DNA of 32,000 bases, taken from Longivirga aurantiaca. Lineage in GTDB: Bacteria > Actinomycetota > Actinomycetes > S36-B12 > CAIYMF01. This document shows, piece after piece, positions 1 to 32,000 of the stretch. Positions within the stretch are counted from its first letter, which is position 1; every line of letters begins with the position of its first letter. Where the stretch lies: NCBI RefSeq assembly GCF_042660085.1, contig NZ_JBHSTI010000008.1, forward strand, positions 1,149,876 to 1,181,875. The letters are read 5' to 3'. Both the position numbers and the translations under genes were made by a program. Under the pieces are notes generated by a model. That model worked only from the letters and a program-made list of their open reading frames with translations, made no database searches and had not been told where the DNA came from.

Positions 1-10
1 ACCCGGGTAA
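1..10 (+). repeat. 3' end of one copy of the interspersed 50-nt core repeat, truncated by the window edge
   Basis: The sequence acccgggtaa is identical to the last 10 nt of the cores ending at 13550, 19690 and 19752. It lies in the same orientation and is intergenic, just upstream of recQ. Confidence 0.45.
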
Positions 11-71
11 GGGGTGTCCGGGGCTGGGAGCGGCGGCGGTCAGCGTCCGCGGCGGCGGTTAGGGTCGTCGC

Positions 72-1907
<1,836 letters not shown>

Positions 1908-1918
1908 CCCGACGGTTA

Positions 1919-2314
1919 TCAGCGGGCCTCGGGGTCGTCCTGGTGGATGCCGAACGTGTTGCCCTCGGTGTCGAGGTAGTACCCCTGCCAGGCCATGCCG
2001 GTGAGCGCCGTCTTCGGCATCGCGACCCGGCCGCCTGCCGCGAGGATGCGTGTCTCGGTGTCGTCGTAGTCCTCGACGCCCATCGTGCAGACGAACGCGT
2101 TGGCACCCTGCCCCTCCCCGGGGGCCGTGGCGGGCCGCTGGAGCAGGCCCCCGTCGATGCCGGGCTCGCCCTCCGGACCGGTGATGACGCCCCAGTACGG
2201 CGTGCCGGCGAACCGCCCGTAGTCCTGGAACTCCCACCCGAAGGCGGCGGCGTAGAACGCCTTTGCGCGCTCGACGTCGTCGGCGTGGATCTCGAAGTGA
2301 ACGACTCTCGACAT
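1919..2314 (-). CDS. VOC/glyoxalase-bleomycin resistance family protein
   Basis: I take the internal ATG at 2314 (MSRVVHFEIHADDVERAKAFYAAAFGWEF...) as the start; it is preceded by GAGGAGGGG. The N-terminal beta-alpha-beta-beta-beta motif is typical of VOC proteins. The upstream part of the 161-aa ORF looks non-coding. Confidence 0.8.
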   Translation of the reverse strand: MSRVVHFEIHADDVERAKAFYAAAFGWEFQDYGRFAGTPYWGVITGPEGEPGIDGGLLQRPATAPGEGQGANAFVCTMGVEDYDDTETRILAAGGRVAMPKTALTGMAWQGYYLDTEGNTFGIHQDDPEAR

Positions 2315-2397
2315 GGCCCCTCCTCGGTGCCGTCCGACGCCCCGATCCTCGCACTCGGACAGGCGCTGTCGCCCCTCGGTCGCGAGCGCGCGACAGC

Positions 2398-2433
2398 CCC
2401 GCACCGGTCACGCCTCCGGCGAGCCGGTGCGGG
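2398..2433 (-). terminator. GC-rich stem-loop downstream of the DUF4242 gene
   Basis: cccgcaccgg (2398-2407) is the exact reverse complement of ccggtgcggg (2424-2433), giving a 10-bp stem with a 16-nt loop. It sits about 20 nt past the stop at 2453. There is no U-tract. Confidence 0.35.
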
Positions 2434-2452
2434 CCCTCGGTGGTGCCGCGGG

Positions 2453-2701
2453 TCAGGCCTCGACGGGGACGGGGAAGACCTGGTCGGCGCGGTGGCCGGC
2501 GCGCTCGTGGATGCGCTGCACCGCCGCGGCGTCCGGCGCCTCGGAGATGCACCAGACCATGCCCGACTCGGGGTCGGCCCAGGCGTGCTCGAAGCTCACA
2601 CCCTCCTCGCTCTGGATCGCGAGGTCGGCGTTGTGCGCCTCGAGCAGGCCCTCCGGCGTGATCCCGTGCATCCCGGTGTGGACGTCCATGAACTTCGGCA
2701 T
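2453..2701 (-). CDS. DUF4242 (SCO4226-like) small protein
   Basis: 82-aa ORF (MPKFMDVHTGMHGITPEGLLEAHNADL...SFEHAWADPESGMVWCISEAPDAAAVQRIHERAGH) that matches my recollection of the DUF4242 family pattern. The RBS ggaggccgcg lies just before the ATG. Confidence 0.8.
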   Translation of the reverse strand: MPKFMDVHTGMHGITPEGLLEAHNADLAIQSEEGVSFEHAWADPESGMVWCISEAPDAAAVQRIHERAGHRADQVFPVPVEA

Positions 2702-2762
2702 CGCGGCCTCCTGGTGGACTGCCCCCTCCGCGCCCTGACGGTCCTCTGGCAGGCCCGACCCG

Positions 2763-3044
2763 TCAAGCCTTCTCCAGCAGGGGCCTCAGGGGGGCAGCGG
2801 CGTCGGCGAGCCGGTCGGTGCCGGTCGGCTTGCGGCTGCCCATGAGCGCCTCGATGTCGTCGGCCACGTCCCGCACGTTGACGTTCATGCCGGCGAGCAC
2901 CACGCCCTGCGCGGTCCAGAAGGCGAGGAGCTCCGGCTTCTCGACGTCGCCCCCGGCATAGCTGTCGGGGTCGGACGTGCGCACGTCGACGCCGTTCTTC
3001 ACGTGCAGGTCGGCGAGCACCTGCGCGACCTCGGGGCCGAGCAC
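2763..3044 (-). pseudogene. Remnant of a ferredoxin-reductase-type FAD-dependent pyridine nucleotide-disulfide oxidoreductase, mainly the C-terminal dimerisation domain
   Basis: The ORF is only 93 aa. The C-terminal ~55 aa (ELLAFWTAQGVVLAGMNVNVRDVADDIEALM...) resemble the Reductase_C end of ~400-aa actinobacterial ferredoxin reductases. The N-terminal LGPEVAQVLADLHVKNGVDVR resembles the NAD-domain segment. The intervening regions and the whole FAD-binding N-terminus are absent, and the permease stop lies only 26 nt upstream. Confidence 0.45.
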
Positions 3045-3069
3045 TCCGACGAGGGAGACGGGTCGGGGG

Positions 3070-4695
3070 TCAGGACCGCGGCTCCCACCGGAAGGTGCGC
3101 CACGCGACCGCCGCGGCCGCGAGGCCCCACAGCGCGATGACGCCCAGGTGCCCCCACCACGCCGTGCCGAGCCCCTGCCCGGAGCTGGCCGCCACGGTGA
3201 GAGCCGCCATGTGCCGCAGCGGGAACGTCCAGCCGATCGCCGACATGACCGTGGGCAGGCCCGGCGAGTTCACGAAGATGTCCGAGACCATCGACAGCGG
3301 GAGCAGCGTCACGAGGGCGACGGCCGTCACGCTCTCCGGCGACTCGATGAGGCTGGCCAGCAGGAGGCCCAGGGCGGTGAGGCAGGCGATGACCGCCGCG
3401 AACGCGAACGCGGTCACCACCACCGCAGCCGGACCCACCCGAACGCCGAAGAGGACCGCGCCGACGGCGAAGACCGCCACGACGGTCGCCGCACCGAGGA
3501 GCGCCGCCGCGCCGATGCGACCCGCGAGGTACGCGCTGGACGGGAGCGGGGTGCCGCGAAGTCGCTTGAGCACGAGTCGGGATCGGTCGTCGGCAAGCGT
3601 CGAGGGCAGGGAGACATAGGCCATCACGGCGACGCCGTACACGGCGAGCGCGGGGGCGAGGTACTGCGGCAGCGGCAGCCCGCCCCAGGTGGCCTCGCGC
3701 CCGTAGACCGCGGAGAAGAAGACCAGCAGCAGGACCGGGAAGACGATGGCGAAGAAGACCGCCAGCGGGTCGCGCAGCAGCTTCACCGCGGTGAACCGCG
3801 TCTGCCCCCAGGCGAGACGCCACCACGACGGCGCGCCGACGTCGGTAGCGGGCCCGAGCGTCACGGGGACGGGGACGGGGGCGGGCGCGGAGCGCGTGGG
3901 GACGGCGCCCGTGCTGATCGCGCCGCGGCGGGACCGGTGCTCCCGGGACGGGTGCGGCTCCCAGGTGAAGAACCGGAGCGCCACGAGCGCACCGGCCGTG
4001 CCCCACGCGAGCATGACCGCGAGGTGGCCCCACGCAGGGCCGTTGTCGGCCAGGAACGGGTTGAAGCCGTCCGCCACCGCGTTCACGAAGTGCTTGAGCG
4101 GGAAGAACCAGCCGACCTGGGCGAGCCACTGCGGCAGCTGCACCACGAACACGTCGGAGATGAACGCCAGCAGGATCAGGCAGCCGTTGGCCAGCGCCTG
4201 GGTCGCGGCAGGGGTCGGCGCGATCGACACGAGCGCGAGACCCAGCGCGGCGAAGCACGCCACACCGACCACGAAGGTCAGCACGACGGCCGGCAGCGTG
4301 CGCCAGACGATGTCCACGTCGTACGCCACGACTCCCACCACGGTGACGACGGCGAAGGCGAGCAGCGACACGTACACCGCCGAGGCCACGCGGCCGGCGA
4401 GGTGCACCCAGGGAGGGAGCGGGGTCGAGCGCAGCCGCTTGAGGACACCGGCCTCGCGTGCGTAGGCGACGCCGAGCGCCAGCGAGACGAAGGCAGCCAT
4501 GCAGGCGCCGAACACGGCGAACACCGGGACGAGGAACTGCGCGAAGCGCACGCCGGACCTGTCGCTGATCGTGGCGTTTCCGGCGATGGCGCAGACCACC
4601 ACGACGAACGACACCGGGAACACGAGCGTGAAGAACGCGGCGACCGGCGTGCGCCAGAAGCTCCTGGTGGCGTATCGGAACTGGCTGCGGAGCAT
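3070..4695 (-). CDS. ABC-2 type transporter permease, a tandem fusion of two ABC-2 membrane domains
   Basis: I take the ATG at 4695 as the start (MLRSQFRYATRSFWRTPVAAFFTLVFPV...). An alternative GTG at 4767 overlaps the ATPase stop in the string GTGACTGA. The second half restarts with the same signature (WGQTRFTAVKLLRDPLAVFFAIVFPV...) after a Pro/Arg-rich linker. About 12 hydrophobic segments are visible. Confidence 0.85.
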   Translation of the reverse strand: MLRSQFRYATRSFWRTPVAAFFTLVFPVSFVVVVCAIAGNATISDRSGVRFAQFLVPVFAVFGACMAAFVSLALGVAYAREAGVLKRLRSTPLPPWVHLAGRVASAVYVSLLAFAVVTVVGVVAYDVDIVWRTLPAVVLTFVVGVACFAALGLALVSIAPTPAATQALANGCLILLAFISDVFVVQLPQWLAQVGWFFPLKHFVNAVADGFNPFLADNGPAWGHLAVMLAWGTAGALVALRFFTWEPHPSREHRSRRGAISTGAVPTRSAPAPVPVPVTLGPATDVGAPSWWRLAWGQTRFTAVKLLRDPLAVFFAIVFPVLLLVFFSAVYGREATWGGLPLPQYLAPALAVYGVAVMAYVSLPSTLADDRSRLVLKRLRGTPLPSSAYLAGRIGAAALLGAATVVAVFAVGAVLFGVRVGPAAVVVTAFAFAAVIACLTALGLLLASLIESPESVTAVALVTLLPLSMVSDIFVNSPGLPTVMSAIGWTFPLRHMAALTVAASSGQGLGTAWWGHLGVIALWGLAAAAVAWRTFRWEPRS

Positions 4696-4759
4696 GCTCC
4701 ACGTCGTCGGTTCCCCGCCGGCGCCGGAGGTCGCCGGCCGAAGCGTCGTCCGCGCGGTG

Positions 4760-5668
4760 TCAGTCACCGCCCTCGCCGCCCGTGAGCCGCAGGTAGACGT
4801 CCTCGAGGGTCGGCTGGGACAGCGTGAGGTCGGCCAGCTCGAGGTCGAGCCCCGTGGCCCAGGCACCGAGGGCGGCCATGTCGCCGGTGGGCCGCGAGGT
4901 CGCGACGGTGACCTGCGAGGCCGTCACCTCGGGTCGACCGCTGAGGGTGGGCAGGTCGTCCGGGCCCATACCCTCCGGCAGCCGGAACGACAGGACGGCG
5001 CTGCGGTCCGCGCCGGCGAGATCGGCCGGCGACCCCTCCGCGACGACGGTGCCCGCCACCAGCACCACCACGCGATCGGCCAGCCTCTCGGCCTCCTCCA
5101 TGTAGTGCGTGGTGAGCAGGATCGTCGTCCCGAGGTCGCGGAGCGAGGCGATGAGGTCCCAGGCGCGGTGCCGGGCGGCGGGGTCGAACCCCGTGGTCGG
5201 CTCGTCGAGGAACAGCAGGTCGGGGCTGCCGACCAGGCCCAGCGCGAGGTCGAGGCGGCGCTTCTCGCCGCCCGAGAGCGTCTTGGTCCGCGCATCCCTG
5301 CGTTCGGTCAGCCCCACGAGCCCGATCAGCTCCTCGACGTCCAGGCGGCGGGGGTAGAGACCGGCGTACATCTCGACGAGCTCGGCGACGCGGAACTCCT
5401 CGTCGAAGCCGGCCTCCTGCAGCACGACGCCGATCCGCTCCCGGAACGCACGTCCACCGGTCGCCGGGTCGTAGCCGAGCACCTCGACGGAGCCGGCCGT
5501 GCGCTCGCGGTGACCTTCGAGGATCTCGACCGTGGTCGACTTGCCGGCGCCGTTGGGCCCGAGGAGTGCGAACACCTCGCCCTCGGCGACGGAGAAGCTC
5601 ACATCGGCCACCGCCCGCACGGGTCCGTAGTCCCGTCGGAGCGATCGCACGACGATGACGTCGCTCAC
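4760..5668 (-). CDS. ABC transporter ATP-binding protein (DrrA/daunorubicin-resistance-like)
   Basis: Walker A (GPNGAGKST), ABC signature (LSGGEKRRL) and Walker B (LLFLDEPTTGFD) are all present. The gene sits immediately upstream of the ABC-2 permease. Confidence 0.93.
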   Translation of the reverse strand: MSDVIVVRSLRRDYGPVRAVADVSFSVAEGEVFALLGPNGAGKSTTVEILEGHRERTAGSVEVLGYDPATGGRAFRERIGVVLQEAGFDEEFRVAELVEMYAGLYPRRLDVEELIGLVGLTERRDARTKTLSGGEKRRLDLALGLVGSPDLLFLDEPTTGFDPAARHRAWDLIASLRDLGTTILLTTHYMEEAERLADRVVVLVAGTVVAEGSPADLAGADRSAVLSFRLPEGMGPDDLPTLSGRPEVTASQVTVATSRPTGDMAALGAWATGLDLELADLTLSQPTLEDVYLRLTGGEGGD

Positions 5669-5889
5669 CTGCCCAGGTTACGACCGTCGATGGACCGCAC
5701 GCGTGCTGGAGGCAGCCCTCGGGGCTCGCGCTGCATCGGGCGCTGCGCCGGAGCACGATGGCAGATGAGCGGACCGCGCCTGCGTGCCCCCGTGCCGCAC
5801 GCCGCCCTCTCCGCTCGTCGCCGCACGCGGCGGCTGCCCCGGGCCTCCGGGCGCGATGCCTGCCCGTGCCGAGGCCGGAGGTGCAGGTC

Positions 5890-6894
5890 ATGACCGAGGA
5901 ACGCCAGGTCACACCGATCAGCGGCTGGGTGGTGCTGCCGGTCGCCGTCGTGCTCTACGTCGCCACGCCCCTGCTGGTGTGGTGGTCGTTCGTGGCCGGG
6001 GACGTCACGGCCGAGGGCGGCGCACCGGTCTGGCCGATGTTCGTCGCCGGCCTTGCCTGCCTCCTGCTGGCGATCGTCACGACCGTGGGCTTCTACACGC
6101 TCCAGCCCAACGAGGCACGTGTCCTGATCCTGTTCGGCAGCTACCGGGGCACCGTGCGAGCTCCCGGGTTCGCGTGGGGCAACCCGTTCTACGCCAACGG
6201 TTCCAGCGGCAAGCAGGCTGCGTCGGCGGCACCGCTGCGCAAGGGCAAGGGTGACACCGAGGCGGCGCAGCTGCCGAGCCCGCCGCGGCGCTACAAGGTC
6301 TCGCTGCGCGCGCGCACCCTCAACGGCGACCGGCTCAAGGTGAACGACCGCCGCGGCAACCCCGTCGAGATCGCGGCGGTCGTCGTCTGGCGGGTGCAGG
6401 ACACGGCCAAGGCCGTCTTCGACGTCGACGACGTCGACACCTACGTGGCGACGCAGAGCGAGACGTCGGTACGGCACCTCGCCACCCGCTACCCGTACGA
6501 CACGGGGGAGTCGAGCGGTGACGGGGAGGACGAGGTGACCCTCCGGGGCAACGTCGACGAGGTCTCCGACGCCCTGCGGGTGGAGCTGCAGGAGCGGCTC
6601 GCGCCCGCCGGCGTGCAGGTCGACCAGGCGCGCCTCACGCACCTCGCCTACGCGCCCGAGATCGCCCAGGCCATGCTGCGCCGCCAGCAGGCCGAGGCCG
6701 TGATCGCGGCCCGGCGCAAGATCGTCACGGGGGCGGTGAGCATGGTGGAGATGGCCCTCGCCGACCTCGCCGACAGGGGCGTCGTGGACCTCGACGCGGA
6801 GCACCGGGCCTCGATGGTCGGCAACCTGATGGTCGTCCTCTGCGGTGAGAGCCAGGTGACCCCCGTCCTGAGCGCCGGGACGTCGATGGCCTGA
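5890..6894 (+). CDS. SPFH/band-7 domain membrane protein
   Basis: I take the ATG at 5890, preceded by GGAGG at 5877-5881. Two N-terminal TM segments are followed by an SPFH-like core (LQPNEARVLILFG...GNPVEIAAVVVWRVQDTAKAVFDVDD...LAYAPEIAQAMLRRQQAEA). The upstream part of the 378-aa ORF looks non-coding. Confidence 0.85.
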   Translation: MTEERQVTPISGWVVLPVAVVLYVATPLLVWWSFVAGDVTAEGGAPVWPMFVAGLACLLLAIVTTVGFYTLQPNEARVLILFGSYRGTVRAPGFAWGNPFYANGSSGKQAASAAPLRKGKGDTEAAQLPSPPRRYKVSLRARTLNGDRLKVNDRRGNPVEIAAVVVWRVQDTAKAVFDVDDVDTYVATQSETSVRHLATRYPYDTGESSGDGEDEVTLRGNVDEVSDALRVELQERLAPAGVQVDQARLTHLAYAPEIAQAMLRRQQAEAVIAARRKIVTGAVSMVEMALADLADRGVVDLDAEHRASMVGNLMVVLCGESQVTPVLSAGTSMA

Positions 6895-7047
6895 CGGACC
6901 CGGTCGGCGCCGAGATGCCTCGGGAGCCCCGACGGGAGCAGGATGGGAGCGGCGAGCGGGCTCCCGCTCCCGCGCTCCGGGCAGGTCCGGGGCGCCTCGG
7001 GCGGGCCGAAGCTCCTACCACCGCAGCCGTGGTACTCGGGAGGGGCC

Positions 7048-7377
7048 ATGTCCAACGAGATGCAGCACGAACCCCAGATCCGTGGATACGAGGCACCGGC
7101 GCTCGACCGGCCGACGGCCGAGACCCGCGCACGCGTCGCCGCGCGACGCAGGCTCGAGGAGAAGCGCAAGTTCAGCGGCCACCTGGCGACGTACGTCGTG
7201 GTCAACGCCTTCCTCGTGGGCATCTGGTACTGGAACGGGGCCGGGTCCTTCTGGCCGGGATGGGTCATGGCCGGCTGGGGGATCGGCCTGGTGCTCAACT
7301 TCTGGGAGGTCTACCTGAGGCGTCCGATCACCGAGGCGGACATCGAGGCGGAGATGCGCCGCTCGAGCGGTGGCTGA
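7048..7377 (+). CDS. 2TM domain-containing small membrane protein
   Basis: I take the ATG at 7048, after gggagggg. It has a basic RRRLEEKRKF stretch followed by two TM helices (HLATYVVVNAFLVGIWYW / WPGWVMAGWGIGLVLNFW), as in the 2TM family. Confidence 0.75.
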   Translation: MSNEMQHEPQIRGYEAPALDRPTAETRARVAARRRLEEKRKFSGHLATYVVVNAFLVGIWYWNGAGSFWPGWVMAGWGIGLVLNFWEVYLRRPITEADIEAEMRRSSGG

Positions 7378-7480
7378 GGGCAGGCCCCGTCCGCGCCGTC
7401 GAGCCGGGCCCTCGTCGGCACCGCCGGTCCTCGTTCCGCACCGGCGGCAGACACCTGGCCCTTCGTGAGGAGGTAGCACG

Positions 7481-7921
7481 ATGACGACGATCGAGAAGTA
7501 CGAGCGTCCGACGTTCCAGGACGTGCTGTGGTCGACCTGGCCGTTCAGCTCGCTGGCGCTGGAGTTCCCCGTCCGCGACATGGCGTCGATGCGGATCGAG
7601 GAGTTCATGGACGGCGACACGCTCGTCGTGCGCGCCGAGCTCCCTGGCATCGACCCGGCCAAGGACGTCGAGATCACGGTGGCCGACGGCTTCATGACCA
7701 TCGCGGCCGAGCGCACCCAGGAGAAGACCGAGGGCGAGGAGGGGAAGCCCGGCTACCGGTCGGAGTTCTCCTACGGGTCCTACCGCAGGGTCGTCCGGAT
7801 GCCGGCGGGCGTGCGCGAGGACGACGTGACGGCGACGTACCACGACGGGATCCTCGAGGTCCGCGTGCCGGTGGCCAGTGAGCCGCCGACACCCGGGAAG
7901 GTCCCGGTGACGCGCGTCTAG
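7481..7921 (+). CDS. hsp20: Hsp20/alpha-crystallin family small heat-shock protein
   Basis: The RBS GAGGAGG lies 7 nt upstream of the ATG. The alpha-crystallin domain reads LVVRAELPGIDPAKDVEITVADGFMTIAAER...FSYGSYRRVVRMPAGVREDDVTATYHDGILEVRVP. Confidence 0.92.
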   Translation: MTTIEKYERPTFQDVLWSTWPFSSLALEFPVRDMASMRIEEFMDGDTLVVRAELPGIDPAKDVEITVADGFMTIAAERTQEKTEGEEGKPGYRSEFSYGSYRRVVRMPAGVREDDVTATYHDGILEVRVPVASEPPTPGKVPVTRV

Positions 7922-7930
7922 CGCCCACGA

Positions 7931-7962
7931 GGTCGGGGCCGGCACCACGTCCGGCCCCGACC
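7931..7962 (+). terminator. Perfect 12-bp GC stem-loop after hsp20
   Basis: ggtcggggccgg (7931-7942) is the reverse complement of ccggccccgacc (7951-7962), with an 8-nt loop. It starts 10 nt past the hsp20 stop. There is no U-tract, which is common in high-GC actinobacteria. Confidence 0.5.
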
Positions 7963-8029
7963 CCTCGCGCCGGGGCAGGCGTTGACCCCGGTGAGCAGGC
8001 ACGACGGGCACCGGGGAGGTGCGGACCAC

Positions 8030-10672
8030 GTGGGCGGCTCCCACCCACCGAGCGACGGCCTGCCGGCCGTCGCGATCCTCCCCGTGGACGTCGACCCCGC
8101 CGGGCTGACGTCGCTCGAAGCGGCTCGCCGCCTCGAGGAGGCCGGCCGCAACGAGATCGAGCAGCGGGGCCGCGTCACCGTCTGGGCCGGGGTCGGGCAG
8201 CAGCTGCGCGACCCGCTGATCGTCGTGCTGCTGGCGGCCTGCCTCCTCACGATCGTCACCGGCGACCTGACCGACGCCGCCGTCATCGCGCTCGTCGTGG
8301 TGGCCAACACCGTCATCGGCGTGTGGCAGGAGATCAAGGCCGACAAAGCAGTCACGGCGCTGGCGGCGCTCACGTCGCCGTCGGTCCGCGTTCGCCGGGA
8401 CGGATCAGAGACGTCGGTGCCGTCGCCCGAGCTCGTCTGCGGCGACGTGGTGCTCCTGGGCGAGGGCGACATCGTGCCGGCCGACGCCCTGCTGCTCGAG
8501 GCGTCGTCGCTCCTGGTCGACGAGTCGAGCCTCACGGGGGAGTCGGTCGCGGTCGGCAAGCGTGCGCCGCACGGCGAGCACCCGGGCGAGGAGCTGTCGT
8601 CGGGCACCGTCGTCGTGAAGGGTCGTGCGGTCGCCGCCGTCACCGCCACCGGTGCCTCCAGCGCGCTGGGGCGGATCGCCGCGCTCATGGACACGAGCGC
8701 CCACGCCACGCCGCTGCAGATCCGGCTGGCCTCGCTCGGTCGCGTGCTCGCGCTGGTGGTGGTGGCGCTGAGCCTGGTCGTGATGCTGCTCGGGCTCGCC
8801 CGCGGCGAGCCGCTGGAGGTCATGCTGCTGACCGCCGTCAGCCTCGCCGTCGCCGCGGTGCCGGAGTCGCTGCCCGCCGTGGTCACCGTGGCGCTGGCGC
8901 TCGGTGCCCGCCGCATGGCCGAGTCGAACGCGATCGTGCGCAGGCTCTCCGCCGTCGAGACGCTCGGGTCGGTGAGCGTCCTCGCCACCGACAAGACGGG
9001 GACGCTGACGCAGGCCCAGATGCTCGTCGAGGAGATCTGGACCCCGCACCGCCGAGTCGGGGTCTCCGGCAACGGCTATGAGCCCGAGGGCGAGCTCGTC
9101 GAGGCCGGCGCGCGGCTGGCGACGTCCGGTGCAGCGGACGTCGTCGAGCTGCTGCGGGCCGCCGTGCTCTGCAACGACGCCACGCTCGTCCCGCCCGACG
9201 GTCCGGACGGCACGTGGTCCGGGCTCGGCGATCCGACCGAGTGCGCGCTGCTCGCGGCCGCCGGCAAGGCCGGGCTCACCCGCGAGTCCCTCGAGCGCCT
9301 GCACCCCCGGGTTGCCGAGGTGCCGTTCGACAGCGCGCGCCAGCGGATGTCGACGGTGCACGCGCTCGATCCCGACCACCCCGAGCAGCTCCTCGTGGTC
9401 ACCAAGGGGTCCGTGGAGGCCCTGCACGCCGTGCACGGCCCCGGGGCGCACCCGGTCGTGTGGCACGAGGCGCTCACCGCCGCGGCCGAGCTCTCGGCGT
9501 CGGGCTTCCGGGTGCTCGCGCTCGCCGCGGGGACCTGCCACGACGGCCGGTGGGAGCACGCCGAGCAACGGCTCCTCGGCCTCGTGGCCATGAACGACCC
9601 GGCGAAGCCGGCAGCCAGGGCGACGCTCGAGGCGTGCCGCGCCGCAGGCATCACGCCCGTCCTCATCACCGGGGACCACAGGGAGACCGCCAACGCCGTC
9701 GCCCTCGACGTCGGAGTGCTCGACGCAGGCGCCGATTCGGGCGGCCTCGTCGTCGTGACCGGTCCGCAGATCCTCGCCGGCGAGGTGCCCGACCTGACCG
9801 TGCCGCGCGTCTTCGCCCGGACGTCGCCGGAGCAGAAGCTCGACATCGTCCAGGCGTGGAAGGATCGCGGCGCCGTGGTCGCGATGACGGGGGACGGCGT
9901 CAACGACGGCCCTGCCCTGCGGCGCGCGGACATCGGCGTCGCGATGGGCCACCGCGGCACCGAGGTAGCGCGGCAGGCCTCGGACCTCGTGCTCGCCGAC
10001 GACGAGCTCGGCACGGTGGTGACGGCGGTTCACGAGGGACGGCGGGTCTACGACAACATCCGCCTCTTCCTCGTCTTCGGCCTCGCGGGCGGCGCCGCCG
10101 AGATCCTCGTCATGCTCCTCGGCCCGTTCTGCGGCCTGACGGTGCCGCTGCTCGCGGCGCAGATCCTCTGGATCAACCTCCTGACTCACGGCTCGACCGG
10201 CGTCGCCCTCGGCAGCGAACCCGCAGCGCCGGGGACCATGCGGCGAGGTCCGCGGCCCCCGGAGCAGAGCGTGCTCGGCGACGGGCTGTGGCAGCGCGTC
10301 CTCGAGATCGCGGTGGTGATCGGCACGGTCACGCTCGGCCTCGGGCTCTGGGCGGAGGGCACCGGCCGCGAGTGGCAGAGCATGGTGTTCCTCGCCCTGG
10401 TGAGCCTGCAGCTCGGCGTCGCGGTCGGCCTGCGTCCGCGCCAGCTCACGACGAGCAACCTGATGCTGCCCGTGACGGTCGCGCTATCGGCGGTGCTCGC
10501 GCTCGCGGGCGTCTACCTGCCGGTGCTGGCCGACATCCTCGGCACCGTCCCCCTGCCGCCCGCCGATGCCGCGCTGGCGGTGTCGACCGCGGTGATCGGC
10601 TGGCTCGCCAGCCGGGTCACCGGCTGGGTCCAGGTACGTCGCCGTGGCCCGACTCATCAGCAGCAGCCCTGA
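8030..10672 (+). CDS. Cation-transporting P-type ATPase (P2/Ca2+-Mg2+-type, HAD superfamily)
   Basis: It has TGES (SLTGESVAV), a PESLP motif in TM4, the phosphorylation site DKTGTLT, and the hinge MTGDGVNDGPAL. I chose the GTG at 8030 as the start because GGGGAGG lies 10 nt upstream. The ORF opens at a TTG at 7982, which remains an alternative. Confidence 0.9.
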   Translation: MGGSHPPSDGLPAVAILPVDVDPAGLTSLEAARRLEEAGRNEIEQRGRVTVWAGVGQQLRDPLIVVLLAACLLTIVTGDLTDAAVIALVVVANTVIGVWQEIKADKAVTALAALTSPSVRVRRDGSETSVPSPELVCGDVVLLGEGDIVPADALLLEASSLLVDESSLTGESVAVGKRAPHGEHPGEELSSGTVVVKGRAVAAVTATGASSALGRIAALMDTSAHATPLQIRLASLGRVLALVVVALSLVVMLLGLARGEPLEVMLLTAVSLAVAAVPESLPAVVTVALALGARRMAESNAIVRRLSAVETLGSVSVLATDKTGTLTQAQMLVEEIWTPHRRVGVSGNGYEPEGELVEAGARLATSGAADVVELLRAAVLCNDATLVPPDGPDGTWSGLGDPTECALLAAAGKAGLTRESLERLHPRVAEVPFDSARQRMSTVHALDPDHPEQLLVVTKGSVEALHAVHGPGAHPVVWHEALTAAAELSASGFRVLALAAGTCHDGRWEHAEQRLLGLVAMNDPAKPAARATLEACRAAGITPVLITGDHRETANAVALDVGVLDAGADSGGLVVVTGPQILAGEVPDLTVPRVFARTSPEQKLDIVQAWKDRGAVVAMTGDGVNDGPALRRADIGVAMGHRGTEVARQASDLVLADDELGTVVTAVHEGRRVYDNIRLFLVFGLAGGAAEILVMLLGPFCGLTVPLLAAQILWINLLTHGSTGVALGSEPAAPGTMRRGPRPPEQSVLGDGLWQRVLEIAVVIGTVTLGLGLWAEGTGREWQSMVFLALVSLQLGVAVGLRPRQLTTSNLMLPVTVALSAVLALAGVYLPVLADILGTVPLPPADAALAVSTAVIGWLASRVTGWVQVRRRGPTHQQQP

Positions 10673-10701
10673 TCCGGCTGGACGGCCGCCCGGCGCTCCG
10701 G

Positions 10702-11049
10702 TCAGTCGACCCGGGGCGGGGCGCCGGTGTCGGAGGCGAGCTCGCCCCCGGCCGCCTGCCACGCACGCAGCCCACCGTGCAGCACGCGTGCGTCGACGCC
10801 CGCCGCCCGCAGGTGCACCACGGCCTGCTCCGCGCGACGCCCGGAGCGGCTGGCGACGATGACCGGCCGCTGCCGCGGCATCACGGCGATCGCCGGCCCG
10901 AGCTCGTCCATGGGCACGTGGACGGAGTGGGGCGAGTGGCCGTGCGACCACTCGCGGGCGTCGCGGACGTCGATCAGCATCCCGTCTCCGGCGATCAGCC
11001 GCATCGCATCGTCGGGCTCGATCGAGGGCATCCGATCGTCGTGTGCCAT
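10702..11049 (-). CDS. Rhodanese-homology domain protein with no cysteine (active-site Cys position is Ser)
   Basis: I take the ATG at 11049, preceded by GGAGGTGCGCG. The rhodanese pattern is LIDVRDAREWSHGH...VIVASRSGRRAEQAV...GGLRAWQAAG. The usual CRSGxRS loop reads SRSGRRA here. Confidence 0.85.
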   Translation of the reverse strand: MAHDDRMPSIEPDDAMRLIAGDGMLIDVRDAREWSHGHSPHSVHVPMDELGPAIAVMPRQRPVIVASRSGRRAEQAVVHLRAAGVDARVLHGGLRAWQAAGGELASDTGAPPRVD

Positions 11050-11380
11050 CGCGCACCTCCCGCGTGGGGACCAGGTGCGGCGCGGGTTCGGCGCGACGTC
11101 ATTGCACGGCTCACACTCGACGCCCGGCCGCACTCACACCGTAGGCGCGTGGCGCCCGATGTCGCCAGGCGAAGGCGCCGGAATCGTCCTCGGCGCCTCC
11201 TCGACCGGCGGCAGGTCGCCCGCGATGGCACGGGGGGAGTGGCCCTCCCGGGTGGTTCGTGATCGCGGTGCGCGGCCGGGGTCCGCTCGGAGGGCATCGG
11301 TCCGAGCGCTGCGTAGACTGGAGATGGCCGCCGGGGCGGCGCACCCCGTGCCGTTCGAGTCGGCCGTGGAGGTGAGTGCC

Positions 11381-11914
11381 GTGACAGACATGCGGCACGA
11401 GGAGATCACCGTTCACGAGGCGCCTCCGCGTCAGCGGTCGGCGCTCGTCTGGTGGCTGGCCGGCGGCCTGGTCGTCGCGCTCGCCGCCCTGATCGGTCTG
11501 GGCGTGTGGGGGTACTCGACGTACGCGATGACGGCGCAGGAGCAGGCAGCCGTCGCCGTCGTCCAGGACCACATCGACGCCACCAACGCCGCGGATCTCG
11601 CCGCGCTCGACGCGACGATGACCAGCGACATGCTGTGGACGGCCTACGCGAACGGCGAGGTCGCGGCCGGGCCGCTCAAGGGGCAGGAGTACATCGACTT
11701 CGTGAAGAGCACGGTGCCGACCTTCGTGATGACCCAGCTCGGCCCGATGACGGTCTCGAGCGACGACTTCACGAAGATCACCGCCGTCTCGGTCCCCATG
11801 CACGTCACCATCTCGAACATCGGCGCGGATGAGACGGGAACATCCGTCTTCTACGTCCACGTCGTGGACGGCACCCCGCAGATCACCCAGATGGTCTGGC
11901 TGACCCTGTCGTAG
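11381..11914 (+). CDS. Membrane-anchored NTF2/SnoaL-like protein
   Basis: High-GC3 coding is confined to the 3' third of the 395-aa ORF. I chose the GTG at 11381, which is 8 nt after GGAGG (11368-11372). The ATGs at 11390 and 11324 are alternatives. There is one TM segment (ALVWWLAGGLVVALAALIGLGVW) followed by an NTF2-like fold signature (AVAVVQDHIDATNAADLAALDATMTSDMLW). Confidence 0.65.
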   Translation: MTDMRHEEITVHEAPPRQRSALVWWLAGGLVVALAALIGLGVWGYSTYAMTAQEQAAVAVVQDHIDATNAADLAALDATMTSDMLWTAYANGEVAAGPLKGQEYIDFVKSTVPTFVMTQLGPMTVSSDDFTKITAVSVPMHVTISNIGADETGTSVFYVHVVDGTPQITQMVWLTLS

Positions 11915-11930
11915 TGCCTCGACCGTCCCT

Positions 11931-11961
11931 GGTGCCCGGTCGCGCTCGGCGACCGGGCACC
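11931..11961 (+). terminator. Perfect 13-bp GC stem-loop
   Basis: ggtgcccggtcgc (11931-11943) is the reverse complement of gcgaccgggcacc (11949-11961), with a 5-nt loop. It starts 17 nt after the stop at 11914. Confidence 0.5.
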
Positions 11962-12056
11962 AAGGACGCGGTGACACGTGAGTGGCGGGACGGGCGTGCG
12001 GCGATGGCGGCACGGCGGCCCGGTACCGTTCCGGCATCCGTCCGGAAGAGGTCTCC

Positions 12057-13427
12057 GTGTCCGTCGATCAACGCCTGGCCGAGTTGTCGGCCGCCCTGCC
12101 CGGCGACGTCGTCGTCACCGACGCCGAGCGCACCGACAAGTACCGCTGGGACCGCGCGAACGACCCGCGGGCCGGTGTGCCGCTGGCTGTCGTTCGAGCG
12201 GAGTCGACCGAGCACGTGCAGACCGCGGTGCGGTGGGCGGCGAAGCACGGCGTGGCCGTCGTACCGCGTGGTGCCGGCACCGGCCTCTCGGGTGGTGCGA
12301 GCGCCATCGACGGGTGCCTCGTGATCTCGACCGAGCGGATGCGGGCGGTGGAGATCGACCCGCTCACGCGCATCGCGTACGTCGAGCCCGGGCTGCTGAA
12401 CGCCGAGCTCAAGGCCGAGGCCGCACGGCACGGGCTCTGGTATCCGCCGGACCCGTCGTCGTACGAGATCTGCTCCATCGGCGGCAACATCGCGACGAAC
12501 GCCGGCGGCCTGTGCTGCGTGAAGTACGGCGTGACCACCGACTACGTGCTCGGCCTCACCGTGGTGCTCGCGGACGGTACGGCGGTGGAGCTCGGCGGGC
12601 CGCGGCTCAAGGACGTGGCCGGCCTGCCGCTGACGAAGCTGTTCGTCGGGAGCGAGGGCACGCTCGGGATCGTCACGCGCATCGTGCTGCGGCTGGTGCC
12701 GGCGCAGCGCACGCCGTCGACCCTGGTGGCGACGTTCGCCTCGCTCGACGACGCGACCGCCGCGGTGCTCGCGATCTCGAGCCGGATGCGGCCGTCGATG
12801 CTGGAGTTCATGGACCGCGCGTCGATCAACGCGGTCGAGGACATGACGCGGATGGGCCTCGACCGGTCGGCCGAGGCGCTGCTCGTGGTGCAGTCGGACG
12901 AGCCGGCGTCATACGCCGCTGCGGAGATCGCCGAGGTCGGTGCGCTGTGCGACGCCCACGGCGCGACCGAGTGGTTCTCGACCGACGACCCGGACGAGGG
13001 CGAGCAGTTCGTGGTCGCCCGCCGCTCGGCGATCCCGGCTCTCGAGCTGAAGGGCGCGCTGCTGCTCGAGGACGTCGGCGTGCCGCTGCCGCGGCTGGGC
13101 GAGCTCGTGCGCGGGATCGAGGCGATCAGTGCCGACCACGAGGTGCTGGTCGCGGTGGTGGCGCACGCCGGTGACGGCAACACGCACCCGCTCGTGGTGT
13201 TCGACCCCGCGGACGCCGCTGCCACTGCTCGGGCGCAGACGGCGTACGACGCGATCATGCGGCTCGCGATCTCGCTCGACGGCACGATCACGGGCGAGCA
13301 CGGCGTGGGGCGGATGAAGCAGCCGTGGCTGCGCGACTACCTCGGCGCCGACGTGCACGCGCTCAACCGGCGCATCAAGGACGCGCTCGACCCCCAGGGC
13401 ATCCTCAACCCCGGCGCGGGCATCTGA
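12057..13427 (+). CDS. FAD-linked oxidase (GlcD / D-lactate dehydrogenase family)
   Basis: I chose the GTG at 12057, after ggaagagg. It has an FAD_binding_4 pattern (AVVPRGAGTGLSGGA...GGNIATNAGG) and a C-terminal FAD-oxidase domain (GTITGEHGVGRMK...DPQGILNPG). Confidence 0.9.
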   Translation: MSVDQRLAELSAALPGDVVVTDAERTDKYRWDRANDPRAGVPLAVVRAESTEHVQTAVRWAAKHGVAVVPRGAGTGLSGGASAIDGCLVISTERMRAVEIDPLTRIAYVEPGLLNAELKAEAARHGLWYPPDPSSYEICSIGGNIATNAGGLCCVKYGVTTDYVLGLTVVLADGTAVELGGPRLKDVAGLPLTKLFVGSEGTLGIVTRIVLRLVPAQRTPSTLVATFASLDDATAAVLAISSRMRPSMLEFMDRASINAVEDMTRMGLDRSAEALLVVQSDEPASYAAAEIAEVGALCDAHGATEWFSTDDPDEGEQFVVARRSAIPALELKGALLLEDVGVPLPRLGELVRGIEAISADHEVLVAVVAHAGDGNTHPLVVFDPADAAATARAQTAYDAIMRLAISLDGTITGEHGVGRMKQPWLRDYLGADVHALNRRIKDALDPQGILNPGAGI

Positions 13428-13438
13428 CGGTCGGCGCC

Positions 13439-13550
13439 CTAGCCGGGTGGCGATTCCGTCGCAGAGCGCACGCTGGCTACCCGGGTAAGCCGAGGACGCG
13501 GTAGGTGAGTGGTGAATCCGTCGCAGAGCGCACGCTGGCTACCCGGGTAA
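13439..13550 (+). repeat. Array A of the 62-bp-period interspersed repeat (2 units)
   Basis: The cores are 13439-13488 (ctagccgggtggcgattccgtcgcagagcgcacgctggctacccgggtaa) and 13501-13550 (gtaggtgagtggtgaatccgtcgcagagcgcacgctggctacccgggtaa). The array lies between the convergent stops at 13427 and 13567. Confidence 0.9.
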
Positions 13551-13566
13551 CGCGGCGGCGGGATCG

Positions 13567-14430
13567 CTAGGGCGTGGCCCAGGTGTCGAGCCAGGTCTCG
13601 ATGGGCTCCTGGACGACGCCGACGGCGATCACGCTCATGTGGTCCTCGCCCGCGAGCACGTCGAGCTCGACCGGGATGCCGGCATCCTCCAGCGCGCTGG
13701 CGAACGACCGCGACTGCGACAGCGGCACGACGTCGTCGCCGTCGCCGTGGATCAGCAGCACCTGCACCGTCGACGGCGCGGCACCGGTCTGCACGTAGTG
13801 GATCGGGTCGCCCGACTCCCAGAGCGCCACGTCGTCGGCGCGCGGCGTGCCGAACCAGTCGGCCATCATCGGCTGGAACGTCTGGGTGTCGTAGATCCCC
13901 GCGAGCCCCACCACGCCGGCGATCTCCGGGATCGGGTCGGCGCACGGGCGGGCGAGCGTCGTACCCGACACGGCCGCGAGCGCCGCGAGATGCCCGCCGG
14001 CCGAGTGGCCGACGAGCACGACCGGCCCCGGCTTGGGCTCGGACCTCGAGGCGAGCGCTGCGGCGTACGCCGTGGAGCAGAGGACGTCCTGCAGCGACGC
14101 CGGGAAGCCGATGCCCTCGTTGCCCGCGCGGTACTCCGTGGTCGCGACGAGGTAGCCGGCGTCGGACAGGCCCGTCGCGAGCGGCATGAACCCGGTGCTG
14201 TCGTGGCTCTGCCAGCCGCCACCCGGCACCAGCACGATGAGCGGCACCGTCGGTCGCGCGGGGACGGCGACGGGGGAGTAGAGCGTGGTGGTGAGCGAAG
14301 GGTCGAACGTCGACGGCGACGGGCTCGGCGGCGGTGGCGTCGTCTCGAGCGGCCCGGTCGACGACTGGCTGCAACCGGTCAGCAGCAGCGCGAGCGCGGC
14401 CCCGGCGATCCAGCGCGTGCGCATCCCCAT
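13567..14430 (-). CDS. Alpha/beta hydrolase lipoprotein (esterase/lipase family)
   Basis: The signal peptide carries a lipobox (ALALLLTGCSQ). The nucleophile elbow is GHSAGG, and LIHGDGDDVVP has the C-terminal Asp/His region downstream of it. Confidence 0.85.
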   Translation of the reverse strand: MGMRTRWIAGAALALLLTGCSQSSTGPLETTPPPPSPSPSTFDPSLTTTLYSPVAVPARPTVPLIVLVPGGGWQSHDSTGFMPLATGLSDAGYLVATTEYRAGNEGIGFPASLQDVLCSTAYAAALASRSEPKPGPVVLVGHSAGGHLAALAAVSGTTLARPCADPIPEIAGVVGLAGIYDTQTFQPMMADWFGTPRADDVALWESGDPIHYVQTGAAPSTVQVLLIHGDGDDVVPLSQSRSFASALEDAGIPVELDVLAGEDHMSVIAVGVVQEPIETWLDTWATP

Positions 14431-14636
14431 GCCCGCATCCTCGCGCAGGACCGCCGGAGGTCGCAGGCGCGCCGCCGCGGCGACCCAGCGAGGTCGTCCG
14501 GACGCACCGCGTCACCAGCGCCCGGGCGGCGGCGTCTGGGCGCGACTCAGCCGCGCGAGAGCGCTAGGAAGGGAGTAGTTACGCGGCGCTGTCGGGGTGT
14601 CGGCCTCCGCGCCGTGAGCGCGAGGAGGCGAGTCCG

Positions 14637-15092
14637 GTGTCGTACGTGGTCACGGTCGAACGGGTCGAGGAGCAGCCAGCTGCGGTGGTGCACGGCCGGG
14701 TGGACGTCGACGACCTCCCGGAGTTCCTCGGGCGCGCGTTCGGAGACGTCCTGCGCACCCTGGCGACCCAGCACCTGCATCCGGTCGGCCCGCCGTTCGG
14801 CCGCTACCAGGTCGATGGCGACGTGTTCGAGGTCGAGGCGGGGTTCCCGTGCGACGGGGTCCCGACCCCGGTCGGCGACGTCGAGCCCTGCACGCTGCCG
14901 GGAGGCGAGGTCGCCACGACGCTGCACACCGGCGACTACCAACGGATCGGGGCGGCCTACCAGGCCGTCGCCGAGTGGATGGGCGAGCACCACTGGCAGA
15001 TCGCCGCAGCACCCTGGGAGTCGTACGTCGACGACCCGACGGTCCTCGAGCCGCGCACGATCGTGCGCTTCCCGGCTCGGCGGGCCAGCTAG
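14637..15092 (+). CDS. GyrI-like small-molecule-binding domain protein
   Basis: The GTG start lies 8 nt after GAGGAGG. The 151-aa pattern (VERVEEQPAAVVHGRV...EVEAGFP...LPGGEVATTLHTGDYQRIGAAYQAVAEWMGEH) is typical of GyrI-like/AraC-effector-binding folds. Confidence 0.8.
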   Translation: MSYVVTVERVEEQPAAVVHGRVDVDDLPEFLGRAFGDVLRTLATQHLHPVGPPFGRYQVDGDVFEVEAGFPCDGVPTPVGDVEPCTLPGGEVATTLHTGDYQRIGAAYQAVAEWMGEHHWQIAAAPWESYVDDPTVLEPRTIVRFPARRAS

Positions 15093-15114
15093 CGGCCGTG
15101 GAACGGAGGGCGTG

Positions 15115-16002
15115 ATGGACGCGAGGCAGCTCGAGAGGATGCGGGACGGCGCCGGCTTCATCGCCGCGCTGGACCAGAGCGGCGGGAGCACCCCGCGAGC
15201 ACTGGCGCTCTACGGCCTCGACCAGACGACGTACAGGACCAGCATCGAGATGCTGGCGCTCGCGCACAGGATGCGCACGCGCATCGTCACCAGCCCGGCC
15301 TTCACCGGCGAGCGGATCATCGGGTCGATCCTCTTCGGCGACACGATGGAGAGGCACGTGGAAGGCATGGGCACCGCCGAGTACCTGTGGCACGTCAAGG
15401 AGATCGTGCCCTTCCTCAAGGTCGACCACGGCCTCGAGCCTGAGGAGCACGGGGTGCGTCTGATGCGCAGGATCCCCGATCTGGACCGCGCCCTCGACAA
15501 GGCCCTGGGACACGGGGTGTTCGGCACCAAGATGCGCTCGGTCGTCGTCAGCGCCGATCGCCCGGGCATCGAGGCAGTCGTCCGTCAGCAGTTCGAGTTC
15601 GCCCGCCGGATCCTCGACGCCGGGCTCGTCCCGATCATCGAGCCCGAGGTCGACATCCGCAGCCTGCAGAAGGAGGCGGCGGAGGACCTGCTGCGCGAGT
15701 ACCTCCTGCACGCCCTCGACATGCTCGGGGACGACGACCGCGTGATGCTCAAGCTGACGCTGCCCGAGGTGGACGACTACCACGCGCCGCTCGTGGCGCA
15801 CCCGAACGTCCTGCGCGTCGTGGCCCTGTCGGGCGGCTACAGCCGTGCGGAGGCGGTGGAGAGGCTCGACCTGCAGCACGGGGTGATCGCGAGCTTCTCG
15901 CGGGCGCTCACCGAAGGCCTGCGCGTCGAGCAGACCAAGGCCGAGTTCGACGCCGCGCTGCACGAGTCGGTCGAGAGCATCTACCGCGCGTCGTTGACCT
16001 GA
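15115..16002 (+). CDS. fda: Class I fructose-bisphosphate aldolase
   Basis: It is near-colinear with my recollection of the Gram-positive class I Fda proteins. Shared segments include GFIAALDQSGGSTPRAL, FGTKMRS, PIIEPEV, the Schiff-base context VMLKLTLP, VVALSGGYSR and ASFSRAL. The ATG at 15115 follows GGAGGG. This is the 3' part of the long 787-aa ORF. Confidence 0.92.
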   Translation: MDARQLERMRDGAGFIAALDQSGGSTPRALALYGLDQTTYRTSIEMLALAHRMRTRIVTSPAFTGERIIGSILFGDTMERHVEGMGTAEYLWHVKEIVPFLKVDHGLEPEEHGVRLMRRIPDLDRALDKALGHGVFGTKMRSVVVSADRPGIEAVVRQQFEFARRILDAGLVPIIEPEVDIRSLQKEAAEDLLREYLLHALDMLGDDDRVMLKLTLPEVDDYHAPLVAHPNVLRVVALSGGYSRAEAVERLDLQHGVIASFSRALTEGLRVEQTKAEFDAALHESVESIYRASLT

Positions 16003-16799
16003 GGCGTCCTGGTGTCGTGGACGTCGTACGCGAGGGACCGGAGCGTGAACTCGCCGTACGCGAACGGGCCGTCCGGGCGCTCGTAGAGCGCTGATCCCTG
16101 GGTGGCGACGCGTACGCCGTCGGCCATCGGGCGGTAGCCGGCGAGCGGCGTGCGCCACCGCATCGGCACGAACGTGCCCGTGCTGCTGTCGGGGCGGTCG
16201 TCGGACCAGAAGTCGGCGAGCAGGCCGTCGTCGCCGAAGACGAGGGTGGCGGCGACGGTGTGCGGGCCGTTGGTGAAGGTGACGCGCGCGCTGCGGTCGT
16301 CGACGGCGTCCCACGCGAGACGCGGGTCGACCAGCGCGCCCGGTGCCAGCACGCACATGTCGTTGAGCACCGTGACGGTCTCGGCGCGGCTGATCTCGGA
16401 GCCGGACAGGTCGACCATGTCGACGAGCGAGGCGACGCGCACGCGGAAGGTCGCGTGCTCCTCGCGGTAGAGGTGCAGCGCGCGCACCGGCAGCCCGAAC
16501 ATCCTGGCGTCCATGAGGAAGAGGCGCGTCGGACGGTCGAAGAGGTTGTACTGCACCGACGTCGACCGCATCGGCCTCGCGCCTGGCGCACGCCGCATCG
16601 CGGCGTCGAACTCGACGCGCATGCTCTGCGGCGCAGGGCGTCCGAGCGCACCTGTCTCGCGGAGGTAGCGGCGTACGGGGTCGGGGAGGGGCGCGATCGC
16701 CTCCTCGTCGAGCGGCGGTCCGATGGTGGGCTCGAGGGTGTCGAGCTCGTGCGCGACGGCGGCGTCGAACTGCTGCCGGAGGTCGATCCGGATGGTCAT
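15981..16799 (-). CDS. Conserved hypothetical protein (DUF6544-like by recollection)
   Basis: I take the ATG at 16799, preceded by GGAGGTGCGCG; it forms a 4-nt ATGA overlap with the upstream membrane-protein stop. GC3 is high. The family assignment is from memory of the PDPVRRYL ... W(R/K)TP pattern. Confidence 0.7.
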   Translation of the reverse strand: MTIRIDLRQQFDAAVAHELDTLEPTIGPPLDEEAIAPLPDPVRRYLRETGALGRPAPQSMRVEFDAAMRRAPGARPMRSTSVQYNLFDRPTRLFLMDARMFGLPVRALHLYREEHATFRVRVASLVDMVDLSGSEISRAETVTVLNDMCVLAPGALVDPRLAWDAVDDRSARVTFTNGPHTVAATLVFGDDGLLADFWSDDRPDSSTGTFVPMRWRTPLAGYRPMADGVRVATQGSALYERPDGPFAYGEFTLRSLAYDVHDTRTPQVNDAR

Positions 16800-17188
16800 C
16801 GCGCACCTCCGACCAGCGTGTGCGAGCGGTGCGACAGCGCGAGCGCGCCGAGGCCCAGGAGGATGACGACGTCGATCACAGCGCCGGCGGCTGCGGCGGG
16901 CAGCGCGAGCAGGCACGCGACGAGCGAGAGAGCGGCGAGGGCGGCCGTGAGCGGCAGGGCCCATGCGGAACGGCGTACGACGCCGACACCCGCCACCACG
17001 AAGCCCACGGCGAGGGCGAGCCATACGGCTCCGACCACGCGCATCCCGGTGGCGCCGAGGTCTGCACCGAGGAGATCGGTGCGGTAGGGGAAGCCGTCGA
17101 GCGTGGCGAGCTGCCACGGGACGACGAACCCGATGAGGTGGATGAGGCCGTGCGCTGCAAGGGCTGCACCGGCCAGGACGCGCATCAT
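16796..17188 (-). CDS. Small integral membrane protein (4 predicted TM segments)
   Basis: 130-aa hydrophobic ORF (HGLIHLIGFVVPW...). The RBS GGAAG lies 7 nt upstream, and the gene starts 13 nt downstream of the marR stop. Confidence 0.65.
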   Translation of the reverse strand: MMRVLAGAALAAHGLIHLIGFVVPWQLATLDGFPYRTDLLGADLGATGMRVVGAVWLALAVGFVVAGVGVVRRSAWALPLTAALAALSLVACLLALPAAAAGAVIDVVILLGLGALALSHRSHTLVGGAR

Positions 17189-17201
17189 GACGTGCTTCCT
17201 T

Positions 17202-17681
17202 TCATCGGTCGTGCGTCGCGCCGGGGTGCTCGGGGGCGAGAGCCGCGAGCCAGGCGCGGGTGAGGTCGCGCAGTGCGAGGACGTCGCCCCGCGGTACGCC
17301 GTCGAACGCCGTCCCGAGCAGGGCGCGCGACCGCGCGACGCCCTCGGGCGAGTCGAACCGGCGTACCTGCTCGGTGACGGTGATCCGGGTGGTCCGCGCG
17401 TCGGCGGGGTCGGTCTCGAGCCGCACCCAGCCGCGCTCCTGGAGGCCGAGGGCGATCTGCTTCACGTTCTGCCGCGAGCTGCCGTAGCGCTCGGCCGCCT
17501 CGCTGAGCGACGGGGAGCGGTCGGGGAACGCCGAGGTGAGGACGGCGAGCAGCAGCCACTGCCGGGTGGTGAGACCCCAGTCGTCGAGCGCGGCGTCGGC
17601 GCGGCGGGTGAGGTGCTGGGCCAGGACGAACAGGGTGCCGAACGCCTCGGCCTGCGCCTGCTCCAGCTCGATGTCGGCCAT
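17202..17681 (-). CDS. MarR family transcriptional regulator
   Basis: 159 aa with a winged-HTH core (LTTRQWLLLAVL...PSLSEAAERYGSSRQNVKQIALGLQERGWVRLETDPADARTTRITVT). Confidence 0.9.
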   Translation of the reverse strand: MADIELEQAQAEAFGTLFVLAQHLTRRADAALDDWGLTTRQWLLLAVLTSAFPDRSPSLSEAAERYGSSRQNVKQIALGLQERGWVRLETDPADARTTRITVTEQVRRFDSPEGVARSRALLGTAFDGVPRGDVLALRDLTRAWLAALAPEHPGATHDR

Positions 17682-17682
17682 G

Positions 17683-17700
17683 TGCGTAATATATTACGCA
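17683..17700. promoter_or_regulatory. Perfect 18-bp AT-rich palindrome: candidate MarR operator overlapping -10-like hexamers
   Basis: TGCGTAATATATTACGCA is its own reverse complement. It abuts the marR ATG (17681) and is the most AT-rich spot in the window. It contains TAATAT and TATATT (TANNNT) on both strands. Confidence 0.6.
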
Positions 17701-17856
17701 TATGGCCCGGCGGGAAGGGGGCGGCGGCGTGAGCCGCGTCTCGTCGGGCCTCGCCCAGGTCGCGGGAGCGCCGACCACGGGCGAGGATGCAGGCACGGCC
17801 GCGTCGCGGCCCGCCGGGTGCCCGGACCTGGACTCGACGACCTTCGCAGGAGAGTC

Positions 17857-18432
17857 ATGCGCGCCCGACTTCCTCTCGCCGCCACGGCCCTCGCCCTCGC
17901 TGCCGTGCTCAGCGGCTGCAGCAGCCACTCGTCCGACATGGCCGGCGGCACGGCCGCGATCGTGGCGGGTCAGCAGGGCGACATCGCCTTCGCCCAGCTG
18001 ATGATCCCGCACCACGAGCAGGCCGTGGAGATGGCCGACCTCGCCCTCGAGCGCGAGACCTCGCCGGAGGTGAAGGCCCTCGCCGAGCAGATCAAGGGTG
18101 CGCAGGACCCCGAGATCGAGCAGATGACCGCGTGGCTCGCCGCATGGGGCGCGCCCACGCAGATGCCCGGCGTCGAGCACAGCGGCGACCACGCGGGGAT
18201 GCCCGGGATGATGAGCGACGACGACATGTCCGCGCTGGCCGATGCACAGGGTGCGGCGTTCGACGAGAAGTGGCTGACGCTCATGATCGCCCACCACGAG
18301 GGCGCCCTCACGATGGCGCAGCAGGTGCTCGGCACGACCACCGATGCCGAGGTGCGCACGCTCGCGGAGGCGGTCGTCGCCGGCCAGAAGGCCGAGATCA
18401 CCGAGATGACGGCGCTGCTCGCCCGCGCGTAG
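17857..18432 (+). CDS. DUF305 family lipoprotein (four-helix-bundle, metal/copper-associated family)
   Basis: I take the ATG at 17857, after AGGAGAG. It has a lipobox (ALAAVLSGCSS) and a duplicated DUF305 signature (FAQLMIPHHEQAVEMA and WLTLMIAHHEGALTMA). Confidence 0.88.
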   Translation: MRARLPLAATALALAAVLSGCSSHSSDMAGGTAAIVAGQQGDIAFAQLMIPHHEQAVEMADLALERETSPEVKALAEQIKGAQDPEIEQMTAWLAAWGAPTQMPGVEHSGDHAGMPGMMSDDDMSALADAQGAAFDEKWLTLMIAHHEGALTMAQQVLGTTTDAEVRTLAEAVVAGQKAEITEMTALLARA

Positions 18433-18602
18433 CTGAGTGGCGAATCCGTCGTAGAGCGCACCCTCGTTACCCGGGTACATCGGCGACGGCGTAGCTGAGT
18501 GGCGACTCCGTCGTAGAGCGCACCCTCGTTACCCGGGTACATCGGCGACGGCGTAGCTGAGTGGCGACTCCGTCGTAGAGCGCACCCTCGTTACTCGGGT
18601 AG
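18429..18602 (+). repeat. Array B of the 62-bp-period interspersed repeat (3 units)
   Basis: The cores start at 18429, 18491 and 18553 (gtagctgagtggcgaMtccgtcgtagagcgcaccctcgttacccgggta) and are separated by the linker (c)atcggcgacggc. The third unit has ttactcgggta. The TAG stop of the DUF305 gene (18430-18432) lies inside unit 1. Confidence 0.92.
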
Positions 18603-18703
18603 GCAGGCGCCGGTGTCCGAGGTGTCCACAGCTGGCGGTGAGCGGCGCGTCGTCCACGTGCGGAGGCTGAGCCCGGCCGCGTACGTCGTACCGCCCCGTC
18701 AGC

Positions 18704-19648
18704 GTGCGCGGCATGACCGGACGCACGCACGCCCTCGACCTCGTCCCCGGCCTGCGGGAGCTGGCCCGCGCCCAGCTCGGCGTCGTACGCCGCGATCAGC
18801 TGCGCGAGCTCGGCGTCGGACATCAGCATGTGCGCCGTCAGGTGCAGGCGGAGCGGTGGCGTGCGATCGGGCCGCACGCCGTGGTGCTGCAGACCGGTGC
18901 GCTGTCCCGTCGGCAACGGCTCAGCCTCGGCGCTGTGCACGCCGGTCCGGGCAGCGAGCTCGACCTGTGGTCGGCGCTGGAGCACGCCGGACTCCGCGGG
19001 TGGGAGAGGTCGGCGGTGCACGTTGCGGTGCCACGAGGCAGGCGGGTTGCGCGGCTGGACGGGGTGGTCGTGCGTCAGGTGTCAGCTCGACCGCCGGCTG
19101 CCGTGGACGGCCCCTGGCCGCCCGCCGCACCGCAAGCGAGGGCCGCGGTCGAGGCTGCGTGCCTCGAGCGCACCGACACGTCGGCCGCCGGGCTGCTCGT
19201 TGCGGTGGCGCAGCAGCGGGTCGCGACCCCCGAGGCGATGCGCCTCGAGCTCGACCGGCTCTGGCGGCCGCGACGCGCTCCGCTGTTGCGCGCTGCGCTC
19301 TACGAGGCGGGTGCCGGCTCGGAGTCCGTCGCCGAGATCGACGTCCTCCTGCTGGTGCGGCGGGCCGGGCTCCCCGAGCCTCGGCGGCAGGTGCTCGCGC
19401 TGACCCCGGATGGCGTGGAGAAGCTCGACCTCGTGGTCGACCTGCCGGACGGGCGCACCCTGGTCATCGAGGTGGACGGACCGCACCACGACGACTCGAG
19501 CCGGCGGGCAGGGGACGCGGCGCGGGACGCTGCCCTCATCGCTCTGGGCTACCTGGTCCTGCACATCCCGGTGATCGAGATCCGCACCGACCCGGCCGGC
19601 GTCGTACGGCGACTGCGCCGCATTGCGCAGGCTGCACGCGCTGGCTGA
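18704..19648 (+). CDS. DUF559 endonuclease-like domain protein with an AbiEi-like N-terminal region
   Basis: 314-aa ORF with a GTG start. The C-terminal DUF559/Vsr-like pattern is DLVVDLPDGRTLVIEVDGPHHDD...DAARDAALIALGYLVL. The N-terminus (LGVVRRDQLRELGVGHQHVRRQV) resembles the HTH of AbiEi-type proteins. Confidence 0.8.
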   Translation: MRGMTGRTHALDLVPGLRELARAQLGVVRRDQLRELGVGHQHVRRQVQAERWRAIGPHAVVLQTGALSRRQRLSLGAVHAGPGSELDLWSALEHAGLRGWERSAVHVAVPRGRRVARLDGVVVRQVSARPPAAVDGPWPPAAPQARAAVEAACLERTDTSAAGLLVAVAQQRVATPEAMRLELDRLWRPRRAPLLRAALYEAGAGSESVAEIDVLLLVRRAGLPEPRRQVLALTPDGVEKLDLVVDLPDGRTLVIEVDGPHHDDSSRRAGDAARDAALIALGYLVLHIPVIEIRTDPAGVVRRLRRIAQAARAG

Positions 19649-19752
19649 GTGGCGATTCCGTCGTGGAGCGCACGCTCGTTACCCGGGTAACGCAGGGCTT
19701 CGATAGGTGAGTCGGGATTCCGTCGTGGGGCGCACGCTCGTTACCCGGGTAA
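19641..19752 (+). repeat. Array C of the 62-bp-period interspersed repeat (2 units)
   Basis: The cores are 19641-19690 (ctggctgagtggcgattccgtcgtggagcgcacgctcgttacccgggtaa) and 19703-19752 (ataggtgagtcgggattccgtcgtggggcgcacgctcgttacccgggtaa). The TGA stop of the DUF559 gene (19646-19648) lies inside unit 1. Unit 2 ends 6 nt before the convergent apbE stop. Confidence 0.9.
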
Positions 19753-19758
19753 CGGGCG

Positions 19759-20559
19759 TCAGGTGAACGCGGGGCCGAAGAACTCGGCGCGGCCGTCCTT
19801 GACGAGGTAGACCGACCACTCGGGCAGGCCCACGAACCAGCGGTTGCAGGTGGGGCCCTCGACGAGGCACGCGGTGGCGAGGGCGTCGGCGAGGCCGGCG
19901 TCGGGGCCGACGACGGTCGCGCTGTCGTAGTGGACGCCGAAGTCGCCTGTCACGGTGTTCGCGATGTGCGAGCCACGCTCGTAGAGGCCGCTCGTCGCGA
20001 CCGCCCAGCCGTCGGGCACCGTCACCGCGCGGATCACCGACTGCGTGTCGTACGGGTTCGTGATGCCCACGGTCCACAGCTCGCCGGGCGACTGGAAGCC
20101 GCGGCAGGCGATGTCGCCGGAGGCGTTCACGCACACGTTCGGCACACCGCATACGACGAGGAGGTCGGCCACCACGCCGGCCGCCCAGCCCTTGACGTAG
20201 CCGCTCGGGTCGACGCCGCCGCGCACGGCCCACGGGTCGAACACGCCGTCAGTCAGCGCGCGGGCGCCGGCGCATGCGTCGAGCACCGTCCGCACGATCG
20301 ACGGCAGCCTGAACTCCTCGAGCAATCCGTTGCGGTACATCGTGATCGGGGTGTCGGCGCGGTACGTCGAGAACCACGCGTCGACCTGGTGCAGGTACGC
20401 CACGGCGTCGTCGACGATCGAGTCGATCCCGGTCGTCAGCACGGGCGCACGCAGGTCGAGCACCACGTGGGTGCCCCACACCGGCTCGACGTGGATCCTC
20501 TGCTCCCACGCACCGGGACCGGCGTACGAGACGAGGCCGTCCGTGCCGAGCCCGGTCAC
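19759..20559 (-). CDS. apbE: FAD:protein FMN transferase (ApbE family)
   Basis: 266 aa with ApbE-like segments (VDAWFSTYRADTPI, GVDPSGYVKGWAAG, AVATSGLYERG, DALATA). The GTG start overlaps the upstream stop (GTGA). Confidence 0.88.
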   Translation of the reverse strand: MTGLGTDGLVSYAGPGAWEQRIHVEPVWGTHVVLDLRAPVLTTGIDSIVDDAVAYLHQVDAWFSTYRADTPITMYRNGLLEEFRLPSIVRTVLDACAGARALTDGVFDPWAVRGGVDPSGYVKGWAAGVVADLLVVCGVPNVCVNASGDIACRGFQSPGELWTVGITNPYDTQSVIRAVTVPDGWAVATSGLYERGSHIANTVTGDFGVHYDSATVVGPDAGLADALATACLVEGPTCNRWFVGLPEWSVYLVKDGRAEFFGPAFT

Positions 20560-21236
20560 AGGCCCGCCTTGGCCATCGCCGACTCCAGCGACCCCATCCA
20601 GGCGTACGACGTCAGGGTCGCACCGGACACCGCGGCGATCTCGGCGGTCGTCGTGCCGATCGTCTCCGCCACGAGGGTGGGGATCGACAGGTCGGAGTAG
20701 CGCTGCGACTCGCCCGTGGGGAAGCGCACCGCGCGGGCGGCGGTGATGACGCCGTCGGTCACCGTGATCGCGACCTGCACGGTGCCGTAGCGGTGCGACG
20801 CCGCGATACCGACGTACTCCCCGTCGCCGCCGGACGGGGTCGGGGTCGGGGTGGGCGACGACGTGCGTGTCGGGGTGGGCTTGGGCGTGGGCTTCGGCGT
20901 CGCGCTGCGAGTCGGTGCGGCAGTCGCACGCGGAGCCGGGCTGCTGGGCCTCGTGGTGGTGGGCGCGGGGCTCGCGGACCGCGATGCTGAGGCGGACGGC
21001 GAGGGCGAACTGCTCGTGGGATGGTCCGCGGGGGAGGCCGAAGGGCGCGACGCCGAGGGCGTGGCGACGGGCTCCGCCTCCGGGGTCGGCGGAGCGGATG
21101 CCGAGGAGCTGGTTTCGTGGGAGGCGACAGGCGCCGCGGCTGCGGCGTCGAGGATGTCTCCGGACCCGTCGGAGTACGACAGCACGGTGGCGAGGCCGGC
21201 GACGGTCCCGACCGAGACGAGGAGAGCGCGCTTCAT
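20556..21236 (-). CDS. FMN-binding domain protein with a long Pro/Ser/Thr-rich linker
   Basis: An N-terminal hydrophobic anchor (ALLVSVGTVAGLATVL) is followed by a PST-rich linker of about 110 aa. The FMN_bind-like domain ends in the flavinylation-type motif AVSGATLTS. Confidence 0.8.
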   Translation of the reverse strand: MKRALLVSVGTVAGLATVLSYSDGSGDILDAAAAAPVASHETSSSASAPPTPEAEPVATPSASRPSASPADHPTSSSPSPSASASRSASPAPTTTRPSSPAPRATAAPTRSATPKPTPKPTPTRTSSPTPTPTPSGGDGEYVGIAASHRYGTVQVAITVTDGVITAARAVRFPTGESQRYSDLSIPTLVAETIGTTTAEIAAVSGATLTSYAWMGSLESAMAKAGL

Positions 21237-21249
21237 CGCCAGCCGCCCG

Positions 21250-22689
21250 TCACAGCGCGAACGACTCGTGGTGGAGACGGGCAGCAGGCACCCCGGCGGT
21301 GGACGCGGCCTCGAGAACGAGCGCGGCGAAACCCGCTGGGCCGCATACGAACACGTCGCACGCCCCGAGGTCAGGGACGAGGGCGACGATGTCGGACGCC
21401 GTCAGCGTGACGTCGAACCGCGTGCCGATCACGTAGCGAAGCCGGTAGCCGCGCGACCCCGCAAGCGCCTCGAGCTCGGCGCGCAGCAGGATGTCGGACG
21501 CGGATCGCGCGCGCACCACGACGTCCACGTCGGCGTCGGTCGGCAGGTCCTCGAGCATCGCGCGGACGGCGGTGACTCCCGAGCCGGCAGCGAACGCCGC
21601 GACCCGTCGGCCGTGGCGCCGCCGCGCTGTGAACACGCCGTACGGCCCCTCGGCCCACACGCGCGTCCCGGGTCGCAGCCGCGAAGCAAGCGCCGCGGAC
21701 TGGTCTCCCGATGCCGTCACGGTGATGCGCAGCGTCCGGCCGTCCGGCGAGGCCGACAGCGAGTACGGGTGCGCCTGCCACCACCAGCTGCGGGTGAGGA
21801 ACCGCCACTGGAAGAACTGCCCGCCCTCAGCATCGAGCCGGTGCAGGTCTCGTCCGGTGAGATGCACCGAGACGGCGCCCGGGCTCTCGCGGACGACGTC
21901 GGCCACCCGCAGGTCGTGCCGCAGCGAGCGCACGAGCGGCAGCGCCACGCGTGAGCCGACCACGAGCAGCGCGACGGCGACGTACAGGGCGATCCACAGC
22001 GTCTGCTGCGCCGGCCGCCCCGCGAAGAAGGTGCCGAGCTCGAGCTGGTGCCCGAACGCCAGCGCCACGGCGAGATAGAAGTAGAGGTGCGAGACCCACC
22101 ACGTCTCGTGCCTCATGCGGCTGCGGATGCGGCGGTACGACAGCGCGCCCAGCGCCACCATGAGCACGAACGCGGCGGCCGCCGGCACCATCCACGCCGA
22201 GTGGGCCACGATCGTCCACAGCTCGGCGAGAAGGCCGCTGCGCGCCTCCTGCGCGTAGCCGATCGTCGTCAGCAGGACGTGCGCACCGATGAGCATCAGG
22301 GCGTACGGCGCCACCACGCGGTGCAGCGCCACGAGCCGCTGGTGCCCCAGCTCGCGCTCGATCCACGGCACCCGAGCGACGAGCACGATGAGGGCGAGCG
22401 ACAGGTAGGTGCCGGCCAGCGCGGCGAGGCCGCCGAGGGCGATGAACGGGCCGCCGTCGAACCTCCAGGTGGGCAACGAGTCCGCGAGCGCGAGGCCGAT
22501 GACGACGACCAGGCCGACGATGGCTACGGCCAGTGCAGACCGACCGCGACGCGTGCTCGTCCCGTCGGCCGGCGAAGTCCGGCGGCTCGCCCGGGTGCCG
22601 GGCGCTGGAGGCAGCCCCGAGAGGGCCGGCACAGGTCGGACGGAGCCGACGGCACCGGCTGTGCTGAACCCCGACCGCTCGAGGGTCAT
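21250..22689 (-). CDS. Ferric-reductase-like transmembrane protein fused to FAD- and NAD(P)-binding domains
   Basis: The N-terminal half is polytopic and carries conserved His residues in TM helices. The C-terminal half has the FNR-type motifs QAHPYSLSA (FAD), AAFAAGSGVTAV (NAD(P)) and VFVCGPAGF. Confidence 0.85.
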   Translation of the reverse strand: MTLERSGFSTAGAVGSVRPVPALSGLPPAPGTRASRRTSPADGTSTRRGRSALAVAIVGLVVVIGLALADSLPTWRFDGGPFIALGGLAALAGTYLSLALIVLVARVPWIERELGHQRLVALHRVVAPYALMLIGAHVLLTTIGYAQEARSGLLAELWTIVAHSAWMVPAAAAFVLMVALGALSYRRIRSRMRHETWWVSHLYFYLAVALAFGHQLELGTFFAGRPAQQTLWIALYVAVALLVVGSRVALPLVRSLRHDLRVADVVRESPGAVSVHLTGRDLHRLDAEGGQFFQWRFLTRSWWWQAHPYSLSASPDGRTLRITVTASGDQSAALASRLRPGTRVWAEGPYGVFTARRRHGRRVAAFAAGSGVTAVRAMLEDLPTDADVDVVVRARSASDILLRAELEALAGSRGYRLRYVIGTRFDVTLTASDIVALVPDLGACDVFVCGPAGFAALVLEAASTAGVPAARLHHESFAL

Positions 22690-22976
22690 CGGCCGAGCAC
22701 CTCTGCGGCACAGGACGCCAGGCGGGCAGGCGAACGCATCGCACGCGGCTGCCTGCTCATGTCCCCTCCGCCCGCCGTCGGGTAGTCGTCCTCTCTACGG
22801 CTGTCGGAGCCCCGGTGGCGCCCCTTGAGGCTCGGGGGGCGCGGGGCCGCGGAGGTACGCCCGCGCTCACCCGTCCGGCCCTGCCGGTGCGGCGGGTGGG
22901 ATGGCCCGAACCCCGGACAGGCTCATGTGGCTCTCGGTAGTCTCCCCGCGACGCATCGTTTCGCTCGGGGATCGAG

Positions 22977-23564
22977 ATGACGACGGGGACCGGTACTGCT
23001 CAGCTGCTCTTCGGCGCTGCCCACCAGAGGTTCGGGGGAGTCATCCCGTTCCTGTCGATGTGGCTCGTCGAGGACACCGGCACGCTCTGGCGCGTGACCG
23101 ACCCGTCGTACGGCCCGGTCGACTGGGTCCCGCGGACGCCCGAGCGCGTGCTGGCCGACGCCCTCGTGCTCCTTGTGGCCCTCACCTCCACGCCTCGCGA
23201 CCCCGTCCCGGTAGCGCTGTCGGCCATGGCCCCGGCCGCGACCTGGCGGTCCGGACGCGTCGACCTCCCCACCTGGCGGCACTACGACACCGGGCACCTC
23301 GACGCCCTGGTGGCGGCCACCGAGCCCGCCGGCAAGGTCGTGCTGTCGGTGCTGCCGGAGGCGAGCATCCCCGAGGCGGCGCTGCTCCCGTTCGAGCTCC
23401 TCGACTGGGACGTCGACGTGCTCATGCCCCGCCTCAGCCGACGCCGTGCGGACCGCGACCTGCACCAGGCGCCTCCGCCCGGGATGCCCGGCCCGGCGAT
23501 CCCACAGCAGTCCCAGGAGCCACGTGCGCACCAGACGCCACAGCCGTCACGCAGGTGGACCTGA
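22977..23564 (+). CDS. Hypothetical protein
   Basis: 195-aa ORF with consistently high third-position GC. It lies divergent from the ferric-reductase operon, and I recognise no family. The C-terminal ~45 aa are low-complexity (Pro/Gln/Arg). Confidence 0.55.
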   Translation: MTTGTGTAQLLFGAAHQRFGGVIPFLSMWLVEDTGTLWRVTDPSYGPVDWVPRTPERVLADALVLLVALTSTPRDPVPVALSAMAPAATWRSGRVDLPTWRHYDTGHLDALVAATEPAGKVVLSVLPEASIPEAALLPFELLDWDVDVLMPRLSRRRADRDLHQAPPPGMPGPAIPQQSQEPRAHQTPQPSRRWT

Positions 23565-23778
23565 TCCCCCAACCTCCACTCGCACAAGCGAAGTCGCACG
23601 CCGGGTGATCCGCCGCGTGGCCTCGGCGACACCGTGTCCGCTCCTCGAACCGGGGGTTCGGGCTGTGGGCTGGGCGACGTAGGGTGGGTCCCAGATTCCG
23701 CCGAACGGGTGACCGGCACGCGCATCGACAGGCAGCGCCGGGCGTCCCCCGAGGTCGTGCAGCCAGGGAAAGAGACCG

Positions 23779-26700
23779 ATGACCGTGAGCACGTTCCGCC
23801 GCCGTGTGGTCGCGGTGGCGGCGGCAGCCGTTGTCCTGACGATCCTGCCGCAGACGCCGGCCATGGCCGTCGACGACTCCGTCGTCCTCACCGGTCTCGC
23901 CTCCGGCCAGTACATCGCCACGGGGGTCACCGCGTCGATCGGTGCCGATGCCAGCACCGGCGATCTCGCGCAGTCGGTCGACCTGTACGTCGACGGCTCG
24001 CTCGAGGAGTCCCAGGCCTGCCCGGTGCCGGACGTCACCTGCACCGTCTCGTTCACCTTCGACACAGCGACCCTGGCCGACGGCAGCCACACCGCCGAGG
24101 TGCGGCTCACCACCGACGTCGGCACCGACGTCGCCTCCGACTCGGTCTCGTTCTTCGTCGGCAACAGGCCCACGGTCGTGATCACGGCGCCCGAACCGGG
24201 CACGTACGCCGGCGTCATCGACATCGACGTCACGGGCACGACCGACGCGCAGGGCACGGACTACCCGGCGACGTTCCAGCTCCTCGTCGGAGGCAACCCG
24301 GTCGGGTCGCCGCTCGGCGCCTGTGCTGGGAACGCGAAGATCTGCGACCGGACCTTCAGCTGGGACACCTCGGCGCTGTCGGCCGGCCTGCGCTCGGTGT
24401 CGGTCGAGATGACCACCGATCAGGGCACGGTGCGCGAGAGCGCTGCGGTCGCGATCACCGTCGCCGACCCGCCGTCGGTCACGATCGAGTCGCCCACCAG
24501 CGGCACCTTCAGCGGCACGATCGTCGTCTCGGTCACCGGGAGCACCGACCCCGCGGGCAACGACTACCCGACGCAGTTCGCGCTCCTGCTGGGCGGCAGT
24601 CCGATCGCCGGCGTCACCTCGGGCCCCTGCCCGGGCAACGCCGACACCTGCACGAAGACGCTGACCTGGGACGTCTCCGCCGTGCCCGCCGGCTCCAAGA
24701 CCCTGTCGGTGCGCATGACGACGCACCAGGGCCTGCAGAGGACGAGCCCGCCCGTCACCGTCGCCGTCGCGAGCGCGCCCACGGTGTCGATCACCTCGCC
24801 CGCGCAGAACGCCGTGCTCGTGCCCGGCACCACCTCGGTCACGATCGCCGCTGCCACCGACACCGGTCTCGGCCAGGTGGCCAAGACCCTCGAGCTCTAC
24901 GTCGACGGCGGCGGCACACCGGTGGCGACCACGACCTGCACGGGCTCCGAGGTGCCCTGCAGCAAGACGGTCACATGGAACACCTCGGCGCTCGCCCTCA
25001 ACTCCACGCACACGCTCGTGGCCCGAGTCGTGGCCGGCGGCGTCACGGTCGACACCGGCGTCCGCACCGTGCGGATCGCGGCGGCTCCCGTCATCTCCGC
25101 CCTGTCGCCCACGACCGGGTCGACGAACGTGCTCCCGAGCTCGACCGACGTCGTGTCGTTCTCGGTGACCGGCGCCGGCGACTCCGGCCTCGGGAGCAGG
25201 GCCAAGACGTTCGAGCTCTTCGTGGACGGCGCGCTCACGGCGGTCGACAGCGCCACCTGCTCGCCGTCGAGCGGCAGCTGCACCGTCGGCCTCGACTGGG
25301 ACGCCAGCGCCGTCACGGGTGGCACGACCCACACCGCGCTCGTGCGCCTCACCGTGGACGGCATGCAGACCACGCGCTCGACCACGTTCACGCTCGCGGA
25401 CGCGCCGACCGTCACCGTGGTGCCGCAGCCCGGTGGAACCGTCAGCGGCGCCACGTCGATCACCGTGACGGCGCAGACCGACGCCGACACGACCGAGGAC
25501 CCGCAGTCCGTCGTGCTGACCGCGCTGCCCGGCGCCGGTCCCGCGCTGGTGTTCCCGGCCGAGCCGTGCGACTCCGCGCCGGTCGACGGCGCGTGCACGT
25601 TCACGATCCCGTGGGACGTCTCGCTCCTGTCAGGCTCGTTCACCCTCACCGCCCAGCTCACCGCCGACAGCGGTCGCACCCGCACGAGCCCCGGCGTCGT
25701 CGTCGACGTCGACAACCCCGGGCCGGTCATCACGGTGACCGCGCCGACCGCGAGCGTCGTGAAGGGCCGCGTGCTCGTCAGGGCCACGGCCCGGATCGGC
25801 ACCGCCGTCACGGGGCATGTGACCACGCTCAGGATCTTCGCCGGCGGCCAGCAGATCGGCGCGACCAAGACCTGCTCGGCCGACGTCACGCCCTGCACCT
25901 ACTCCGCCACGTGGGACACCACGCTGCTGCGCAACGCCACCGGCGTGCAGGTCTTCGCCCGGGTGACGACGTCGACGACCGGTGCCCAGACCTTCAACTC
26001 AACCGGCACGTTCGTGCGGCTGCTCAACCCCAAGCCCGTCGTCACCTGGATCTCCCCGACCAATGGCGACGTCGTGAGCGGGTCGGCAGTGGCGATCAAG
26101 GTCGGCCTGAAGACGGACCTGTCGCAGAGCGATCTCCCCAAGACCGCATCCATCTTCCGCAACGGCTCCTCGACCCCGTTCGACACGTTCACCTGCGCCG
26201 GCACGAGCCACTCGTGCATCGCCACCTTCACCTGGAACGCGAGCCGGTCGGCCGGCCTCTCGACGTTCGTCGTCAAGGTGCGCACGACCAAGGAGCGGCT
26301 CGGCGGGTCGACCACGTCGCGCAAGCTCTACGCGTCGTCCAGCGCGCGGGTCGCCTACTCGACCGTGAGCACGGTCGACAACGGCACCCGCGTGACCATC
26401 TCGGGCCGGGTCGTGGCCGTGCGCACCGGGCTGCCGCTCGCCGGGGCCAAGATCGCGCTCGTGCGCGACCCGGCGATCGGCTCGACCGTGCGCGGCACGC
26501 TCACCACCTCGAGCACGGGCCGCTTCTCGGTCACCTTCACCGCGACCTCCAACACGCGTGTCACCGCCACGACGGTCAGCCTGCGCACCCCGCTCGGCGA
26601 GATCTACGTGCCTCCGGCGTCGGCCACGGCCAGCCAGATGGTGCGCGCACCGATGGCCTGCCGCGTGGCCAACAGCGTGCTCGGACCCAACCAGTCGGGG

Positions 26701-26928
26701 CGGGGCTCCTGCTCCGTCGCCGGGCTGCCCGTGGGCACGCCGCTGATCCTGCGCTACCTGTACGGAGGCGTCTGGCGCACGCTCGCCACCGGCACGAGCT
26801 CCTCGACGACGATCCCGTTCACGTACCAGTTCCCCGCCAAGGGCTTCTACCAGCTGCGGGTGATCCTCTCGGGCAACCGGGTCTACGCCGGCACCAACAG
26901 CATCCTCATGCCCGTGACGGTGCGGTGA
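23779..26928 (+). CDS. Secreted protein with eight tandem Ig-like/beta-sandwich modules plus a C-terminal CarboxypepD_reg-like region
   Basis: The signal peptide is VAVAAAAVVLTILPQTPAMA|VDD. Eight modules of about 101-107 aa each carry a Cys pair followed by an x-W-D/N-x-S motif. The C-terminus (ISGRVVAVRTGLPLAGAKIALV...STGRFSVTF) looks like a carboxypeptidase-regulatory-like fold. There is no LPXTG motif. Confidence 0.85.
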   Translation: MTVSTFRRRVVAVAAAAVVLTILPQTPAMAVDDSVVLTGLASGQYIATGVTASIGADASTGDLAQSVDLYVDGSLEESQACPVPDVTCTVSFTFDTATLADGSHTAEVRLTTDVGTDVASDSVSFFVGNRPTVVITAPEPGTYAGVIDIDVTGTTDAQGTDYPATFQLLVGGNPVGSPLGACAGNAKICDRTFSWDTSALSAGLRSVSVEMTTDQGTVRESAAVAITVADPPSVTIESPTSGTFSGTIVVSVTGSTDPAGNDYPTQFALLLGGSPIAGVTSGPCPGNADTCTKTLTWDVSAVPAGSKTLSVRMTTHQGLQRTSPPVTVAVASAPTVSITSPAQNAVLVPGTTSVTIAAATDTGLGQVAKTLELYVDGGGTPVATTTCTGSEVPCSKTVTWNTSALALNSTHTLVARVVAGGVTVDTGVRTVRIAAAPVISALSPTTGSTNVLPSSTDVVSFSVTGAGDSGLGSRAKTFELFVDGALTAVDSATCSPSSGSCTVGLDWDASAVTGGTTHTALVRLTVDGMQTTRSTTFTLADAPTVTVVPQPGGTVSGATSITVTAQTDADTTEDPQSVVLTALPGAGPALVFPAEPCDSAPVDGACTFTIPWDVSLLSGSFTLTAQLTADSGRTRTSPGVVVDVDNPGPVITVTAPTASVVKGRVLVRATARIGTAVTGHVTTLRIFAGGQQIGATKTCSADVTPCTYSATWDTTLLRNATGVQVFARVTTSTTGAQTFNSTGTFVRLLNPKPVVTWISPTNGDVVSGSAVAIKVGLKTDLSQSDLPKTASIFRNGSSTPFDTFTCAGTSHSCIATFTWNASRSAGLSTFVVKVRTTKERLGGSTTSRKLYASSSARVAYSTVSTVDNGTRVTISGRVVAVRTGLPLAGAKIALVRDPAIGSTVRGTLTTSSTGRFSVTFTATSNTRVTATTVSLRTPLGEIYVPPASATASQMVRAPMACRVANSVLGPNQSGRGSCSVAGLPVGTPLILRYLYGGVWRTLATGTSSSTTIPFTYQFPAKGFYQLRVILSGNRVYAGTNSILMPVTVR

Positions 26929-27524
26929 TGCGGCGCACCGCCCTCGCTCTCGTCACGGCCGTGACGCTCCTCGCCGGGTGCGGGTCGACCGTCGCCGTCT
27001 CGGCCGCCGACCCGGGGGCATCGGTGCGTGCGGGGGAGCTGCCCGTGGGCATCTCGCTCGCGGCCGACCCGCCGGTGTGCAGCCGCGCCGGCGAGAGCCA
27101 GCTCTGCCAGATCGGTGTGTGGTACCTCAACGGCACACCGGACGACGTCGCCATCGACGCCACCACCACCACGTTCCGGGACGGCGCCGGTGCCCGTCAC
27201 GACGGCGCGGCCGGCGGCCTTGCCGCCGAGCTGGCGATCCCGGCGGGCGGCCGGGCCAAGGTGCTGTGGTCGGTGAAGCTGCCGTACGGCGCAGTGCCCG
27301 CCGCGGTCGCGTGGGCAGCCCCGGACGGCAGCGTGGCCACGGCCCGGCTCGACGGCTCGAGCAGTCCGTCCGCCAGCCCGTCCGCATCGCCCTCGGAGAC
27401 CGCCACGCCGAGCGCATCACCGACTCCCACTCCCACGCCGACCGCGACGCCGAAGCCGAAGCCGACGAGCGCGCAGCCGCGGCCGTCGAGCACGCCGACG
27501 CAGCCGGGTGGCGCGATCGGCTGA
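26928..27524 (+). CDS. Lipoprotein with a Pro/Thr/Ser-rich C-terminal tail
   Basis: The ATG overlaps the upstream stop (TGATG at 26926-26930). It has a lipobox (TLLAGCGS), a globular part of about 130 aa, and then SPSASPSASPSETATPSASPTPTPTPTATPKPKPTS. It is the last 198 codons of the 1296-aa frame ORF. Confidence 0.75.
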   Translation: MRRTALALVTAVTLLAGCGSTVAVSAADPGASVRAGELPVGISLAADPPVCSRAGESQLCQIGVWYLNGTPDDVAIDATTTTFRDGAGARHDGAAGGLAAELAIPAGGRAKVLWSVKLPYGAVPAAVAWAAPDGSVATARLDGSSSPSASPSASPSETATPSASPTPTPTPTATPKPKPTSAQPRPSSTPTQPGGAIG

Positions 27525-27573
27525 CACCCGGTCGGAGCATGGTGCGGGGCACGGCGCTGCCGATGAACTACCC

Positions 27574-27867
27574 ATGCAGACGGTCGAGGACGGGCACCGC
27601 CCCGCGGCGTCCGAGTTCACCCCGCGCGGCCGCATCGTCATCACGGTGCTGCTCCTCGTGCTGCCGCTCGCCTGCCTCGCGCTCGCGCTGACCTCCGCGC
27701 CGGGCAGCGAGACCGCCTGGCTGCTCATCGCCGTGGCCAACCTCGTGCTGCCGGCCGTCATGCTGCCGCTGGTGTGGCGCGGCGCGTGGCGCGACCGGGC
27801 GAGCGTCGCCCGACGTGCGCTCGAATCCGCCGGCGCGCGCGACGCGCTCGTGTCGACGCGCTCCTGA
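27574..27867 (+). CDS. Small membrane protein (2 TM segments), hypothetical
   Basis: GC3 is high. The TM segments are IVITVLLLVLPLACLALAL and WLLIAVANLVLPAVMLPLVW. The start is uncertain: ATG at 27574, or GTG at 27508 overlapping the lipoprotein gene. Confidence 0.45.
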   Translation: MQTVEDGHRPAASEFTPRGRIVITVLLLVLPLACLALALTSAPGSETAWLLIAVANLVLPAVMLPLVWRGAWRDRASVARRALESAGARDALVSTRS

Positions 27868-27912
27868 CCTCCGTCGTCCCCTGGCACTGCCGGTTGCCGC
27901 CGCTGTCCGCGT

Positions 27913-27932
27913 ACAACTAACATTTCAGTTGT
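27913..27932. promoter_or_regulatory. Inverted repeat ACAACT-N8-AGTTGT with a TAACAT -10-like box, overlapping the GntR start codon
   Basis: acaact (27913-27918) and agttgt (27927-27932) are reverse complements of each other. TAACAT (27918-27923) fits TANNNT and lies 7 nt before the GTG at 27931. This is a local AT-rich island with no RBS. Confidence 0.4.
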
Positions 27933-28641
27933 GACCGACCGGCGGCTGCTCAAGGACGAGGCGTACGACGCCCTCCGCGCCGCGATCGTCGCCGGCGACC
28001 TCGAGCCCGGCGCCACGCTGTCGGACGCCGAGCTCGCCGACCGGCTCGGCGTGTCCCGCGCGCCGGTGCGGGCGGCGCTGGCACGGCTCGTCGACGACGG
28101 GCTCGTGGAGACCAAGCCGCAGAGCTTCACCCGCGTGACCCCGGTGGTCGACCGCGAGGTGCGCGACGCCGTGCAGGTGGTGCGCACCATGCACGAGCTG
28201 GTCGTCGGGCTGGCCGTGCCGCTCGTGACGCCCGCGGACCTCGCCGACATGGCGGTGGTCAACACCGCGTTCACCGAAGCCATCCGGGCAGGCGACGTCG
28301 ACGCCGCGCTCGAGGCCGACGACGCGTTCCACGACATCCCGGTGCGCGTCGCGCGGAACCGACCGGCTGCCGCCACGATCGAGCGGTTCACGCCGCTCGT
28401 CCGGCGCCTCGAGCGGGCGAGGTTCGGCGGACTGCCGGGCCACGAGTCGGTGCGCCTGCACGCGCGGCTGCTGCGCGCGTTCCGCGAGGGCGACGTCGCG
28501 CTCGCGGTGTCCACGACCACGCAGATCTGGGGCGCGCTCGAGCAGCAGCTCGACGTGCCCGCGGCCGGTGTCGCCACCACCGGCGCACGGCCCGCCCCCG
28601 AGACCACCCGGCGGCCACGCCGGGCCGCCACCCCCCGCTAG
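27931..28641 (+). CDS. GntR family transcriptional regulator (FadR/FCD-type C-terminal domain)
   Basis: The N-terminal wHTH is [50 protein letters not shown]. The C-terminal domain is helical. Confidence 0.9.
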
Positions 28642-28649
28642 GAGCGCCC

Positions 28650-29672
28650 GTGACCACGCTGCAGGACTTCCCGCGCCACCCGCTGCTGTTCGGCCCGTCG
28701 CCGGTGCACCGCCTCGACCGGCTCACCGCGCACCTGGGCGGCGCCGAGGTATGGGCCAAGCGCGAGGACGTCAACTCCGGCATCGCGTTCGGCGGCAACA
28801 AGACGCGCAAGCTCGAGTACCTCGTTGCCGACGCGATCGCGCAGGGCTGCGACACGCTCGTGTCGATCGGCGGGGTGCAGAGCAACCACACCCGGCAGGT
28901 CGCGGCGGTCGCCGCGCACGTCGGGATGAAGTGCGTGCTCGTGCAGGAGAGCTGGGTCGACTGGCCGGACTCGGTCTACGACAAGGTCGGCAACATCCTC
29001 ATCAGCCGGCTCGCCGGCGCCGACGTGCGGCTCGTGCAGAGCGAGTTCGGCATCGGCTTCAAGGAGTCGTGGGAGAACGCGCTCGCCGAGATCGAGGAGT
29101 CCGGCGGCAGGCCCTACGCGATCCCCGCCGGTGCGTCCGACCACCGCCTCGGCGGTCTCGGCTTCGCGGGCTGGGCGTACGAGCTGGCCGAGCAGGAGCG
29201 TGCGCTCGGCGTCTTCTTCGACACGGTCGTGGTCTGCTCGGTGACCGGATCGACCCAGGCCGGGATGGTCGCGGGCTTCCGCAGCCTCGAGCAGGACGGT
29301 GGCCGGGTACGCCGGGTGCTCGGCATCGACGGCAGCGCCAAGCCCGCCGAGACGCACGCGCAGGTCACCCGGATCGCCGCCTCCACCGCCGAGCTCATCG
29401 GCGTACGCGCCCCGATCACGGCCGCCGACGTCGAGCTCGACGACCGCTACCACGCCGGGATCTACGGAATCCCTGACACCCGGACGATCGACGCGATGAA
29501 GCTCGCGGCGCGCACCGAGGGCATGGTGACCGACCCCGTGTACGAGGGGAAGTCGATGGCCGCGGTGATCGACCTCGTGGGGCGCCGGGAGATCGACCCG
29601 TCGTCGAACGTGCTGTTCGCCCATCTCGGCGGGCAGCCGGCGCTCAACGGCTACAGCGCGATGTTCAGCTGA
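28650..29672 (+). CDS. acdS: 1-aminocyclopropane-1-carboxylate (ACC) deaminase
   Basis: It is near-colinear with my recollection of Pseudomonas AcdS. Shared segments include [88 protein letters not shown] and [10 protein letters not shown]. The GTG start follows AGGAG. Confidence 0.9.
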
Positions 29673-29689
29673 CGGGGCAGGATGGGGGC

Positions 29690-30325
29690 ATGAGCGATCA
29701 CGGGTCGTACTGGGAGGACGTGCACGCCGGCAAGGACCCGGGCGGCGTCTCGTGGTGGCAGGACGAGGACTCCGTGTGGGTCGACCTCGTCGAGCGCACC
29801 GGCGTCGACCGGCACGCCCACGTGGTCGACGTCGGCAGCGGGTCCTCGACCCTGCCCGATGCGCTCGTCGCCCGCGGCTTCACCGACCTGACGCTGGTCG
29901 ACCTGTCGCCCACGGCGCTCGCCCGGACCCGCGAGCGGCTGCGGGCGCACGTGCCCGACCTCGACAGCCGGCTGCGCACGGTGGTGGCCGACGTGCTCGA
30001 GCTCGAGCTGCGCCACCCGGCCGCGGTGTGGTTCGACCGCGCGGTGCTGCACTTCCTGACCGAGCCCGACGACGTGGCGGTGTACGCCGCCACGCTGCGC
30101 GCGAGCCTCGCGCCGGGCGGGTGCGCCGTGATCGCGACGTTCGCCCCGGACGGGCCCGAGCAGTGCAGCGGGCTGCCCGTCCGGAGGTACGACGCCGAGG
30201 GGCTCGTCGCAGCGCTCGAGGCGACGGACTGGGAGCGGGTGCTCGTCGAACGGCGGGTGCACCGCACGCCCTGGGGGAGCGAGCAGCCGTTCACCGTCGT
30301 CATCCTGCGGAGCCCGGCCGGCTGA
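29690..30325 (+). CDS. Class I SAM-dependent methyltransferase
   Basis: Motif I is VVDVGSGSSTL, with an acidic post-I residue (LVDLS). 211 aa. The RBS is gggg(g)c before the ATG. Confidence 0.85.
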   Translation: MSDHGSYWEDVHAGKDPGGVSWWQDEDSVWVDLVERTGVDRHAHVVDVGSGSSTLPDALVARGFTDLTLVDLSPTALARTRERLRAHVPDLDSRLRTVVADVLELELRHPAAVWFDRAVLHFLTEPDDVAVYAATLRASLAPGGCAVIATFAPDGPEQCSGLPVRRYDAEGLVAALEATDWERVLVERRVHRTPWGSEQPFTVVILRSPAG

Positions 30326-30457
30326 GCCCGTCGAACCCGCCTCGGTCCGGTCGCGACGTCACGACGCATCGGGCGCAGAGGCGCCGGTGCGGGGGCAGAT
30401 CCTCCGAGGTTCGCTCGTTCGGGGATCGTCACCCGTTCGGCCCAGCGCAGGACTACC

Positions 30458-31252
30458 GTGCACGCATCCGACCACCGGTGCCCCGAGCCGAGACGTCCCT
30501 CCCCGCTCGGGGCACCGGCGCGCGTGGCCGGGCAGGCGGGGGCCGAGGAGGTGCGGCTCGTGCTCGTGCTCGACGGTGGTGGCGAGCGCGTGCTCGTCTT
30601 CCTCCCCGGCTTCATGACCGCTGCCGAGTCGTACGTCGAGGTGCTCACCCCGGTCGCCGACGCGGGGGTGACCGTGCTGGTGCCGCAGCTGTACCGCCGC
30701 GGCGTCGGCGCGCTGGCGGGCCGGGTGCCGGTCAGCTCCGAGGCCTCGGCCGCCGCCGACCTCGTCCGGGTGACCGCGGCCGAGCGCGGCACCCCGCTCG
30801 TGCACCTCGGCGGCCACTCCCGGGGCGGTCAGGCCGCGTGGCGCGCAGCCGCGCTGCTCGCGGCGGAGGGTCTTCCCGCCGGGCTCGTCGTCATCGATCC
30901 CGTGGACGGCGCCGGCCGTCGTCCGACCGAGGCCGACGCCACCGCGGAGCCGGCCGCGTTCGACGTCCGCACGCTCGTGATCGGCGCCGGGCTCGGCGGC
31001 CGCTGCGCGCCGGAGGCGGTCAACCACGCGGTCTTCGCCGCGGCCGCACCCTTCGCCCAGCACGTCCTGGTCACCGGCATGGGTCACGTCGACCTGCTCG
31101 ACGACCGGCCGCGGGCGCTCGCCCGCCGGCTCTGCCCCGGTGGGCCGGACCCCGACAGCGCGCGCACGTCGGTGTCGGCCCTGCTCGTCGCGTTCCTCGC
31201 CGGGACGCCCCTGCCCGCGCTCGACGGCGCCGTCGAGGTGCTCCAGGCCTGA
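30458..31252 (+). CDS. Alpha/beta hydrolase (chlorophyllase/dienelactone-hydrolase-like)
   Basis: It has the nucleophile elbow GHSRGG, then VIDPVDG and GMGHVD. The start is uncertain: GTG at 30458, 30524 or 30551. Confidence 0.65.
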   Translation: MHASDHRCPEPRRPSPLGAPARVAGQAGAEEVRLVLVLDGGGERVLVFLPGFMTAAESYVEVLTPVADAGVTVLVPQLYRRGVGALAGRVPVSSEASAAADLVRVTAAERGTPLVHLGGHSRGGQAAWRAAALLAAEGLPAGLVVIDPVDGAGRRPTEADATAEPAAFDVRTLVIGAGLGGRCAPEAVNHAVFAAAAPFAQHVLVTGMGHVDLLDDRPRALARRLCPGGPDPDSARTSVSALLVAFLAGTPLPALDGAVEVLQA

Positions 31253-31336
31253 CCGCGCGGCACCGACCCGGCGCCATGGCGCGCATCGGCGTCGTGCGCC
31301 CCCTAGGTTGAAGCCACCATTCCGACGGGGAGGGGC

Positions 31337-32000
31337 GTGCATCCGGTGGAGCCCCGCAACCGCGCGTACAGCCCGCGCGGATCGCTCATGCTGTCGGCGC
31401 TCGACGTCCTCCCGGACGCGTCGATCATGGTCTTCGACACCGACCTCGTGTTCGTGGTCGTGCGCGGCGAGGCCCTGCTCGAGGCGGGGATGCAGCCGCA
31501 CGAGCTCGAGGAGCGGCCTGCGGCAGAGGCGCTCAACCCGTCCCGGTGGGCGTTCTACGAGCCGTTCTACCGCGCGGCGCTCGCCGGCGAGTCGTCGTCG
31601 CTCGAGGTGGGATCCCTGGCGGGCGACGGGCACCGGTACGTGGTCAACATCGGCCCGGTGCGCAACGACGCGGGCGACGTCATCGGCGGTGTGGCGATCG
31701 CCACGGACGTGTCCGACCACATGCGCCTGCGGGAGGCGCTCGAGGAGAGCGAGCACCGGTTCCGTCTTGTCGCCGAGAACTCCTCCGACGTCGTCCTGCG
31801 CGTGGACGACGACTGGGACATCGGCTGGGTGTCGCCGTCGGTGCGGGAGGTCCTCGGCTACGAGCCGGAGAAGATCCTGGGAGCTGGGCTGCCGGGGTTC
31901 CTCGTGCCGGAGTCCTGGGACTCGATCTCGGCGGCCTATGCCGCCTGGGACAAGAAGGAGCCCCTGCGGCACCTGCTGCAGGTGGTCGCGGCCGACGGCC
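31337..32000 (+). CDS. PAS-domain sensor protein, 5' partial (runs off the window)
   Basis: My own translation of this frame gives VHPVEPRNRAYSPRGSLMLSALDVLPDASIMVFDTDLVFVVVRGEALL...GHRYVVNIGPVRNDAGDVIGGVAIATDVSDHMRLREALEESEHRFRLVAENSSDVVLRVDDDWDIGWVSPSVREVLGYEPEKILG. That is one PAS fold, a coiled linker, and the start of a second PAS. The frame opens after the TAG at 31304-31306. Start candidates are the GTGs at 31337 and 31346, after GGGGAGGGG. The ORF is not in the supplied track because it has no stop within the window. Confidence 0.75.
   Translation, partial: MHPVEPRNRAYSPRGSLMLSALDVLPDASIMVFDTDLVFVVVRGEALLEAGMQPHELEERPAAEALNPSRWAFYEPFYRAALAGESSSLEVGSLAGDGHRYVVNIGPVRNDAGDVIGGVAIATDVSDHMRLREALEESEHRFRLVAENSSDVVLRVDDDWDIGWVSPSVREVLGYEPEKILGAGLPGFLVPESWDSISAAYAAWDKKEPLRHLLQVVAADG

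Follow-up and report, generated by a model that had tools for sequence, protein, structure and literature searches.

What are the short repeats that recur at gene ends in Longivirga aurantiaca with a period of exactly 62 bp, and how might they have reached these positions? Direct reading of a 32-kb stretch of the genome (the window) revealed seven full units in three arrays, A to C, together with a unit cut by the edge of the window (1-10), which gives a density of four arrays in 32 kb. All seven full units lie on the + strand and are spaced exactly 62 bp apart inside each array (Table 1), in complete agreement with the copies, coordinates, strand and period of the original prediction. That prediction had also placed the copies at the 3′ ends of + strand genes, two of them at convergent junctions. 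Each full-unit array does start at, or at most 12 nt from, the stop codon of a co-oriented gene. Array A begins 12 nt past the stop of the FAD-linked oxidase gene (13427) and ends 5 nt short of the stop (13567) of a BD-FAE hydrolase gene that runs convergently, the DUF305 gene ends on a TAG that belongs to the head of unit B1, and the TGA stop of the DUF559 gene falls inside unit C1. The tail of the second unit of array C extends over the stop (19759-19761) of an ApbE gene in convergent orientation, so that A and C are the two convergent cases. This placement, at or just after co-oriented stop codons and in co-directional or convergent gaps, suggests that the units are transcribed within 3′ UTRs.

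Table 1. Repeat arrays and associated genes in the window.
Feature	Position	Strand	Remarks
Edge unit, 3′ end only (ACCCGGGTAA)	1..10	+	Corresponds to unit columns 41-50; 62 nt upstream of recQ start at 72
FAD-linked oxidase gene (glycolate oxidase-like)	11982..13427	+	Array A at 3′ end
Array A, 2 units (13439, 13501)	13439..13562	+	Between the stops of two convergent genes
DUF305 gene	17536..18432	+	Stop codon inside unit B1
Array B, 3 units (18429, 18491, 18553)	18429..18614	+	Precedes DUF559 gene
Leader, array B to DUF559 ATG (18713)	18615..18712	+	Contains CGTCGTCCAC at 18648-18657
AbiEi-like wHTH + DUF559 (Vsr/RLE-type PD-(D/E)xK) nuclease gene	18713..19648	+	Between arrays B and C; Pfam, PADLOC AbiEi
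Array C, 2 units (19641, 19703)	19641..19764	+	Starts over TGA stop of DUF559 gene

Each unit combines an imperfect palindrome of 50 nt, built around the conserved apical core CCGTCGYRGAGCGC, with a 12-nt tail of looser conservation; TCCGTCG, GCGCAC and CGGGTA are, as previously noted, blocks invariant in 7/7 units. A pattern search with TCCGTCGNNGNGCGCAC gave seven exact matches in the window, every one inside a unit, and 13 matches when up to two mismatches were allowed, versus 3.85 ± 1.89 expected, a number reached by none of 100 shuffles. The nhmmer E-values of the seven units range from 1e-16 to 2e-20, and nhmmer found no further copies in the window. Tandem Repeats Finder reported array B alone (period 62, 2.8 copies, 98% matches, score 336), with arrays A and C below its threshold. 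Core identity is 92.8% within arrays versus 83.1% between them, a contrast that the original prediction had described and that is due mainly to array B (94-98%; A1/A2 88%, C1/C2 88%). The linker conservation claimed for array B is likewise evident, the linkers of B1 and B2 being identical, and the 12-nt linker belongs to the propagated unit: the whole 62 nt is copied.

Database searches bore out the view that this family is undescribed. Rfam 15 gave no match in the window at the gathering threshold and, at relaxed E-values (up to 10), only chance miRNA matches, with none in one region; the units had no match in plasmid and phage collections, and no published paper containing the core sequence was found. 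The window genes scanned contain no transposase or integrase domain. A CRISPR array was rejected on the basis of linkers that are 12 nt long and repeated (B1 and B2), and of the lack of any Cas domain in the window genes scanned. Small ORFs in the style of MIRUs were also rejected, since the period is not a multiple of 3 and all three + strand frames reach stops within two units.

Analysis of related actinomycete genomes (two MAGs) revealed units at orthologous and other sites, always head-to-tail and with periods of 61-63 bp, and the family is therefore dispersed rather than local, as had been proposed. Orthologous arrays are inherited stably across species. The array B site carries three units in both the window and the orthologous MAG array, whereas the array C site has two units in the window versus four and a partial one in the syntenic MAG. 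One MAG unit, L1c, combines the 5′ half of L1d with the 3′ half of L1b, the hallmark of a tandem duplication of 62 bp. These data show that array size changes in 62-bp steps by unequal crossover or replication slippage between adjoining units, and the local expansion anticipated in the original prediction is recorded both in the chimeric unit and in the differing copy number. Between species, unit cores are 74-94% identical (92-94% for array C and its MAG counterpart), linkers 45-67% and third codon positions 76-78%. Cores are better conserved than third codon positions, which could stem from gene conversion instead of function. All six independent window-type arrays that could be assessed are co-oriented with the upstream gene, and none of the six lies in a divergent gap.

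Window-type units fold no better than shuffled sequence (z −0.4 to +1.1), RNAalifold found no consensus structure within this type (−1.4 kcal/mol), and covariation within it does not exceed that of shuffles. A role as an RNA stem-loop in Longivirga would thus rest on an imperfect stem with 80% of its cells paired, three G-U pairs among them. More distant relatives at orthologous DUF559-ApbE and upstream sites feature GTAGCTGTGTGGCGATCGCG-TCGCAGGGAG-CGCGTTCGCCGTACAGCTAC, a near-perfect 19-bp hairpin (fold z-scores −5.6, −3.4 and −2.6), two copies of which are spaced 62 bp apart downstream of DUF559; the iv and ii hairpin types have fold z of −5.6 to −2.4. Pairing reaches 68.6% of cells across five hairpin types and 29-47% in slid controls. 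Both sides change in eleven pairs, and covariation scores 0.232 versus 0.165 ± 0.015 in shuffles, with none of 500 as high. The core CGTCGYRGRG is kept across the five types, with CGTC in the apical core and not at the unit end, while the GTAG head, paired with CTAC in the iv type, gives way to GAAC in the K and ii types. A covariance model (R1) was built from 17 hairpins of other types, with no window-type unit included. It recovers 7/7 window units and nothing else in the window (array A: 13436-13492, E 0.0012, and 13498-13555, E 0.0048; array B: E 8e-5 to 7e-4), thus indicating that the units are a decayed branch of a REP-like hairpin superfamily. Some superfamily hairpins are found in divergent gaps upstream of genes (L010 1638-1755, L016 121-178 and 2194-2250, L019 391-531), and these do not fit a pure 3′-end role.

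The gene bracketed by arrays B and C encodes a protein that is 100% identical to a Longivirga aurantiaca protein. Its AlphaFold model (pLDDT 88) matches the folds of 6y8q, 3hrl, 3r3p, R2 RLE and TnsA, its N-terminal domain matches AbiEi, and its putative catalytic acidic and His residues are invariant in 20 homologs. The C-terminal DUF559 domain has the same fold as I-Bth0305I (3r3p), the R2 RLE domain and TnsA of Tn7, with TM-scores normalized to the target of 0.73-0.75 for 3r3p and 3hrl; the likeness to these mobile-element Vsr-like nucleases is one of fold only, at 11-24% identity. In contrast to homing, R2 and Tn7 nucleases, the DUF559 gene is not set in an intron, intein or transposon, and its product carries a different, AbiEi-like, N-terminal domain.

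Matching hairpins occur on both sides of 10 of 12 DUF559 genes versus 4 of 90 other genes (Fisher p = 3e-9), a test of limited independence because some of the genes are orthologs; loci L014-L023 were obtained via DUF559 proteins, which does not bias it. At least five hairpin types flank DUF559 modules, the pair matches within each module, and the distance from the upstream hairpin to the DUF559 start is 70-200 nt in each case. Most modules have their flanking copies in direct orientation, L019 and L023 in inverted orientation, and there is thus no single end architecture. The DUF559 paralogs occur in multiple copies, one of which, in L010, has decayed. Close variants of the leader element CGTCGTCCAC are found upstream of DUF559 paralogs in other genomes, and the leader is 83% identical to that of the MAG versus 76-78% at third codon positions. 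The original prediction, whose reading is supported throughout, contained neither the palindrome and its hairpin superfamily, nor the linker as part of the propagated unit, nor this tie to AbiEi-DUF559 genes.

We consider it probable that the units are a lineage-specific, partly decayed branch of REP-like hairpins that act as 3′-end stem-loops and formerly spread to new loci. The superfamily occurs in Longivirga (Sporichthyaceae) and related uncultured actinomycetes. By analogy with REP/BIME elements, such GC-rich stem-loops would most likely terminate transcription or shield mRNA from exonucleases. A simple scan of 13000-20200 found no canonical intrinsic terminator; the units are followed by G+C-rich linkers, with no U-tract. 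Arrays grow and shrink by unequal crossover or slippage between neighboring units, as shown above. The repeat was most likely once mobile, or still is, and the best candidate for its past spread to new loci is the AbiEi-DUF559 module bracketed by matching hairpins, for which we infer a causal part from an association that is directly observed.

That association could also reflect a selfish element, with the hairpins as its non-autonomous partners or ends: the AbiEi-DUF559 nuclease would recognize and cut the hairpin or cruciform, the repeats would be copied or moved in a REP/RAYT-like or homing-type manner, and the arrays would have no host function. We regard this as possible but doubtful. 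It is consistent with the enrichment of matching hairpins at DUF559 paralogs and their type-by-type matching inside each module, with the retention of the upstream hairpin even beside a divergent neighbor gene (L016 121-178, 2194-2250), and with dispersed solo copies that are mostly of the type flanking DUF559 in the same genome (window, MAG, L019). The invariant putative catalytic residues, the C-terminal fold shared with I-Bth0305I, the R2 RLE domain and TnsA, and the multi-copy, in L010 decayed, paralogs point the same way. However, no insertion or excision event was caught in the genomes compared, inheritance of orthologous arrays is stable, several arrays (L004, L006) lack a DUF559 gene for kilobases around, and a type iii array (L010 1638-1800) has no DUF559 partner in the L010 DNA examined. 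Equally tentative is the proposal that hairpins and AbiEi-DUF559 proteins are a cognate pair and the actinomycete counterpart of REP/RAYT, where a Vsr/RLE-type PD-(D/E)xK nuclease that carries an AbiEi-like DNA-binding domain, not an HUH tyrosine transposase, would recognize its own flanking hairpins and generate or maintain dispersed copies and tandem arrays. AbiEi binds inverted repeats in its own promoter, and the palindromes might instead be double-stranded DNA operators for the AbiEi-like winged helix of DUF559 proteins, serving autoregulation or titration, with arrays as multimerized binding sites. The AbiEi match of the N-terminal domain and the position of the upstream hairpin would suit this reading, as would the balance of G-U and A-C cells outside the window type (33 versus 37), which a duplex palindrome predicts. 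We find it unlikely, since it explains neither the copies right after the stops of unrelated genes far from DUF559 (array A, L002, L004-L006), nor the co-orientation with upstream genes, nor the conserved asymmetric core.

The poor folding of window units, the lack of covariation within their type, the variable copy number and the presence of chimeric units would all be expected of a pure MIRU-type minisatellite, that is, neutral DNA spread by duplication and gene conversion in which the hairpin is a relic without present function. Such an origin is nevertheless quite unlikely, given that the cores outdo third codon positions and linkers in conservation between species, that units are placed and oriented non-randomly with respect to stop codons, that the same core recurs in five hairpin types, and that the 62-bp period and the stops in all frames make MIRU-style in-frame small ORFs impossible. 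The idea that the units are a small structured RNA or derived from tRNA is largely refuted, and we hold it to be very improbable. It draws on the + strand bias of the units and on a visual likeness of their 5′ part, TAGCTGAGTGG...TAGAGCGCAC, to a tRNA D-arm, and on nothing more; ARAGORN finds no tRNA or tmRNA, Rfam is empty of relevant families even at E up to 10, no promoter-like site was found, there is no conserved structure within the window type, and the head becomes GAACCTGGGTG in sister types.

The original prediction had likened the organization to MIRU/VNTR or REP/BIME elements, and both parallels are supported. Like the GTAG- and CGTC-tagged REP/BIME elements of Proteobacteria surveyed by Di Nocera et al. 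2013 (PMC3733652), the present units are short imperfect palindromes repeated in intergenic DNA, mostly downstream of ORFs and between co-directional or convergent genes, often clustered, probably transcribed as RNA hairpins, and divided into species-specific families inside a superfamily. The capacity to form a stem-loop is seen in the superfamily and is weaker in the window type; the placement is that of 6/6 window-type arrays, while some sister-type hairpins occupy divergent gaps. The palindrome of 50 nt and the unit of 62 nt exceed the 20-40 bp of REPs, and the arrays, with their fixed period of 62 bp, are head-to-tail, an orientation rare among REP dimers, most of which are head-to-head or tail-to-tail (PMC3733652). 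The unpaired GTAG/CGTC end tag of REPs (PMC3733652) is absent here, GTAG being paired or replaced by GAAC and CGTC being apical, and the host phylum, Actinomycetota, is not mentioned in that survey (PMC3733652). As in REPIN-RAYT systems (Bertels and Rainey 2011, PMC3116915; Nunvar et al. 2010, PMC2817692), a single-gene nuclease/transposase locus is bracketed by a repeat type dispersed elsewhere in the genome, and different paralogs pair with different repeat types. The flanked gene encodes an AbiEi-wHTH and Vsr/RLE-type PD-(D/E)xK nuclease here versus an HUH Y1 transposase there, most flanking copies here are direct, not inverted, the genes are multi-copy, and mobility here is putative.

The MIRU-VNTR loci of Mycobacterium tuberculosis were reportedly described by Supply et al. 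in 1997 and 2000, and MIRUs are said, in the 1997 work, to lie inside operons and to carry small ORFs that overlap the stop and start codons on either side. Compared by organization, these loci and the present arrays share a host in Actinomycetota, direct tandem units of 40-100 bp at many intergenic loci, orientation with adjacent genes, and a copy number that varies between related genomes. Unlike MIRUs, the present units are palindromic with a period not divisible by 3, and two of the arrays, A and C, occupy convergent junctions.

REP-like repeats have received much study in Proteobacteria and are far less well known in high-G+C actinomycetes. The present family offers a clean case of a hairpin repeat whose decay has advanced to differing degrees in related genomes and whose conservation still exceeds the near-neutral level, and its fixed-period head-to-tail arrays link REP-type with MIRU/VNTR-type organization. 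For REP classes without RAYT, the agent of spread is not known (Di Nocera et al. 2013, PMC3733652); if the cognate pair proposed above were true, an enzyme class would be identified for REP-like repeats that lack RAYT. The association with the widespread, uncharacterized AbiEi-DUF559 nuclease family, which has its fold in common with homing and transposon nucleases, is statistically strong and testable. In practical terms, short-read assemblies are broken at the arrays, with contigs observed to end inside them, and the arrays could be used as VNTR markers.

Direct reading of the sequence bore out the repeat organization claimed in the original prediction: there are seven full units, all on the + strand and spaced by exactly 62 bp within arrays A, B and C, and the first ten bases of the window are the last ten of an additional, edge-cut unit (see the table for coordinates). 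The window matches the degenerate core TCCGTCGNNGNGCGCAC exactly at seven places, every one within units, and at 13 places when up to two mismatches are allowed, against 3.85 expected; no shuffle reached 13. A unit profile recovered the units at E values of 1e-16 to 2e-20 and revealed no further copies in the window; Tandem Repeats Finder detected array B alone. Closer likeness within arrays than between them was retained for core identity (92.8% within versus 83.1% between), but array B is the main driver of this difference. The predicted siting at gene 3′ ends also stood: arrays A, B and C each follow a co-oriented gene, A and C at convergent junctions. More broadly, all six independent arrays of the window type that could be assessed are co-oriented with the upstream gene, start 0–35 nt from its stop, and are followed by a co-directional or convergent gene.

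Positions of repeat units, hairpins and associated genes (L numbers denote loci fetched from related genomes, L014–L023 through DUF559 proteins)
Feature	Location	Strand	Remarks
Array A	window 13439/13501 (unit starts)	+	between FAD-linked oxidase gene and convergent BD-FAE hydrolase gene
Array B	window 18429-18614 (unit starts 18429, 18491, 18553)	+	TAG stop of DUF305 gene to DUF559 gene
Array C	window 19641-19764 (unit starts 19641, 19703)	+	TGA stop of DUF559 gene to stop of convergent ApbE gene
Edge copy	window 1-10	+	recQ next downstream
Terminal partial unit head	window 13567-13580, 19759-19767; L001 7050-7060		CTAGG.../TCAGGTGAA
Flanked DUF559 genes	window 18713-19648; L016 269-1210, 2353-3294; L010 4315-5181, 8984-9898; L003 2283-3200; L019 6001-6942; L021 3001-3957; L023 3001-3942		in the window, arrays at 18429-18614 and 19641-19764
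CGTCGTCCAC motif	window 18648-18657; L010 ~8890-8910; L014 ~8435-8445; L016 ~2288-2298; L021 leader		
Insert with DUF559 pseudogene	L010 11422-13452		at array A position
ii type	other genomes		CCTCATGAYGATCCGCG-TCGYNGAGAG-CGCGGATCGTCTTGAGG
iii type	other genomes		further sister type
K type	L019; run at 391-7001		ACCTGGGTGGCGATTCCGTCGCAGAGTGGTCGGATCGCCACCCAGGT; at least 9 copies in 13 kb
TTGGATGC...GCATCCAA family	L010 4055-4110, 5152-5205, 8801-8860, 9897-9948; L013 247-304, 1611-1666, 3060-3120; L014 1428-1478; L020 5878-5931; L023 11-69		
CTGATCAATCCGTCGYTTCC...GGAARCGACGGATTGATCAG family	L004 6621-6695; L005 2723-2781, 4578-4634, 5869-5925		JBBQAY01
Inverted repeat GGCCATGTGCGTAATATATTACGCATATGGCC	window 17676-17707		14-bp arms, AT-rich centre
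Unrelated strong hairpins	window 11924-11968, 30473-30520		20 pairs each

Arrays often close with a partial unit head that overlaps or supplies the stop of the convergent gene. Examined for target-site duplication, the bases of this terminal partial unit proved to form the gene's own end in array-free relatives; the likeness may reflect chance, or microhomology from which the array grew.

The window DUF559 protein is identical across 311 residues to one from Longivirga aurantiaca (Sporichthyaceae), the most likely source of the window. Among 185,579 species representatives, a collection that does not include the window's own genome, a strict 23-base pattern occurs in two genomes only, the ‘Candidatus Nanopelagicales’ MAG JBBQAY01 (five places) and the uncultured actinomycete MAG CAWJMG01 (two places); the family is not confined to the window. 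Every related locus carries arrays of 1–4 units with a period of 61–63 bp. The sole metagenome pattern match, L008, was dismissed as a chance match within a coding region. BLAST against plasmids and phages gave no match to the repeat, an Rfam search of the window gave none either, in line with the suggestion that this is not a described family, and literature searches on the core sequence, DUF559, Longivirga, and AbiEi with palindromic repeats found nothing relevant. Logan contigs assembled from short reads of the same strain or related ones break off inside units (the L009 end, 4458-4501, and both L014 ends), as expected of a multi-copy repeat. A single base separates unit A2 of L009 from that of the window (GGTTAC in L009, GGCTAC in the window).

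A syntenic contig of JBBQAY01 carries the DUF305 gene, three units, the DUF559 gene, four units plus a partial one, and the convergent ApbE gene, whereas the window has three and two units at these orthologous sites. Within the JBBQAY01 array orthologous to array C, unit L1c matches L1d perfectly across columns 1–36 and L1b perfectly across columns 19–52; such a chimera shows that L1c arose by a 62-bp duplication through slippage or unequal crossover, thus documenting the local expansion that had been proposed. Between the window and JBBQAY01, unit cores are 74–94% identical, linkers 45–67%, the DUF559 leader 83%, and third codon positions of the flanking genes 76–78%. The core identities, set against those of third positions and linkers, indicate that cores are kept above a near-neutral level, via selection or conversion.

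Taken alone, the window type seems only weakly structured. Neither single units nor the whole of array B (z = +0.22) fold better than shuffles, and an imperfect 13-pair helix (columns 2–15 with 36–49), in which 80% of window-type cells are paired, shows no covariation beyond shuffles within this type. The idea of an RNA structure conserved among window-type units was rejected (RNAalifold −1.4 kcal/mol, no compensatory pairs), as was pairing of TCCGTCG with the linker (CGACGG in array B), which by eye exists in some arrays only and is missing from terminal units. Derivation of the D-arm-like head from a tRNA or tmRNA was likewise discarded, since ARAGORN gave no hits and the head is not kept in sister types.

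Related genomes revealed where the unit belongs. Contigs with a 71%-identical DUF559 ortholog carry, at positions matching the window units, GTAGCTGTGTGGCGATCGCG-TCGCAGGGAG-CGCGTTCGCCGTACAGCTAC, a 19-bp hairpin (fold z −5.6, −3.4 and −2.6) with one copy upstream of DUF559 and two downstream at 62-bp spacing. A MAFFT alignment of the sister types with the window units has an invariant CG.CG..G.G.G core, and its cross-type helix pairs 68.6% of cells versus 29–47% in slid controls, with 11 pairs altered on both sides and a covariation score above all 500 shuffles. A covariance model, R1, built from 17 hairpins of other types, none of the window type, retrieved every one of the seven units, at E values between 8e-5 and 0.044 in a search of 179 kb, and had no further hit in the window. 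The relatives' hairpins, the cross-type helix and the recovery by R1 thus identify the window units as a decayed branch of a hairpin superfamily. In their 3′ arm, C-to-T and A-to-G changes have replaced G-C pairs by G-U, and an A-C mismatch is present in most copies. As a guide to which strand folds, the balance of G-U and A-C cells was set aside: it is 53 versus 21 among the non-independent window-type copies and 33 versus 37 for the remaining types. Core-bearing hairpins were also sought by a loose regex combined with folding, which lacked the specificity to be used.

Other hairpins were noted in these genomes. Across a 7-kb stretch of L019, almost every intergenic gap has one or two K-type copies, ~81–96 bp apart and all on the gene strand, except for an inverted copy downstream of DUF559. 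Close relatives without the 62-bp family contain an additional family with outer stems TTGGATGC...GCATCCAA, whose outer arm GCTGGATG resembles the window-unit arm GCTGAGTG and of which R1 weakly detects two copies. JBBQAY01 is also rich in long hairpins of a different family, CTGATCAATCCGTCGYTTCC...GGAARCGACGGATTGATCAG (24–33 pairs); the string AATCCGTCG is common to their stem and the window unit.

The repeat family probably acts like REP/BIME elements and is arranged like MIRU-VNTR, yet it belongs to neither as defined: it departs from REP/BIME elements in size, end tag and alternation of orientation, and from MIRU in the small ORF. Head-to-tail dimers, rare in REPs (PMC3733652), are the rule here. 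GTAG as a RAYT-type tag was ruled out by the hairpin folds and the cross-type alignment. REP/BIME elements lie mainly downstream of ORFs and are thought to work as RNA hairpins (PMC3733652); by analogy, the window units most likely serve as 3′-UTR stem-loops, which would influence termination or mRNA stability. The weak stems of the window type call for caution here. Neither a U-tract terminator nor a sigma-70-like promoter was found at the arrays.

As a discovery, the repeat family is solid yet not surprising; what could matter is its association with nuclease genes. The window DUF559 gene has arrays B and C on either side, and across every DUF559 paralog in the fetched loci (330 nt upstream and 200 nt downstream) matching flanking repeats accompany 10 of 12 DUF559 genes versus 4 of 90 other genes (Fisher p = 3e-9). 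These modules involve at least five hairpin types, both flanks being of the same type in each module and the type varying among paralogs. The downstream hairpin begins at or within the stop codon; the upstream one lies 70–200 nt before the start and is followed by a leader with CGTCGTCCAC or a close variant. In several genomes this motif stands ~40–90 nt 5′ of DUF559 start codons, and it may be a promoter, operator or 5′-UTR element. The window DUF559 protein combines an AbiEi-like N-terminal domain with a Vsr-type nuclease C-terminal domain. Its residues E208, D239, E253, D255, H259 and D268 vary little or not at all among 20 homologs, and the fold of its confident model (pLDDT 88) matches 3hrl, the homing endonuclease I-Bth0305I, the R2 restriction-like endonuclease domain and TnsA.

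This link resembles the REP-RAYT relationship with another enzyme class, but no mobility event was seen; no transposase or integrase is present among the window genes scanned. The flanking hairpins could equally be operator sites for the AbiEi-like domain, or the DUF559 genes could equally have been captured at recombination-prone repeats. The upstream hairpin is kept in L016 despite a divergent upstream neighbour, and the flanking copies are inverted, not direct, in L019 and L023. At the position of array A, between the FAD-oxidase and BD-FAE hydrolase genes, L010 has an extra 446-aa gene and a frame-broken DUF559 pseudogene, an insert bounded by three type ii hairpins. Judged from this arrangement, array A could be the footprint of a DUF559-type module as in L010, though the hairpin type differs.

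Two features outside the family were also observed in the window. The inverted repeat GGCCATGTGCGTAATATATTACGCATATGGCC, at the 5′ end of a MarR-family gene and also inside the longest DUF305 reading frame (17536-18432), in its 5′ part, is probably the MarR operator. Of the two unrelated strong hairpins, the one nearer array A lies 14 nt 5′ of the FAD-oxidase ORF start.

Follow-up and report, generated by a model that had tools for sequence, protein, structure and literature searches.

A hairpin-bracketed AbiEi-HTH/DUF559 nuclease gene of Longivirga aurantiaca as the probable partner of a dispersed repeat family

The window analysed here, a 32,000-nucleotide stretch of the Longivirga aurantiaca genome (G000 among the genomes compared), contains a gene for a DUF559/Vsr-like protein, P1, which lies between arrays of a 62-nt repeat, family F1. 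The features needed for the description are the following.

13438-13561, + strand: array A, two 62-nt F1 units, starting 11 nt past the stop codon of a FAD-linked oxidase gene that ends at 13427
17857-18432, + strand: DUF305/CopM-family lipoprotein gene, in a frame open from 17536, with its TAG stop inside the first unit of array B
18427-18612, + strand: array B, on the upstream side of P1; three 62-nt F1 units, palindrome TACCCGGGTA, third unit degenerate
18613-18712, + strand: leader of about 100 nt from the last upstream unit to the ATG of P1 (55-130 nt in homologues)
18713-19648, + strand: P1 gene; 311-residue product with an AbiEi-like winged-helix N-terminus, a middle domain and a C-terminal DUF559/Vsr-like PD-(D/E)xK nuclease domain
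18752-18859, + strand: codons of the AbiEi_4-type HTH, residues 17-52 when numbered from a GTG at 18704 (19.8 bits, under the Pfam cut-off)
19457-19615, + strand: codons of the DUF559 nuclease core, residues 252-304 in the same numbering (motif IEVDGPHHDD)
19640-19758, + strand: array C, two 62-nt F1 units with a 16-nt palindrome, CGTTACCCGGGTAACG
19759-20559, - strand: gene for ApbE (FAD:protein FMN transferase), conserved as the neighbour to the right of P1

The bracketing described in the original prediction, with the three units of array B about 100 nt upstream of P1 and the two units of array C across its stop codon, was confirmed, as was the direct orientation of both flanking arrays. 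The units of array B are 98% alike (TRF score 336), and the F1 core pattern occurs seven times in the window versus zero in 100 shuffles. Only arrays A and C agree with the statement that each unit ends in TTACCCGGGTAA, their palindrome being actually 16 nt long; the units of array B read TTACCCGGGTAC, a 10-nt palindrome, with TTACTCGGGTAG in the third. In array C, the TGA stop of P1 (19646-19648) falls within the first unit, and the array occupies the entire gap up to the stop codon of the convergent ApbE gene at 19759, with two units in this genome versus four in the sister genome G007. Array B supplies the TAG of the DUF305/CopM gene, whose orthologues in G007 and in another sister genome, G018, end at their own TGA. 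ApbE adjoins P1 in this genome, in G007 and in metagenome contigs whose P1 is 71% identical.

The possibility that the F1 unit is a structured RNA was rejected on three null results: a search of positions 13300-20000 against Rfam returned nothing relevant, single units folded no better than shuffled sequences, and RNAalifold found no consensus pairs among 64 units. The only strong pairing in the F1 arrays is that between the palindromes of adjacent units. A tRNA-derived unit was also considered, as TAGAGCGCAC resembles a D-arm, and this likeness, made out by eye only, was dropped. The leader upstream of P1 contains no match to the sigma-70 consensus, and a scan for promoter and terminator consensus sequences gave nothing.

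The open reading frame predicted at 18704-19648 on the + strand is present, and its assignment to DUF559 is upheld by Pfam: PF04480 matches residues 252-304 with 27.9 bits (cut-off 20.6), which places P1 in the family, and weaker matches are seen to MTES_1575 and AbiEi_4. The start codon is likely the ATG at 18713 (MTGRTHALD...) rather than the GTG at 18704, in agreement with the N-termini of homologues. The AF2 model of P1 (pLDDT 92.3) consists of three domains and is matched by Foldseek to 6y8q, 1zel, 3hrl and 3r3p, which corresponds to an AbiEi-like fold combined with a DUF559/homing-endonuclease-like fold; the sub-threshold HTH call is backed by this structural match to AbiEi. A sequence search of the PDB with P1 gave only noise (E>1). 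The predicted nuclease residues E208, D239, D255, G256, H259 and D268 are invariant in the homologues. Homologues are present in 160 of 301 sampled Actinomycetes genomes, about half; three are found in this genome, at 45% and 31% identity, and none among 72,556 plasmids. A role of P1 as a defence system was also considered and set aside, PADLOC having given only weak AbiEi matches. Proteins of the DUF559 family with an AbiEi-type N-terminus currently carry the labels 'very-short-patch-repair endonuclease', 'AbiEi antitoxin domain protein' or hypothetical.

In this genome, F1 comprises 51 units in about 23 arrays, which mostly lie behind unrelated housekeeping genes; 13 of the arrays fall within 134 kb around the window, and Pta and one other gene are also bracketed by F1 arrays. 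F1 descends from a true hairpin, its ancestral form. A second dispersed hairpin family, F2, has about 30 copies, with counts of 18-33, and the second paralogue, P2, sits between two F2 hairpins, which gives two gene-repeat pairs in one genome, P1-F1 and P2-F2. Across genomes such repeats are dispersed in 10-60 copies each, mostly 0-25 nt past stop codons.

The same arrangement was found at other loci. Both sides are flanked by a shared element at 12 of 12 loci of the genus (z 8.7-40), at both paralogues of this genome, and at 17 of 18 further genus and family loci (z 12-51); in total, 31 of the 32 genus and family loci are flanked by one shared hairpin of 40-75 nt, compared with 3 of 300 random open reading frames of this genome, although kin genomes contribute non-independent observations to these flank counts, as they do to the copy numbers below. 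Among loci from other families of Actinomycetes, 17 of 27 are flanked (z at least 8), and the remaining 10 show no clear shared element. The geometry is constant: 55-130 nt separate the end of the upstream element from the ATG, and downstream the element starts 0-13 nt past the stop codon or overlaps it. The flanking copies are direct at many loci, this one included, and mixed direct and inverted at others. The hairpin sequence varies by locus and tracks the protein tree, the protein clades matching the repeat families with support of 94-100. Furthermore, the loop motif CGTCGYRGRG(AG)CGC has 10-57 occurrences per genome where the homologue carries the motif and is at control level in the seven genus genomes without a homologue; most of the genomes compared are MAGs, in which repeats are prone to assembly error. 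Thus the expected co-variation of repeat family and protein subgroup was borne out, with gene presence also tracking copy number, while the question of whether other paralogues are flanked by the same repeat received a divided answer: they are flanked, but each by a repeat family of its own and not by that of P1.

Gene and repeat numbers are reciprocal across three sister genomes. L. aurantiaca has P1 with 51 F1 units and P2 with 18 F2 copies; G007 has P1 with 32 F1 units and, lacking P2, only two F2 copies; G018 lacks P1 and has 12 F1 units, but has P2 with 26 F2 copies. The presence or absence of the segment, proposed as a check, could be read directly from G018, which lacks exactly positions 18425-19760 of the window and retains one solo unit at the site. 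This unit is 88% identical to the ancestral-type hairpin unit; it was not detected by nhmmer with the G000-type unit, and knowledge of the ancestral hairpin form was needed to recognise it. Phylogenetic polarising of this indel failed, the three genomes being about equidistant, and its polarity was taken instead from the P1-ApbE synteny in more distant contigs together with the solo unit. Repeats without the gene, which the original prediction had named as counting against it, do occur in G018; however, only 12 F1 units are present there, and all seven arrays checked lie at sites shared with L. aurantiaca, which fits decay after gene loss. No clean empty site was found in G018 at the position of array A. 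For F2, clean empty sites exist between species, and at orthologous sites the arms are kept while the inner stems are species-specific, though flank identity is 90-93%. The spacer between SMC and FtsY (SMC-FtsY) contains F1 in L. aurantiaca and G021's own family in G021, and in G007 and G025 it is empty. The comparison of these genomes shows the repeats colonising empty intergenic sites in a lineage-specific manner and their numbers rising and falling with the presence of the matching gene.

These observations suggest that P1 is the single-copy, chromosomally inherited partner of F1, and that the order repeat, leader, gene, repeat marks a partnership, widespread in actinobacteria, of AbiEi-HTH/DUF559 proteins with lineage-specific hairpins, functionally analogous to REPIN-RAYT. 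We regard this reading, drawn from sequence comparison, as probable. The RAYT/REP-like idea of the original prediction, that a protein with an HTH and a PD-(D/E)xK domain is the cognate partner of the repeat family, is supported by the flank test, the co-divergence, the P2-F2 pair, the reciprocal counts, the solo unit in G018 and the SMC-FtsY spacer. Since P1 is not a RAYT, this support extends to a system that works like a RAYT and not to membership of that group. In the proposed mechanism, the wHTH module would dimerise and bind the arms of the repeat, in DNA that is duplex or extruded as a hairpin, AbiEi being known to bind inverted repeats. The Vsr-like domain would nick or cut the conserved loop, CGTCGYRGRG(AG)CGC, or a site close to it. 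Repair of the break by copying, template switching or end-joining could then produce new insertions, and the same repair may underlie the expansion and contraction of the tandem 62-nt units, deletions between direct copies and the homogenisation of the copies that a genome contains. The copy upstream of the gene probably doubles as an operator for autoregulation. Several points count against this reading: we know of no way in which PD-(D/E)xK nucleases transpose DNA, and hairpins just past stop codons could simply be terminators. The low copy numbers compared with typical REPINs, the direct flanking copies at many loci, the 10 loci of other families with no clear shared element and the 12 F1 units of G018 also weigh against it.

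A regulatory role for the protein has some evidence in its favour. P1 may be an AbiEi-like autorepressor or an RNA-binding or processing factor, with the hairpins serving as operator and 3'-end elements of a small regulon and the repeats spread by other means. The fold of P1 matches the AbiEi antitoxin and Rv2827c, and AbiEi autoregulates through inverted repeats; the upstream hairpin lies at promoter distance (55-130 nt), and hairpins are found 1-17 nt past the stop codons of many genes. Vsr-like RAP domains are described as acting on RNA in mitochondria (PMC11879112). However, a regulon of this kind is expected to have conserved sites, while F2 sites turn over between 90%-identical species, leaving clean empty sites, and in one spacer, SMC-FtsY, the family present differs with the species. 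The genes beside the hairpins are housekeeping genes of unrelated kinds, the homologues show no variation at the nuclease residues, and the tandem arrays of variable copy number are left unexplained. On balance, we consider the regulator unlikely.

The DUF559 gene might instead be mobile in its own right, like a homing endonuclease or an insertion sequence. It would cut hairpins of a pre-existing family and insert beside or into them, coming to lie between two copies; the hairpins would then be targets and not passengers. The resemblance of the C-terminal domain to the catalytic domain of the homing endonuclease I-Bth0305I is consistent with this, as are the presence/absence difference of exactly array, gene and array, the paralogues at varying places near the locus in relatives, and the pair of sister copies in G025 that share a hairpin family. 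Yet a genome usually has a single gene for each repeat family, although it offers 10-60 potential targets; P1 and ApbE are still adjacent where P1 is 71% identical, and P2 keeps synteny on its left side at 93%; the G018 site, with its solo unit, has the look of a deletion and not of a target that was never occupied; and the plasmid search returned no homologue. Mobility of the gene itself therefore appears decidedly improbable. Chance bracketing of P1, in a repeat-dense region, by an unlinked MIRU-like VNTR or REP-like 3'-end family was the explanation initially favoured, on account of the arrays next to housekeeping genes, the DUF559 paralogues without F1 and the F1 units of G018 without the gene; the clustering of arrays around the window and the bracketing of Pta and another gene also speak for it. 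It was rejected because every paralogue has its own flanking family. The contrast between flanked loci and controls, the co-divergence of proteins and repeats and the reciprocal copy numbers likewise stand against coincidence, to which we now give almost no credence.

If the partnership reading of P1 and F1 holds, AbiEi-type DUF559 proteins, a large orphan family, gain a testable function. To our knowledge, HUH transposases (RAYTs) have so far been the only resident enzymes known to be partnered with a repeat family, and we found no earlier description of the enzyme-and-repeat partnership proposed here; our data suggest that high-GC Gram-positive bacteria evolved such a partnership independently, around an enzyme of the restriction-endonuclease fold. 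More tentatively, AbiEi-HTH/DUF559 proteins may constitute a second, HUH-independent class of repeat-partner enzymes, in which the hairpins of each lineage are maintained, spread and homogenised via nuclease-triggered repair, and the MIRU-type tandem intergenic repeats of actinobacteria may be products of such systems. The partnership would offer a possible origin for copy-number-variable intergenic tandem repeats in actinobacteria and account for assembly breaks and local rearrangements at such loci. In addition, P1/F1 and P2/F2 provide naturally matched protein-DNA pairs within one genome for studying the evolution of specificity.

Several known systems share part of this arrangement. In an integron gene cassette, an ORF is directly followed by an imperfect palindrome (attC) and preceded by the palindrome of its neighbour, as P1 is followed and preceded by palindromes; here, however, the 'cassette' is always the same gene family, single palindromes are also dispersed behind housekeeping genes, and there is no integrase next to P1. 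Nor does P1 resemble an insertion sequence, which would be expected as several near-identical gene copies with terminal inverted repeats; the three homologues in this genome are at 45% and 31% identity, and the plasmid search found none. The C-terminal fold and the acidic/His motif match Vsr/DUF559 NGO0050 (3hrl) and I-Bth0305I (3r3p), with TM scores of 0.73-0.76 relative to the target. Vsr is a small single-domain enzyme that is paired with the Dcm methylase and acts on T:G mismatches, whereas P1 has 311 residues in three domains and no methylase among its neighbours; homing endonucleases are found within introns, inteins or split genes, a setting that P1 lacks. The best structural matches to the N-terminal wHTH and the next domain are AbiEi of the type IV AbiE toxin-antitoxin system (6y8q) and Rv2827c (1zel). 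P1 differs from AbiE in that no AbiEii (DUF1814 nucleotidyltransferase) gene lies beside it, its neighbours being CopM and ApbE, and from AbiEi in bearing a C-terminal nuclease domain.

F1 is like the MIRUs in consisting of tandem intergenic units of 40-100 bp in an actinobacterium, with copy number variable among relatives, and in being co-oriented with the upstream gene and touching or overlapping its stop codon. We know of no partner gene for MIRUs, which were reportedly described by Supply et al. in 1997 and 2000 without dyad symmetry, while the F1 unit has a palindrome of 10-16 nt, an ancestral hairpin form and a cognate nuclease gene.

The closest parallel in organisation is REPIN-RAYT, described as short palindromic extragenic repeats mainly behind genes, with one chromosomal gene flanked by its own family, several gene-repeat pairs possible per genome, vertical inheritance, and shrinkage of the repeats on gene loss (PMC3116915, 10.1101/119735, 10.1101/2021.07.10.451892). 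The enzymes are different: P1 combines a wHTH with a PD-(D/E)xK (Vsr/DUF559) domain, in contrast to the HUH Y1 (IS200/IS605-like) transposase of RAYTs, and a search of this genome for PF01797 gave no match while the controls responded. RAYT flanks are inverted and their copies occur as inverted doublets, whereas arrays B and C consist of direct tandem units; the copies here number tens (10-60, far below typical REPINs) versus hundreds and frequently stand in tandem at a period of about 62 nt, and the hosts belong to Actinomycetota and not to Proteobacteria. What the two share is the dispersed extragenic palindromic repeats, here F1 and F2, the single-copy gene flanked by its own repeat family, and the co-variation of the repeat family with the enzyme lineage.

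The ORF proposed at 18704-19648 proved to be a real gene, P1, which encodes an AbiEi-type wHTH joined to a DUF559/Vsr-like nuclease and lies between arrays of a 62-nt repeat family, F1:

13438-13561: array A, F1 family
18427-18612: array B, upstream of P1; three 62-nt F1 units (TRF score 336, 98% matches)
18704-19648, + strand: P1 ORF; DUF559 match above the Pfam threshold, weaker REase MTES_1575 and AbiEi_4 HTH matches
19640-19758: array C, downstream of P1; two F1 units
19759-20559: ApbE gene, convergent to P1

The N-termini of homologues, which read MTGR(T/S)H(A/P)LD..., indicate that ATG 18713 is the probable start of P1, and residues 17-130 give weak AbiEi matches (PADLOC). The TGA stop of P1 sits in the first unit of array C, which spans the whole gap up to ApbE, and the F1 core pattern occurs 7 times in the window versus 0 in 100 shuffles. 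It had been claimed that each unit ends in TTACCCGGGTAA; this is true of arrays A and C, where the palindrome extends to 16 nt, but not of array B, which carries a 10-nt palindrome. In CopM (DUF305), the gene upstream of P1, the TGA stop that is kept in the related genomes G007 and G018 is gone in the source genome, G000 (window 18425-18432); a TAG within the first repeat unit now ends the ORF, whose C-terminal tail is altered.

The AlphaFold2 model of P1, built with 71 homologues, has a pLDDT of 92.3 and a pTM of 0.78. In Foldseek searches, the N-terminal two-thirds matched the AbiEi antitoxin (6y8q, E 3.5e-4) and Rv2827c (1zel), and the C-terminus matched the DUF559 protein NGO0050 (3hrl, TM 0.73 relative to target), the catalytic domain of the homing endonuclease I-Bth0305I (3r3p, 0.76) and R2 restriction-like endonuclease domains. 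The residues E208, D239, D255, G256, H259 and D268 are invariant across homologues, with D246, E253 and D272 almost as strictly conserved. Of the 301 genomes sampled from the class, 160 encode a homologue (93 of 140 genera); none was found among 72,556 plasmids, and 50,697 phage records gave one weak match. Public labels of the relatives are very-short-patch-repair endonuclease, AbiEi-family antitoxin domain protein and hypothetical protein.

G000 (3.67 Mb, 72% GC, 71 contigs) contains about 23 F1 arrays with about 45-51 units; such pattern counts are lower bounds, and the genome-wide model search scored the best 150 candidates per genome. Thirteen arrays fall in the 134 kb around the window, almost all of them on the + strand, and an array typically begins 0-25 nt past the stop of a co-oriented gene. 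At some loci (G000:C8:1135707-1135857 and 1149736-1149825, the latter just before the window start), partial units stand head to head and form 32-nt perfect palindromes (CGCACGCTCGTTACCCGGGTAACGAGCGTGCG) rather than direct tandems.

Several of these features would fit a chance bracketing of P1 by an ordinary MIRU/REP-like 3'-end repeat, a reading that was at first rated highly probable. Most arrays stand behind housekeeping genes (SMC/FtsY, DapF, Pta, SerS, UppS, PheA, a GlcD-like oxidase, MscS, a DinG-like helicase), and Pta and one other gene are bracketed as well; a search of G000 found no Y1 transposase. The exact F1 core is limited to two other public genomes, the same-genus MAGs G007 (JBBQAY01) and G018 (CAWJMG01); of the 27 genomes in the genus, 20 encode a homologue of the protein. 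G018 even carries F1 without P1, a separation that counts against the original prediction, although with only 12 units. Finally, the expectation that the same repeat would stand beside other DUF559 paralogues failed in its literal form, as F1 was absent near the two other G000 homologues, P2 and P3; each, however, has its own flanking family. Once homologues were seen to carry flanking repeats of their own, coincidence was dropped, and it is now considered highly improbable.

The bracketing of homologues was examined by comparing 400-450 nt up- and downstream of each fetched gene, in both orientations, for a common element, with z scores taken against mononucleotide shuffles. A common 40-75-nt hairpin or array was found at 12 of 12 loci of a first genus set (z 8.7-40) and at both other G000 homologues, and a common element at 17 of 18 further loci, some of them from another genus at 32-34% identity (z 12-51, with one locus at 5.8); these loci come from related genomes, many of them MAGs, and are not independent observations. 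Among loci from the class's other families (33-46% identity), 17 of 27 reached z>=8 and four more were borderline, compared with 3 of 300 coding-like G000 ORFs (200-500 aa) chosen at random. The three positive controls encode a dienelactone-hydrolase-like protein (G000:C8:1779792-1780553, z 54), near which a copy of a third repeat family, F3, lies, a protein with internal SGGPDVAERA repeats (C8:1051087-1051854, z 17.6) and an MFS-type transporter (C2:360109-361362, z 16). The geometry is constant: the bracketed ORFs are 309-330 aa long, the upstream element ends 55-130 nt (mostly 75-92 nt) before the ATG, and the downstream element overlaps the stop or begins 0-13 nt past it. As expected, because repeats break assemblies, several MAG contigs terminate exactly at bracketed genes. 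A sequence-only covariance model of the F1 unit gave weak matches in G026, which belong to a related true-hairpin family, ACCTGGGTGKCGATTC - CGTCGCAGAGYGGTC - GAATCRCCACCCAGGT, whose 5' arm and loop correspond by homology to F1 unit positions 6-31. The G026 homologue (55% identical) lies at another site, behind RecQ, and is flanked by hairpins of this family: two precede it, and an inverted copy follows 6 nt past the stop.

Other families follow the same pattern. P2 (G000:C8:1587826-1588758), which shares 45% identity with P1, stands between direct copies of the F2 hairpin CGATTYGGTAGTGG...CCACTACCRAATCG (about 52 nt), which is dispersed in G000 as 18 exact-arm and about 30 looser copies; 17 of 29 copies sit 1-17 nt behind a stop codon. 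The family GCTTTGGATG...CATCCAAAGC is present 11 times in G025 and 4 times in G021. The loop motif CGCGTCGYRGRGAGCGCG occurs 57 times in G021, 38 in G025, 23 in G007, 16 in G012, 15 each in G020 and G026, 11 in G004 and 10 in G008 (reversed-pattern controls, 0-4), and it is at control level in the seven genomes of the genus that lack a homologue (G002, G003, G009, G013, G014, G019, G027). Many matches recur in tandem every 61-63 nt, which makes the 62-nt arrays of the window typical of the superfamily. In a maximum-likelihood tree of 34 proteins, grouping follows hairpin family, with clades for F1 (support 100/100), GCTTTGGATG (100/98), F2 (100/97) and CGTGCCAGCGCG (99/94); the TCGA-ATGTG type forms a basal grade without resolution. 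F3 (GATGAAGGCGACCTTCATCCAATAGAGCCGAACAAT; 36 copies in G000) forms full 55-nt palindromes or inverted pairs whose two copies lie 0.7-3 kb apart with genes between them, and one pair (G000:C8:113544-115167) encloses P3, a 31%-identical DUF559 homologue, and one more gene.

The predicted co-variation of repeat family and protein subgroup, borne out by these clades, is also seen in copy numbers.

Genes and repeats in three sister genomes
G000: P1 present; 51 F1 units; P2 present; 18 F2 copies
G007: P1 present at the same locus, 87% identical, with 3 units upstream and 4 downstream; 32 F1 units; P2 orthologue not found (genome 88% complete); 2 F2 copies
G018: P1 not found (92% complete, 3 contigs); 12 F1 units; P2 orthologue present between F2 copies at C3:732235-732284 and 733310-733359; 26 F2 copies

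Presence and absence of gene and repeats are reciprocal across the three, and in the remaining 25 genomes of the genus the counts are 0 for F1 and 0-1 for F2. An array also stands at the G000 counterpart site for all seven mapped G018 F1 arrays, an eighth site (C3:256285) being left out, and for 10 of 11 G007 arrays. Two families meet at G018:C3:256285-256412, where an F1 unit immediately adjoins a GCTTTGGATG...CATCCAAAGC hairpin.

In G018, CopM adjoins ApbE, and about 62 nt stand in place of window 18425-19760, almost exactly the interval (18429-19752) suggested for a synteny comparison. Metagenome contigs with a 71%-identical P1 have the order P2-like, esterase, P1, ApbE, FMN-binding protein, ferric reductase, which implies that the P1-ApbE adjacency is old. 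Their repeat is a proper hairpin, GTAGCTGTGTGGCGATCGCG - TCGCAGGGAG - CGCGTTCGCCGTACAGCTAC, with one unit upstream of P1 and two downstream at a 62-nt period, the P1 stop codon lying in a unit. The derived G000-type unit does not fold as a hairpin by itself, and its TTACCCGGGTAA palindrome represents a derived 3' arm. In G018 the spacer consists of one metagenome-type unit (43-45 of 51 positions, versus 35-36 of 52 with the derived unit); by analogy with a solo LTR, it is what recombination between flanking direct copies would leave.

Repeat turnover was followed at 20 G018 F2 sites. G000 has F2 with identical outer arms and a species-specific inner stem and loop at two (flanks 90-93% identical), a clean empty site at three and a different family at three; four show 0.65-3.8-kb indels, and eight have no orthologous counterpart (two rearranged flanks, four G000-absent regions, two unjoinable across contigs). 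F3 takes the spot of the F2 hairpin at two sites. The SMC-FtsY spacer (G000:C8:878355-878475), a natural 'landing pad' for insertion-junction comparison, is empty in two species and holds three different families in three others. In G007 and G025 the spacer is short and lacks repeats; G000 has two F1 units there, G021 four tandem units of its own family, the one flanking gene G021_b, and G018 an unrelated repeat. The G007 contig C111 links the outer flanks of the G000 F1 arrays C8:1119428 and 1144126, 25 kb apart, which reflects either a misjoin of the MAG at the repeat or a rearrangement between direct arrays, by deletion or insertion. P2 and its G018 orthologue are 61% identical beside DNA that is 93% identical, which indicates that the protein evolves fast.

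At the sequence level, these comparisons demonstrate a specific, conserved and lineage-matched pairing of a gene family with dispersed hairpin repeats, and turnover, homogenisation and copy-number change of the latter. The more likely reading is that the wHTH module recognises the repeat arms, with nuclease cleavage at or close to the conserved loop; repair would then lead to insertion, tandem expansion, gene conversion and deletion, and the upstream copy would double as an operator. A pure regulator or RNA factor seems unlikely, and a selfish gene that targets the hairpins less likely still. No link of DUF559 to repeats, and no earlier account of such a pairing, was found in a literature search that was light on subscription journals. 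The RAYT/REP-like arrangement of the original prediction is retained as a likeness and not as a membership: the P1-F1 system appears to work like REPIN-RAYT, but it lacks the defining HUH transposase and differs in orientation and copy number.
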